Shown one piece after another: positions 1-64,000 of a DNA stretch of 64,000 bases. The stretch spans positions 1,757,929 through 1,821,928 of the forward strand of contig OU015570.1 of assembly GCA_907165135.1 (NCBI GenBank), in the 5' to 3' direction. Each line of letters begins with the position of its first letter. Position 1 is the stretch's first letter. The translations under genes and the position numbers were made by a program. The notes under the pieces are model-generated. The model had not been told where the DNA came from, ran no database searches, and worked only from the letters and a program-made list of their open reading frames with translations. The DNA comes from Oikopleura dioica (Eukaryota > Animalia > Chordata).

Positions 1-1
1 G

Positions 2-1944
2 CCTGATTACGCATCACACCTGGCTGGTCAAATGTTCACGAGTCGAAAAGAGAAGAGAACCTGGGATGCCTCGGAAACCCTGCCCGAGTCCGCTCCCCAT
101 CGCGAAAGTAAAATTCCACGTGACTCCGACGAAGCTCGCCCGTCTGCCAAAAATGAATTTCTCGTGCCAAATCCCGTCGACACTCCCGGAGGTCATACTG
201 TTTCCGCTGCAAACGTATCGTCTACACCCGTGAAACATCTTCCTGCTGCATCCGACGTGGATTTTGATGCGAGTCGGATCCCTCTTTCCGACAATTTAGT
301 ATCCGCTATGTCCCTCGATCACACGGAGTTTACCTCGGAGAAAACCATCTCCGAACACGAGACAAAAGTCCCTGCGAGCGATGACACTATGACATCTCAA
401 GACAAAACCACCATTCTTATGAACACGATCGATCACCTGATCGACAAGAATGCCAGTCGGCTCTCTGTCAAGAGCGAGCCTGACGCTCCAGTTCCTATGG
501 AGCTGCCGATTCTGCCCACTTTTGTGCCACGTGACCATCTATACACTCGCTGGTATTTAGCAATTTAATTCAAGCCTCCTTTAACTTACTGACCTTTTAG
601 TTACTCTCTCCAAAATTTACCGCCGAACTTGTTTCCTGAGTTCGAAATCGACGTGTTAAAGTACTATTCACGTGGCCCACTTCTTGTACACCACGTGTTC
701 GTCGATCTACGCCAGCAAGCTGGTCTTCAGCACCGAATTCTCCAGCATCCATTCTCACGTGTCAAACAATTTTTATTACATATAGGTACGGCTTTGTTTC
801 GACGCACACGACTCATATTATAGGTCGGACACTTCATTACTCACGAGTGGCTCCTCCATGCAAATTCGAACTTTCCTTTCCTCCGACCGTGGAAATTGCT
901 GCCAAAGGTTTCACCCCGCATTTGCTCGTGATCTTCGTGGTTTACTCACGTGTTATCTCACCTCACTTAGTGAATACTATCGCGGAAGTTGTTTTATCCA
1001 GCCTCGCACGGAAACTCAGAAGCGGCGCCTCACCGAGCTCGCGCATTCATTGTGCGACAACTTTTTCGCTCAGAATTTCGGACACGATTATCGGCCTCCA
1101 TTTCTCGTCGAATATGACTCGAATCGTCGACCTAGAGAGTAACCAGCCATTACCCAGTATCGTCCTTAAAACCTCACGTGAACGCAAACGAAACAACTTC
1201 ACTCTACCACGATTTTCTTGCACTCTACCACTCATCTTTCTGATCTTTGCCGTTCTTTTCTTCATCCTCGTCGCTTACGCCGTTTCCTTCTTCCGCGAAA
1301 AGCTCACAGCCCTCGCACACTACGTCCAGTACTTTCACACGTTTAGCCCGGTAATGCCTTGCAGAAAACCGCATTAATATAATATAATTTCTAGCTTCCC
1401 AAAACTCATCGACGCCGACGTCAAATTGGTTTCGACGAGCTCATGTCCGTCAGTGCTGCCGCCTATGACCCCGAGCCTGTTCCTGAGAACTCCCCCGCCA
1501 CCACCACCATGCGTTTTGGTGGTGCAAGCCCTTGGGAATGGTAAGATCAATTATCCCTCAACCATCATGACGTATTCAAGGGTCACTTTCGGGGTCGCTT
1601 CTCTGTTTTTCTTCTCGTGTCTCCTCTGCGCCTGCGGCCATCAAATAACAGCTGTCCTGAGACAATGCACGTGGAGCCTTCCGAATCCTGGATCCAGTCA
1701 CGACGATGGTGAATTCTCCGAAGTAATCGCTCTTCGACGACAAATAGCCGCAGACAAGCAAATGATCAAAGCGCGCAAGGCTCACTCAAAAGTCACGAAG
1801 AAACTTCGCGCTCTCGGCCCCGCTGACGCTGAAATTCCATCCGTCGTCCCGGCGACCGACGCTCACATTCCTACACGTGCTTCTTCTCGAAACGCAGAGC
1901 CACTCCTCCACGTCGCTGACCAAGAAAACTCCTGCTGGGCTTAA
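2..1944 (+). CDS. Predicted 5-exon gene, antisense and convergent to element A1 pol; join(<2..552,601..785,824..1350,1395..1540,1581..1944); ~590 aa (580 from ATG at 32); disordered N-terminus, two hydrophobic segments
   Basis: Four GT-AG introns (553-600, 48 nt; 786-823, 38 nt; 1351-1394, 44 nt; 1541-1580, 40 nt). Each removes an in-frame stop and together they join the ORF-track pieces 32..568, 629..823, 847..1377 and 1426..1944 into one frame. TM-like segments LIFLIFAVLFFILVAYAVSFF and VTFGVASLFFFSCLLCAC. AATAAA motifs downstream near 2020 and 2090. Confidence 0.72.
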
Positions 1945-2157
1945 ATCTCCCTTTCTTTTGTCAACAAATTTCGCAAATTATTCATCGAATTATGATAGAA
2001 ACTTGTAGCCACCATTCTAGGAATAAATTTTCTCACGTGAAAACAACTCCGGACTCAGCTTTCTTTAGAAAGGCATTAAACATTTTTAAATAAACAAAAT
2101 TCACAAAGAAAAACCAAAAAACTTAATCTACAAATAGCACGTGTAACTTTGTTACCA

Positions 2158-3093
2158 CTAGTTATTGCTCGGGCAACCCAGCAATCTTTCTTGACTAATC
2201 CTGGGGCTTTTCCACTGATCTCGATCCATAACTAACGACCTCGCGTGCATGAACTCAGGCAGTATTAGGTCTTCGTTGTGACCAAGCATCATCAGGCCTG
2301 CGTTATTTGGGTCCTTCACGCAGTCTCCGTCCACGATCGCTCTAATTGCTTTCAAGGACCACGAGTAAATCCTCTTCCTTTTCAAACCAACCTTTTCCGT
2401 GAAGCAAAGGCCCTCAAACCAATCTACTCCTTCGGGATATTCCTCCGTGCCCGTGACGACAAAGTAGGGGTTTAGGTCATTCTTCTGCCATTCCCCTTCT
2501 AAAAGAATATAATCGCCAACCTTGATTGGCTTCTCAAATTCGTCATCGTAGCTATCACCCTTCTCGTAGGGATGAAACTTAATTGGCTTTCTCGTGCGAC
2601 CTTTCTCCTGGTTCTTAATAAATGCTTTTCTGCCTCGCTCGCGACTCAACGCGATGTGTTCCAAAATTTTATTCATGTCAATTTTCAGCGGGCGATCAAA
2701 TTTATCACGTGAAAAATATTTCTCATTTGGAGTATACCCGTGTCTGCTCGGATTTTCATTCAAGCGAGCCGCTGCCTCAACTGCGACTCGCATGTGCGAT
2801 CCTTTCTTTGAGATTTCCGCCTTCAAAAACATCGTTAACTTTTGTACACGTGAGTCCATTGGTGAAAGGTGATTTTTGGACTTACTGGTCTTTTCTGGCA
2901 AATGGATCTCAATCTTCCAGTCTTTCCAAACATCCCTCGTGGCAATACTCTTATTCACACTGCAACCATCCAAAAAAATCCTAATTCTCTTCTCTCGGAT
3001 CGGACCTCTCAAAAACTCACCTACAGCTCTACACAACACTTCCGTGCCTTTATCCGCAGTCATTTCCGAGTTCTTGATCGGATACAGCTTCGT
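2158..3093 (-). pseudogene. pol: A1 integrase core and C-terminus (same frame as upstream pol, separated by premature TAA at 3094-3096)
   Basis: In-frame continuation SG*TKLYPIKNSEMTADKG...IFLDGCSVN; integrase-like core. Confidence 0.8.
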
Positions 3094-6000
3094 TTAACCC
3101 GAAATGGCTTCCGAAACGACCCAGAACTTCAACGTAGATTCCTCGTTTCCTGGGTAAGAATTTCTCGTGATAACGTCAGCGAACAAAACTTGACCTAACT
3201 CCTTGGGTGACTCGTCGTTGTATTCCTTCGGGATTACCTCGATTTTCGCCTGCTTTCTGAAGTATGTGCACCCAGTGCAGCTCCTATGGACTTTCTCGAC
3301 CACCTTGTTCATACCAGCCGACCAAAATGTGCATCTCACGTGTTTTTTAAAGGCTGTAAGGGATGTACATCCCGTAACTTTCATCATGTGTCTCACGAGC
3401 AACTCCAAATACTCCAAAGGAACTACGATCGGCTCGACCTTTTTATCTTCCACGAAGAACGCCTGTTTACACAATATTCCTACATCGTTCTCTTCCTTGA
3501 TTTCACACGACTTTCTCAGGCTTTCAGCGATCCTGTCCCCGTATGGCATTTTCCCATTCTTACGCTTCGATTCTATCGCTCTCTGCACGTGTCTGTCCGT
3601 AAGCTGCATCCTCCTGATCAGCCGAAAATTCCCCAGAAACTCCTTCATCGAGAACTTTTTCAAAAAGTCCTCCACCTCCACGTGAACTTCTCGCGCTTCC
3701 TTAATAAAAGGAGTTTCCTCCTGCGACTCATTCGATTCTTTCAATCTTTTAGCCCGTGCTCTCGTGGCCATCATGCAGATTTCCTCTTCCACCTCAATTG
3801 GCTTCAGATCTGTCAACTCCGTGGCCTGCTTCAGCGTATGTCTAAAATCATTCACGTCGTCGATCAGGAAAATGCTATCGAACATCTCAATGCTCACCAC
3901 GGGTTCCTTTGATTTGCACTCAACTCTTCCTGCGTGATTCGCAGTTAACTTTGACAAGTACCCATGGCTGTCCACCTCTACGCACATCCTACAATCCCCA
4001 TTGCATGGTTTTAGATGTGCCTCTGATCGGGACAGCATGTCTGCTAAGTCTACTTCCGCCGATCTGCAACTCTTGTACACGATCCTCACATTGTACGACA
4101 TCAGTTTCACGAGTCTTTCGTTGATCTTATAATCTTCAGCCAATTCCTGCCCGTTTAAACATCTTTTATACAACTTCTCTACCGAGATCGAGTCTGTGAT
4201 TACTGTCACTGGATTGTTCACGAGGTCAATTTCCCACGAGCAGTGAATTACTGCGTTCAGAATCCCGTGCAACTCGAGCAAACAGCTGCACCATTGCGTG
4301 TTGTTATTCGCATCCGGCCTCTTCTTGGAGTAAAGCTTATTAAGCCTTACTTTCCCTTTCTCGTCCTTTTGGTACAAAAATGCACCCGTGCCCTTGTTAC
4401 TCGAGTCAACCACGAGAAACGTCTCGAACTCTGCAACCACCGGATACAGTGAAACTAAACTTTCGTCCAGCTTTTTCTGTACTTTCTTATAGCCTGCTAT
4501 TAACTCGTCTGTCCAATTAATATGCTCCGCCAGGCTTTTCTTATTCTTCGTAGCTTCATACAACGGGGCCAAAATCTCCGTTCTAAACGGGAGGGAATCC
4601 GCAATGTATGTGATCCAGCCGAGTACTCTTTTCATGCATTTCACAGTTTTTATGCTCGTGTACTCCTGGTTCGCAATTTTCTCCAACACGTGTGTACTAG
4701 CTCTAATCGTGCCATTCTTTACTCTTCTTCCCAAAATGGAGATGTCTTTACTCAAAAACGTGCACTTCTTACCTTTCAACCTCAGATTAAACGAACTCAA
4801 CGTCTGCAAGACCGCCGCCACGTTCTCAAGAAATTCTTCCGGGGTGTTACCTACGATACGAATGTCATCGACGTATATAAAACAATATTCTCTGTGGCTA
4901 TATAAGATAATCTTTAATTTTTCACGTGCTAATAGCGGGCTCGAAATCCAACCCATCGGAAGCCTTCTGTACGCCATAGGCCCCACGTTCGGATGATCCA
5001 GACAAAAATGTGGCCACATAATCGGGTGGAAAGGGAAACAATAAAACATCGAAGAGATGTCAATGCACGCGATGAGACCCGTTTCAGTGTATTTCGCCAC
5101 CTTCTGGAGCACGTACTTGATTGAATCAGTCTGCCTCGCAGAATGCACTGTGTCATCATTGATTTTCGCTCTCTTACAATCCGCCACCACGCGGATTGAT
5201 CCCGCGCACAACTCAACCTTTGCAGTTTCCGCGTTCTTCTTCCCCACGGGAAAGAAGCTCAAGAAATGCTTCGGAGTCATGTGCTTAGGTAGGAACCCGA
5301 TCACGCCTTCACTGGCTTCCTGATCTAACTTGTCCACGAGAGCTTTCACAACTGACTCGGACATCGACTTGTTATAACTCTGTCTCACCACCTTGCCGGA
5401 CGTGTTACCCGTTATTTCGGCGTAAATTTGGAACTCTTCTCCTGGTACACAGCCCTGTGTCCCTTCGTACAGAACCTTCTCCTTCTCCAGGATCGACAAC
5501 AGTCTCTTCTTGTAATTCTTTCCGTCCGGGATGTCCTTCAATACCTCATCGTCCACGTCAATATTACACTCCATCCACGTGTTCTTCTCACGAGCCGCCT
5601 GATGCATTTTTTCCAGCTTTCTTGCATAATCCACACGTGAATCTGGGTTCATTCTACCCGTGGGAGTCATATCGATGACTGAACTTGACACACTCGGTAC
5701 CAAGGTTTCGCACCTAGCAGCCGGCATCAACCTCTCATTCTTCACGACTTCGTAAAGATTGAAGTTGTGAACCAAATTTTCTAATTCAAAAATTTCGCTT
5801 CTTTTCTTGAAACCCAAATTGCTTATGTCTACACCCCGAATCGACACTCTAGTTTCAAAGCAATTCTCTCTTGGGATACACTCGATTTTCGCGCAATTTC
5901 TTGCCAAATCGCCAAGCGAAACCAACACGTTTCTGTCACTGACTTCACAAACTTTCGCATTCACAAAGGAAATTTTAACGTTCCTACGTAGCCTTAACGT

Positions 6001-6510
6001 GAACGACACAGTGACTGGTAAAAATTTCAGCAAACTGCCTCCGGCCACCTTTCCTGCACCTGCACGTGACTTGCTTATCCTTGTTCCTTTACTTAATTTT
6101 ATCAACTCAAACAGACTCTCACTTAACAGTGACACTGATGCCCCTGTATCTAGTAGAAGTTTAAACCACACGTGTTCATTTTTATTCAAAACCTTCTCGC
6201 AATCAGGCAAACCGAAGTAAATCTGCAACAATCTTCTATCCGGCTCCTTCTCTTCGTCACGTGTTGTTTCCTCTACTGTTGCCCTTAAATTACAATCGTT
6301 AATCTCTCTAATCTTTGCGAATATCTCACCGTCTAATCCGAAGTCTTCATAACCATCTTTGTCATCCAAATCCAGCTCACTGAGTAGGGCGCCAATGTCC
6401 TCACCCGATTCGGACCCCGAATACTCACAGTGAGACCGAAGCGCCAATAACTCGTGAACACCAACATCTTCCTGGAGGGTGTAAACACGTGGACTGCCTG
6501 TCTGCTTCAC
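3094..6510 (-). pseudogene. pol: A1 protease-RT-RNase H-integrase N-terminus
   Basis: Protease LLDTGAS; RT CIDISSMFY...FIYVDDI; RNase H VVDSS...ELHG...ITDS...LADMLSR; Zn-binding SCTGC; LFAD. Confidence 0.92.
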
Positions 6511-8042
6511 CCCTTCTTTTTAATAAATCGGTTAAATTTACCTTTGATATCCGGGCGTTTGAACTGACCCTTAGGTTTGTAGAACTTACTGGGGTCTTGT
6601 TTCTTTAGTACTTCCAGATCCCTCTTGTTAAAAGACTGACCCGTGTAAACCAAAATTTTGCCCGTGCCAAACTCGACCTTCAAATCCGGACTGTTCGTCA
6701 AATGGCTCAACCCGATGTCTCTACCATTTGGTCTCGGGAAACTCGCCCTATTTCGGGCCATCCATTTTTCAGCCCGTTGCGCACCAAACTTCTTTGATAC
6801 GAAAGCGTTTAATTCAGCCTCAATTTCTTCGTCCAAAGCGTTCGCCTCGTCATCTTCGGGAACGAAACTCTTCACGTGATTCGACTTTCTATTCTTGACT
6901 GCACTGCTCTGCTGAGAACAAACAAACGCCAATGTCGACCGAAAATCGTTGGTAAACATATCTAATGCAAGTTCAACTTGTGTTAACTCCACGTGACCCT
7001 GAGCCTTCGATGCCTTGTCAATCTCGTCTAGAAACAATCTCTTTTCGACGATGACATCTCGACTCAATAAGTCCTTGAACTCTAAATGGCGCTTAGTGGC
7101 AACTTTTTCTAAAATATTCTCCCATTGCCTGGGTTCCAAGCTAACTGCGCACAAAGCCAATGCAGTAGATTCGGCGAATGGGCCAAAGATATCAGGGGTT
7201 GTGCAATACTCCTCCCTAAATCTACTTGCGCCCATTGGTGTTCCACGTGGAAATCTGTTAGGTACAACAGCATTATTTGTCATAATTTTCCTCATCAACT
7301 TTCTGATGATTTCATACGTGGAACTTGTCTTGATATGAGACAATTCACCTTTCCCGACAACCTGAAGAAATTTCAGGAATTTAAAATAGTCGTTGGTTCT
7401 GGAATTATCTGCATAATCACGTGTCATAATTTCTGCATACTGATTCAGGCTTGTCACGTAACCGTTTCGAATATCCTCGCGTGAAGTATCCTCCACGTTC
7501 TCACAAACTACTGGGCAGATCTTACGCACCACCGCCAAAACCTCGTCAGCTGCCGATGGTCTCCCATCCACGCGTTCGAAGTATCGCAGTAATGGCAATT
7601 CTAAACCCGGGAAAAACGTATCTTTGAAAGCTCGTTCACTCTCTTCACGATTCTGGACTGCATTGTCCATGAATCCATCATGCGTGGCGTTTACGGTGCA
7701 GTGGCTTAGAGTACCCCTGTACCTACCAGCTGCCCGCCAACCTTCGAACATTGCCAGCCCATCGGGAACCGATAACCGGCCCGTCAAATCAGGCAACCTG
7801 CCGAAATGCTCTCCTCATAAAAGAGGTACGTTTGAGACTTGGTCTGCAAACCTATTTTCACGATCATTTTTCCTGATTTCTCCGGAAAGAATTCCAGACA
7901 CGTGGTTAAGCCATCCAAGAATTTTCTGGGACCTAACACTATCGTCCGCTGCCGTAAAGGCCAGTGGCACGATTTCTTTCCCGGTATAATACTTCAGCCC
8001 CGGAGGACACTGAAACATACCGTTATTATCATACGCGTTCAT
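6507..8042 (-). pseudogene. gag: A1 gag-like region (ATG at 8042; TGG>TGA stop at 7815-7817; 1-nt deletion near 6515 relative to the fused ORF of A2)
   Basis: Colinear with A2 ORF 30599..33469, in which this region is fused in frame to protease; no zinc knuckle seen. Confidence 0.8.
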
Positions 8043-8193
8043 AATTATAATGGCCAAGTCAACGACAAGGTCTCGAGGTTTGAATTACTGAGTAGCAGTC
8101 CGTGCCCTAAGCCTTGGTCTCGGAATCAGGTAATTCCTTCCCTTAGCTTTTAGAAGTAAGGTCTCGGAATCAGGTAATTCCTTCCCAAAGCTT

Positions 8194-8203
8194 CTAGTCA
8201 CCA
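8194..8203 (-). promoter_or_regulatory. A1 primer-binding-site-like TGGTGACTAG
   Basis: Begins with TGG; identical in A2 (30442-30451); lies between the LTR-like region and gag. Confidence 0.6.
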
Positions 8204-8650
8204 CGATAAATTGCTCCTGCAGAAACTCAACACCCTCAATACTCTTACACGTGTAAGCGTTCTAACGTTTATTCTAGTACAGCAGTTAGGCTCAACAAAA
8301 CAAACACGGGTTCTACAGCGTCTCCAGCGGTGATGATGGAGGCCCGAGAAGGATACACGTGATGGAAGTTGATGTTGGAAGCTGCGTCTCCACGTTCACT
8401 GAACAAACCTGAAATCCGATTAGTCTGCTGTAGCTCCACTAGAATCTCTAAATAAACGTGCTTCACCTCGAGTTCGAACGCTAAGCGTATGAGCAACGGT
8501 TGGTGCGAACTCAGCCGACCGTTCTCGCGCGTAGGTTTTCTTCCTAAGGGCAGGCGAGCCTGGCCGAACTATTATTCTATCGTCTAAATCCTAACGCAGC
8601 CAAATGGAACTGGTGAATCGGAATGACCTGAAAACTCAAATAAGTATTAC
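8204..8650 (-). repeat. A1 putative 5' LTR (outer boundary not resolved)
   Basis: Homologous to 30045-30441; contains AATAAA about 70 nt upstream of the PBS. Confidence 0.55.
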
Positions 8651-9379
8651 CACACGCCTTACACACCTTTCCGCAAAATTCCAGCCTGATAAGCCACGTG
8701 AGCACTGCACAAGTACAGTTTTTCTCACCTAAACCCGCGCGCTCCGAGGAAAGAAAAAATTGACTGCATCTTTTGGAAGTCTCTGAGGTATCGTTTATAG
8801 TTTATTTATAGGTTTTCAGGTATGTGGAATTCAAAATCGTACTTTCAGAGTGATATCATGAATATTTAACAATAAAATGACAGAATAAATTAATGAAAAA
8901 AACAAATTCTAGCGCTAAATCTTTTGTTTTCGAAAAATATAAAAGTGCAGTTTAAAAGAGAATATTTGTTTATGTATAACCTCTAATTTTCAGAAGATTA
9001 TCTCAAGAGAAAGGCAAAATCGACAAAAATTGTACAGCTCCTGTAAGGGGGTTCTTTAGGCGCGCTCCCGTAATACGGGTAATATAGAGAATTTAAAAAA
9101 ATTGTTTTATTTACTCATTTAAAGATTAATTTTATAATTTTAAATTTAATTAATTGCTCATTTTTTGATATTTCTTTTAAAAGAAAGAATTTCAATTGAA
9201 TTCCGCGGCGACCATCCTAATAAGTGCCTGAGGGCGAACTCGGCGCCGCGCGCTGCGCGCCACACAAAAAGGCAAAAACTGACTGTAATAAATACAGTAT
9301 GTTAGTCAAGGGCCTCCCGTTTCTCTACGCCAAAAATGTGTTCTTATTGGTCGAACTATCAATACAGTTTGTTTCCAAA

Positions 9380-9490
9380 TTTCCGTCTCAGCCCCCTTCC
9401 TTGGTTTTAATTTTAAGGGGCTTGACATAGGCAGGGAACTCTGACTTGATCAATTTCAGGTGTGTCCCCAACCCCACCCACACCCATCGT
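9380..9490. repeat. Dispersed repeat also at 39075-39145, 62695-62810 and 63565-63676
   Basis: Shared ccgtctcagcccc..ttttaaggggcttgac..ttgatcaat sequence. Confidence 0.7.
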
Positions 9491-11729
9491 TTTAAAAATT
9501 TAAATTATTCTTTTTTAAAACTAATTATTGTTTTTAGTCCTTAAATAATCGATTTGAAAAAATTCATGATTTCACTTTATATTTTTGACTGACGTCTTAT
9601 TTATTATTTTTATTTTCTTTTTATTTTTATTTCTTATTCATCCAGTGAATTTCTGATCATATTTTGCGTGCCGACCCTCTATCACGCGATGCGCGCGTGA
9701 GCGCTTGGAAGAAAAATATTGCCCGCTGACCCAAGTTTTTGAAATGCCTTCCAAATAATTTTCATGAATTCGAGATCAGCAAATTATATTTATCATTTTT
9801 GTTTTTTAAATTTTTTATTTAGGTTTGACTAACGTACTAAACCCGTTTTTGCCATTTTTGAGGCTTATTATCTCTTTAACCCTTAATTTTTTAAGAAAAT
9901 TTAGAAAGCAAAAATTCTATTACCATTATCTAAAAGATATCAAAAATTTAAACGCATACAATATGTATTTCGGGTGGCTGATTTTTGTGCATGAACCCTA
10001 CTTATAATGTCAAAAATGAGTTTCTCTATGAAATAAGGCGCGGAGCGCATATAGACCCCTGATATTATTCTTTTAAAAGTTTGTGAACCGGGTTCATACA
10101 GATTGTGAACCGGGTTCAGAATTGTGAACCTGGGCACCCTACACTGTAGGGCCTACAGTCATTATGGGGAACTCTGGCATTAACAAGTCCAGAGTTTATG
10201 ATCTTTGCTTTTGTTCAAATCGAGCACCTTAGCCTTGAAAGGTAAACACACTCAAATAAATGGAAAAATTGCGTCGAAAAGCAAGAAGAAAATACATAGA
10301 ATACAGGTGTAGGCATGCTTGTAGCTGCAAATTTTTAAAGAAACGGCCAACTAGACGCATGCTGAAATCGTACGTTATTTTCATTTCTTTGTCTCTAGAA
10401 AAGAAAAAATTGTTTGCATATTCAATTATTCTTCTCATTTGACATTCTACTATCAAAAAGTGCAAAAATTCGGGATTTTCGCCAAAAACCGCGCAATTGC
10501 AGTTCGCGCAATTCCAAGACCTGACTGTATGTCAAGGAGGTGACAGAGCTTTTAAAATGGCTTATTTTGACCAAAAATTTTACTTAGAAAAAACGCAAAA
10601 ATTTTGACTTTTCAAAGTGCCAGCAGATTCATATGAATAAGTGCTCTATAGATAGCTTAGACAAAGTTGTATCAGAGGAAAACAGTTTTGATTGAAAATC
10701 AAGCCACAGAGGCGCTACAGAGCATTAAGAATAAGATCGGGGAAATCTATCAGAGGGAAAAAAAGGAGATCGACTTTGAAAATGGCCAAAAGCTGGGTTT
10801 TTCGCGACTATCAATTTCTTAAGGGCTATTATTAGAGGTGATTCGCCCTTTCAAATTCAATTTCCATATTAGAGTTTCCTCATTGAGAAATGAGCTTTAA
10901 AAAATGCCCCTAATTTCTGAGATAGCTAAGCCCGAAAAACAGGTTCGACCTCAAAGTTTGCCAAATCGGGGGATCCCTTATGCCGCATAAGTTATGCGAA
11001 TTTTTGGCCCTGATAGTTTTTAAAATGCTTTCGGTTTGAGGCGGAAATTTCTCTTTCAATCTGAAAAATTTTTCGCTTACGCATTTAGACGCACATTTTT
11101 GTTTTCGCTTCAGGCGAATTCGTCTTTGCTTCGCCAGATAAAGCTTCACTTTTTTATGTTCTTTCGCGCTTGTCATTGATTTTTTCGCGAATTTTATATG
11201 CCTTCCTGCAACCATCAAATCGGGTAATCGATTGGTATTAAAACTGAGTTCATGAGAATAGGAAAACTATATAAATTATTTTATATAATTAGGTTTTCTA
11301 TCGGGAAGGCGGTGCGCGGCGCGGCGCTTTTCCTATCAAATGTTCGATCCCTTATTCCGTAAATTGCGAACGCCGTTCGCAAAATAGCCTTTGCGAACGA
11401 GGCCGCCCGCCACCCCTTACTTTGAATAGATTTTCAGTAAAAAACATTTTGATATATTCATTTTGATGACGCTGATTCATAATTTGCCCTTAAAATTTGC
11501 TTTTTTTGTCCAAAAAGCAAATACAGTTTTTTATGGAATTTTTGGACATCGAATTTTTGGACATTTTTGCTATTTTAAGGGGTTTTCTTAGGACACTTTT
11601 CATAAGTGCCCGTATCAAATTTTTGGACATTTTCTGCGCCTAATTTTTAAATTTTCTGTTTTTTTTTTTGCCAGATATGAAGTTTTTTCTTATTAAAAAT
11701 CTAACTTTTTCTTTGAGAAAAATAAGATT

Positions 11730-11928
11730 TGTAAGGGTTTAGCAAATCCTGCGGCTTGCGAGAAGTTCCCCACTTTGCGTATTCTCTAGTGCGGTGAATA
11801 AAAGACAAGAACTCTGGAAAAGGTGTTGCTCGAGTTTTATTTACAAGACGACTGAAGTGCACGCGTAGCGCGCAGTAAGATGTGGCCTCAGATAAAATCT
11901 CCGGCCTCAGGGTTCGTAAAACCTCACA
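11730..11928 (-). repeat. B 3' LTR
   Basis: No difference from 17829-18027 seen by eye; PPT (TAGGGGGGA on minus strand) at 11929-11937. Confidence 0.95.
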
Positions 11929-12032
11929 TCCCCCCTAGAATTTAGTATGAGGGTACAGTAGGACAAGATTTACATCGCGTGTCGGCTTCTGAGAAGTAGT
12001 TGATGGACAGGCGAGGTCTTTTCGAAATTGCT

Positions 12033-15000
12033 CTAGTATTTCTGAGTCTTGTTCGACTCGATGTTTATACGATCTGGAGAGCGGCAATTTCTCTTTGGGC
12101 GAGAAGGTGGCGATGAACGAGCAGCAGGGCGCTTCCGCGGCGCTTTCAACATTTCTGGCGCGACCGTGGGAAAGTTCACCGGGGTCGTCGACAATGGCGG
12201 TTGCTGATTGGCTGCGTAGTCGAGATTTCCGGCCAATAGGCTCAAGTCGGACTCGTCAAGAGCAGAATTTTCAGCTCGTTCCTGGAAAGACATGGCCGAG
12301 AGAAAAGTGGCATCTTGATCCGGGTAGTCTTGAGGTTGATTAGTAGCGGGTTCCGACGAATTCTGCGACGAAGAAGCATCATCCACGACGGTTGTTTCCG
12401 GCGATTCGACGATTGTAGCTTGATGTTCTGTACTGTGAGAAATTTCCATCGGCTCTTGTTGAGACTGATGATATTCTTCTTCGACATTTTCTGCTACTGG
12501 CTTCTCCGCGTGTTTCTGCGACTGTACACCTAGACTTTCGGGATTAACCTTTTCAGGCTGAGTCGGTGTTTGATTGATCTTCGTTTCCACAGAGATATCC
12601 CCCCTAGACGAAGAACATTTTGATTCAGCTGCTCGGCTGGCTACAAGATCAGACAAATGTGCCCAAATGTAGAGTTCTTCATCTTGGTGAATTTTATCAA
12701 CATCTTTTAGATGCTCGAGTCGTTCGTCAGCTGGCGCAACATGACCTCGGAAGATCCAGTCACGCTTCTTCTTGCCATCTTCGACAAGGCAAACGCTGGA
12801 ATTGGTGCGGATCAAGCGCAACGGGCCTACCCACTTCAAACCAGATGATTTTCCGGCAGAGTTCAATTCTCGTTTAACGTACACCAACTGACCTTCGATT
12901 AAGGGCACTGGTGGCAACTTTTTGCTGTTTCGGCGTTCAGTATCAGCAGCGGCGGCCTGTTGAGAAACCTTGATCAGCTTGTTCACGCGATCGATGCGCT
13001 GGCGAATTCCGGCGGCGAAGTGTTCTGGCGAAGTATCTTTTGCTGGCACTCTGGATTTGCCGAACCAAGCCTCTTTTGGGATCTGACCAGTGGATTTACA
13101 GATGCTGGCGTTCATGCTTCGCGTAACATAAGGTAGAGCTTTAGTCCAGGTCATCTTTTCTGAATGACAAGTGCTGAAGAGACCATTTTTGAGAGTTCGG
13201 TGACTTCGTTCTACCAAGCCATTGGCTTCAGGTCTCCAAGCGCAAGTTAGCGTGTGAGCGATGTTGTTAGACTTGCAGAAGTCATCGATTACGCTGTTCA
13301 CAAAGTGGAGCCCGCGGTCTGAATGAATTTTTGTGGGCCAGAAGTCGTACTGTAGGCAGATCTGAGTAAGACCTTGTGCGGCTGACTCGGCATTATCGCG
13401 TCGAACCGGGACTGCCCATAAATAGCGCCTGAAGCTGCAGATGACCGTGAGCATGTATTTATAGCCATTTGATGGTTCTTTCATGCAGACGTAGTCAATA
13501 TTCAGGATATCACCCGGAAATCGACCTTTTTGAACTTGGCCACTAGGGGGCGCTTGAGGGCGACCGTGTGCTCCTTTTGTTTTCAGGCATGATCCACAAG
13601 ATCGAACATAATTTTCGCAGTCCTTGTCCATATCGATCCACCAAAGCATTTTTAGGTTCTCCTTCATGCGCGGAAGACCACAATGAGCCTGTAAATCGTG
13701 CGCGCGCCGGACGAATGATGCGCGGAGAGCTTCAGGCACTACAGCACGAGGACCTCGGCGATCGTCGATCACGAGGCAGTTCGATGTGCGGCACATGCGA
13801 AGTCGCTTGGCGATTTTGAGGAATTCAGCTCGACGATGGTCTTTTGCGTCGATAACGGACTCAAGGTCGATTTGTGCGCTGTTATCGCGAGCTCTGCAAA
13901 CGGCATTGATGATTTCGACCAGAAACGGGTCGTCGCGTTGGTGAGTCGCAAATTGGGCCATGTTGCCTTCCATCTGAGGATCGGACATTGGGCGGATGAT
14001 CTTGGCGACGTTTACCGAGGCGATTAGTTTCTGCGCAGTTTTCGGCAGCTGAATTTGCTCGGTGCACCAACTAGGAACATACACGACTAAGTCGCTGTCA
14101 CCGATGCTGAGGAATCGACCGGCGTTTTTCACTGGTCCAGTTTCGCGGCTTTTCAAGTTTTCTGTCCCGAATGGCCTGGAAATCCAGTCGGCGAAGTTGT
14201 TGCGCGATCCTTTTATGTACTGGAGTACAAAGTTGTATTCGCTGAGTCTGGATTGCCATCGACAAATTTTACTGTTGCGAAAGGCAGTCTTGTCCAGGTA
14301 AGTCAACGAATAGTGATCAGTGTGGACGATGAATTTTGTTCCTTTCAGGATTCTACTGAGCTTTTCGACGGTCCACAAGATTCCGAAGCACTCCTTTTCC
14401 GACACGGACCAGTTCGCTTCTGGGCGGTTGAAAGTATGTGACACTGCGGCAACGAGTTTAGTCTTGCCGTCGACAATTTGTGTAAGTACCCCTCCACAAG
14501 CAACGTCGGATGCGTCAGTGTGCAAGATGAAGGGCTCGCGGAAGTTTGGAAAGCTGATGACTGGTGGAGAAGAAAGTCGAGATTTCAACATGGAATATGC
14601 TCGATCAGCGTCGTCGGTCCATTTGAACGGCGGAGGGATCACGCCGCGTTTACATGGCACTAGCAGAGATGTAATCGGCTTCATGACATGTGCGAAAAGA
14701 TGAGCGCCTATTTCTTCGCCCATTCGTACTTCCGCAAAATCTTTGAGCCAGGTAAGGCTTCCCACCAAAGATCTCAGTTCTCTATGATTAGTTGGCGGCG
14801 GCATTGACAGCAGTGACTCGGTGAACGCTGGATCTGTTTTGACGCCCGAATCCGTGATGACGCGACCAAGAAAATGAGCTTCTTTCTGGAGAAAGTGGCA
14901 CTTTGATGGCTTCAGTTTTACTCCATGTTTGATAACCGCCTGGAGTAGTTGGCGGAGCGACTTTCTGTACTCTGCGAAGGAGCGGCCGTATTGAATCAGG

Positions 15001-17234
15001 TCGTCGACGTACGATGAAACGTTGTTCCGCATCTCTACAGTTTCGAGCATCTTGGCGACGCAGCGGCTAAATATCGCGCCCGAAAAAGTATAGCCAAATG
15101 GCACGCGTAAAAACTTGTAAGTGCGTCCTTTCCACTGAAAGGCAGTTTTGACTTGGTCCTCTTCTTTCAGACGCACTTGCCAATAGCCTGCGGATAAGTC
15201 GGCGACCGTGAAGTACATTTGGCCTTCGCCAAGGCTGGAAATCGTCTCGTCCATTCGTGCCATGGTGAACGGATCGCTCGTGTCTGCCAAGACGGTGTTC
15301 AAGGTTTCCGCGAAGTTGACTACGAATCTAGATTCTCCGCTTTTCTTGGGCACGAGCATAACTGGCGAATTCCACCCTTGGGGATCGTCGCAAAAGTCGA
15401 TGGCCTTTGTTTCGAGCATTTTATCGAGGTGCTCATCTACTAATGGGTGCTGAGCCTGCGGAATTGGGATCTGCTTCCTGTTTCGTACCTCGCCAGGTAC
15501 AGTGCGCAACTCCGCTTCTTCCGGAAATTCGCCAAGTGGCTGCGAAGAAGTCGCGAATGCGGCGTTGAGCTCCTTAAGATCTTCTGCGACCACAGTTCGG
15601 TGCTCTAGCGGCGCGTGTGAAGGCAGATCGATGCCCAGATTCTCTTTCACCCAAAGAATCGGGCTTCCATGGGGTACCTGGTGAACTTCGTTCTCACCGT
15701 TGGGCTTGGCGACTCCAACTCGGAAGCTCCGTTTGAGCTGGACCTTTTTCGGTGGAATGGTCTTGTACCGGCCGTCGAAGTTCAGGCGAAGGTAAGATTT
15801 CCCAAATTCGACGGATCGAATTTCAGGAGAACGGAGAATGTCGCGCCCGAGCAGGCATGGGCAATCCTCCAGCACATAAACTTTAGCTTCTAGTTCAGGG
15901 CCCGCGTCGAAGACCATTTTCATCTCCAGATAGCCGAGTGGGCTTTGCGCATCGCCATTCAGTCCTGAAATTGTCAGTGGAGCCGGTTTCAGCAGCGACA
16001 ATATTTTCTTGGGGACTGCCTTCTTTGGCAGAATCGTGGCGAACGACCCGGAGTCGATCTCAACGTCGGAGGCGAACGAGCAGTCGTTGTGCTTGAATTT
16101 GATGCTAGCGATGAAGGGATCTGGGACTAGCGCTGGCAAAGACTGGTACACTGGCGCAGCTCGGAAGCACGCGAGGGAAATGGCCGATTCAACCTCTTGT
16201 GCATCGCTGTCGGCGGCGGAATGAGCTGTGGTTTGTTTGACCTGTTGGTCACCTTCGTCAGAGTCTTTGCGGTTTTGGCCGCCATTTTTACTATGACCGC
16301 CCCTTCGACGGTTTTTGTTTCGATTGTCGGGCTTCGACTTGGCGTCGCGGCGTTTTCCCATATAGTGGCAGTTGGCGTCGGTCGGCGTCATATTTCGACG
16401 GAGAGTCTCAGCGGCAGCGGCTAAATCGTCTGGTCTGAAGCTGTCGGACATCTTGTCGATCAATTTGTTGTAAAGATCTGGCATCTGGAGGCGGAGCTTT
16501 TCTGAAAGAAGATGCGTTCCAAACAGGTAAAAGCAGTCTTGGACGGTCATCTCCTTTTCAGGGTTGATTCGTTTGAATTCTCGTAAACAAGCTTCATATG
16601 CCTCATTTAGTTTCTGTTGGACTTTGCCCGCGTAATCTTGGAGTGGTAGATCTGTGTCGCAGTCGATGGCAGCCGCTTCGGAGATGACTAGCAAGTGATT
16701 GAGCTTGCCGCCGAACTGCTTGTTGATGAGTTTCCGGGCAGCTTCGAAGTCTGCGCACTTGTCGAGCGCGTCACCGATTGCACGAGATGGGGCGACGTCG
16801 AGATGGGCGCGCAAGCAGCTAAGAAAGAACTGCTCCTTGTCTTTAGCTGGCTTGCCGGTGGTGCGGTCGATGATGTAACTCTTTTGAAAAGAGTTGGCGA
16901 GACCGAGGAAGTTGTCGGTTTCCTGAGGGCTGGTGCCTTGAAACTTGGAAGTCCCGAAGTGCCGGGTGAATGCCGTGTTGATGACTGAAGCGGAGATGAC
17001 GGAGCTGCCAGCGTTGGATTGAGCGGCAGGAGCGCCAAGAGGTAAGTTGCCGGACATGACGAGAGAAGTGCACCTATCTATGATACTTTGGTACTCTTCT
17101 ATCTGGTTTTTAACTTCGTCATTATCGCGAACTGTAGCTGGGAGCTTTTCGAGAGCTTCCTTCTGCGCTCGAGTGGTGCTGGCGTACTCCAAGGCTTCTT
17201 TGACACTTTTGAGGTTGTCCGGGTTGAATGACAT
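12033..17234 (-). CDS. gag-pol: B Gag-Pol polyprotein, 1733 aa
   Basis: PR EIDSGS; RT VADLSAGYWQ...YVDD; RH LHTDAS...ECFG...HTDH; IN HxxxxH..CxxC, NIDY, HSDRG, D35E (VERS); low-complexity C-terminal tail. Confidence 0.96.
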   Translation of the reverse strand: MSFNPDNLKSVKEALEYASTTRAQKEALEKLPATVRDNDEVKNQIEEYQSIIDRCTSLVMSGNLPLGAPAAQSNAGSSVISASVINTAFTRHFGTSKFQGTSPQETDNFLGLANSFQKSYIIDRTTGKPAKDKEQFFLSCLRAHLDVAPSRAIGDALDKCADFEAARKLINKQFGGKLNHLLVISEAAAIDCDTDLPLQDYAGKVQQKLNEAYEACLREFKRINPEKEMTVQDCFYLFGTHLLSEKLRLQMPDLYNKLIDKMSDSFRPDDLAAAAETLRRNMTPTDANCHYMGKRRDAKSKPDNRNKNRRRGGHSKNGGQNRKDSDEGDQQVKQTTAHSAADSDAQEVESAISLACFRAAPVYQSLPALVPDPFIASIKFKHNDCSFASDVEIDSGSFATILPKKAVPKKILSLLKPAPLTISGLNGDAQSPLGYLEMKMVFDAGPELEAKVYVLEDCPCLLGRDILRSPEIRSVEFGKSYLRLNFDGRYKTIPPKKVQLKRSFRVGVAKPNGENEVHQVPHGSPILWVKENLGIDLPSHAPLEHRTVVAEDLKELNAAFATSSQPLGEFPEEAELRTVPGEVRNRKQIPIPQAQHPLVDEHLDKMLETKAIDFCDDPQGWNSPVMLVPKKSGESRFVVNFAETLNTVLADTSDPFTMARMDETISSLGEGQMYFTVADLSAGYWQVRLKEEDQVKTAFQWKGRTYKFLRVPFGYTFSGAIFSRCVAKMLETVEMRNNVSSYVDDLIQYGRSFAEYRKSLRQLLQAVIKHGVKLKPSKCHFLQKEAHFLGRVITDSGVKTDPAFTESLLSMPPPTNHRELRSLVGSLTWLKDFAEVRMGEEIGAHLFAHVMKPITSLLVPCKRGVIPPPFKWTDDADRAYSMLKSRLSSPPVISFPNFREPFILHTDASDVACGGVLTQIVDGKTKLVAAVSHTFNRPEANWSVSEKECFGILWTVEKLSRILKGTKFIVHTDHYSLTYLDKTAFRNSKICRWQSRLSEYNFVLQYIKGSRNNFADWISRPFGTENLKSRETGPVKNAGRFLSIGDSDLVVYVPSWCTEQIQLPKTAQKLIASVNVAKIIRPMSDPQMEGNMAQFATHQRDDPFLVEIINAVCRARDNSAQIDLESVIDAKDHRRAEFLKIAKRLRMCRTSNCLVIDDRRGPRAVVPEALRASFVRRAHDLQAHCGLPRMKENLKMLWWIDMDKDCENYVRSCGSCLKTKGAHGRPQAPPSGQVQKGRFPGDILNIDYVCMKEPSNGYKYMLTVICSFRRYLWAVPVRRDNAESAAQGLTQICLQYDFWPTKIHSDRGLHFVNSVIDDFCKSNNIAHTLTCAWRPEANGLVERSHRTLKNGLFSTCHSEKMTWTKALPYVTRSMNASICKSTGQIPKEAWFGKSRVPAKDTSPEHFAAGIRQRIDRVNKLIKVSQQAAAADTERRNSKKLPPVPLIEGQLVYVKRELNSAGKSSGLKWVGPLRLIRTNSSVCLVEDGKKKRDWIFRGHVAPADERLEHLKDVDKIHQDEELYIWAHLSDLVASRAAESKCSSSRGDISVETKINQTPTQPEKVNPESLGVQSQKHAEKPVAENVEEEYHQSQQEPMEISHSTEHQATIVESPETTVVDDASSSQNSSEPATNQPQDYPDQDATFLSAMSFQERAENSALDESDLSLLAGNLDYAANQQPPLSTTPVNFPTVAPEMLKAPRKRPAARSSPPSRPKRNCRSPDRINIESNKTQKY

Positions 17235-17818
17235 ATTCAGAGACGAAGACGGAAGTGAGCTGGCGAGACGTACGAAAAGAGCTGAGCCGACTGGTTATCT
17301 GTAAGGTAAGACTGGTACCTGGGCCGATCCCTTTGACACTAGATAGTTGAAGTCTAGGTCAAATTATAGGGATAATAGGCGAGCCGAGAGCAACAGAAAT
17401 CCCCAAAACAGTTTTCAGATAGCCAACGACTGGTGGGTGCGGCGAGGAGAAGAGCGAAGTAGCAACAGCAGCGCGGGCCGGACTAGAATGCGCGAGAAAT
17501 CAGCAGCGAAACGGTTGTACCTGGCCTGACCCCAGTGAACTCAGATGGAGATCACTTTTAGGGGCTTGCGGAGCGGGAGCTAGTGGCGACGGTTGGCTGA
17601 TTCGATCAGCGGGAGTGCGCGAAAAGTTTTACGCCGTTGGTTCCACAGGAGAAGAATGCGCGGTCTTGGAACGGAAAGGGCGTCTTCCAGGAAGAATTCA
17701 GGTTAAGCGTCGACGAAGAGTTGATTGGAGAGCGGTTGATTGTTCGAGGATCCTTGTAGAATTAGATTTTACCGGTTTGTTGTACTCGAGGAGTCGTCCT
17801 GTCTTCGCACAATTACGA

Positions 17819-17826
17819 TGACACCA
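17819..17826 (-). promoter_or_regulatory. B PBS TGGTGTCA (matches 8 nt of the canonical tRNA-Leu PBS)
   Basis: 2 nt from the end of the 5' LTR. Confidence 0.65.
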
Positions 17827-17828
17827 CT

Positions 17829-18027
17829 TGTAAGGGTTTAGCAAATCCTGCGGCTTGCGAGAAGTTCCCCACTTTGCGTATTCTCTAGTGCGGTGAATAA
17901 AAGACAAGAACTCTGGAAAAGGTGTTGCTCGAGTTTTATTTACAAGACGACTGAAGTGCACGCGTAGCGCGCAGTAAGATGTGGCCTCAGATAAAATCTC
18001 CGGCCTCAGGGTTCGTAAAACCTCACA
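17829..18027 (-). repeat. B 5' LTR
   Basis: Direct repeat of 11730-11928. Confidence 0.95.
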
Positions 18028-19842
18028 GATTGAAGGTTGATCTCGTACCATTAAAACATTTTTTGTCTTTAGAAGAAGGATTAAACAAAGAATGATGGAG
18101 ATTTTCCTCAAAAAAATTTTTTTAAGCGATTTGGATGGGACATTTTTTTGGCCGCGTGTATCAAATTTTTGGACATTTTTGCGAAAATCTTGGGACAAAA
18201 AATGTCCGAAAATTCCATAATTAACTGTAAATCCCTTCAATTTGCGGAAAAATCACTCTTAATATGTCCAAATTTAGTTTTAAAGGTCTGATTTTTTGAT
18301 ATGTCAAAGAACTGACGTTTTTCTTTAGTCTATCAAAATTTCATAAGGGGGAAACACAAGAACCCAACTGTAGTGTCTTTACATAAGAGCTACTGAACAT
18401 CAATGCTAACTCAAGTGCTACTCAAGTGCTGATCACTGCCCGAGTGAACCGATCACTGCGCGAGTAACTCCTTCACTGTTTTTCTGTTAACAATATATAT
18501 ATCGTCTTTCTTTCAGCGAAACTAAGACCGCTCGACATTCACAAATAAATAAACTTTTTACACTCACAAGCCTCTTTTGTTGTCTCTTTGCAAAAGCACT
18601 ACAAATTGGTGACTGAGTTCTTTACGTAACCCACCCGAAAAACACGTACTACCGAGAGATTAAACCTAGAGAATTGCCGTCTTCACACCAATCAACATCC
18701 TGCTCCACGATGAAAATCATAGATAAGGAAAAGGCTAAAAAACTTATTGAAGAAAAATTGGTTCCCCTCGCTCTAGATTAGGGTCGGCAAAAAAAAATTT
18801 TTTCCCTCAAATCGCTCTGAAACTACCAGCATCTGATTCGCGATGGTCAAAAACCTCTCTCAGCCAAATATCACTCATATCAGACATCATCAACGCAATC
18901 ACCGAATAACGTGCCTATGCTGGTTCTCAAGAAAGCTGACGGAAGTCACCGAGTCTCAGCTGATGCCCGTAACCTGAACGTCTTACTTGTCAAAGACAGG
19001 TTCCCACTACCATTTATGCAACAAATTTTCTACAAAATCGGGAAACGTCTTTCCAACAGAAACTCCTGTTTTATCTCAAATTTCGACTTGCACCGAGGTT
19101 ACTGGCAACTTCAAACACTCGAAAAAGATCGCCCAAAAATGGCGTTCTCCCATAACAACAAACACTATGCAGCGCATAGAATGCTTTATGGAGTAGCCAC
19201 TGGACCTGCAGCATTTTCCAGATGCATGGCGAAAATCCTTAATCATAAGTCTATCATATGCTATCTTGATGACATTATTGCGATTGATGGAGATTTCGAA
19301 AGCCATTTTGCGACAATCGAATTTATCTTAAAGACATGCCAAAATCATGGAATGCTTCTCTCGCCAAAGAAAGTCTTCTTGTGCAAACCAGAACTCAATT
19401 TTCTTGGACATTCAATCTCAAAAGATGGAATCCAGACAAGCGAAAAACATTTAAAAGTCATACGAGATCTGGAACCGCCCAAAAACCGTGACGAAGTAAA
19501 GCGAATGTTAGGCTCAATAAATAACAACCTAAAATTCGTACGAAACGGGTCTTCTATTCTCCAGCCGCTGTATGAACTCACTTCCAAAAATCGCGATTTC
19601 ATCTGGGAAGATAAACACCAAACTGCATTCACCGAGATCAAAAAGAAACTTCTTGAACGACCCTGCTTAGCCCATTACAAAACAGACGCCGAACTTGTCC
19701 TTGTTACCGACAGCTCAGGATCGAAAATCGGCGGCTGTCTGTACCAAAAAGAAAAAGATCAGCTTCAACCGCTTGGATACTTCTCGTAAGCCCTTACAGG
19801 ACCGGACCTCCGACGAAGTTTGCGAGAAAAAGAACTTTTCGC

Positions 19843-20476
19843 GGAGGTTGTGACATTTCCCTTGCACACCTACCACACCGCGCGACTGGGCCTCAAAAAC
19901 CTGCGCTCGCTAGTGGCGCTCGGGAGAGAGCCCGCTCAGTTCAATTTCTCTCGCCAAGACTTTTATCCCAAGGAATTACGCCAGTTTCCTCAATATATTT
20001 ATCATCAAGTACTTTATGTAAATTAAGGTTAGGGTTAGGGGGCACCTGCAAAAATGACGGAACAAACTTACCCGAGGGGGATAGGCTACGGTAACCCTAA
20101 CTAACCCTAGACTAGACCCCGGCATTTTAGGACCTAAGGGGCGAAGCCCCGTGGTAAGGGGCAATAAGATTTAGTACTTTTTTTAAATTACTAAACTAAT
20201 TGTTCATCAAATTATGCTTCTCATCATGCATCTCACATAGCTCATCTTTCAGTTCTTAAAAATAATTTTAACCAGTGTAGTAATAATTAAATTATTTGTC
20301 TTAATTAAATTCACTCCTGGCTGACGATTTCGGCTTGCGCGGGCGCACACTTGCATGGCATGACTAGTGTGAGGATTTTCAGCGGGAGGGGCTCCGCAGC
20401 GCCTCTCACTGTTAGGCTAGTAGCGCGGTGTGGTATCTTGCCTGAAGAGGTGTGCAAGGGAAATGTCACGCTATCC
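19843..20476. mobile_element. Non-autonomous DNA transposon with 8-bp TSD and GG termini (Merlin-like); another end at ~50256-50345
   Basis: TSD CTTTTCGC (19835-42 and 20477-84); TIR GGA....GTGACATTTCCCTTGCACACCT. Confidence 0.7.
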
Positions 20477-21133
20477 CTTTTCGCACTTGGTTTATCAATC
20501 AGTTTCTTCGAATTCTACCTATTAAATACGACTTTCACAGCTGTGGTAGACCATAGGAGTCTCCTCTTTCTATTCAAGGAGCAAGGAGAATTGAAAAAGA
20601 ATGATATAAAAAGATGAATATCTTAAACTATCTCCTTCGATTCGATTTTCGTATTCTACACCGGGAAGGAAACTCACCAATAATGGCAACTGCAGATTGG
20701 CTAAGTCGTCTTCCTGAATACAAAAGCACTGAACTCGAAAAAGATGCTGAAAGCTTTGATGGAATCCCAAATACTCTCTTACTGCTACATACAGTTGTTC
20801 CGGAAAGCAAAAAGAAGATTCTTTTTACGTTCAGTGACAGATCATTCGACGAAGATATAATGAATACTCTTCAAATGGAATGCAGATCTACGCGTAACAT
20901 AATCGAAAAGGTGAAACGGAATCCAACATCTCCTTTTAAAATCAAAAAGAATGTTCTCTTCAAAGATGATCGACTTGTGCTTCCAAATAATCTCAGTGAA
21001 GAATTCTTACAGTACTTACACTGTATCACAGGACACTGTGGATCAAAACAACTAAACATCCTCTGCAGAAAATTCTACATCCACCAAATCCAGCACAAAA
21101 CTCGTCAACTCACTCGATTCTGCCCTACATGTA

Positions 21134-21468
21134 CAGTTTTTTATGGAATTTTTGAACATCGAATTTTTGGACATTTTCTGCGCCTAATTATTAAATTTTC
21201 TGTTTTTTTTTTGCCAGATATGAAGTTTTTTCATATTAAAAATCTTACTTTTTCTTTGAGAAAGACAAGATTAAAGGTTGATCTCGTACCTCTGAAACTT
21301 TTTTTGTCTTTAGAAGAAGGATTAAACAAAGAATGATGGAGACTTTCCTCAAAAAAAAATTTTTTAAGCGATTTGGATGGGACATTTTTTTGGCCGCGTG
21401 TATCAAATTTTTGGACATTTTTGCGAAAATCTTGGGACAAAAATATCCAAAAATTCCATAATTAACTG
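21134..21468. mobile_element. Tc1/mariner-type MITE inserted at TA in the C1 integrase CxxC region
   Basis: CAGT..ACTG TIRs, TA TSD; removal restores CPTCIQIKP. Confidence 0.88.
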
Positions 21469-23125
21469 TATTCAGATAAAACCAATGCCGAAGTTGAAAC
21501 CTTTAATGATCGAAAATCGACGTTTTGCAGAAACACCGTTTTCAAAAACTCATTCGATCTTGTTGACTACTACAGGCCTGATGCTACTGGAAAAAGATAT
21601 CTTCTGACAGCCATGAATTCACTTACTGGATTTCTGGATGGTATACCCTTAAGCCGTAAGACTGATGAAATTGTCGCAAAACAACTTCTCAATCTTATAC
21701 TGACGCATGGTATTACCGGGGATGCAATAACAGACAATGGAGCCGAGCTAAATGGACCACTTGTCACAGAAGTCTTCAAACGCTTTGAAATCCGTCCTAC
21801 AACAACTACAGCTTATCGTAGCCAGAGTAATGGTCAACTCGAGCGAGTTCACCGGTAAATACACCTGAAGCTCAAAAGCTTGAATGCTTCAAATAAAAAC
21901 TGGTCCTCAGCGTGGCCAATGAGCAAATACTTCATCAATAACCTTCCAAAAGAATCTTTGGATGGACTCAGCGCAAATGAAGCCTACTATGGAAGAAGTT
22001 TTCATCCACCATTCCAGACAAATTTCGACGCAAAAGGCCCTGGAAAAGCCTGGATAAAATCAATTGAAAGCTACTTCAGAGAGCTCTACCCTTCGATCAT
22101 AGCGCACCAAATTGCAAAGCACCGCAAACTTGTCGCCGCCGACAAAAACAGCTGCCCTACCCTTAAAATTGGTCAAAAATGTTTGATCTTGAAGCCTGCT
22201 CTAGGCAAACTCAGCAGAGTTTGGCACGGTCCTTATACGATCCATAAACGCATCGCAAAAGACTCGTACATTGTCAAGAACATTCATACGGGACGCGAAT
22301 ACAGAAAACACATCAATCTGATTCGGCCTTGTAAAATTATAGAGCTTAATAAAAACGACCACGATGACACCAAAAACAGGAAGCACACTCAACGAATGGA
22401 ACTGTAACACAAATGAAAACCAACAATCTTCCAGCTAAACAACCAATCAAAAAATCGCAAAATTGTTTTGATAAAATTCTGTCAACCGAGACAATAATCA
22501 ACTCCGACGACGAAAATGAAAATTCTTGGTCGAAACGGCTTCGACCGAGAAAACGCCAAAAATAAAAAAGGGAGAGGAAGGACCTCTTAAATCCCTTTGC
22601 AAAAATCCAGCTATGTAAAAACCTGGTTGCCAATACATAAAAGCCCATTGGACATCCGACTTGCAAGTATCCAAATGGTAGCTCATGGAGAAGGGACCTC
22701 CGAAATTGCCAATCGTCAAAACCCCATTGGATAAAATCACAACTGCAACAACAAGTCAATATGGCCAGTCTTCGAAATGAACCTCTTTTCCGGAATTTCT
22801 CAAAATGTTCAACGGCGCCATTCGAGCTTTTGAGAAATCTGGTTAAAATCAGTTCGAGCACGACTGTGGAACAATAAACTGCTAACGTTCCAATTGGCAC
22901 TTACTGCAAATACGGAAGGAATACCGTTAATCCTTATAAAAAAACGCGCGCCCATCAAGTGCACTTGCGCACTGTCGGAAACGAAGCCGCTCATCAAGCT
23001 GCTTATCGTATACAACAATTACAGTTAAACAAAAGAAGGCTACTACTCATGATACTTGACAAGTAAAAAGTGTTCCCTATCAGAAAATGGCAGATGAAGT
23101 TTTTAAAACAAGCTAAGGAGAGAAA

Positions 23126-24003
23126 ATGAGAGCGATCGAACAAGATGTCCATTACTTTAGGTCCGAGCCCCTCAAAAGAAAATTTCAGAAGCATTGTTTA
23201 CCCTGCTTGTGGGGAATTGAAACCAATTTCGATTATATTCCGAAATTTCGAGCCCTCTTAACTGAATTTCACGAATTAATGATGAATCTCCGCGCCATCA
23301 ATCAGCAAATACAAGAACAATGCCCGACGCTGTGCTTGCAAGGATTGCCAATTATACTCAAGCATGACGGTAATCTTCGATTACTAGAGTGGATCATTCT
23401 TGCTAGTTTACGGACATTCTTCTCCCCGAAAAGGGTGACCCTCCTTTCGTCAGGAAAATTCTTGCATCCTCCATTCGTCAGGAAAATCCGTCAATTTCCT
23501 GACGAATGGAGGTTGAGAGTTTCTAGAACGTCCAAGCTCATGTTTTTCTTCAAAGGATCGACCATCAAAATAGCGAATTTCATGGCAAACTCGTTCTTTT
23601 TAGAGTAATTTTGGATAAAAATCACTTTTTTGAACATAAAAGTGTTAATTTATTCAACCCTAACCTTTATTTTAGAAAGAATAATCATTTGATAAATCAA
23701 GGGAAAATCATTAGAAAACGAATTTCTAGAACATCCTCCATTAGTCAGGAAAATCCGCCAGTTTCCTGACGAATGGAGGATTTCCTGACGAAAGGAGGGT
23801 ATCCGGAAAAACCTTGCTGAATCAGAAGTTATACTGCGAGATTTTGAAAGGAACTTCAATAGAAAACTTGGACTTTGGAGTAGGTTAGAACACCAAAACA
23901 CCATAAGAAACGAAATCCAAATCGCCTTGAGCTGGATTCCTACTCTAGTTGAAGACATTCTCCAAGACCAGCCACAACCGGTCCAATCTGATATATCATA
24001 TTA
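23126..24003 (+). pseudogene. C1 accessory ORF3, interrupted by a MITE at 23439-23799
   Basis: N-terminal half (MRAIEQDVHYF..KRKFQKHCLP..DYIP) and post-MITE half (ILRDFERNF..LWSRLE) both align with C2 ORF3. Confidence 0.7.
23439..23799. mobile_element. MITE with 19-bp TIR CCCTCCTTTCGTCAGGAAA
   Basis: Perfect inverted termini plus internal copies of the motif; right flank TA. Confidence 0.8.
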
Positions 24004-24133
24004 GCTCATGATTATATCATATTAGCTACTGAACATCAATGCTAACTCAAGTGCTACTCAAGTGCTGATCACCGCCCGAGTGAACCGATCACTGCGCGAG
24101 TAACTCCTTCACTGTTTTTCTGTTAACAATATT

Positions 24134-24773
24134 CAGTGAAACCCCAACTTAAGGCCACTTTTTGGATGACAGCTAATTTGAAAAGTGGCCTTAAGTTGGG
24201 TGATTCTCCAACTAAGTTGGATGACGCAAAAATTTTTGTATTTCTGGAGGAAGGGACTGAATCATGGGAATCTAAAATGAAATTTCTTGCACGAACCAAG
24301 TATGAATTGTAAAAACTGAATGCGCTATTTGAATCAAACCTTAGGTTATCTTTTCATTCTCTTAAAAATAAATTTGCTGCAAACATGTCGCAAGAAGAGA
24401 AGAGAATACACATGACATTTGCCAAGAAAAAAGATATGCAGAGATTCTAGTGAAAACGCCGAAGAAGAGTGGAGCATTTCTTGGCGCTTCAAATTGATGA
24501 AACACGAGCTGCAACTCCGATGTAGGTTGAAGAAGTACCACAAGTTCAAGTGAGAGAAGATGCCGACGCTGAAAAGCCATCGACTTCAAAATCGCCAAGG
24601 AAGCAGCCGAAGATAACGAGTTTTTTTATTAAAAAGTGAATCTGCGATTTACTCCCTGTGAATGAAAATTAAAAAAAAGTGGCCTTAAGTTGGATTTTTT
24701 TCGGATGACAGATTTTGGGGATTTTTCAAAAAAGTGGCCTTAAGTTGCTCGGCCTTAAGTTGGGGTTTCACTG
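24134..24773 (+). mobile_element. pogo-like internally deleted DNA transposon in the C1 3' LTR
   Basis: TIR CAGTGAAACCCCAACTTAAGGCC, TA-rich target, residual transposase C-terminus ending KQPKITSFFIKK. Confidence 0.85.
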
Positions 24774-25268
24774 TATATATTGTCTTTCTTTCAGCGAAAC
24801 TAAGACCGCTCGACATTTACAAATAAAAAACTTATTACACTCACAAGCCTCTTTTGTAATCTCTATGCAAAAGCACTACACAACCAAAACCAGCAGATGA
24901 ATAAGCAGAACTGACGGCGCGCTAGTGCATTACGCGGTGAAAGCGCTGCAATAATGAGTTTTTCTTCCTTTGAAGTATGTTAATAAACTCAAAGAAGTCT
25001 GATTTTCATATATTTTATTTAACAAAGCGCACTTGATATTCTGTTAAAATTTCATGAGGGGGAAAAAGCGGAACCTTCCAAAACCACCGAATGACTGAGA
25101 GTGACATCCCGGGCGCGCGCTAACTAAGGCTTTTTCCATGCGCTTGCACTCTGTTGACATTGCTCCCTGTGTTAGGTTCGAACCTTTTTGCATAAAGTGA
25201 TAAAACCTAGTTGTTCGATATGAAATCGAGGGATTTACGGAACTCATTCCATTTGTACAATGTAAATT

Positions 25269-25577
25269 ATGAAATTTAGACTTCCTGAAGTCGAATCAAA
25301 ACTTGTCGAGCATGAAATTGCTACTCAAGAAGAGATTGACAGATCTAAAAAGACTTGTCACTATGGACAGAAGAAATGCAAGATTCTCCGACGATTCAGA
25401 TCCATAGTCAAATCAGATTACTCTATTTTTTTCCCTGTGAAGCCGAAAATGCAAACATTTCATCACCGATCAGAAGTTCTTTTTCGAAAAGGAGCAGTCA
25501 ATTTTGACAGAGACATCTTACCAGTCGGCTTGAATTGTCTTGATCAAGAAAGTTTAGAATCTGATGAAGAACTTTGA
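25269..25577 (+). CDS. Hypothetical 102-aa ORF upstream of the ORF3 homologue
   Basis: ATG-initiated and protein-like; no recognisable domain. Confidence 0.35.
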   Translation: MKFRLPEVESKLVEHEIATQEEIDRSKKTCHYGQKKCKILRRFRSIVKSDYSIFFPVKPKMQTFHHRSEVLFRKGAVNFDRDILPVGLNCLDQESLESDEEL

Positions 25578-25885
25578 CGAGAGAAGAGTGATTGTTTACC
25601 AAGAGGTTCATGTGCAAAGATGAACGAAAATGTCATATCGAGATGACAAGTGATGATAAAGCTACGCAAAATGACGATAAGAAGTGCCGGTTTTATACCC
25701 GAGCGCACTAATATCCCTTGCCAATTCCAGAGTGTCTTGACGACAAAATGGCGGGAAAACCGATGATACAACCACTCCGAGATAATTAACAATAAAAGAT
25801 GAATGTGAAATCAAAGTGCCCTAAATGGCAGATTTTGCTAAGGATCGACGATACGTGCCGATCAACACTCAGTCCAAATTTCAGA

Positions 25886-26958
25886 ATGACCACCGGACTG
25901 CTCGTGCAAGATTTATTTTTCTTGCAGCCTAATTGCTCCAAGAGACGATTCCAGCAGTATGTGCTTACTTGGATGCTTGGAATCAAAATACTACTGCTGT
26001 TTCTTAGAGATCCGAAGACAGAAGCATTCATAAATTTCCTCGAGTTTATTGAACAAGCAATCGAGAGATCAATTGAAGATTGGAGAATTGAACAGCGAAC
26101 AATTATAATTTATAATTTATAAATTTTCCTGAATTCGCTAATGGCTTGCTAGGATTGATTAAATTTTCTGCTTATGGTGTGATGATCCGTTTTCTTCATG
26201 GCCCTGAGAGAACGAAAGATCAACTAATAGATAAGTACTCAAAAGTAGCAATTAAGCGCCACTTATGGAAGAGACTTGGAAAAATTAAGATTTACGAACT
26301 TGATGAGCTGCTTATCGACGTCAAAGCCGAAATAATCAAAGTTTTGCAACTAAAAGGATGAGACGTGCCGAGCGTTGACATTAGACGTGAACTTACGGAA
26401 CACGCAATGCAAATAGTGCCTTTTGATGGTGCAATCATGGTACCTTATCAAAATGAAACAAGCAATTCGCTGGATTACGCTCAACATGCAACGCAAGTAT
26501 CAAATACTGAAGTAACACCTATCGGCCCTTCGAATCGGAATACAACGGAAAACAATCTGCGTGAACATGATCAATCAGCAGCACAAACACAACAAGCATA
26601 CGGAACATCGATCGAGCCGAGACATTCAAATGATGAAAGTCAAGAAAATATCGAAGGCCTACAAGCGGTTCAGAATGAATCTGAGTACCAAACACTTGTT
26701 CCTATTGAGAATGAACCAACTTTTCTTAACAATTTCAACCCACGAGATTCTCTGCTAAGACAATCCTGTTCAGTTGACGAAAATGCTCAGCTTCGAAACA
26801 GAAACGACTTCGATAAAATGTTTAATCCACCATGTAGAAAAGGATCTGTTACAGACGATGAAAATCATTACCAGACAACTGCGACGAAACGAACAAAATT
26901 CTCCCCACCAACGGACAATGGTTGTCTTACCACGAGCCCAACAGATAATTTTGATTAA
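25886..26958 (+). pseudogene. Third ORF3 homologue with a long disordered tail (frameshift in an ATAATTT triplication near 26105; TGA at 26359)
   Basis: LVQDLFFLQP..KRRFQQYVL..GI and LIDKY..HLWKRL match the C1/C2 ORF3 pattern; 26146..26361 and 26365..26958 are in one frame. Confidence 0.6.
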
Positions 26959-26968
26959 GAATAAGATG

Positions 26969-27047
26969 ATCTTCGCTTTCGCTTCGCTTCGCACTGGAGA
27001 GCAGAATTCGCTTCGCTTTCGCTTCGCAAAAAATCCAAAATTTTCGC
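26969..27047. repeat. (TTCGC)n-rich repeat; second copy at 28610-28712
   Basis: Direct copies of ttcgcttcgctttcgcttcgc units. Confidence 0.75.
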
Positions 27048-27051
27048 TTAA

Positions 27052-27534
27052 CCGTATGCGGCTCGCGGGGGAACTTTTTTCCCCCGAGCCCCCTTTTTGC
27101 TAATTTCTCGGCCAATTTTCGCCCAAAGTCAAAAATTTAAAAAGAATAAGAATCTTTATGAAATTTTCTATCTCGTGAGATTGTAAAAATGATATGTTAG
27201 TATTTTACATCGATGAGTAAATTGTAAAAAAGCGTGAAAAAAGACCATTTTTTGTCTCGAGAACATGTAATTTGTCTAGAGAATCGAAGGAACGAGCATA
27301 AAACTGGGGCGTATTCGTCTCCAGAACATGAAATTTATTACATAACAATCTCTAGTTCATCTGAATAACACCAAAAATTGAAGATTTTCTGTCTCCGAGA
27401 CTCTGAAAACATGAAAATCGGCCCATTTCGCTCCGAAGAAGCGTAAGAAAATGCATAAAATTGTTCTAGATGGGCGGTGGAAAAGAATTCCCCCGCGAGC
27501 CGCACAGGGGGTGCTCTGACCGAGACGCATAGGG
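27052..27534. mobile_element. piggyBac-like MITE
   Basis: TTAA at both sides; CC.TATGC termini; subterminal GCGGCTCGCGGGGGA inverted repeat. Confidence 0.72.
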
Positions 27535-27830
27535 TTAAATTTTCGCACAGCAAGCGGCTTTGTTATTCTTTATCAAAGATTTGGAGAGGGGCATTATTGA
27601 TGCCGCTTTAAATTCAAGTTTTCTCCGTCTTCTGAAGACGAGTCTAATGGTGGGTCTAACTCTTGATAAATCCAAGGAGTGACCGGTTAGCAAGCTGATT
27701 ACCGGAAAACTCGTTGTCACCAGCCGTTTTTATTGTAAGTATGCTAGAATAATTTCTTATTAAGAATGATCTTTATGAACAGGGCTTATCTAGAATCGAA
27801 GATGACCGCCATATCTTATCTCCTATCGAG

Positions 27831-28381
27831 TAGAGGTGACCATTCGGGCAAGAAATCGTCGGTTGGCCGTCCGAATACCCGGCCGAAATCAAGGGCCAAG
27901 AGTTGCGCCGTCCGAATTCCCGGCCGAGCCAAGGTGCCCGAACTGCCCAGTCGGGCAAGTAGACGAAGTGCCCGAAACGCCAGAAAATGCCCGGCCGGGC
28001 AGGCAACCAAAGTGCCTCAAACGCCCAGTTGGGCATTAATTTCGATTTTCAAGTCAACAGAATTGGACTGGTGATGGGATTTTCGATAGATAAGGGCTAG
28101 AAAAATAAGTTTCGAGGGGCTTTTGATTCAGTAAGAGGAGCAAAAGAGCAAAAACAGTTGTTAAGAATGCGAAATTTCGGAATTTTCCTCGGCGCGGGCT
28201 TGCCCAACTGCCCGAAAGCGCCGAGTTGCCCGAAAGTGCCCAACTTGCCCAAATGCCCGAAATGCCCGCTTTTGCCCGGCCAAATTTAAGGGGCTGAGCC
28301 GAACGAATGCCTGACCGAACACATTTTGCCCGAAAATTGTCTGTTTTGCCCGACTGCCCGATGCCCAAATGGTCACCCCTG
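27831..28381. mobile_element. hAT-like MITE with GCCC-rich internal repeats
   Basis: TAGAGGTGACCATT ... AATGGTCACCCCTG termini; TSD degenerate. Confidence 0.65.
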
Positions 28382-28759
28382 CTGTAGTGTTTATTACTAC
28401 CTTGGAATTATCAACAGTTAGGCCCACCATTCGGCTTATATTGACGAGCTGAAAAGTACAGTAACAGATTTTTTGTAATTTTCTGCCAAAAAAATAGTTT
28501 TTGAAATCATCATCGCTTTTGAGTTGCTGATTGCTGAAGATTCTTCCCAGAAAATGCGTATCAATTCAAGCGAAAAAATTTTCGCTTTTTTTCGCAATTT
28601 TCAATGATATTTCGCTTCGCTTTCGCTTCGCACTTGGGCGAAGAATTCGCTTCGCTTTCGCTTCGCAAAAAAATTGAAAAAAACGTTCGCTTTCGCTTCG
28701 CTTTCGCACTAGGATTTCGGCTGATATTTAGACCCCTCATGATGAATATCGTGGCTTAT

Positions 28760-30036
28760 TCAATAATCTATCACAAAACTTCCCCGAAGAGAATGACGAA
28801 CCTCAAAGCTCGCCTGAATCATCACCTGGATACTCATCTTGTTCTGACTCAGACTCAAATACTGATTATAGTCTGAAAAAATAAAGAGGGAGGAATTTTC
28901 CGACGCTCGATTTTCTCTTGAGTCCGGCGAGCTACGACGAGCTTCACTGAAATCGACTTTTATGATTTTTCGCCGGTTTCTCGAGGTTCTTTGCTTGGTA
29001 AACACGTGCTCAAGTCCATATGAGCCAAAATTTATGATTTTTGTGACTCGATATGGGCCCATGTTCTCTTTGTTGTGCCCTAGAGTTATTCCCGAAGGGC
29101 GTTAAACAACGATATCTCCTATCTCGAGTGGATGCTTTATCTGGGGATCACTTATCAAATAACGATAAGTATATATAACGAAGACTATGGTTCAAGAATT
29201 CTTTACCGTTATCGGTAAGAAATGAAGTTCATCCCGTACATCCAAATTCCGTTAAAAGCAACATAATTTTTGCCACTATATGCTTCTTCTGCTTCGACTG
29301 TAGCTTTTCGACTAACAATCGAAGTGTGAAATCGCACATGAATGTCAAAAAAGTTACCGTGCGCCCGTCTTTGCAGATGTCGACGCAGTCAACATTAACC
29401 TTCGAGTACGGTGTAAGTGATGGTTCTAACTTAAGGGTCTGTTCGATTTTTCGAGAGAATTTTTCGGGAAGAAATAGATAGCAGGTAAGACACGATCTCA
29501 TTGCTTGGTCAATAAGCTTATTCAGATTTGGGATGAAAAGTGGCTCTTTAAGAAGCCGCCCATGTAAAACCGCTCTACTTGCGTGTCCAAGGGACACGTG
29601 GTAGTAGTCTTCTTGTAATTTTGCGCTCGTTTCCGGAACAACTATCACCCATTTCTGACTTTTAAATGCGAATTTGTACAGAATGTCATCAAAAATTCTG
29701 AAAATACCTTCGACATTTCTTGATTTTTTCTCGACGACCTGTTTTCGAATTTCAGATATTTTTGGATCTTGTTTGTGGTCGGAAACTAACTAATTTCTAT
29801 TTTTGGTCTCGGAATGCTAATTTTTGTCGTGTTTAACAATTCAAGTTTTTCTGTTCAAATTTTCGGCGCAAAAATTTTCTTGTCGACGAATCCGGTTTCA
29901 ACAAATGGTAATCTACTCAAGGCATCCGCCACCCCAATAATGGCACTTTTTCCCTCGATGTACCGTACTTCGCAAAGTGGATATCTCAGAAGAACGCTAT
30001 ATGCTAATCGGGCCCGTGTGTTGTTATTTGTCTTTT
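28760..30036 (-). pseudogene. pol: Family E gypsy pol fragment (end of RNase H, integrase, C-terminal GPY-type motif) with an internal deletion
   Basis: RARLAYSVLLRYPLCEVRYIEG..ADALSR; HVSLGH..CLTC; VNVD; GPYRV. Confidence 0.82.
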
Positions 30037-30044
30037 AATTAGTA

Positions 30045-33000
30045 CTTTCGTAAGATTATAGACGGTAGAATTGGGTACTGGTCAGGCTCGCCTGCCCCGA
30101 GGAAGAAAACCTACGCGCGTGACCGGTCGGCTGAGGCTGCACCCAACCGATCTCATACGCTTAGCGTTCGTTTACTCGAGGTGAAATACGTTTATTTAGA
30201 GATTCTAGAGAAGCCACACCAAACTAATCTAAATTCAGGTTTGTTCAGTAATCGCGGAGACGCAGCTTCCTACATCGATCATCATCACGTGTATACATCT
30301 CGGGCCTCCATCGTCGACGCTGGAGACACTGTAGATCCCGTGCTGTTTGTTTGAGTTAACTGCTGTACTAGAATAAACGTATCGAACGCTTACACGTGTA
30401 AGATAACGAGGGTGTTGAGTTTCTGCAGGGGCAATTTATCGTGGTGACTAGAAGCTTTGGGAAGGAATTACCTGATTCCGAGACCTTACTTCTAGAGGCT
30501 GAGGGCAGGAATTACCTGATTCCGAAACCAAGGCTTGGGCACGAACTGCAACTCAGTTATTCAAACCTCGAGTCCTCGTTGTTGACTTGGCCTACAATAT
30601 GAACGCGTATGATCATAATGGAATGTTTCAGTGTCCTCCGGGGCTGAAATATTATTCCGGAAAGGAAATCGTACCACTGTCCTTTACGGCGGCGGACGAT
30701 AGTGTAAGATCCCAGAAGATTCTGGGATGGCTCAATCACGTGTCGGGAATTCTCTCTGGAGAAATCCGAAAGAGCGATCGAGAAAACCGGTTTGCTGACC
30801 AGGTTTCAAATGTCCCTCTCCTTTGGGGCGAGAATTTCGGCAAATTGCCTGATTTGACGGGCCGGTTATCGGTGCCTGATAGTCTTGCGATGTTCGAAGA
30901 GTGGCGTTTAGCTGGTAGATACCGTGGAGTGTTAGAAAATTGCACGGTCAACGCCACCCATGATGGGTTTGCGGATAATGAATTCCAGGACCGGATGGCG
31001 AGTGAGAGGGCTTTCAAGGAAACGTTCTTTCCAGGCCTAGACTTGCCGCTACAGCGTTATTTCGAACAGGTTGACGGTAGACCGACGGCGGCTGACGAAG
31101 TACTCGCGGTAGTAAGAAAGATTTGTCCAATTGTTTGTGTAAACGTGGAGGACACTTCACGTGAAGATATTAAAAATGGTTATGTAACGAATCTAAACCA
31201 TTACGCTAAAACTATGACTCGTGATTACGCCGATAACTCACGCACGAATGATTACCTGAAGTTTTTGAAATTTGTTCAAGTTGTTGGTAAGGGAGAGTTA
31301 TCCCATATCAAGACCAGTTCCACTTACGAAGTAATCAGAAAGTTAATGAAAAAGATAATGACAAATAACGAAGTGATTCCAGGTAGATTCCCACGTGGCA
31401 CCCCAATGGGCGCAAGTCGCTTCAGAGAGGAGTTTTGCACAACCCCAGATAGATTCGGGCCGTTTGCAGAAGCAACAGCATTGGCGCTATGCGCAGTAAG
31501 CTTGGATTCAAAGAAATGGGAGCAAATTCTTGAGAAGGTTGCGGCAAAGCGACACTTGGAGTTCAAGGAACTGTTGAGCAGAGACGTGATTGTGGAAAAA
31601 AGGCTTCTCTTGGACGAAATCGACAAGTTGTCTAAAGCTCAAGGGCACGTGAAATTGACGCAGGTGGAATTGGCGCTAGATATGTTCACCAATGATTTCC
31701 GTTCAACACTGGCGTTTGTCTGTTCTCAGCAGACCATGGCAGTCAAGAATAGGAAATCAGATCACGTGAAGAGTTTCGTTCCCGAAGAAGACGAGGCGAA
31801 CGCTTTGGATGAAGATATAGAGGCGGAGTTTAATGCTTTTGTCTCTAAAAAGTTTGGCGCACAGCGAGCGGAAAAATGGATGGCGCGAAACAGAGCAAGT
31901 TTCCCGCGGCCAAATGGAAGAGAGATGGGCTTGAGTCAGCTGACGAATAGCCCAGATTTAAAGGTTGAATTTGGCTCGGGGAAGATTTTAGCCTACACGG
32001 GTCAGTCCCTGAATAAGAGGGATTTGGAGACATTGAAGAAGCAAGACCCGGGTAAGATTTTCAAGCAAAAGGGCCAGTTCAAACGCCAAGATATAAAAGG
32101 AAAGTTCAACCGATTTATTAAAAGGAAAGGCGTGAGGCAAGCTGGAAGTCCACGTGTATACACGCTTCAAGACGAGGTCGGTGTGCACGAGTTGCTTGCA
32201 CTTCGCTCGCAGTGCGAATATTCAGGCTCTGAGTCTGGCGAAGACATCAGCGCTTTGATCAACGAACTTGACCTGGAGGAGAAAGATGGCTACGAAGACT
32301 TTGGCTTAGATGGTGAGATTTTCGCTAAAATACGAGAGGTAAATGACTGTTATTTAAGGGCGACAATAGAAGAGACAACACGTGACGACAACAAGGAACC
32401 GGACAGACGTTTGCTGCAAATTTACTTTTGCCTACCTGATTGCGAGAAAGTTATGAATAAATCAGAACACGTGTGGTTTAAATTGTTACTGGATACGGGT
32501 GCATCTGTATCGCTTTTGAGCGAAGCTTTGTTTGATTTGATTAGGCCTTGCAGAGGCACAAAGGTGAAGAGAGCACGTGCAGGCGCAGGCAAAGTAGCTG
32601 GTGGAAGTTTACTTAGGTTTCTCCCAGTGACCGCGTCGTTCACGTTGAGGCTGCGGAGGAATGTGAAAATCTCGTTCGTGGACGCGAAGGTCTGCGAGGG
32701 AGATGATAGAAACGTGTTGGTGTCTTTAGGAGATTTAGCAAGGAATTGCGCTAAAATTGAATGCATCCCGAGAGATAATTGCTTTGAAACTAAGGTTTCG
32801 CTTCGTGGAATGGACATCAGCAATTTGGGCTACAAGAAGAGCAGCCAGGTCTTCGAATTAGAGAATTTAATTCATAATTTCAACTTATATGAAGTTGTGA
32901 AGAATGAAAGATTGTTTAAAGCCTCGAGGTGTGGGACATTTGTGCCAAGCGTCTCGAGTTCCGTTATAGACATGTCACCCACGAATCGCCTCAACCCAGA

Positions 33001-34035
33001 TTCACGAGTAGAGTACGCCAGAAAGCTCGAGAAAATGCATCAAGCCGCTCGGGAAAAGAACACGTGGAAGGAGTGTAAGATTGACGTGGACGACGAAGTC
33101 TTGAAAAACATTCCGGACGGAGAGAAGTATAAGGAGCGCTTGGTGTCGATATTAGAAAAGGAGAAAGTGTTATACGAAGCAACACAAGGATGCGTGCCGG
33201 GGGATGAATTCCAGATTTACGCCGAGATCGTTGGAAACACGTCGGGCAAGATACTTAGACAAAGTTATAGCAAGTCGATGAGTAAATCGGTGGTGAAGGC
33301 ACTCGTGGATAAACTGGATCAGGAAGCTAGTGAAGGAGTTATTGGGTTTTTGCCTAAGCACATGACTCCTAAGCATTTCTTGAGTTTTTTCCCCGTGGGC
33401 AAGAAGAATGCGGAAACAGCGAAAGTGGAGCTGTGCGCTGGATCGATAAGAGTAGTAGCGGATTGTTAAAGAGCGAAGATAAATGACGACACAATCCACT
33501 CGGCTAGGCAGACTGATTCTATAAGATACGTGTTGCAAAAGGTGGCGAAATATACGGAGACTGGTCTCATCGCATGCATAGATATTTCGTCGATGTTTTA
33601 CTGCTTCTGTTTCCACCCAGCAATGTGGCCACATTTTTGTTTAGATCACCATGAGAAGGGGCCAATGGCTTATAGGAGACTCCCGATGGGCTGGATTTCT
33701 AGTCCGTTATTAGCACGTGAGAAACTGAAAATTATTCTATATAGCCACAGGAAGTATTGCTTCATCTACGTGGACGATATATGTATTGTTGGTGATACAC
33801 CGCAGGAGTTTCTGGAGAATGTAGCAGCCGTGTTGCAGACGCTCAGCACGTTTAATTTAAGATTGAAAGGCAAAAAGTGCACCTTTTTAAGCAAGGATAT
33901 TTCAATTTTAGGCAGACGCGTGAAGAATGGCACAATTAGAGCTAGTACACACGTGTTAGATAAGATAGCTAATCAAGAATACACAGGGATAAAAACGGTC
34001 AAATGTATGAAAAGAGTTCTTGGGTGGATCACGTA
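30045..34035 (+). mobile_element. Family A copy A2, truncated in RT by a DNA transposon
   Basis: LTR-like 30045-30441, PBS 30442-30451, gag-pro-RT colinear with A1; the rest of pol does not resume after 36985. Confidence 0.9.
30599..34035 (+). pseudogene. gag-pol: A2 fused Gag-PR-RT (premature TAA at 33467-33469)
   Basis: ORF-track 960-aa ORF plus in-frame continuation containing FIYVDDI. Confidence 0.9.
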
Positions 34036-36983
34036 CCGTGGTTTTCCATTTTAAGAGCGCCCAATTTAAGAGCGTTTTCGCCAACATTTTGCAAATTATG
34101 TTATCTGCGAAAATTCCAATTTAAGAGCGTTTTTGAAGATTTTTATGCAATCAAAAAATTTTTAGACTCAAATAAATCATTAACTAAAACGTTGTGGAGG
34201 AGTGTGCGAGGCCATCGGGTAGACCCCCGGCGCTGCCGAGCATGCCCCGCTACCTCAGGCCTCCGGATAATGGAGACATCAGTCTTGAGGAGTCTTGATC
34301 AGTCTGGCCTAGAGTCTTGCCCAGTCCTGCCCAAGCCGAGTCCCACTCTTACTGGTGACTGAAGCGGTTGTCGAAGCTTCATGTCACCGGGGAGATTGGA
34401 GGCAAAAATAAAGAAAGAAAAAATATTTTTTATCCGATGCCGCTAAAAAGAGAAAATGGACCGCTCGCTGCCCAACAACTTTTTGGAACGCTGAAATTGC
34501 CTCTGGAAATAATTCCCGCCGCCGCCGTTTACCAGTAAAAACAGTAAGGAATTTATAGATAAAGAAGATCTTTGATTAAATGTATCGAAATTTGGAATTT
34601 TTCTTGGAATTTAATTATGCTTCACGATTGCCGCCGCCGTAATAATAATAAGAAGTTTTGGATGGAAAAAATTTTTGGACTGAAAATGTTGAAATTTTGC
34701 AAATTTTCTTGAAATTGAAGCCCCGCTCACTGATTCATTATCAATTTTATGGGGACAGAAAATTAAAAATGGAAACTGCTCATGGACAACATTGGATAAA
34801 ATTTTTTTTTGCTCTCGATTCGATGGATTTTTTGCTTTATTCCGGATAGATGACATTTAAATTTACGCCGATACAACGAAGATTTTCTATCGCTTTAGAA
34901 GAACTTGCATTTTTTTATATTATGCTTTGGAGAAGAAAAAACCAGAAATTAATCTACAAATAGTGAAATTTCTACAAAAATTTGCTAATTCATGGAAGCC
35001 TCGCTTAATTATGGGGACAAGAAAGTAAATTGCTAGAAATATTTATGCCGTGTGGATTATCTTTTCTGACCTGGATATCTATTGGATTTTTGCAACACTA
35101 AAACGGTAAAGTAAGAAGATTGGAATGCTCAACACTAACTTGGACCGCTCGCCGCTTCACGACACTGAAGAAAAAATTGACATGAAATTCGATCGCCTTT
35201 GAAAATTTTCGCCGCCGCCTTTTCATCAAGAAGAATCTACAGTCACTGACACTTTTTGAAGAGTTTTCTTTCTCATGGAAGCCCGTTATAGTTTAGAGAC
35301 GAGAAAAAACACAGAAACTCATTTTATGAAGATTGACCTCTGGATTTTCGAAACTTGACTTGTTCTACGATACTTGGACCATTGCTTAAGCGCTTGCTTT
35401 GGAAATGCTAAAAACAGAAAAAGTACTTGGAGAACGAATTTGGAAGATTTCAAAATTAGAAACTACACAACGAAGCACATATTTTCAATCAATGACGATG
35501 AAGACGATTCTCAGATAAGACGCATCCGATAAGAATTTGAAAACAGTTCACACCAGACATGGGAACCGACTGACAGACCTACTGAGCTGCATGGCCGTCA
35601 CTTATCAAAACCGTCATAGATTGACCGAATTCTTTCACAAAGACACACAGAAGCCACGAGACAAAGACATGAGAACCTCGACATTGGTCGGGACGCCGAC
35701 TGCTTAAATGTCGTCACTTATCACATTCAAAATGAATATCCTGACTTTCAGACAGAAGATAACTTAGACATTAGGAGAAGAAGCACGGAAGTAGTGCACT
35801 CATCAGACATGACAAGAATACACGGGAAACGTAAATGATGAAGAACACGATGAAGAAAATCGAAAACATAGAAACAAAGAAGATACGATGATGAAGAAGT
35901 TGCTGAAGAAGAAGCACAGAGGAGGAAAGCTTTCCCGTCCTTAGAGAGAAAAAGGACGACCAGCGACGGCACTCTCACCCTGGAAGAGCCCTGAAAGACC
36001 AGTAGAGGGAAGGGTTGTAAGAAGAGATGCATGGGATGCAAGGAATGCCGAGGACAGGCACTTAGTCGCTGAAGGGTATGGTACAGAGCTGGTACATACC
36101 GGTTATGTGGTAAAAGTATTTTTCCTTTGACGAAGAAAATGTGTATATGCGTCAACATTTCGTAAAGGCAATCTACATCCACATAACGAGAATATATATA
36201 TAACTAGAACGTTGTGGAGGAGTGTGCGAGGCCGTCGGGTAGACCCCCGGCGCTGCCGAGCATGCCCCGCTACCTCAGGCCTCCGGATAATGGAGACATC
36301 AGTCTTGAGGAGTCTTGATCAGTCTGGCCTAGAGTCTTGCCCAGTCTTGCCCAAGCCGAGTCCCACTCTTAACGTGTAATCTCTGACTGCTTTTCCGGCC
36401 ATTTTAAAGTCAATGGTTTGGCAGTGTCGGCTCCTTCTGTCATTTGAACTTGAGGTTCTTCTTCAATCTCCATCGCCGACGGACCATCAGGGTCGGAGCT
36501 CTTTTGCTTTTAATCTGATTCCTAGATATTTAATTTACCTATTCCTACAAAGGCTAGAAAATGTACCCTGAGGCATGTCTTCCCCATCATTTTCCTTCGG
36601 ATTATCTATAAGATCTCCATGACAGTCTTTCTCCCATCCTTTCTTTTTGAGCCTTCACCAGAATCTGCGCATATTTTTTCTATTAAGCCAAAGACATGTG
36701 TTTTTCTTTTCTTCTCCTGGCATTTTCGTTGTTTAAATTTTGAAGAATGAAAGAGATCAGATTAAGAAAAAGCGCTCGAGCAAAATCCTGAAAAAATCAC
36801 TCACGTTCTCATCTTGATATACAATTACTTTTGCTTCTAGATCTTTTCTGTTTCATACTTTCGAAATTCCCTGAAAAATGAAAATAACCACTGTCATCCT
36901 ATATCGATAGAAAAATTTCCAATTTAAGAGCGTTTTAAGCAAACCCTGTCATCTAAAAAACGCTCTTAAAATGAAAACCACGG
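34036..36983 (-). mobile_element. pogo-like non-autonomous DNA transposon carrying a nested 2.2-kb insertion
   Basis: TA|CCGTGGTTTTC(C)ATTTTAAGAGCG ... CGCTCTTAAAATGAAAACCACGG|TA; the minus strand resembles the transposase remnant of 24134-24773. Confidence 0.8.
34193..36371 (+). mobile_element. Unit bounded by 159-bp near-identical direct repeats (34193-34351 and 36213-36371), internal region eroded
   Basis: Two differences seen between the repeats; ACGT on both outer flanks; TGGTGACTGA just inside the left repeat. Confidence 0.6.
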
Positions 36984-37486
36984 TATATGCTCACAATTTG
37001 TGAGTCACAAATATTGCATTTAGAACATTTGGTAAGTATGCTTAAGTTGTTTTGCTTTCAACCCTAACAAATTTTTAGAGAAAACAATCAATCTGATTTA
37101 AAACAGCTGAAAGCTTTTTCTAGAACATTTTGGATTTGGCCCTCCGAATTCCTGGGTTTTCGATTTTGCCCAGGGATTGGGAGGGTACCCGGTTTGTGTG
37201 CCAAATTGGGTTGGAAAACATAAGAGTGCATATGCGCTCCGCAGCGCGCGCGATGCGTCACTTTTCTTATTTGGAAGGCGTAGGGTGGCCGCAGCGCAAA
37301 GACGCAAAAAGAAAAAATTCAATTTTCAAAAAAAATTATATTATAATAAAAGTAAACTTTTTTTCTTGGAAAATAAGTAATAACAGATAAACTTTATATT
37401 TTTATAAAAAACAAAACATTTTTCTTAAAGAATTCAAAATTTAATAAAAAGCTAATTTATAATTAATGAATAATAATATCAATATA

Positions 37487-37576
37487 CAGTGAAACCCTAA
37501 CTTAAGGCCCAGCAACTTAAGGCCCATTTTTCGAAAAATCCGCGGAATCTGTCATCCTTTAAAAATCCAACTTAAC
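37487..37576. mobile_element. Terminal fragment of the pogo-like family
   Basis: TA CAGTGAAACCCTAACTTAAGGCC. Confidence 0.65.
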
Positions 37577-39509
37577 TTCTCAATACACGGGTGCGCGACT
37601 AAGCGCTCAAAACACGGGGTCGGGAAAACCGACCACCAAGCATTATTCAGCCCCGCGCGGCGCGCTAAATCCTGAGTGTGAAAAATAGCGCCGACGTTTT
37701 TGATCCCTCATTCATATTTCCGTCGAGATATTAAGTTCAAAACTATACTGTTAAAAAGCTTGAACACTCAGCTATTTACTCATGTTATTATCAAGGAGAA
37801 AAAACCTGCCAATTTCTCGATAATGAGCTCGAAAGAGATCTGGTGCAAATATAAGTGCACATTGCAAAAATTAGGTCAAACAGATTACCACATTCGAAGT
37901 TATTGAGGGCCAAAGCCGTTTTGGTTTTGGTTTTACCGACCACGTGTATTGAGAAGTTAAGGGATCCCCCGTTTTGGCCATCTTTGACTGGAAATTCAGC
38001 CGATTTGCGCTTATGTATTTGGGCGTACAATAGCTCTACGTAAAGCTCAGATGCTATCCGCTATTCTCTAGTACAGAGAAGTTTTTTGCTCAAGGCAAAC
38101 CTACCACTAGGAGGGGCGAAAGTTCGAGAATTTCGAAAAAAGGCCATTTCAGGCTATTTTTGAGTTGAAATTCAGCCGATTTGGGCTTAGATAGACACCA
38201 TCTCCGACTAGATTTAGATTGACCGAGGCCTAATCTTTAATCTCTAGTACCGAGTAATAATTTGGCCAAGTAATTAAAAATTTTTCTTTAGAACAAGCGA
38301 TTGGGGCCATTTTTGGCGTTTTTTGGAGGTAAAATGCTCTCTAGCGCCAACATTTTGTCAAAAAGTCTAGTGCGGTTAAAAAATTCTTAATCTGCACATT
38401 CTAAGCTTTCGATAGACCCCTTATATGTCTCATTTCGATGTTATTGATAAGTCGAAAAAAATTCCGATTTTTATAGATTAAATTCCGATTATAGTATAAA
38501 TTACATGCATTTTTGCAATTTTCGAAGGCTAAAATTTCAGGGATAGATGTTCGTAAAGGGGTCATGTAATACATCAAAATGATCCTCAGATCACGAGAAA
38601 TCTAAAAATGCCAGATATCATCCCCTATGAAAGACTTGAAAAAACAGGGGGGGATCCCTTAAGGCCCCTTTTTACTCTGATTATTTAATTTATAAAAGAA
38701 AAGGTCATCAAATTGTTGATTATGCTGTTTTTATTTTGATTTTTTTTTATTTTTTTTGGAAAAAAACAGTTTTTATGGAACGTCTGGAGATATATTGAAT
38801 TCGTAGTGGTTTACGCAGAACACTTTCAGTAATTGAGTGAATAAAATTTCTTTGTCCATCGTCAGTTTGAACTCAGAAATTTACCTAATCATCTAAATTT
38901 TAGGATCTAAAGCTTGAATGTTTTCTGTTTCTGTTTTTATATCGAATTTATATCGAAACACAATTGACAAGGACGCGCTTATTATCAATTTTCTAGTGTC
39001 ACGAGCATAAAAATGGAGTCCCTACCTCCCTTACTACTTCCATATTTACTTCCATAAATTAACGATCCTTCAGGCCGTCTCAGCCCCATTCCTTGATTTT
39101 TAAAATTAAGGGGCTTGACAAAGGCCTGGTACTCTGAGTTGATCAATACCAGTTCAAAATTCAAATTATTCTTGTTTTTATTTAATTATGATTTTTATTT
39201 TAAATTATGAAAATCGCTATTATTTATATTTTCAATCAATTTAATTTCAATAATCAATTAAAATCTTCCTTGAACATATTTAACGATTATTTTGGTAGAC
39301 TAACGCTTGATTTTGCAAATTTGAAAAAATCTATCTTACCCTCCACCCTAGTGCTTTGCGTGCTCACAAAACCGACCCGGCTTTTTGCTCACCCTAAACT
39401 GTGCGTCAATTGCTACTGTCCCTATGACTCATTTTTGACCGTAGAAATATACTCAACGTAGAAATATACGCATCGTAGAAATATACGCAAACCCCCCAAA
39501 ACCGTAGCA

Positions 39510-39880
39510 AACGACGCGCACCCTGCGCTCCCATGCGTTATCGCGCGCCACGCGCTGCATTCAAAATATCGGCAAAATTTGCAGTTTTTTGTAAATTTCG
39601 GACAGAAGCATGAGGTTTTCAAATTTTTTTAAAAGGGATTTGAAATAAGCTTGTCCCGCCGGTTATCCCAGTATAATTTATTTTTTTTGAAATCGAAATA
39701 CAACCTGGTGAATACGAAAATCACCATCTTTGACCCTTAATATTTTTTCAACCCTTTCATTTATGAAAGAGTCAAAAAAGGAAAAATGCTTATTTGTACT
39801 ATCTCAAAAACATATTAAAAAATAAAAACGATTGGATTAGTATTTCGGGTACTTAATTTTTGTGTACGGACCCTACCCAT
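39510..39880. repeat. Dispersed repeat, probably a DNA-transposon derivative; copy at ~51570-51930 and a more distant one at ~9690-10005
   Basis: Shared cgcgcgccacgcgctgcattcaaaatatcggc...gtatttcgggtacttaatttttgtgtacggaccctacc. Confidence 0.7.
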
Positions 39881-40160
39881 GTGTCAAAGTGGTATAAACT
39901 TTGAATTTCCCCTGAGGCGCTTTGACTTGTTTCATATGTGTCATCACTTTGAATGAAAAGCTTAATCCTAATTTGTCTGCATAATTTATGCAGCGTAAAG
40001 CGTAGTGTCCTTAGCAGGCACCGCTCTAGTCACCGATGGGCCGTCGGCGATGGAAGAAGCGCCTCCGGTGAAATTCAAAGTTAAGGCCAACCGAAGTTTT
40101 TATCGCACATATAAACTTCTTAGTTTAGACCAACCCCTATTTAACATAATGATTTACTTT

Positions 40161-40310
40161 CCAGACCTGTCTCTTATTAGTCTGAGACTCAAAAAGACTT
40201 AGTCTTAGTCTCATCTAGTCTCAGTGACAAAATTGCTCATACGCTATAGTCAAGTGACTAGACTCTAGTCTTAAGACTAAGACTAGATAAAAACTTTAGT
40301 AAAGGGTCTG
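40161..40310. repeat. Short AGTCT/AGACT-rich MITE-like element
   Basis: CCAGACC..GGTCTGG inverted ends, internal palindromic repeats. Confidence 0.5.
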
Positions 40311-41091
40311 GCATGGGTCAGAGTCAAACTTTTCTTTTCTTCAATTTTATTTTTATCGAGTTATACAGGTTCTAAAACCCCTTTTCTTCCTTTATTTCCT
40401 ATTCCCACCTCGTATGATGATGAGTCATACATTTTTAGATCATGGGGATCACGATTGTAAGCGAAAGACCGCTTCAAGTTGACCTCCCCTGAACACTTGC
40501 CGGACGCTTTAGTACCTTTGGTACCTTAATTCCCTCAGGGAACGAAATCACCCCCATAGTCAAAATCATCCTTAGCTCCTGGGCTTTCTAAATCTGTATT
40601 ATATGCCCAACCTACTAAGCAAGAAAAAAAGCTCAAATATAATTGCCTTAATTTGATCAGGTGACTAAGCCTTATTCATTATAAGTTCTCCTGGAGACTA
40701 TGTTTCTTATAAAAAATTGCTGAAATACTGGGAACATCATGTAGTGTTTATATACTGTATTGCGCTATGTATAAATTTGTCCTTTCCTATCAATCAATCC
40801 TGACAGCTCAGCGCTAGCTGTTCTAGTGCTCATTATTTTCATTTTCGTGAACACCAAATTTTCGTGCTCGTGAACTCCAAATTTTCGTGTTCGTGAACTC
40901 GTAAAATCCGAGTTCACGGAATGAGTCCATGTGCACGAAACCTACTATAAAAAAGACTGCACCTCTTTTTACAATTCATTCTACTTTTCTTTTTTCTGGA
41001 ATAAACATCTCAGATAAAGATCACTTTGTAGTGTATAATCACTACAAATTGGTGACTGAGTTATTCCTTATCCCTACCCCCGATAGAGATC

Positions 41092-42398
41092 ATGATGAAA
41101 ATCATTACAAAAGAGATTGCAGAGAGATTAATTAATGAGAATTGGACACCTCTCTTACTTGATGCAACACAACTCGATGCAAATCTAAAAAATGGGCTTA
41201 CCTACTTGGCTAGAAAAGATCCAACTTTAGTAAAGAAAATCGATAAAAATCCGCTACGACGTCTTGGTAACGAAAATGCTATTTTTCTTTTCAAAACTCC
41301 ATTGGATGAAATTCCGTCAGTCAATGAAGATCAACAAAAAGAATTGTGCGATCAAGCCAAGCAAATCTTTGCTGAAGAACGTGAAAGCCAAATTTTTCAA
41401 ATCGAAAAAGCCCCTCCGCAACCAAAGCAGGAAAACGTGGAAACTAATCCAGGAATGGATGAGCTTACCAATCTTGTGCAATCAGGAGAAATGACTGACA
41501 TTGATGTCCAAATGCTTTTGACTGCGTTTAAAGAAACACACAAGTCCGAGAAAACTCCTGAAGAAAATCCTACTCCTGCACTGCAAACTCCCCGAATCAC
41601 CCAAAAACGTGCTTTGACGACTGTGAAAGTTAAGAATCCAAAATACGATTCCTCACTTCCCATCAGCGCGTGGATCACGAACATGGAAATCTATGGCAAG
41701 GTTTCCGCACTTGAAGACGAAGAGCTAATCACTGTAGCTCTGAGTAGCTTGCTAGCAGAAAATGAAGGAAGTCACATCATGGCATCACTCTCAGCTAACG
41801 AGTTGAAAGACTGGAATTCCTTCAAGAACAAAATGCTCGAAAGTCTCGGAAAAACACGGGACTACTACAAGCTCGAATTCGAGAACTATCAACGTGGTTC
41901 TGACAGTTTTGGCGTCGCAATGGCAAAACTCTGCTCCTACTATAAGCAAGGTTACGATGTTGACGACTTACGAAGAAGCGATGAAGAACTGCTTATCGAA
42001 AGATTTTGCCAATCTCAAGATGGTCGAATGAAAGAACTTCTCCTCCGAGAAAAGGCTTATTTGAATATCAACACGATCGTCAAAAGAGCAAATGAGCTTG
42101 AGAGATCCATTCCAAAGAGAGAAATGAATTTTGCGATTCCACAAGTTGCAGCTCATGAAAATCTCGAGAAAAAGATCGAAGGTCTTATTGAAATCGTCAA
42201 GCAGATGAAATCTGAAAAATATCAGAAGAAAAAGACCACACTTAAAAGAGAGCTCCGATCGATCAAGAGAAAACGCAAGGATTTTGCCTCAAATTCATCC
42301 GCGACGGCAAATGCTCATATGGATCATCATGCAAGTATATCCACGACAAATCTGGTATTGCACCTGAAGAAGTTGTGAAATATGCTAAATCTATTTAG
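41092..42398 (+). CDS. gag: C2 Gag (1-nt deletion near 42245; the corrected frame ends in a CCCH finger)
   Basis: 428-aa ORF plus -1 frame tail KRAPIDQEKTQGFCLKFIRDGKCSYGSSCKYIH. Confidence 0.85.
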
Positions 42399-45300
42399 GA
42401 TGTTCAACAAATGAATTTTCTTGTCCGAATTATTTTTCGGTACCAAAATCTCTCAAATTCATCTCAGTTAACATCCAAAATCTTGTCTTTCCTGCTCTGA
42501 TCGACAGCGCCTGCTCTCGAACTTGTATAAATGCCTCTCTTCCATTCATCGGGAAAACAAAACCTACGAATATGAAAGTCTACTGCGCAAACAATCAAGT
42601 CATCACACCAAACATCCTATCATCACCATTGATGATGGAAGTTAAATCGCAAGATGGTCCACTCCATCTCAAAACTACTCCGCTTGTAATCGACGGACTT
42701 TGCTGTCCAATTATTCTCGGACTTGACCTTCTCACCGATTTGCAAATGAGCGCATCTGATGACTTCATTACCATACAGCAAAAACGAATAAAAACAGTAC
42801 ATCCCGATCTTTCTCAAAATTCAACATAAAAGCGATCGTCACTCTTGATGGAGATGATGAAAGCGAAAAAAAATCATTAAAAACTTTCCAAAAACTTCGA
42901 AGTCAAAAAGCAGAAAAGATAAATTTCATACCTGAAATTGCATCTTTTGGCGACACAAACGAAGAACAAAAACAAATCCTTCTTCTCCTCACTTGTAAAT
43001 ATAAACTCGCCTTTTCGATGGATGAATCTGACCTTGGAAAACTCCATGGATTCAGATTCTCAATGCCTTTTCATGATGAGAAAGCAACCACTCATCAGCC
43101 GCCTCGTCCTATTCCGATTCATCTCCAAGCACAAGTTGCATCCGAAATCAGAAAGTGGGAATCACTCGAAATCATTGAGGAAACACAATCTCCAAACAAT
43201 ATTCCACTTTTGATTCTCAAGAAACCAGACGGAAGCATCCGTATATCCCTTGATGCGAGAAACCTCAATGCGTTGTTAATCAAGGATCGATTTCCTTTAC
43301 CTGTAATGACGCAGGTTTTTTACGAAATAGGAAAGCGCCTTTCTGATAGGAATTCCTGTTTCATTTCAAATTTCGACCTCCACCGAGGATATTGGCAATT
43401 ACAAACGCTCGAAGATGACTGCCCAAAAATGGCCTTCAGCTTCAATAACAAGCACTACGCAGCGCGTCGAATGCTTTACGGAGTTGCAACTGGCCCCTCT
43501 GCATTTTCAAGAGTTATGGCTAAACTTCTTGACCACAAATCGATTCTCTTGTATCTCGACGATGTTATTGCTGTCGACTCAAGCTTTGATGAACATGTCA
43601 AAACGATCGAATTTATTCTCAAAACATGCTATGATCACGGTCTACTTCTGTCTCCAAAGAAATGCTTCCTTTGCAAGGGAGAAATAAACTTTCTTGGACA
43701 TTCGATTTCGAAAAACGGAATTCGTCTAACAGAAAAGCATCTAAAAGTCATCAAAGAGCTTGAACCACCCAAAAATCGCAATGAAGTAAAACGAATGTTA
43801 GGATGTATTAACTTCAACCTCAAATTTGTCCAGGACGGCTCATCCATCCTTCAACCACTCTACGAACTAACATCGAAAAAGAAAGACTTTGTCTGGGAAG
43901 AAAAACACCAATCCGCCTTTGATGAAATCAAGAAACGGCTCCTTGAAAGACCCTGCTTAGCTCACTTTAAAGAAGGATGTGAGCTTGTTCTCGTTACTGA
44001 CAGCAGTGGATCTAAGATTGGTGGTTGCCTGTACCAGAAAGATGGTGATGAACTTGTTGCTCTTGGATATTTTTCAAAGGCACTTGTTGGACCTGACCTT
44101 CGAAGATCGATGAGAGCAAAAGAACTGTTTGCCCTCGCACTCGGGATCCAATTCTTTGAATTCTATCTTCTGAATACGACTTTCACCGCTGTCGTTGATC
44201 ACAAGAGTCTTCTCTATCTGTTTAAAGAGCAATCTGAATATCGAAAGAATGACATCAAGCTTCAAAATCTGCTCAATTACCTTCTACGCTTCGACTTTCG
44301 AATTCTCCACAAAAGTGGGGACTCACCAATCATGGCAACAGCCGACTTTTTGAGCCGACTTCCTGAGTACAAAAGCTCTGAGCTTGAAAAAGACTCCGAA
44401 ACCTTTGAAGACATACCAGAAACAGTGTTGCTTCTTCATACTTCCTGTGAGAAGAACGACCAAATTATTTTCAAATTCGGTGATCAAGAGTTTGATGAAA
44501 GTACTGTTTCAAGACTTCAAATGGAATGCAACATTACCCGAAACAAATTTGAGAAAGCTAAACGGAATCCAAAGTCATCATTCAAAATCAAAAATGATGT
44601 CCTATACAAGGACAATCGCCTTGTCCTACCACAAAACTTGTCCGATGAATTCCTATCATACCTTCACTGCGTAACCGGACATGCAGGAGCAAAACAAATG
44701 GTCACCCTCTGCCAGAAGTTCTTCATTCATCAAGTACAAATGAAGATCCGCCAACTAACTTCTACTTGCCCAACTTGCCTTCAAATCAAACCAATGGCAA
44801 AACTACGACCGTCGATGATCGAGAAACGAATTTTTGAATCGACTCCCTTTACGAAAACGCACTTTGACCTAGTAGATTACGCAAGACCCGACAGCGCCGG
44901 AAAACGCTATCTACTAACCTGCTGCGACTCCCTCACAGGATTCCTCGATGGAATACCACTTAGCCGCAAAACCGATGAGATTGTCGCAAAACATCTCCTG
45001 AACCTCATTCTTACTCATGGATGCACTGGAGACGCTATCACCGACAATGGTGCCGAGCTAAATGGCCCACTTGTCACTGAGATCTTCAAACGTTTTGAAA
45101 TCCGCCATACCACAACAACGGCTTATCGTAGCCAGAGCAATGGTCAACTCGAAAGATTGCACCGAGAAATAAACCTTAAGCTCAAAACACTCAATGCGAA
45201 CAACAGAAACTGGTCTGCAGCGTGGCCACTCTGTAAGTATTTTATTAACAACCTTCCGAAAGAAAGCCTTGACGGACTAAGCGCCAACGAAGCTTACTAT

Positions 45301-45807
45301 GGTCGCTCATTCAATCCGCCATTTCAAACCAATTTCGATGCAAAATCTTCCGGAAAACCATGGATCAAGAGCCTTGAAAGCTACTTCAAGGAACTCCATC
45401 CCGCGATCCTCGCCTACCAAATCGAAAAGCACCGCAAACTTGTCAAATCTGACAAAAACAGCTGCCCCGTCCTTAAAATTGGTCAAAAATGTCTTGTCTG
45501 GAAACCAGCACTTGGCAAGCTCAGCAGAGTTTGGCACGGTCCCTACACAATTAACAAGCGAATCAGCAAAGATTCGTACATCGTGAAAGATATAAACACC
45601 GGCCGTGAATACAGAAGACACATAAATCTGATCCGACCATGCAAAATGCAGCAGCAAGACAATGAAACAAAAAGTCTTGCAGCGAAAGACCAAACCAAAG
45701 TTCCGAATACATGTCTTGATGAAATGATGTCACCCGAGACAATCATCAACTCCGACGACGAAAACGAAAACGCCTGGTCAAAACGACTGCGTCCGCGAAA
45801 GCGATAA
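42389..45807 (+). CDS. pol: C2 Pol (PR-RT-RH-IN), -1 frame relative to gag, one frameshift near 42815
   Basis: LIDSACS; FDLHRGYWQ..YLDD; VTDSSG; HCVTGH..CPTC; HFD, ITDNG, LERLH; GPY motif. Confidence 0.93.
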
Positions 45808-46455
45808 AATAAAAATAAAGGGGGAGGAAGGGCCTCCACAACCCTAAATTTGAAATCCACATTCAGCGTGTGTGGTTGCCAATAGAAAAAAGTCCATAGA
45901 GTACTCGACTTCACAGCAATATTCAATGGTAGCTCACGGAGAAGGGACCTCCACAAAAACTGTCGTCATAAACCCCATTGAATTCCCGCCGCAATTATAA
46001 GTCAAAGATGGCCAGCCTTTGAGATGTTCCGCTATCTTTTCTTACGTCCGCTGTTCACGTGGCCACAATCGAACAGGAGACCTTAAGTTCCGATATGTTC
46101 ATTTCGAGCACGGCTGTGGAAACAACAAAATGCTACCTTTCCAAATTGGCAAAATGTCTTATCGAAGACTCACGAAAATACGATTAATCATTCTCAGCGA
46201 GAAAAGCGGCATATCGAAAACTGAAATCATAAGCTTAATGAAATTTCCGATAATTCAAATGATCTTCAGCGAAGAATCAAAATAACGCCTTCTTATGCCC
46301 AAGAAGAATTCCAGAACAAAATTCGCCTCGCGCTGGAACATAATTGGGGCGCGTCACGGCTGAGCGCCCCCAGCAATTATCCCGGTCGCGCCCGAGTCCC
46401 GACTGGTACCTGGCTAGCAGCGCTAGAATCGTAAAAACGAAAAAAAAAACCAAAA

Positions 46456-47085
46456 ATGAAAAATCTTGAAAATGATTTCTTTATTTTTGCCCCCGCTCAC
46501 CCTAAAAGGATCGTGCAACGCTTTTTACTACCAGCGATCTTCAATATCATCATTCCAGTTGATTTCTTACCCATCGCTTACATAGAGAATTTGAAGAGAA
46601 CACGCGAAATGATCGAAAACGAGCAAGCAAAAGCAGAATCATTCAAGGCGAAATACGAGTTTGACTACGACGAGATCTTCCAACTTCTACAACAACCTCT
46701 TCAAAATGAAGAAACGATTCTTTTCTGGTTCGGTAAAATGAGCTTCCTCTTCACGACCCTTTACGAACATTTCGACAATGAAAATCTAATCAAAGCAATT
46801 TTGAAAGATTACGAGGAAAAATTTCATACTTTTCGTAATATTTGGACGATTTTTGAAGTTGATATTGAGTCCTTTAACAAGAAACTGAAAATTGCAAGTC
46901 ATTTAAATAATAAATTCCGGACTTCAATTCTCTCTGAATATCCTCCAAGAATTACCAATTTTGAAAGCCCTCCGAACTCAGTTATTGTTGGAGCCGAAAA
47001 TCGTCAACCAGTACCTGTGGAAAACTCGCCGATTAACTACGATCAACCATCTTTCCCTGAAAATCTTAGTGAAATTTTTAATTGA
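46456..47085 (+). CDS. C2 accessory ORF3, 209 aa, no signal peptide or TM segment
   Basis: Intact ATG-to-stop ORF between pol and the PPT; homologues at 23126 and 25886. Confidence 0.78.
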   Translation: MKNLENDFFIFAPAHPKRIVQRFLLPAIFNIIIPVDFLPIAYIENLKRTREMIENEQAKAESFKAKYEFDYDEIFQLLQQPLQNEETILFWFGKMSFLFTTLYEHFDNENLIKAILKDYEEKFHTFRNIWTIFEVDIESFNKKLKIASHLNNKFRTSILSEYPPRITNFESPPNSVIVGAENRQPVPVENSPINYDQPSFPENLSEIFN

Positions 47086-47518
47086 TATATCTGTTAGAAA
47101 TTTCTATTTTCCCTACGCTTCGCTTCAAATAATGAGGGAGGAATATGTAGTGTTTATATACTGTATTGCGCTATGTATAAATTTGTCCTTTCCTATCAAT
47201 CAATCCTGACAGCTCAGCGCTAGCTGTTCTAGTGCTCATTATTTTCATTTTCGTGAACACCAAATTTTCGTGCTCGTGAACTCCAAATTTTCGTGTTCGT
47301 GAACTCGTAAAATCCGAGTTCACGGAATGAGTCCATGTGCACGAAACCTACTATAAAAAAGACTGCACCTCTTTTTACAATTCATTCTACTTTTCTTTTT
47401 TCTGGAATAAACATCTCAGATAAAGATCACTTTGTAGTGTATAATCACTACAATCACTTATGCCCTCGTCACTTGCTCTTACATTAAAATCGGCTTTACT
47501 TTGAAGTGAAATACAGTA

Positions 47519-47677
47519 CAGTGAAAACCCATTTTAAGGCCCCTTTTTGGATGACAGCGAATTTCAAAAGTGGCCTTAAAATGGATATTTTTTGCCTTTC
47601 GTCGGATGACAACAAATTTTCCCATATTTTTGGGACAAAAATGAATCATAAGGGCTTATAGGGGAAGGCCCGAGTCC
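47519..47677 (+). mobile_element. Left end of a pogo-like element (near-identical to 50362-50518), followed by further nested MITEs to ~49000
   Basis: TA CAGTGAAAACCCATTTTAAGGCC. Confidence 0.75.
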
Positions 47678-48447
47678 ATAGTGTTTCCATTTTTGCGGAC
47701 TAATTTTGTCCCAAGATTTCCAAAAAATGTCCGGAAAATTGGGTCACCTGAATAAAAACTATGTCCCACCAACTTGGTGGCACCAAGTATACTTTATTTT
47801 TTTTCGAGAAACTGACATTTCTCAGTCTAGAAACCTATTTGCCGCGATTTAAGCTTCTAGATTGCTGTCGTTTCTTTCTCATGCTTTCATTTTTCAAATT
47901 AAAATTACAAAAATGGGTAAACGAATACCTTTGAAGAAAAAAAGAGAGTTGCTGCTCCAAATGCAAAGAGGAGTCGGAAAAAATTTAAACAGGCTCAGTA
48001 TAAAGAGATTATGAAGGGAAAACAGCTGAGTGACACTTGGAAAGAACATTCGCTTTATTTTGGCAACAATGATCAGGTTGATGAAGACGAGGAGGAAGTG
48101 GGCGAGATAGAAGCACTCGAGGAACAATTGGAGAAAATGAATTTGAGGATTAACTTGATGCTCCTCTTCTTGAACCTCACCAACAATCTCATATAACTGT
48201 CGATTGATTCATTTTTTACAAAAAAAAAATGATTTTTGTGAATAAAATTTGAAAAATGTCCGGAAAAATGGACCATGGTCATTTTTTAGTGTCCCACTTA
48301 TGTTCCTTATAATCCGAAAAGTGTCCGGAAAAATGGACTCCGTAAAAATGGAAACAAATTGTAACTGTGAAAAGAAACTTTTGGATACACGACGTTTTCC
48401 TCAAACCGACGTTTTCCTCAACCGGCGTTCTCGTTAAACCGACGTTC

Positions 48448-48968
48448 TCCTAATGATCAGAACGTCGGTTTGATCAGAACGTCGGTTAAATTAAAACGTC
48501 GGTTTTCCCTAAAAATGCGTCGGCGCCTTGAATTTGGCTAAGAATCAATTTGGAAACCGACGTTTTCGTCAAACCGACGTTTTCATTATGTTTGGAAACT
48601 TAAATTGTGAAGAGTCAAAGTATAAAAATACTGAATATTTTCATTTAATGAACTAATACAACTAAAATATATCTTTTTAAAATGTATACAAGACCGATAA
48701 ATGTAAGAAAATCATTGTACTGCATAAATTATGTAATCTTATGTTTGTCCGATAAATCTTATAATTTTTTAAATAATTAATTTTCAATAGATAATCTCGT
48801 TTATTGCATTAATTTAATTAATTTATACTATCAATTTTCATTAAATTTTCAATCCAAAAAGAACCTATTCTCATTCGCTCTGATGGCCCCCGCATTTTTT
48901 AGGAAAACCGACGTTCTCATTAAACCGACGTTTTGATCAAACCGACGTTCTGATCATGAGGAGAACGT
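48448..48968. mobile_element. MITE with long TIRs built from AAACCGACGTT repeats
   Basis: 48448-48525 is the inverse of ~48890-48968. Confidence 0.65.
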
Positions 48969-50361
48969 AACTTTTTCTGGAGCGTCATCACTGATAACTA
49001 GGGGTCCACCGTGGAAAATTCAGTGAAATGGCCCCCTACAGATGACTCATCAGGGATTTAAGCATTTCTTATTGGCAGGATTTCTCATTAGGAAGTTTTC
49101 AATCTTATTTATATCTTTAATATAATGAGTTCGTGATTTATTTGCAGAAGCAAGTTGGCTTAACGTTTTCGGAAGAGAATTTCTATCACCAGAGCCTCAC
49201 ATTCGAAATTGCTTGAGCATTCTTTAAGCGTAGACAAATTTTTAAAGTTATTTTTATGGAAATCCTTGTCTTTCGTAAATACTCTAAACTTACATTAATC
49301 AATGTCTTTAATGAGTCAGTCTCACAAATTGTCGTGTTTATCTAAACAGTATTTGAAAAAATCTTTTGAAAATAAAGAACTTTTACAACTGAAATTGGCG
49401 ATTTTTTAAGGATGAAAAGTCTTTAAAAATTACTGCCGAGTAATCTCCGAATGACTTTTTTGCACAAAGTCAGGCAAACCTACGATGAGATTCTGGACGT
49501 CTTTTGAAATCTAGTTTTGTCGGGGGGATACTGAATAGCGCCGCCTTGCGCCGCCCTATGCCGCCGTCCGGTCCGGTTCAAACTGGGTCTCGTCTGACCA
49601 AATCATGTTCAATTTAAAGTGTACGGAAGAAGAGCGAGAGTTGAGCCCAGAAGTCAAAAATACGCATCCAGATTTTGTAAATTAGTGCACACGCGCACGC
49701 ACGCGCACGCGAAGATCAAGATTGCACATGCGTGCGTGATCATGCCCGTGCTCGAAAACATAGAAAATTCGGCGTTTTGATGAAATTTATGCCGTCAAAA
49801 ATTCTAGAGTCAATTAAAATGCATAAAATTTCCAACTTTCCTATATTTCAAAACAATTTTGACTTGGTTTTAGCGATAATTTTGACCGATTGAAAAAAAA
49901 AGCCAAAAATTGCTAAAATTTGGAACTCTGTTTGAGCCCCGCTAACCCCATGAGTAGGTTCTTTACTTAAAAATTCGGGCTGAAAAAACCTCCGATATTG
50001 CGGGTCTTCACCTTCCATTCTTACAGAGTGAACTCCGGGACACATTTTTATCAATTACGTCTTGAGCTAGGGTTCGCGATTAAAATTTTTTGGAGAAAAA
50101 AATAATAAGAGATCTTAAAAATGAAAATAACAATAATAAGTTAATATTTTTGGCTCCAGAAAAAACAAAATCGGTCTTCACCGGTGTCATTTGATGCTCG
50201 GGCACCTACGCAAAATCCAGAAAATATTTTTGAGCCAAAAGGAGCCATAGGAAATGGATAGCGTGACATTTCCCTTGCACAGCTCTTCAGGCAAGATATC
50301 ACAACGCGCTTCTAGACTCAAAGTGAAAGCGCTGCGGCGCCACGCACTTTTTAGTGTTATA

Positions 50362-51135
50362 CAGTGAATACCCATTTAAGGCCCCTTTTTGGATGACAGC
50401 GAATTTCAAAAGTGGCCTTAAAATGGATATTTTTTTCCTTTCGTCGGATGACAACAAATTTTCCCATATTTTTGGGACAAAAATGAATCATAAGGGCTTA
50501 TAGGGGAAGGCCCGAGTCTACCGCATGTTTCTATCGCCCGAACCAAGTATGATTCAAAATGTGTTCTTTAAATTGGACTCTTGATGATTCTTTCTTTCAT
50601 TCTTTCAAAAATATTTTTCTGCCAACAAATCAGAAAAATGGATCAAAAATCCCCATCGAAAATTTCATGCACTTGAACCCAGCAATCTTCAAGCGATCAT
50701 GGATCAACAAAGGACTACTTCAAAAGAATTATTTTCGAGAAGAAATCGAGCAGTTTGAAGATCTCGATGTTGCAGAAAATGTTCTGGACAAACAAGAATT
50801 AGTCGAGCATTTTCTGGCGTTTCAAATGGAAGAGCTACGACTCGGCGAGTCGTAGCTCCCCGCTTCAAATTGATGAAACACGTCCTTGGACTCCGATGGA
50901 GATGGAAGAAATGCTTCAAGTTCAAGTGACAAACAATGCTGACACTGAATTTTTAGCCATCGACTTCAAAATGGCCGAAGACACAGTCGATGATAACTAG
51001 CTTTTACAAGCGAAACTGTAACTTTCGGATTAAAAAAAAAGTGGCCTTAAAGTGGATTTTTTTAGGATGACAGATTTTGGAGACTTTCCGAAAAAGTGGC
51101 CTTAAAAGGGTGGGCCTTAAAATGGGTTTTCACTG
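50362..51135 (+). mobile_element. pogo-like deletion derivative retaining the DDE C-terminal region
   Basis: CAGTG..CACTG TIRs, TA TSD; LDDSFFHSFK..AIFKRSWINKGL. Confidence 0.82.
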
Positions 51136-52594
51136 TATTCCCGCTAGCGATCTTCCTTGCAAAAGACAGGCGCTGAGCCCATTTCTCAATCGTACGTGCG
51201 AGATGTTAACTCGCGCGGACTAGCCATTCACTCGTCCGGATGAAGCTCTCAGCCGCGCGCACCAAATGAAGCTATTTTCAAACGATCTACTATCTCACCC
51301 GCGCGACTGAATCTTCCAACTGCACCAACTAAACAGTCATCCGCACGGTAAACAATCTCATGCGCACAAACTAAAACACTAAAAAGTTTATTTCCTCTTT
51401 TTTGGACCCCAATTTTTAGGGTCAGTACACAAAAATTCTAACTTTTTTTTTCAAAAGCAAATCCTTTGAACTTTTTAGGGGTTATTAATATGCCTTTGTG
51501 GATAATAAAAACAAAATTAAATTCAAAATTCAAAAAAGGGTTGATGAGATAATCGGCTATGCTCACCCCGTATCATGCGCTCCGTGCGTGATCGCGCGCC
51601 ACGCGCTGCATTCAAAATATCGGCAAAATTCACTGTTTTTCGTAAATTTCGGACAGAAGCATGTGCTTTTCAAAATTTTTTAAAAAGGATTTGAAATAAG
51701 CTCGCCCTGCCGGTCATTCCAGTAGCATAATTTTTTTTGAAATCGGAATACAACCTGGTGAACACAAAAATCATCATCTTTGACCCTCTATATTTTTTCA
51801 ACCCTTTTGTTTTAGAGAGAGTTAAAAAAGCAAAAATACTTATTTAAATTATCTCAAAAACATATTAAAAAATGAAAATCATTGGGAAAGTATTTCGGGT
51901 ACTTAATTTTTGTGTACGGACCCTACCAATTATGTGGACATTTTCTTCATTTTAAAGGGTATTTGTGGGACATATTTTTAAGGAAAATGTTTCACTTTTG
52001 TGGTCATTTGTCCAGCTAAGAAAATTTATGAGGAATTTACAGGCTGTTTTTTAAAAATAAGGATGTTTTTTATAAAAAATTAATGGCCTTAACCGTGTCA
52101 TTCATTAAAAATAGTAAAAAAGGCAGAAAAAAGTCGTTTTGATGATGAAATTTTCCATTTTTCGAAATTTTTCAAGTCAAAAAAAAAAGAAGAGTCGCAA
52201 TTTTAGCATGGGAGATATGTACTACAAAAAGACGCTGGTGATATGATTCTAACACTTTGACAAAAACTAGACAAAAACTTCAAGGCGATTGAGTGATGTA
52301 TTGGATTGAATACTTTTTACAGGGCAAAGGTTTTCTTATATACGGCAAAAGTGTGTCAGGAGCGTCATATGGCGCAGTAGGTAAGTAGGTCAGTTGGAAA
52401 CTTTTCTAGGCTGGGCGTCATTCCGCATCGATGGTTTCCAAGGGCGATTCACAAACAAAGTCGATAACATAAAAAGGGGCAAAAGTAGGGCGCAGAAATA
52501 GGGCGAAATAAGGGGAAGGCAAATAAGGGCGATAAAACAAAGTTTTTCTTTGCGCGTGCTAGTATCGTATCATCTATCGTAAGTCGGCGGGTCT

Positions 52595-54592
52595 TCAAAG
52601 AGTTGATTCTGTTCTGTTTGAAAAATTGTCTGCTTGAAGAAGTTGGTTGGATTGTTGGCTTTCCTGGTGTTGGGGCTGTTGCTGTGGCTGTTGGTATTGT
52701 GGTTGGAGGACGATTCGGGGAGTAGCATTGCAGTCGGATTTTTTGCATCTGAAGATGATTCCAAGTATGATGATGACAACCACGAGGGTTGATACTCCTG
52801 TGAGCCAGCCCATTATTCGTGCTGTCCATCCGTGAACAAGGTTTTTGAGATGTTGGATCTCTTCTTTACCGCTTTCGTACATCAGGTCAAGAGTCGAGTT
52901 GAGTTTATGTCGTTCTTCCAGTGCCGAATTTATCATCATTCTGTGATTGTTCTGCTCATTTTCGAACTCTCGCAGTCGTTCTTCTTCGACGTTTGTCACG
53001 CGGATTTTTACGGGAGCAATGTAATTAATGCGAGTTGCTGTGGTTTCACTCTTCATTGCTGCGCTGATTTTCAGTATCACTGGTCCGCAGTTCAAGGCGC
53101 CGTTGAAGGGTGATTTTTTGAAGGAGTCGATTTTGCTGACCTCGATTACCGGGGCGTGGTGAAAGAAGGTCGTTCGGGAAGGTTGTCGCATTGAGACGAA
53201 TGCCATGTCATTTGTTTCGAAGAGGCCGCATTTCTGCGGGTCCAGTGGTGTCGAATTGCAGAATCTTGTTGAGTTTCTTGAGAGAACTTGCTCACCACAC
53301 TGCTCCGGCTGAAGTGAAGTACTGCTACATGCATACGTTGGTGAAAAACGCAGACATAACGCTGGGTTCATTGATAACACTTCTGAGGACGGCATTCTGA
53401 CGAGAAATTGCGGGATGTCAAGTCTTCTTCTTGTTGCTGCGTCCTGGAAATATCCCAGATTTATCACCTGGAATCTTTCCGCTTTCAGTTGAAGCCTGGG
53501 TATTCGGATGTGAAGATTGATGATGACTTCTTTGATCCTAAGCATTTGAGGTGTCGTCGCCGCCGCGTTCTCGGCTTGGTCGAAAGTGGTAATTCCTACG
53601 CCCATGTATCTCAGATCGGTGTCCCAGCGGGTGCAATGATAAGCAAAGCCGAGACAGAATTCATCTTTGACTTTCTCGTCATCAATTGTTTGCACGGCGA
53701 GGCAGTTGGCGCGAATTGTGTCGATGTAGGTTCCATACAAGGGGAGCCTATGGTTAGTTAGTGTCAGCAGGGATCGTACCATTTCTTTTCCATAATTTGA
53801 GCTGTAGGCTGCAAAATATTCGATTGTACTCTGCGGGTTGCCGTCGAGGACGTCTTTCTGCATAATTTGGTCACTAGATATCTCGATTCCTCCTCGCACA
53901 ATAATCGGGGATTGCGATTTCTTCAGTTGTTTTGCAAGTTCTCCAATCATTTCGGTGTTGAGTTCGAAGCTTTCGGAGAGTTCAGAAATCGCTCTTCGGC
54001 TGTCATCTATCTGAAATTGAAGCTCCTGATCGCGCTGCTTTGATTTCGCATCCACATATCCTGTATATGCGAGAGAGATGCCTGTTGCTGCTACTGTAAC
54101 TCCAGCGGCTGCGGCGACTCCGACGGCTCTCTTCTTCCTGCTTGGTTTTCGTTTGGCGGATTGAGTAGATCTCGCTGTTCGTTTCTTTAATGTATTAACT
54201 CGTCTCTGGTTTACCATTTCGTCAAGTTTTTCGGCGTAAGCATCTGTGAAGAGAAGATCAGCTCCGATCATGTCCAAAAGAATATCGTCGAAGACCCGGA
54301 AAGCCGTTTCACAATGTTCAGAGATGGTTTTCATTGAGTTGTCGCTAGGCTCGAGGTCGAAAAAATTCTTTTCTTTACCGATGATTCCGCTCTCCGGGTA
54401 TCCACAGTCAGCTTGCACGCTTTCTCTAAACTGGTGGTATGGGCTTGCAAACATAATCGGGATTTGTGTTGGTGCGCTTGCATCGAAAACGTAGATATCT
54501 TCTTTTTTGGAGAAGATGATGCCATTCTCTCTATCAAAGGTGAATAGTTCGGCGAAAGCTTGGGCGAGGATGAAAAGGATTTTTGTTTTCAT
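52595..54592 (-). CDS. env: Envelope glycoprotein, class I fusion type, 665 aa
   Basis: Signal peptide MKTKILFILAQAFA; furin site RKKR followed by Ala/Gly/Val-rich fusion peptide; heptad repeats; Cys-rich ectodomain; TM WLTGVSTLVVVIIILGIIF. Confidence 0.92.
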   Translation of the reverse strand: MKTKILFILAQAFAELFTFDRENGIIFSKKEDIYVFDASAPTQIPIMFASPYHQFRESVQADCGYPESGIIGKEKNFFDLEPSDNSMKTISEHCETAFRVFDDILLDMIGADLLFTDAYAEKLDEMVNQRRVNTLKKRTARSTQSAKRKPSRKKRAVGVAAAAGVTVAATGISLAYTGYVDAKSKQRDQELQFQIDDSRRAISELSESFELNTEMIGELAKQLKKSQSPIIVRGGIEISSDQIMQKDVLDGNPQSTIEYFAAYSSNYGKEMVRSLLTLTNHRLPLYGTYIDTIRANCLAVQTIDDEKVKDEFCLGFAYHCTRWDTDLRYMGVGITTFDQAENAAATTPQMLRIKEVIINLHIRIPRLQLKAERFQVINLGYFQDAATRRRLDIPQFLVRMPSSEVLSMNPALCLRFSPTYACSSTSLQPEQCGEQVLSRNSTRFCNSTPLDPQKCGLFETNDMAFVSMRQPSRTTFFHHAPVIEVSKIDSFKKSPFNGALNCGPVILKISAAMKSETTATRINYIAPVKIRVTNVEEERLREFENEQNNHRMMINSALEERHKLNSTLDLMYESGKEEIQHLKNLVHGWTARIMGWLTGVSTLVVVIIILGIIFRCKKSDCNATPRIVLQPQYQQPQQQPQHQESQQSNQLLQADNFSNRTESTL

Positions 54593-55029
54593 CGTCGATT
54601 TGTTGTTTCTCCGCGACGTCCAAATTTATGTTGCCTGTCGGCGCCTCTGAGCAATTTCTCGTCAGCAGGTGAGATCAGCTGCTTTCCAAATTTAGGCCAT
54701 CGGCAGGTCATCGGGTCATCTGATTCCCGGAGTCGCATCTCATCTGATCTGATTTAATTTCTCGCTTCCATGTGTTCCAGAAAATCGGTGTTAATTTCGT
54801 AAAGAGAGTCAGAAAAATTTTTGTCCGGACAAAATTTTTGGTTCTTTAAAACTCTGTAGATTCTTCATTATTAATGGCAACGGGTTATTTAACAGCTTGA
54901 TTTGTTCTTCTTGACGAGCTCTTCAATCTCCACTTCGCGGAATTTGTCTGGGATTGCTAGATTTCGTTCTATCGCCAAGGCTAAATTCAAATTTCTTCAT
55001 AATTACGAAGAAAAATTTCGGCGATTTCC

Positions 55030-56063
55030 ATTTTTTCTAGAATACGCATGAATCATTGACTTAATGTGTTCGACAATTTGGCGTGTCGTTTGTTTCTTTG
55101 CCTTTCGTTTGAGCATTTGCAATTGTCCACACAGCTTTTAGAACCAATTTTATGCCTTTCAGAAGAATATGTATATTGATATACATGCCGGACTGGGAAA
55201 TTGTGATCACAAGCAATTTTTTTCTCCATTTTTCTTCTAGAATCGTTGCCAATGACGTCATTGTCGTCAGCAACGGCCCAAAATGACAAGCTCTGCGAGT
55301 TCTTTCGTTTGAGCATTTGCAAATGTCAATTGAGCTTTTAGAACCAATTCTATGCACTTCGTAAGAATATGTATATTGATATACATGTCGAACTGGGAAA
55401 TTGTGATCACAAGCAATTTTTTCCTCCATTTTTCTTCTAGAATCGTTTCCAATTACGTCATTATTGTCAGCAACGGCCCAAAATGACGAGCTCTGCGAGT
55501 TCTTTCGTTTGAGCATTTGCAGTTGTCGATTGAGCTTTTAGAACCAATTCTATGCACTTCGTAAGAATATGTATATTGATATACATGTCGGATTTTTTCC
55601 TCCATTTTCCTTCTAGAATCGTTTCCAATTACGTCATTATCGACAGCAACGGCCCAAAATGACAAGCTCTGCGAGTTCTTTCGTTTGAGCATTTGCAGTT
55701 GTCCATTGAGCTTTTAGAACCAATTCTATGCACTTCGTAAGAATATGTATATTGATATACATGTCGAACTGGGAAATTGTGATCACAAGCAATTTTTTCC
55801 TCCATTTTTCTTCTAGAATCGTTTCCAATTACGTCATTATTGTCAGCAACGGCCCAAAATGACGAGCTCTGCGAGTTCTTTCGTTTGAGCATTTGCAGTT
55901 GTCGATTGAGCTTTTAGAACCAATTCTATGCACTTCGTAAGAATATGTATATTGATATACATGTCGGATTTTTCCTCCATTTTTCTTCTAGAATCGTTTC
56001 CAATCATGTCATTGTCGTCAGTAACGGCTCAAAATGACAAGCTCTGCGAGTTCTTTCATTTGA
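55030..56063. repeat. Tandem array of about 6 units of ~200 or ~176 bp between pol and env
   Basis: Recurring ttctagaatcgtttccaat..cagcaacggcccaaaatgac..atgtatattgatatacatgtcg; short units lack a ~26-bp segment. Confidence 0.92.
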
Positions 56064-56084
56064 GCTATTTGGCATTTTCCTGGT

Positions 56085-59000
56085 TTATGCGAAATGTTTG
56101 GGATCGACGATTATATTTCCTGTTTTTGTGCATTGAAAGAAGGGATACTTTTCGAGCGTTTTTCGGTTGACAATTTCGTAAATCTCCGTTTTCGTTTTGT
56201 TTGAAAGATCTTCATCCAAACCAAGATGTTTTGCAAGAATTTTTAGTTCAATGGCGGTGAGCTGGTTCATGTAGAGTTTTTGGTCGAGATTGAGCGCAGA
56301 AAATTCGAGAAGGTAGTTACCATCGCTGTCTTTCTTCCAATCCGGCCGATTCTCAGCGATCCACTCATGGATTTTGTCGATCTTTCTACTTTTTGAATTT
56401 CCTCTCATTGCTGCGATCGCTGTTATTCTCTTTTGAATTCCGTAATCCTTCATGAATTTGTCGATTGCTTTCTCTGTGAGGTCCGAGAAGTTTTGAACTA
56501 CAGGTGAGACCATGAGTCGTGGTTTAGGCTCAGGAGTATCGTTCTGGTTTAAAATTTGGACTATTTCCGTTTCTTCAGAGGATGCTGAAAGGGTTTCTTC
56601 GTTAGCGTCGTGAAAGATTGTCATCTCCGCAGATGATTCAGAGTTTTCATTATCCCCATTATCTGGTTCATCTTCAGTGTTCTCGGTTGTGGATTGAAGG
56701 GTAGTGTTTGTTATTGTGCCCGTGTCGGTTTCATTCAGTTGATTTGAGTTTTTCTCATCATCATCATTTTGACTTGCATTTTCTTCGTCACAACTGTCAT
56801 TCGGTGCCGTGTTTACTGTTGTGCTTCGAAGATTATATGTGGAAAAAACTGGTAAGCTGTAGGTTTTCCGTTTATTCTTTTTACTGTTTGCGTCTGTATC
56901 CGGTTGTGGTGGAGTATTTATCGGAGCATCGTCTTCTTCTCGACCGTAGAATCGCTTGAGATGGCTTACGTGCCGCGTTGAAGTCTGGTTAGTTCGCATA
57001 TTAAGAAGTTCGTAGCTGAGTCCTTGTTCGCGTTTGTTTGTTACTCTGAACGGGCCGACGAACTTCTGACTTCGTTCTTTTGGATCTTGGTTTTTGCACA
57101 GAACTAGATCTCCAATCTTGAACGTTTCGAACGAAATGCTGTCATCTCTTCTTTTTCGTGATTATTGAGAATACGATGTCTTACTTCCTCGAGATCTACT
57201 TGTTTCTTCAGCGGTTGAGTCTTGTAGCTATCCATAGGATTTTCCCCAACAAATCCAGTCTCGATTTCGAAAGGGGAGCACAACGTCACAGAATGCTTTG
57301 CGCTATTCATTTGATGAAGAATGAGCGGTAGATGATCGTCCCAATTTTCCATATCACATTGCATTTTTAGCCGAGATTTAATTGTTCGATTCCGATTCTC
57401 AACTTCTCCGTTTGTCTGTGGGTGATAGGCTGGGGAAAATTTTGTCTTTATTCCCCTATCTTCGCACCACTGTTTGAGAGCAGCAAACTCGCCGCCGTTG
57501 TCCATAAGCACAGTCTGTGGTAGGTTTGGGTTTCGTAACCAGTCAGATAGCGCGGCGTTGAGGACTTCTTTTGGATTTTTTGTTCGTAGTGCTTTGCCGT
57601 AAGTTTTTTTGCTAAATAAGTCTGTACTGACACAGACGTATCTGCTGTAATTGTCCGTTATTGGCAAAGGTCCAATAAGGTCGATCGCGAAATTTTCATA
57701 CGGCTGCGATGGCGGGTCAACTTTTCCAAGAGGCGGTATTATTGGGTTATTATTAGCTTTATACTTCTGACATTTCTCGCAGGATCTGATGTAGGTTGTA
57801 AGTTCGGCTTGTAAGTTTGAAATGAAGTATTTCCTCTTGATAGCTGCTAAAGTTTGGGCGATTCCCGGATGTCCGCATTTATCATGATATTCGTTGAATA
57901 TATCCCTGTGAAGTAGAGACGGAGGAATTACTTTGAAACCATCTTTGTGAACTCCAATCTCATCGTTTCTCCCAAGGCAGATATTATCTTTTTCCTTATA
58001 AAGACCGTCGAGTGCTGTTGATCTGTCGTTCGGCCATCTATCAATCAGCCAGTATTTCTTAACGTCACTGACGAAGGGATCCATTTCTTGCATAGCCTTC
58101 ATTTCTGTTGCCTTGATTACTGATACTGTTGGTTGTATTGAAGCTATTTGTCGGGACAAACAATCAGAGACGAGCATTTCTTTTGATCGTTTAAGAACTG
58201 TTTTGAAGTCGAAGTCCCCAATTTCAGCGAGCCATTTTGCAATTTTCGTCTTCCGGCTTTTGATTCGGTGAGCCCAATTCACACAGGAATTGTCGGTGAA
58301 CCAAAAGAATGAGCGACCGAGAAGGTAGTGACTCCATTTTTCCATTGCCTTTTTTCCAGCGAGCAGTTCTTTTTCGTTCGTATTGTAGTTTGCTTGGGCC
58401 TCATCAAATTTCTGTGATAGATATGCCACTGGGTGGAATTCTTCTTTTTCCCTTAGTCTATAAAGAAGAACGGCTCCAAGGCCTGTGTCGCTTGCGTCTG
58501 TTTCCATGGCAAATTGACCTTCGTTTGGTGAAGGAATCTTCAGTTTCTCCACTTTTGTTGCTATCTCATTCTTTAGATTTTCGAGGGCGTCCGCTGCGGC
58601 ATTCGTCCACTTGAATCCATTCTTGTATGCCAATGTTATAGCTGCGGATTTCGAAGCAAAATGTGGAATGAAGTTTCTGTGGTAGTTCAGGAGTCCAAAG
58701 ACACTTTGCGCTTCCTTCTTGTTTGATGGATGTTTTAGTTCCAGTACAGCATTGACTTTGCTTGGATTTGGTCTACGGAATCCATTTTCAATGACTGCTC
58801 CGCAGAATGTCACCTTTGTCTTCAGGAATTCTGTTTTAGAAGCTCGAATCTTTAGGTTATTTTGTCGTAGGGTCCTAAGAACTTTTCCCAAGGATCGAAT
58901 GTTATCGTCGAAAGATTTAGAGTGAACGCACAAGTCATCGAGATAAATCGCCAGTTCTGTAGCCGGTATGTGGTTGAAGATTTTGTCCATCATCATTTGA

Positions 59001-60433
59001 AAAACCGCTGGCGCGTTTTTCCCACCCATTGGCATTTTCGTCCATGTGTACTGTCCGAAGTCGGTCGTGATCGCAACTTTCTTTTGAGCTTCTTCAGAGC
59101 ATCTTATTTGGTGGAATCCAGTAAACAAATAAGCTGTCGAAAAAACGCAAGAATTGGCCATTTGGTCGATCAAGCCATCAATTTCCGGTAGAGGATATTG
59201 GTTCGACACTGTGACGGAATTGAGTTTTCTGTAGTCGCAAACGAGCCTGTATTTTCCGTTAGGTTTTTTCACCAAAAGAACAGGCGCCGCCCAAGGGCTT
59301 GAGATGGGGATAAGAAGACCTGAGTCAAGGTTCGATTTGATTATCTTCCTCATTTCTTCGCGGAGATAATAAGGCGTTCTATATCGCTGGGAAGCAGCTG
59401 GCGGCGCATTTCCAGTGTCAATATCGTACTGTACTGCATCTGTTGACCCAAGTTTTTCGCCTTCGATAGCAAATACGTCCACGTAGTTCGCAATGAGCGA
59501 ATATAAGCGCTGTTTTATTCTGGCCGGGATGTCTCCAATCGAGAGTTCTTTCAAAATTTGATTGAACTTCCCCTGACGAGCCGAGCCAGGTGGTGAGACA
59601 CTTACTTCGCCTATCCTTGCTATTGTCGTTCCTTCTGGGATGTAAATGCTATCGTTTGAATTGTTCGCTACTTGAATTGTGACGGTGCTGACTGCTGCGT
59701 TGATTTGAATGACTTGCTCGTAAATTTCAAAGTTTTTATTTTTCACACAGGATTCTGGAAGGGCAAAAATGGTACTTGTTGGGTAAGATGATAGGTTGAG
59801 ATTGAGAGAAGTTGTTGTTTTCGGCGGGATAGTTGTAGGCTTTTGACTTTTCGCATTGTCAATGAAGTGGTCGGATTTGCTGACCATTCGCAGACCAGCA
59901 AATTTTGAAATTTGATTCATTGAAATTGTCATCTTTTCGCTAATACCATTTTGGCTGAGCTCCGAATTTTTGATGTCAATTGCAAGGTCGTTTTCGAAAA
60001 TTTCCGGGGTCCCCAAAATGGCTGAGCATGAGTCGTCGACGATTTGAAAGATGCAGTTTCGAAGTTTAAGTTTTCCAATGTCGATGTCACATTCGAGGCA
60101 TCCATATACTTTGATGATTGATCCACAATAGCTTTCAAGTTGAAATGGCGCGGGTGTAAGAGTTTTCATGAGGTGAGCAGGCACAAATTGGCGGGGTAAA
60201 CATGAAGTTTGGGCTCCAGTGTCGAGCTGGAAGAGAATGTCTTGGCCGAACATTTGACCAAATATGTTGATTTTTGGGCCGATTTTAGGTTTGACCGCAG
60301 CAATAGCGGTACGGGTCTTTACTGACGCATATAAAGACCCGCTACCTAGTTTTTTGCCTGACGTTCTGGGCAAGCGAACTGAATGTGTCCAACCTGATTG
60401 CAATTTCTGCAGCTCAGGCTTGTTCCTCGGCAA
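56085..60433 (-). CDS. pol: D Pol (PR-RT-RH-IN plus C-terminal extension); 1-nt deletion near 57155; first RT Asp reads as Tyr (STAYLFTGF)
   Basis: LDTGA; YLDD; ETDAS; HDKCGH..CEKC; AID, LMDNG, VENRN; GPF motif in the shifted frame. Confidence 0.92.
60315..60355 (-). promoter_or_regulatory. -1 ribosomal frameshift signal
   Basis: A AAA AAC directly before the gag TAG, then a 10-bp stem CGGGTCTTTA/TAAAGACCCG. Confidence 0.8.
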
Positions 60434-61503
60434 TTAAAAGCGCGGTGCCCAAGTACTCCACACTTTCTGCATCTGTAGGGGTATCCATTCGGTCCAATTT
60501 CAAAATTGTCAGGGAAGGGTCCTTGTTGTGAGTTCCGTTGTTGCTGTTGGTATCCATTTGGTTGTCTGTCGGCGGGTCGAGTAGGCTGCGAAGTCTGTCG
60601 CATTTGGTGAATGACGTTTTGTTGCTCGTCTGATCGTCGAAATTGATATCCATTTGATCGTTCATTTGATGATTGTTTGTAATTCGGATTCCGCTGTTGG
60701 TTTTTTGCGCTAATCCTCTTTATTTCGGCCAGCTCGCGTTCAAGGTTGTCAATCTTGTCGTTGGTTTTCGTTGCAATAGCAGCATTGTTCTGTAGTTGTT
60801 CCGTAAGAGCATTCACTTTTTCTTGGAGCAGAATTTCTTGCGCGGTCACTGCCCGGACGTCCGCTTTCCGCTTGTATTTTTGCATTTTGTCGAGATATTT
60901 CGCAGTTTCTTCCGTGTTTTTGTCGTTCATATCTTGGTCGAGAAGGTATCGTCGAAGTGTCGGGGTGAGTGATCGGTCGAATGTGTCATCGATGTAATGT
61001 TTCTTAAGAATTTCGCACCCGGCGCTTGCTTTTTCTGCCAAGATCTCGATTCGAGAGTAGAAAAGTTCGAATCTTTCTTCATCGTCCGCGTTTCGTGATA
61101 TTTCGTGGAGTTCTCTTTTGGCGTCTCTGACTTTATCTTTATCGGAATATTTACCAAAAATGCGATCAAGAAGGGTAAAAAAGTCAGAGTCTCCTTTGAG
61201 TTCTCGAAGCTCGTTGGCGTATTTCGCTTTGAATTCTGGTGTGATGTATGACAGGCAGATTCGCTTGCGTGTATTCTCGAAGAGTCTGTTGAATATGTCG
61301 ATGTCTGCTTGAGTCGTGATCTTGTTTGTTGCGAGCGAAGAGTCAAACATCAGCTTCATGCTTTTTTTGTTATCTTCATATTCAGACTTTATCTCTTTAA
61401 TCGTTCTCTTTGGCATATTCGTTCTCACTGTCGGCGTTTGGCATCTGAAATTTTCTTCGAATATTTGGAAGAGTTCGAGTGGGTGTCGCATCACTGTCGC
61501 CAT
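60346..61503 (-). CDS. gag: D Gag, 385 aa, two CCHC-type knuckles
   Basis: CRKCGVLGHRAFNC and CRNCNQVGHIQFAC. Confidence 0.93.
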   Translation of the reverse strand: MATVMRHPLELFQIFEENFRCQTPTVRTNMPKRTIKEIKSEYEDNKKSMKLMFDSSLATNKITTQADIDIFNRLFENTRKRICLSYITPEFKAKYANELRELKGDSDFFTLLDRIFGKYSDKDKVRDAKRELHEISRNADDEERFELFYSRIEILAEKASAGCEILKKHYIDDTFDRSLTPTLRRYLLDQDMNDKNTEETAKYLDKMQKYKRKADVRAVTAQEILLQEKVNALTEQLQNNAAIATKTNDKIDNLERELAEIKRISAKNQQRNPNYKQSSNERSNGYQFRRSDEQQNVIHQMRQTSQPTRPADRQPNGYQQQQRNSQQGPFPDNFEIGPNGYPYRCRKCGVLGHRAFNCRGTSLSCRNCNQVGHIQFACPERQAKN

Positions 61504-62226
61504 GATATGATTCTAACACTCTGACAAAAACTAGACAAAAACTTCAAGGCGATTGAGTGATGTATTGGATTGAATATTTTTTACAGGGCAAAGGTTTTCT
61601 TATATACGGCAAAAGTGTGTCAGGAGCGTCATATGGCGCAGTAGGTAAGTAGGTCAGTTGGAAACTTTTCTAGGCGGGGCGTCATTCCGCATCGATGGTT
61701 TCCAAGGGCGATTCACGAACAAAGTCGATAACATAAAAAGGGGCAAAAGTAGGGCGCAGAAATAGGGCGAAATAAGGGGAAGGCAAATAAGGGCGATAAA
61801 ACAAAGTTTTTCTTTGCGCGTGCTAGTATCGTATCAGCTGGATCTAACCACCTAGGTTCCTTGAGGAACTCGTCCTGGTTTACGATGCTCACCCAGAAGG
61901 AAACTATCCTATGGCATTTCCGGTTTTCACAAAGAAAGGATTGATGATGAATATTCTTGCAATCGAACCAACCTTCTTCAACGACACCCAGAAGAAATTC
62001 TTTTTCCGAAAGAATGGATCCGATCTGAAATACGAGCCTGGTTTGACTGGAGAAGCTCCCCAGAAAAGAGCTCGCGAGGACCACAAAATAAACATAGCGG
62101 AAATAAACGAAACGATCGAAATGGAATCCCTCAATCAGATTCTAGCGAAAATCGATCAAGAAGATGCCAAAGTCAAGAAGGAACCTGAAACACCTAATCA
62201 GCAACACCAAAATGTTCCTCCAGGCA

Positions 62227-62545
62227 GGGATGTACATTCGCAGAAATTTTTGCTTTGCGCTGCGCTGCGATTGCGGAATTTTTTGGGGGCAGTTTTGCGC
62301 AGTTTTGCGCTGCGTAATCCGAAAATCGCGCAATTTGCAAAATTTTGCGCTGTTTTGCGGAAAATCAAAATTTGTTGATTTTGCGAAAATTTTGCGGATT
62401 TTGCGCTTTTTGCGGAATTGCGTATTGCGCAGATGACACGCAATTTGCGTAATTTTGCGAATTTTGCGGTATTTTCGCGCATTTTGCGGAAATTTGCGGA
62501 TTCTTGCGGGGTTTTCGCGCATTTTGCGAAAATCTGCGAATTCTG
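62227..62545. repeat. TTTTGCG-rich MITE-like repeat beginning CAGGGATG
   Basis: Low-complexity heptamer repeats; hAT-like left end; right end not found. Confidence 0.55.
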
Positions 62546-62754
62546 TGGTATTTTTGGCCCCATTTATTTCTACTTGAAATGGAGAGATAAAATTTTGGGG
62601 ACACTATTACGAGGTTATAAAAAGTTATTTTCAAGGTTTTCAAAGAGAACCATAATTAAGCTAAAGACAATGATAATATAGATTTTTTAAATGATGGGTG
62701 TGGGTGGGGTTGGGGACAGAACTGAGATTGATCAACTCAGAGTTCCAAGCCTTT

Positions 62755-63078
62755 GTCAAGCCCCTTAAATTTAGAAATCAAGGAACGGGGCTGAAACGGC
62801 CCGAAGGGCCGTCAAGCCTCTTAAATTTAAAAATCAAGGAACGGGGCTGAAACGGCCCGAAGGGCCGTCAAGCCCTTAAATTTAGAAATCAAGGAACGGG
62901 GCTGAAACGGCCCGAAGGGCCGTCAAGCCCTTAAATTTAGAAATCTAGGAACGGGGCTGAAACGGCCCGAAGGGCCGTCAAGCCCCTTAAATTTAAAAAT
63001 CAAGGAAAGGGGCTGAAACGGCCCGAAGGGCCGTCAAGCCCTTAAATTTAGAAATCAAGGAACGGGGCTTAAACGGCT
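62755..63078. repeat. Tandem array of ~56-bp units (about 5.8 copies), each with a GGCCC-GAA-GGGCC hairpin
   Basis: Directly visible periodic repeat. Confidence 0.9.
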
Positions 63079-63400
63079 TATAAGGGGATGCTCCCCTGGA
63101 ATATAATGAACTGTACATAAGGGGTATTCGAGGAGCCTGGAAAAAGCAAGGCGGACCCTGCTTCCGCCGGCACCTTTTAACTTGCAACTGTGTTTCGTCC
63201 CCTCGAGCGACTTATGGTCGCATAAGGGAAGAAATCGTCGATCTTTTGGTATGAGATCTTCGAAGACTTTGAGAGCATAGCCCAGTCCAATATGCTCTCT
63301 TGAGCGGCTAGAAAGCAATTTTTCTTGACTGTCTAGCGCTTTGCTGGCGTAACCTGCGATGGTTATGTTGGTGATAACATCGCCGTTTTTCTTGACGATA
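63075..63400 (-). pseudogene. pol: Family E RNase H fragment
   Basis: GYASKAL..REHIGL..CDHKSL..RVRLAFSRLLEYPLCTVHYIPG, matching the 29900-30036 motif. Confidence 0.8.
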
Positions 63401-63726
63401 CCGTATATGACGAATAATTCGTTACATACCGAATAATTCGTTGTTTCCAACGAGTAATTCGTTTTTTAAAACGAATAATTCGTTTGTTTTTGTTCTCAAG
63501 CCTGACCTTAACCCTAACCCATAAACCTAACCCTAACTCTAACCTACCATAACCACTACCTAACCTTCGGGCCGTCTCAGCCCCGTTCCTTGATTTTTAA
63601 CTTTAAGGGGCTTGACAAAGGCATTTAACTCTGAGGTGATCAATCTCAGTTTTGTCCCCATTCCCACCCACACCCATTTACATAAAAATTAAAATTATCC
63701 CTATTTCTAGGTTCGTTATGGTTATT

Positions 63727-64000
63727 ACCATGGAGTTGAGCTCTAAGTGGAGATAAGAGAATCTGAGCGTCGAAAAAATGCATAGGCTTTATTCGACGCT
63801 CAGTTCTGAGCGCGCCAAATTCTGCGCCAGCTGTGTCTAGCCAATCAGCGGACATTTTTCTTCCGCACATAATTTCGAGATTTGAGAAAACGCCAAACAT
63901 GGGCTTGGCAAAATTTCTAGAATCCCCCGACATTGAATTGCGCGGGAAACGGGGAAGGGGGCCCAGGGACATTCTCCACCAAGAGTAAAACTCCATGGTA
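63727..64000. mobile_element. Small MITE with TACCATGGAGTT inverted termini
   Basis: 63727 taccatggagtt versus 63989 aactccatggta. Confidence 0.55.

Follow-up and report, generated by a model that had tools for sequence, protein, structure and literature searches.

In the 64,000 nucleotides of Oikopleura dioica DNA analysed in this study (hereafter the window), bases 2-1944 very likely make up a spliced gene that is borne by a Ty3/gypsy retrotransposon, as judged from the sequence and from that of related elements. This grading is given because one relative, L001, has a gene in the same slot with a common intron, another relative, L005, has an antisense gene as well, and the family's hexamer CACGTG recurs in the exons. 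Given such a gene, its product is very probably a membrane protein, and given both, there is an even chance that it plays a role in passage from cell to cell. Taken as a whole, the favoured explanation, an Env-independent membrane protein that serves cell-to-cell passage in place of an envelope gene, is a tentative one, to be placed somewhat below an even chance. The original prediction of an element-encoded, spliced antisense accessory gene for a non-Env membrane protein has gained partial support, with the slot, the intron position and the membrane-anchor region being common with L001, with the L005 gene, and with motif and base composition running through the exons; its separate transcription, its splicing and its function stay predictions. 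We regard the antisense gene as real and probably old.

The antisense frame and its probable host element

Bases 2158-8650 of the window are a minus-strand Ty3/gypsy element with the order gag, protease, RT, RNase H and integrase, the last four standing in the order by which Ty3/gypsy elements are recognized. In pol (2158-6519, minus strand), the Pfam families RVT_1 and RT_RNaseH were recorded above their cut-offs, the protease and the integrase zinc finger gave weak matches in the correct order, and the integrase core had no Pfam match, yet can be aligned to relatives. Among the 18 matches of this pol, the sole close named relative was the O. dioica protein P0001, with 45% identity. The gag-pol of the window copy is broken at three places: pol is interrupted by an in-frame stop at 3094-3096, and the gag region (6507-8084, minus strand) by another at 7815-7817 and, near 6510, by a shift out of frame; at the two gag places the sister copy reads through. 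A putative 5' LTR occupies 8204-8650 (minus strand), the sister copy aligning out to 8593 and the outer end not being fixed, and directly behind the LTR end lies the primer-binding-site-like sequence TGGTGACT (8194-8203, minus strand), which is common to both window copies and L001 and has no matched tRNA. The second copy of the family (30051-34036, plus strand), with 78% identity, breaks off within RT and hence short of where an antisense gene would stand. The window as a whole is crowded with retroelement ORFs.

Converging on this element, the antisense frame runs on the plus strand from base 2 to a stop at 1942-1944. The four GT-AG introns that had been proposed, of 38-48 nt, all start with GTA and each contain a stop in the frame of the preceding exon; when we recomputed the frame, their removal joined five fragments into 590 codons with no internal stop, a minimum figure, as the gene is open at its 5' end beyond the window edge. 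Exon 1 (2-552, as seen and open at the edge) is rich in S, P, D and T and probably disordered; its frame is the one chosen by both codon models, and its codon-position chi2 gives p<0.0001. Intron 1 (553-600; 48 nt, GTATTT..TTTTAG, phase 2, 69% AT) separates it from exon 2 (601-785; chi2 p=0.0024), and intron 2 (786-823; 38 nt, GTACGG..TTATAG, phase 1, 55% AT) leads to exon 3 (824-1350), in which a basic patch at 1168-1188 stands ahead of a predicted transmembrane segment, TM1, at 1216-1293. Behind intron 3 (1351-1394; 44 nt, GTAATG..TTCTAG, phase 0, 70% AT), exon 4 (1395-1540) carries a candidate furin-type site, RRRR, at 1410-1421, a T/P-rich stalk and a GGASPWEW motif, and aligns with the end of exon A of the L001 gene. 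Intron 4 (1541-1580; 40 nt, GTAAGA..TTCAAG, phase 2) splits a Trp codon, with the L001 intron 6483-6415 standing at the aligned codon and phase, and exon 5 (1581-1944) holds the predicted TM2 with a Cys cluster (to 1641), a basic charged tail at 1726-1812 and the stop. These intron sizes fit the peak of 47 nt reported for O. dioica introns (PMC4122922).

The 213 nt between the converging stops of the antisense frame and the integrase (1945-2157, plus strand) contain AATAAA at 2022 and 2089, ATTAAA at 2075 and two CACGTG sites. The earlier claim that no LTR lies in this gap holds, blastn having found no copy of the putative 5' LTR anywhere within 1-2157. Beyond the antisense gene, no 3' LTR was seen in the window, L001 or L005, all of which end first or without an LTR pair. 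On the sense strand of the element, bases 1-2157 have no ORF longer than 93 codons and therefore no sense env; an env gene may lie past the window edge. A promoter at or near the unseen 3' LTR would give a plus-strand mRNA, which would be spliced and then polyadenylated in the 213-nt gap. Reverse transcription in the LTR cycle copies the gag-pol strand, and in that genomic RNA the introns of the opposite strand are not splice substrates; they would therefore be inherited and kept.

The antisense slot in related elements

Pattern scanning of metagenome contigs produced 84 matches and, from these, 12 loci, five of which extend past the integrase. An antisense gene related to that of the window is found in L001, and one of dissimilar sequence in L005. 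In L004, an antisense ORF with a single TM-like segment lies 3.5 kb behind pol and may or may not belong to the element; none was seen in L006, which ends ahead of the corresponding place, or in L009, where a sense ORF takes the place of the antisense gene. In an RT tree of 33 rows, made by a quick method and after an ORF-length filter had dropped L002, L003 and L010, the window element is sister to L001/P0001 (SH-aLRT 95), followed by L005 (91) and by L004/L006 (94), in a clade apart from the env-bearing element of the same window. The pol of L001 is identical to P0001 at 655 of 683 residues.

The L001 gene consists of antisense exons at 7262-6484, 6414-6048 and 6003-5887, with AT-rich GT-AG stretches of 69 and 44 nt between them and a further acceptor-like end at 7263. 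These introns have 20-32% GC against 52-54% in the exons, and 105 nt, among them an AATAAA, separate the stop of the gene from that of the integrase. When the spliced products of the window and L001 were compared, an unguided local alignment of about 135 residues reached a score of 57 against 38.1±5.2 for shuffled sequences, one of 500 of which scored as high. The alignment sets two intron-split Trp codons in register, both in phase 2, just before a hydrophobic helix ending in Cys, and the 9-residue segment ending at this Trp junction, picked after the alignment had been seen, ranks in the top 3 of 239,784 pairs. An RX(K/R)R motif, a candidate furin-type site in register between the two genes, ends 40 residues before the split Trp in the window and 42 in L001. 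The common unit thus comprises a cleavage motif, a stalk, an aromatic membrane-proximal motif, a helix, a Cys cluster and a basic tail. Similarity is restricted to the approximately 135 residues around TM2: exon-by-exon alignments of the two genes were no better than shuffles, and in the visible part of L001 only TM2 has a counterpart, with none for TM1. At the level of sequence, intron 4 and a putative common descent find their strongest independent backing in the L001 alignment.

In L005, removal of four GT-AG introns of 39, 46, 38 and 45 nt, with boundaries chosen by eye, leaves an antisense frame in the corresponding slot that runs for 454 codons with no stop, and an additional intron-like stretch is found behind its end. 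Past Met55, the predicted L005 protein lacks any strong hydrophobic segment, and the clade thus has no invariable requirement for a membrane protein. The L005 protein shows no similarity to the window gene or the L001 gene, as in the two comparisons 27 and 132 of 150 shuffles scored as high.

The predicted membrane protein and its possible role

The two TM-like segments, the RRRR patch between them and the SCLLCAC cluster that had been described are all present, with hydrophobic peaks at aa 371-408 (Kyte-Doolittle 2.94) and aa 468-497 (2.05), RRRR at aa 427-430 and SCLLCAC at aa 482. TM1 is flanked by 6 K/R before it and 2 after, and TM2 by 1 before and 11 in the following 60 residues (1 in the first 20); the helix of L001 is preceded by none and followed by 18 within 60 residues (again 1 in the first 20). 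The positive-inside rule is the basis for predicting topology from such charges. The bias points to an N-in orientation for TM1 and a C-in orientation for TM2, so that RRRR and the Thr/Pro-rich stalk would lie in the lumen. The N-terminal part of the protein, up to TM1, would then be cytosolic, some 65 residues with RRRR and the stalk would form a lumenal loop between TM1 and TM2, and the basic tail would again be cytosolic; the Cys cluster of TM2 could be palmitoylated. For the RRRR patch, a candidate furin-type site for cleavage within this predicted loop is the better reading; the loop has no Cys, four scattered Cys standing ahead of it. Cleavage at RRRR would leave about 40 outer residues, TM2 and the tail, and this stub would be the unit common with L001, its outline being like that of small cell-cell fusion proteins. 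Such a processed membrane protein at the surface would aid particles in crossing between cells.

Sequence, Pfam, PDB, ESM Atlas and Foldseek searches found no homolog or fold that backs any function. No homolog of exon 3 was found among proteins of 308-2000 aa, nor among 1.84 billion representatives, and none of L001 exon A among proteins of 455-2000 aa. Pfam gave no match for any of the five window exons (best E=0.07), with no DNA-binding domain in any of them, and none for the pieces of L001, L004 and L005; the PDB sequence search gave no match, and no relatives were found in viral contigs and prokaryote genomes. In ESM Atlas, exon 5 had no usable match, and L001 exon A scored 0.90-0.92 against clusters of phage minor capsid protein 2 with 125-161 shared features, which is a weak lead only. 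The AlphaFold single-sequence models were poor (pLDDT 52 and 54), that of exon 3 displaying one confident helix at exon residues 133-173, and Foldseek with the L001 model returned nothing at E<=0.001 in viral or PDB libraries.

The same protein could instead alter the host cell, by blocking reinfection, damping host defence at the ER or plasma membrane or anchoring particles, with no cell-to-cell movement. We consider this possible, if on the unlikely side. Every argument for an element-borne gene counts equally for it, and the L005 slot holds a dissimilar, apparently soluble protein, as would be expected of exchangeable host-manipulation cargo. However, the part kept with L001 is the cleavage site, stalk, helix, Cys cluster and basic tail, as in envelope-like or cell-fusion proteins, and Pfam found no enzyme domain.

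With reference to known systems, antisense additional ORFs between pol and the 3' LTR (aORF-3R) have been described in maize Grande (gene23), rice RIRE2, Silene Retand, bean PvRetro13 and Botrytis Boty (brtn) (PMC7264820, PMC8365987). The review of these plant and fungal cases reports nuclear localisation or nuclear-type domains, gives their function as unknown, and urges attention to antisense and spliced transcripts (PMC7264820). The window gene is like them in lying antisense to gag-pol immediately behind pol of a Ty3/gypsy element, in having no database homolog and in presumably having its own promoter; it differs in having a chordate host, no fewer than four short introns and a product predicted to sit in a membrane. 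Among the papers that the literature searches brought up, none dealt with an antisense spliced gene in a tunicate or other animal retrotransposon. A multi-intron antisense gene with an old conserved intron and a membrane-protein cargo in a chordate lineage would carry a plant and fungal design over to animals.

For the Tor elements, some of which have Env, expression is known from somatic tissue beside the germline (PMC4402516). Their env lies downstream of pol, its product is a furin-cut glycoprotein and has a fusion tripeptide and seven conserved Cys, some have an internal promoter of their own, and the accessible portion of the Tor description mentions no antisense gene (PMC4402516). The window gene resembles Tor Env in host group, in being a third gene behind pol, and in coding for a predicted TM protein with a candidate furin site. 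Tor env has sense orientation behind pol and codes for a large ectodomain with seven Cys and a C-terminal TM, whereas the window gene is on the opposite strand and its predicted lumenal loop has no Cys; moreover, the env of the same window had no tblastn match to the antisense gene at E<1. Injection and reporter tests on such elements have already been done in this host group (PMC4402516).

In Drosophila, env-less elements of the MDG1 group use a small TM protein, sORF2, to enter the oocyte (bioRxiv 10.1101/2025.03.14.642691). The sORF2 and FAST proteins have 60-210 aa and a single pass, are often myristoylated and carry a basic patch within 15 residues of the helix (bioRxiv 10.1101/2025.03.14.642691). 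The likeness of the window protein to sORF2 and reovirus FAST lies in the apparently env-less element, the short ectodomain (in the window only after the predicted cleavage), the TM and the basic tail. However, it is a two-pass protein of at least 590 aa with two hydrophobic segments, encoded antisense and spliced, and its basic stretch begins about 30 residues after TM2; against three or more K/R within 15 residues after the TM, the window and L001 proteins each have 1 K/R in 20. By analogy, the window protein may nonetheless work alike. Similar parts in another order are found in ORF3 of the rotifer element Vesta4, which has 220-230 aa, Cys between the helices and RXXR after them, and is not described as antisense in the accessible portion of its source (PMC5408684); in the window gene RXXR lies between the helices and the Cys cluster at the end of TM2.

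A more specific form of the favoured explanation, which we hold to be rather doubtful, is that an exchangeable, antisense, intron-rich slot exists behind the integrase in a chordate Ty3/gypsy lineage and that here it holds the two-pass precursor of a cell-cell fusogen, which furin would cut and so activate, exposing a FAST-like stub. If true, this would be a third route for soma-to-germline movement, beside Env and sORF2, with its own promoter and splice control opposite gag-pol. If the protein moves particles between cells at all, an Env-independent route of infection would be added.

Motif, splice model and RNA data

The hexamer CACGTG occurs 50 times in the window against 8.0±2.8 expected; 32 of these sites fall within 1-8700 and 14 within the second copy, leaving 4 for the remaining 51,280 nt. 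The continuation of this signature through the antisense gene, put earlier at about nine sites, was reproduced, with 11 sites in 1-2157 and 9 of these in exons. Under synonymous shuffling, the counts were 17 against 2.3 in gag-pol, 12 against 1.9 in the second copy and 9 against 0.8 in the spliced frame. At 78% identity, the two copies have 13 of 15 CACGTG sites in common as against 24% of all hexamers, and this retention points to probable selection on the motif, with amino-acid constraint contributing. The motif is also what would mark the antisense gene as part of the element family. In L001, CACGTG is absent (0 sites) and no hexamer is in comparable excess, hence the motif is not tied to this gene type; L005 has an antisense gene, yet no hexamer excess close to that of CACGTG. 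The idea that every relative has a motif of its own was rejected: when codons were shuffled synonymously, a test from which L002 and L003 were dropped for having no long ORF, no relative apart from L008 (with P0004 in the tree) was as conspicuous as the window family. The conserved studding with CACGTG provides a separate handle on how the family marks its own sequence.

SREBP combines a membrane topology with E-box binding and is the model for another reading, in which a cut in the loop would free the cytosolic N-terminal part to bind the E-box-like CACGTG of the element. The predicted two-helix hairpin with a basic cleavage site in its loop and a family-specific hexamer that is conserved between the copies are in keeping with such a membrane-tethered regulator. 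Nevertheless, L001 has a related gene with neither CACGTG nor a comparable hexamer excess and with no TM1 in view, Pfam found no DNA-binding domain in any exon, and host bHLH factors are enough to account for the E-box, which makes this reading quite improbable. Element proteins with family-specific target sequences are known (PMC5735166), and VANC of the VANDAL elements, which acts in sequence-specific anti-silencing, is similar in that a short family-specific motif is repeated along a mobile element with an extra gene, as it is here. VANDAL is a DNA transposon with its sites in non-coding regions (PMC5735166), whereas in the window the motif lies within coding sequence and a membrane-bound protein is predicted; nor does a motif excess accompany the extra gene across relatives, as L001 and L005 demonstrate.

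The proposed spliced frame was also compared with chance, by computing exactly the smallest number of introns with which the region can be opened, under a strict rule (GT-AG, 36-50 nt) and a loose rule (GT/GC/GA donors, 36-70 nt). Under the strict rule, 4 introns opened the real region, whereas up to 8 opened none of 300 dinucleotide shuffles and, of 81 antisense-of-coding control windows, two, which took 7 and 8; the opposite strand of the region was not openable. Under the loose rule, 3 introns suffice for the region; none of the 300 shuffles could be opened with 4 or fewer, and a single control window of the 81 could, with 4. In all five exons, codon position 1 is richer in G than position 2, codon-position chi2 gives p<0.05 in four of the five, and the introns have 30-45% GC against 44-58% in the exons.

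The intron set is not unique. With four introns of 36-50 nt there are six solutions, each containing 553-600 and 1351-1394, and with three introns of 36-70 nt there are 18. In this minimal-solution search, introns 2 and 4 can be replaced by others, intron 4 being favoured over its alternatives by homology with L001 and intron 2, with its rival 672-715, being the weakest of the four junctions. The two codon models concur on exon 1, 1220-1350 and exon 5 and differ on 824-1140 and exon 4. The frame of 824-1140 is uncertain; a second open frame, 786-1139, overlaps it and was rejected, as it has no L001 similarity and, on reading the sequence, no short intron links it to the TM1 frame. There is a slim chance that the gene is real and the splice model partly wrong, with another intron 2, or with a longer intron 3 and no intron 4, and a protein without RRRR or with a differing middle part. 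Apart from these 6 and 18 alternative solutions, this reading draws on the codon model trained on L001 exons, which favours another frame in 824-1140, and on that trained on other ORFs, which slightly favours another frame in 1395-1540. Against it, the alternatives use weaker donors (GTGGCC, GTTTAG and GTACTT versus GTAATG and GTAAGA), the L001-trained model favours the proposed frame of exon 4 (7.1 versus -19.5), and the L001 alignment requires that frame.

A host gene abutted by an element that has lost its 3' end is very improbable. In its favour, no 3' LTR was seen, the intron sizes are as in O. dioica (PMC4122922) and the antisense frame is intact next to a gag-pol with three breaks. Against it, a convergent spliced gene would have to be assumed at some 100-200 nt from the end of each of three diverged elements, with two of these genes related; the family motif is found in the exons at gag-pol density or above, GC content (44-58%) and GC skew (-0.19 to -0.30) of the exons match pol (46%, -0.24) and not the flank (35%, -0.01), and exon 3 has no homolog among the 1.84 billion representatives.

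Splicing of the antisense gene is a prediction from its sequence. For bases 1-2400 of the window, no RNA data set was listed. In 4 of 24 RNA runs, bases 1-9000 of the window had 1, 1, 0 and 0 reads, a depth too shallow to test junctions. The antisense gene of L001 had an RNA depth of 0-2, below the bar of 3 reads for the listing of junctions, and no junction was listed. L001 as a whole gave 121 reads in run X4, 8 contigs in run X10, and 0 and 0 in the remaining two of the 4 of 24 runs, and its family is present in X4 and X10. A 151-nt contig of X10, with a depth of 2.6, contains the whole L001 intron 6483-6415 unspliced with 57 and 25 nt on its sides, and could stem from genomic-sense RNA or from DNA.

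Region behind the integrase in related elements

Among the related loci recovered by the metagenome-contig scan, L005 was observed to carry an antisense gene on the minus strand (5419-3813), with four introns and about 400 aa counted from Met55, whose product is apparently a soluble protein and gave no Pfam hit. An intron-like stretch lies behind the stop of this gene, and more ORFs were noticed beyond it on both strands, as far as 8045. The sister loci L004 (3600-7594) and L006 (6040-9406) have in common several short sense ORFs behind the integrase, with approximately 40% amino-acid identity, and inverted repeats of 28-54 nt surround them. At the end of L004, an antisense ORF (7087-7593) displays one TM-like segment. 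The gag-pol ORF of L009 (2-8641) is unusually long, with at least 2879 codons, and is followed by a sense ORF of 410 codons.

Palindromes and leader repeat

We observed that the whole window family (1-8700 and 30051-34036) is studded with CACGTG at a median spacing of 228 nt, with several codon phases represented; 13 of the 15 sites are kept between the two window copies, which are 78% identical. The studding palindrome of the distant relative L008 (1-5121) differs, being TCGCGA (18 observed against 1.9 expected from synonymous shuffling), and CGCGAA was counted 29 times there against 4.2. Both window copies also harbor a sequence of about 30 nt that is repeated twice in the interval separating gag from the primer-binding site (window 8110-8190).

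Other window elements and read skips

A gag-pol-env element occupies the minus strand at 52595-61512. In its third ORF (676 codons), a hydrophobic peptide comes after an RKKR site and the C-terminal end has a TM; this ORF has the appearance of an ordinary Tor env. The element at 11729-18027, with identical 200-nt terminal repeats and one gag-pol ORF of 1753 codons, is apparently a recent insertion. Reads of sequencing run X4 aligned to L001, the window element's sister, displayed non-canonical skips inside pol at 4120-4276 (five reads) and 4393-5407 (three reads), which probably represent deleted copies.

What the first reader, a model, noticed from the sequence alone, without database searches (positions are those of the whole stretch)
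117..8700. Family A is saturated with the palindrome CACGTG, conserved inside coding sequence
Seen: manual count of about 32 CACGTG in A1 (8.7 kb) and 14 in A2 (4 kb). About 2 and 1 would be expected for a random hexamer, and I noticed only a handful in the rest of the window. 13 of 14 A2 sites are shared with A1 despite heavy synonymous divergence. They occur in all three codon phases (CAC GTG; xCA CGT Gxx; AAC ACG TGG), and one survives an amino-acid change (TCA/GCA CGT G). Established: CACGTG is the canonical E-box bound by Myc/Max, USF and MiT/TFE bHLH-ZIP factors, and 6-nt palindromes also seed retroviral RNA dimerisation. Inference: a nucleotide-level code spread along the whole element, such as a gene-body enhancer array, chromatin recruitment or multivalent RNA kissing sites.
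Basis: partly seen in the sequence, partly recalled or inferred. Interest (0 to 1): 0.87.

Follow-up and report, generated by a model that had tools for sequence, protein, structure and literature searches.

The report
CACGTG-saturated retrovirus-like element family
Two old, diverged copies of one retrovirus-like mobile element carry about 17 times more copies of the six-base palindrome CACGTG than chance predicts, kept through silent-site evolution, so the element's DNA or RNA carries a second selected signal layered over its genes.

Summary
The window holds 50 CACGTG. Copy A1 (1-8596) has 31 against 1.8 expected. Copy A2 (30047-34036) has 14 against 0.7. The other 51 kb has 5, about as expected, although it holds three other Ty3/gypsy elements. 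Codon-preserving shuffles give 2.4 against 17 observed in the A1 reading frames; a stricter context-preserving null gives 5.8. A1 and A2 are near saturation at four-fold degenerate sites (38% identical), yet 13 of 16 hexamers are shared. Four-fold sites inside hexamers are 18/21 identical. Identity is 97% inside the hexamer and 77% in its flanks. All 7 His-Val dipeptides, and 17 of 27 synonymous opportunities, are spelled CACGTG. Family A is a Ty3/gypsy-type gag-pol element whose closest named relative is an Oikopleura dioica protein (45% identity). Its density peaks in a 2.2-kb non-coding 3' part. Predicted RNA folding does not place the hexamers in hairpin loops. The best reading (0.45) is a dispersed array of E-box-type sites for a dimeric host bHLH factor acting on the element's DNA. 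RNA self-pairing and an element-encoded binder are not excluded.

The parts
1..8596 (-). Copy A1 of family A. It is a Ty3/gypsy-type retrovirus-like element with its genes on the minus strand. Its 3' end is cut by the left edge of the window. It carries 31 CACGTG.
   Evidence: Pfam RVT_1 and RNase H hits, and best solved-structure matches to Ty3 RT and Gag-Pol. The closest relatives are P0001 and P0002 (Oikopleura dioica) at 45% identity. The 5' bound is where homology with A2 starts. 31 sites against 1.78 in dinucleotide shuffles.
1..2160 (-). 3' non-coding part of A1, downstream of pol. It has the highest hexamer density (5.1 per kb), with sites at 117, 528, 669, 692, 756, 947, 1175, 1668, 1874, 2034 and 2138.
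   Evidence: 29-39 stop codons in each minus-strand frame. No Pfam match for any piece on either strand. No similarity to the 5' end of the element, so it is not the 3' LTR. 11 sites against 0.49 expected, 0 of 1000 shuffles reaching 11.
2161..6519 (-). A1 pol gene, in the order protease, reverse transcriptase, RNase H, integrase. It is interrupted by one in-frame stop. It holds 13 CACGTG, at 2706, 2847, 3337, 3586, 3679, 4687, 4923, 5576, 5634, 6063, 6169, 6258 and 6486.
   Evidence: Pfam RVT_1 and RT_RNaseH hits, with weak aspartyl-protease and integrase zinc-domain hits. D[ST]G and YxDD motifs are present. The C-terminal 300 residues align with the C-terminus of P0001 and P0003. Stop count.
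6510..8084 (-). A1 gag-like gene. It has no zinc knuckle and a basic C-terminal tail, and is interrupted by one in-frame stop. It lies in a different frame from pol. It holds 5 CACGTG, at 6873, 6990, 7244, 7418 and 7899.
   Evidence: Weak but significant alignment to the N-terminal part of the fused gag-pol relative P0003. No Pfam family. No CCHC motif; 12 K/R in the last 30 residues. Stop count.
8085..8596 (-). 5' terminal non-coding part of A1 (LTR and/or leader). It is more conserved between A1 and A2 than the genes are. It holds 2 shared CACGTG (8248, 8356) and a 38-nt tandem pair.
   Evidence: 86% identity to A2, against 77-78% in gag and pol. Tandem pair at 8116-8197. 2 sites against 0.08 expected.
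30047..34036 (+). Copy A2 of family A. It comprises the 5' terminal part, gag and the first part of pol, and is truncated inside pol. It has one in-frame stop. It holds 14 CACGTG, at 30286, 30393, 30737, 31158, 31392, 31646, 31763, 32151, 32379, 32468, 32574, 33061, 33714 and 33950.
   Evidence: 78.3% nucleotide identity to A1 4606-8593 with only 12 gap columns. 14 sites against 0.70 expected. 13 sites shared with A1. Stop count.
8695..8700 (.). A CACGTG just outside the inferred 5' end of A1. Together with those at 29003 and 29595 upstream of A2, it is probably flanking DNA and not part of the array.
   Evidence: The DNA upstream of the point where homology starts is unrelated between A1 and A2.

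Best explanation
Family A is a Tor-like Ty3/gypsy retrovirus-like element of an animal, probably a larvacean tunicate. Its whole body, both genes and non-coding parts, carries a selected, dispersed array of one motif, the palindrome CACGTG.

Most likely the hexamers act on the double-stranded DNA copy. Each would be a class-B E-box-type site for a dimeric host bHLH or bHLH-ZIP factor. About one site every 280 bp would load that factor along the integrated element by avidity. This would set its transcription or chromatin state in the cells where the factor is active.

Selection appears to be for number rather than for exact placement. Most places where the protein sequence allows the hexamer are used, and density is highest where there is no protein to encode.

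Shown here:
- the enrichment and its restriction to family A;
- conservation at otherwise saturated silent sites;
- a footprint exactly six bases wide;
- no display of the hexamers in RNA loops.

Inferred, not shown:
- action at the DNA level;
- the kind of binder;
- the direction of the effect.
For: Enrichment:
- 31 sites against 1.8 expected in A1 and 14 against 0.7 in A2.
- z of 31.6 and 23.2, with no other hexamer near.

Not explained by codons or peptides:
- 17 observed against 2.4 (codon permutation) and 5.8 (context-preserving null).
- All 7 His-Val dipeptides, 9 of 19 phase-1 opportunities and 1 of 1 phase-2 opportunities are spelled CACGTG.

Selected:
- Four-fold degenerate sites are 38% identical outside the hexamers (JC distance 1.3) and 18/21 identical inside. 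First and second codon positions are 91% identical.
- Given the same amino acid, the codon is identical 24/27 times inside the motif against 447/952 elsewhere (Fisher 1.4e-5).
- CGT codons are conserved 6/7 times inside the motif and 0/5 outside.

Shape of the constraint, as expected for a short dimeric DNA-binding site:
- Identity is 96.9% inside the hexamer and 77% in the 15-nt flanks.
- There is no extended flank motif.
- Half-sites alone are not better conserved than background.
- The commonest one-mismatch variant (CACGAG/CTCGTG) occurs about equally on the two strands (11 and 9).

Family-specific rather than a host or genome property:
- Three other Ty3/gypsy elements in the same window have 0, 1 and 0 sites and no comparable hexamer.

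Against RNA loop display.

Precedents from papers:
- Tor elements of O. dioica carry tissue-specific regulatory determinants inside the element, downstream of the 5' LTR (PMC4402516).
- Yeast Ty1/Ty2 carry E-boxes inside the gag reading frame, occupied by the bHLH protein Tye7, that act downstream of the start site (PMC3384299).

From general knowledge: CACGTG is the canonical class-B E-box, and metazoan genomes encode several dimeric factors that bind it.
Against: - There are no binding, accessibility or expression data, so the binder is inferred from the motif alone.
- Every site lies in the transcribed body, so an RNA-level role cannot be excluded.
- The flanks show no preference that points to one bHLH class; the only signal is depletion of G at position -1.
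- In the 46-nt windows, which force the hexamer unpaired, sequence around the hexamers folds less stably than around controls (-3.6 against -5.1 kcal/mol, p = 0.016). This would also suit an accessible RNA element.
- At the A1 site positions, the peptides of distant relatives (45% identity or less) mostly could not encode the hexamer. The positions are therefore not ancient, and it is unknown whether the trait reaches beyond family A.
- Only two copies could be compared.
- The host is not identified by name.
Confidence: 0.45

Rival explanations
1. RNA-level self-pairing. CACGUG is self-complementary, so 30 or more copies along the genomic RNA could give many weak contacts between RNAs, or long-range contacts within one RNA. 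These could help two genomes pair, be packaged together, or gather in granules.
For: - All sites lie in the transcribed body.
- The motif is a perfect 6-nt palindrome.
- The pattern suggests that more sites are better and that position matters little: 17 of 27 opportunities are used and spacing is near random (CV 0.77).
- With the hexamer forced unpaired, sequence around the sites folds less stably than around controls.
- The gag protein has no zinc knuckle, so packaging could be unusual.
Against: - The hexamers are not more accessible than GC-matched hexamers in predicted local folds of the sense strand (medians 0.007 against 0.011 in A1, p = 0.38).
- They sit in hairpin loops of 12 nt or less at 6/32 sites, against 204/600 controls.
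- No flank conservation or stem is visible.
- The three sites that differ between the copies show changes that would break both models, so they do not discriminate.
- A palindrome chosen for pairing strength has no reason to be the canonical E-box.
- These are predictions, not probing data.
Confidence: 0.15
2. A family-specific tag read by something other than a host bHLH factor. The reader could be an element-encoded protein (the gag basic tail, the integrase, or one of the long undescribed stretches of pol) or another host protein. It would mark the element's own RNA or DNA copy for packaging, transport or handling.
For: - The trait is strictly specific to family A within the window.
- Family A proteins are unusual. 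Gag has no Pfam family and no zinc knuckle. The integrase core is not recognised by Pfam. Long stretches of pol have no known domain.
- A dispersed, number-driven distribution is what dispersed recognition tags look like.
Against: - No DNA-binding or helix-loop-helix family was detected in any family A reading frame, even at E <= 1.
- A single-strand RNA binder would not need a palindrome.
- The identity of the motif with a universal host transcription-factor site would then be a coincidence.
Confidence: 0.15
3. No function. The excess would be a by-product of base composition, codon or codon-pair bias, a repeated peptide, recent common descent, or a mutational bias that creates the hexamer.
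For: - The two copies share ancestry, so shared sites are not independent gains.
- CACG half-sites and one-mismatch variants are also 2-3 times denser in A than elsewhere.
Against: - Dinucleotide, codon and context-preserving nulls all fail to reach the observed counts.
- An order-2 expectation is 4.3 against 32 in 1-8800.
- The sites occur in three codon phases and in non-coding DNA.
- Silent sites are near saturation between the copies, yet the hexamers persist.
- Conservation stops at the edges of the hexamer.
- The one-transition variants CATGTG/CACATG are not depleted in A1: 3 in 8.8 kb, against 12 in 50 kb elsewhere.
- Other elements in the same genome region lack the excess.
Confidence: 0.03

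Closest known systems
E-boxes inside the gag (TYA) reading frame of yeast Ty1/Ty2, occupied by the bHLH protein Tye7 (PMC3384299)
   Same: Both are E-box-type sites for a host bHLH dimer lying inside the coding sequence of an LTR retrotransposon, downstream of the transcription start. In Ty1 they affect the element's sense and antisense transcription.
   Different: Ty1 has three sites within 269 bp, of another E-box variant, and belongs to a Ty1/copia element of a fungus. Here there are 31 exact CACGTG spread over at least 8.6 kb, in gag, pol and non-coding parts, using most of the synonymous opportunities. No binding has been shown here.
Internal regulatory sequences and internal promoter of Tor elements of Oikopleura dioica (PMC4402516)
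   Same: The closest named relative of family A comes from the same host genus. In Tor elements, determinants inside the element and downstream of the 5' LTR drive tissue-specific embryonic expression, and one promoter lies inside pol.
   Different: That paper defines no motif and does not mention CACGTG. Family A is only 45% identical to the nearest O. dioica protein. It shows no env gene in the window.
Su(Hw) binding-site array (insulator) of the Drosophila gypsy element (from general knowledge)
   Same: Both are repeated arrays of sites for one host DNA-binding protein, carried by a Ty3/gypsy retrovirus-like element and acting on chromatin.
   Different: The gypsy array is a tight cluster of about a dozen sites in a few hundred bases of non-coding leader. 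Here the sites are scattered at near-random spacing through coding and non-coding sequence.
Dimer initiation sites (kissing-loop palindromes) of retroviral genomic RNA (from general knowledge)
   Same: Both are six-base self-complementary sequences in a retroelement's genomic RNA.
   Different: A dimer initiation site is one site, in the apical loop of a conserved stem-loop in the 5' leader. Here there are 31 dispersed sites, with no loop display and no conserved stems.
Dispersed over-represented oligomers of bacterial genomes, such as DNA uptake sequences and Chi (from general knowledge; an analogy only)
   Same: Both are short exact words, many times over-represented, scattered through coding sequence in all reading phases, each weakly selected, and read by a protein.
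   Different: Those are bacterial chromosomes with longer, oriented words. Here the word is a palindromic hexamer confined to one mobile-element family of a eukaryote.

Membership tests
Ty3/gypsy (Metaviridae-type) LTR retroelement, Tor-like | pol domain order: protease, reverse transcriptase, RNase H, integrase | tested here: met
   D[ST]G at pol residue 124 and YxDD at 549. Pfam RVT_1 and RT_RNaseH hits, with weak protease and integrase zinc-domain hits in that order. The best solved-structure matches are Ty3 RT and Gag-Pol. The C-terminal part aligns with the integrase end of relatives. The integrase core itself is not recognised by Pfam.
Ty3/gypsy (Metaviridae-type) LTR retroelement, Tor-like | Long terminal repeats with a primer-binding site and a polypurine tract | tested here: inconclusive
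   No direct repeat pair lies within 1-9600. A1 runs off the left edge of the window and A2 is truncated, so only the 5' end can be seen. No tRNA gene in the window is available to match a primer site.
Ty3/gypsy (Metaviridae-type) LTR retroelement, Tor-like | Closest relatives are Tor elements of Oikopleura | tested here: inconclusive
   The best named hit is an Oikopleura dioica protein at 45% identity. The other close hits are unnamed proteins from marine assemblies. No Tor reference sequence was fetched for a tree, because of the bar on fetching.
Ty3/gypsy (Metaviridae-type) LTR retroelement, Tor-like | Third, env-like gene (present in many Tor elements) | tested here: not met
   The 2.16 kb after pol has 29-39 stops in each frame and no family match. 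Anything beyond the window edge is unseen.
Homotypic E-box (class B) array bound by bHLH or bHLH-ZIP dimers | Exact CACGTG core, palindromic, constraint limited to the core | tested here: met
   Identity is 96.9% inside the hexamer against 77% in the flanks. There is no extended motif. One-mismatch variants and half-sites are not clearly conserved.
Homotypic E-box (class B) array bound by bHLH or bHLH-ZIP dimers | Occupancy by a bHLH dimer and an effect on transcription or chromatin | not testable with these tools
   No binding, accessibility or expression data for this genome are within reach.
Retroviral dimer initiation / kissing-loop palindrome | Palindrome displayed in the apical loop of a conserved stem-loop | tested here: not met
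   Loop display at 6/32 sites against 204/600 controls. Accessibility is not above GC-matched hexamers. The flanks are at background conservation. These are predictions only.
Retroviral dimer initiation / kissing-loop palindrome | Located in the 5' leader | tested here: not met
   Only 2 of 31 sites lie in the 5' terminal non-coding part. The rest are spread through gag, pol and the 3' part.
gypsy-type insulator (clustered binding-site array) | Tight cluster of sites in the non-coding leader | tested here: not met
   Mean spacing is 277 bp with CV 0.77, compatible with random scatter along the whole element.

The most novel reading that the evidence does not exclude
The hexamers are an RNA-level multivalent self-association code. 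Dozens of self-complementary CACGUG along the genomic RNA would let transcripts of this one family recognise each other, pair or condense together, for co-packaging or for gathering in granules near the germline. This would need no single dedicated dimerisation hairpin, and it would be written synonymously through the genes.
Probability: 0.13. Interest if true: 0.85.

Novelty: new variant of a known kind. Interest (0 to 1): 0.66.

Why it matters
Host-factor binding sites in mobile elements are normally found in LTRs or leaders, or as a few sites in the first gene. Here one short word is written through an entire retrovirus-like element. It uses about two thirds of all places where the proteins allow it, and it has been held while silent sites around it went to saturation.

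That makes this a very clean natural example of a second code overlaid on viral-type genes. It also gives a directly testable handle on how an element family ties itself to one host factor, or to its own RNA. Occupancy, accessibility, RNA probing and a copy census would each give a yes-or-no answer.

If the trait extends to related families, it would point to a so far undescribed strategy by which such elements persist in compact tunicate genomes.

Tried and rejected
- **Composition, codon bias or peptide repeats as the cause.** Rejected by order-1 and order-2 expectations, dinucleotide shuffles, codon permutation and a context-preserving third-position null.
- **Conservation as a side effect of protein conservation or of favoured codons.** Rejected.
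- **A longer motif or a partner motif around the hexamer.** None found.
- **Regular, nucleosome-like spacing.** Not supported: CV 0.77, and 8% of random placements are as even.
- **Selection on half-sites or one-mismatch variants.** These are denser in A but not clearly conserved.
- **Hairpin-loop display or accessibility in the RNA.** Not supported.
- **Signature hexamers in the other elements of the window.** None comparable.
- **An env gene, or an antisense gene, in the 3' 2.2 kb.** No evidence. All frames carry many stops. The plus-strand ORFs of ~175 residues are what a G-poor strand gives by chance, and they have no family match.
- **LTR pair, tRNA genes and Rfam families.** Nothing found.
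- **Further family A copies in the window.** None.
- **Naming the host through a second element's pol.** Only unnamed marine-assembly proteins were close, and exact look-ups were blank.
- **Literature.** The searched library returned no paper linking CACGTG to Tor or other tunicate elements.
- **His-Val excess in relatives' proteins as a proxy for the trait.** Suggestive for P0003/P0004 (6 against 2.1 expected), absent in the O. dioica proteins, and too weak to use.


Full report
**1. The observation**

The window holds 50 CACGTG, against 8.0 +/- 2.8 in dinucleotide shuffles with a maximum of 15.
- 32 lie in 117-8700.
- 16 lie in 29003-33955.
- 2 lie elsewhere.

Self-comparison shows that A1 4606-8593 matches A2 34036-30051 in inverted orientation, at 78% identity and with only 12 gap columns. 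The homology starts abruptly at A1 ~8596 and A2 ~30047, and the DNA upstream of that point is unrelated in the two copies. I take that point as the 5' end of the element. The sites at 8695, 29003 and 29595 are then flanking DNA.

With these bounds:
- A1 (1-8596) has 31 sites against 1.78 expected; 0 of 1000 dinucleotide shuffles reach 31, and the maximum is 7.
- A2 (30047-34036) has 14 sites against 0.70 expected.
- The remaining ~51 kb has 5 sites, which is about the ~5 expected.

CACGTG is the top outlier among all hexamers in both copies (z 31.6 and 23.2), and the next-ranked words are overlaps of it. Half of all ACGT in A1 lie inside CACGTG. There is no extended flank motif. CpG is not depleted anywhere in the window, with observed/expected about 1.15.

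**2. What family A is**

The A1 genes lie on the minus strand.
- **pol.** It has Pfam RVT_1 and RNase H domains, with weak protease and integrase zinc-domain hits in the order PR-RT-RH-IN. D[ST]G and YxDD motifs are present. Its best solved-structure matches are Ty3 reverse transcriptase and Ty3 Gag-Pol.
- **End of pol.** The last 300 residues align with the C-terminal integrase part of relatives.
- **gag.** It has no Pfam family and no zinc knuckle, but it has a basic tail. It aligns weakly with the N-terminus of the 1965-residue fused gag-pol relative P0003.
- **Relatives.** The closest named relative is an Oikopleura dioica protein at 45% identity. The others are unnamed proteins from marine assemblies.

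I therefore read family A as a Tor-like Ty3/gypsy retrovirus-like element of an animal, probably a larvacean tunicate. The host could not be named.

- A1 gag has one in-frame stop.
- A1 pol has one in-frame stop.
- A1 gag and pol lie in different frames. A2 and the relatives P0003/P0004 read gag and pol in one frame. I cannot tell whether the A1 arrangement is natural.
- A2 has one in-frame stop and is truncated inside pol.
- A1 runs off the left edge of the window, so no LTR pair can be seen.

The 2.16 kb after pol has 29-39 stops in every frame and no family match on either strand. It is non-coding.

**3. More than chance and more than codons**

Each uninterrupted reading-frame piece was shuffled on its own, and only the counts were summed.
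- Permuting synonymous codons gives 2.4 sites (maximum 8 in 2000) against 17 observed in A1. For A2 it gives 1.6 against 10.
- A stricter null keeps the amino acids, the codon usage and the base after each codon. It gives 5.8 (maximum 11) for A1 and 3.5 (maximum 8) for A2.
- The sites fall in phases 0, 1 and 2 (7, 9 and 1).
- Every one of the 7 His-Val dipeptides is spelled CACGTG. So are 9 of 19 phase-1 opportunities and the only phase-2 opportunity. In all, 17 of 27 places where the proteins allow the hexamer carry it.
- Density is 3.0 per kb in the genes and 5.1 per kb in the non-coding 3' part: 11 sites against 0.49 expected.

**4. Selected, not inherited by default**

The two copies are old.
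- Four-fold degenerate sites outside the hexamers are only 38% identical (Jukes-Cantor distance 1.3).
- First and second codon positions are 91% identical.
- Both lineages therefore diverged under strong protein-level selection.

Against that background:
- 13 of 16 hexamers are shared. Only 24% of all hexamer windows are fully conserved (P = 6e-7).
- Four-fold sites inside hexamers are 18/21 identical.
- Given an identical amino acid, the codon is identical 24/27 times inside hexamers and 447/952 times elsewhere (Fisher 1.4e-5).
- The rare Arg codon CGT is kept 6/7 times inside the motif and 0/5 times outside.
- One site survives a Ser/Ala replacement.
- The footprint is exactly six bases wide: 96.9% identity inside and 77% in the 15-nt flanks.
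- Half-sites outside full sites are at background conservation, 15/35 against 37%.
- Spacing is compatible with random scatter.

**5. Family-specific**

The same window holds three other Ty3/gypsy elements with good RT, RNase H and integrase domains. They have 0, 1 and 0 sites and no hexamer that stands out in a similar way. Host codon usage, a mutation bias or a general genome property therefore cannot be the cause.

**6. DNA or RNA?**

Evidence on the RNA side:
- In predicted local folds of the sense RNA, the hexamers are not more accessible than GC-matched hexamers.
- They sit in small hairpin loops less often than controls, 6/32 against 204/600.
- Their flanks show no extra conservation.
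- A looser model of many weak linear contacts is not excluded. In the 46-nt windows with the hexamer forced unpaired, sequence around the sites folds somewhat less stably than around controls.

Evidence on the DNA side:
- The constraint is confined to a perfect 6-bp palindrome.
- The commonest one-mismatch variant occurs about equally on both strands.
- The word is the canonical class-B E-box, read by several dimeric bHLH factors in all animals (general knowledge).

Precedents from papers:
- Tor elements carry tissue-specific regulatory determinants inside the element (PMC4402516).
- Ty1/Ty2 carry E-boxes inside gag that are occupied by the bHLH protein Tye7 (PMC3384299).

I put the DNA-level bHLH array at 0.45, RNA self-pairing at 0.15, another binder (including an element-encoded one) at 0.15, and no function at 0.03.

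**7. How old is the trait?**

At the A1 site positions, the peptides of relatives at 45% identity or less mostly could not encode the hexamer. For example, only 1 of 14 alignable positions in P0001 could. The individual positions are therefore not ancient. Whether related families carry their own sets of sites needs their DNA.

**8. Novelty**

The searched library returned no paper linking CACGTG to Tor or other tunicate elements. Binding sites inside element bodies are known. An element-long array written synonymously through the genes, with about two thirds of the opportunities used, is to my knowledge not described. I rate it a new variant of a known kind.

Noticed in passing
window 8085-8596 and 30047-30560: The 5' terminal non-coding part of family A is 86% identical between A1 and A2. 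Four-fold degenerate sites in the adjacent genes are only 38% identical. This part is therefore under strong constraint of its own (LTR, leader, primer-binding or packaging functions).
   Followed up: partly
window 8116-8197 (A1) and 30448-30529 (A2): A 38-nt unit is duplicated in tandem with a 44-nt period and is conserved in both copies. It contains CCTGATTCC. All four sense-strand CCTGATT in the aligned part of A1 are kept in A2. This could be a second, smaller conserved motif.
   Followed up: partly
window 6510-6519 region in A1 versus the A2 ORF 30587-33469: A2 and the relatives P0003/P0004 read gag and pol as one frame. A1 has them in two frames. I did not try to decide whether A1 uses a natural frameshift or is broken.
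   Followed up: no
window 2161-4200 (minus strand): The family A integrase is very divergent. There is only a weak zinc-domain hit, and Pfam does not recognise the integrase core. The same holds for its relatives P0001 and P0003. pol also has about 300 residues between protease and RT, and about 270 between RNase H and the integrase zinc domain, with no known domain.
   Followed up: partly
window 11729-18027: This is an apparently young Ty3/gypsy element with identical 200-bp LTRs and a single 1733-residue gag-pol ORF. It is G+C-richer (51%) than its surroundings and has no CACGTG.
   Followed up: partly
window 40739-47453 and 18892-22899: This is another Ty3/gypsy element with identical 309-bp LTRs and three ORFs. 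The third, at 46456-47085, has no family match. A 69-74% identical older relative lies at 18892-22899.
   Followed up: partly
window 52239-61839: This is a third Ty3/gypsy element, with 337-bp LTRs 98.5% identical. It has gag with a zinc knuckle, pol, and a 665-residue third ORF with no family match that could be env-like. A ~200-bp tandem array lies at 55102-56071.
   Followed up: partly
window 34181-34351 and 36201-36371: A pair of 171-bp direct repeats, 98% identical and 2 kb apart, lies about 145 bp beyond the truncation point of A2 (34036). It could be a small LTR-type insertion or remnant that cut A2.
   Followed up: no
whole window: CpG observed/expected is about 1.12-1.16 both inside and outside family A. 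The window shows no sign of methylation-driven CpG loss.
   Followed up: partly
window 9383-9532, 39049-39154, 62648-63706: A short repeat of about 110-150 bp occurs at several places in both orientations, including tandem ~55-bp units at 62755-63077. It starts about 790 bp upstream of the inferred 5' end of A1.
   Followed up: no
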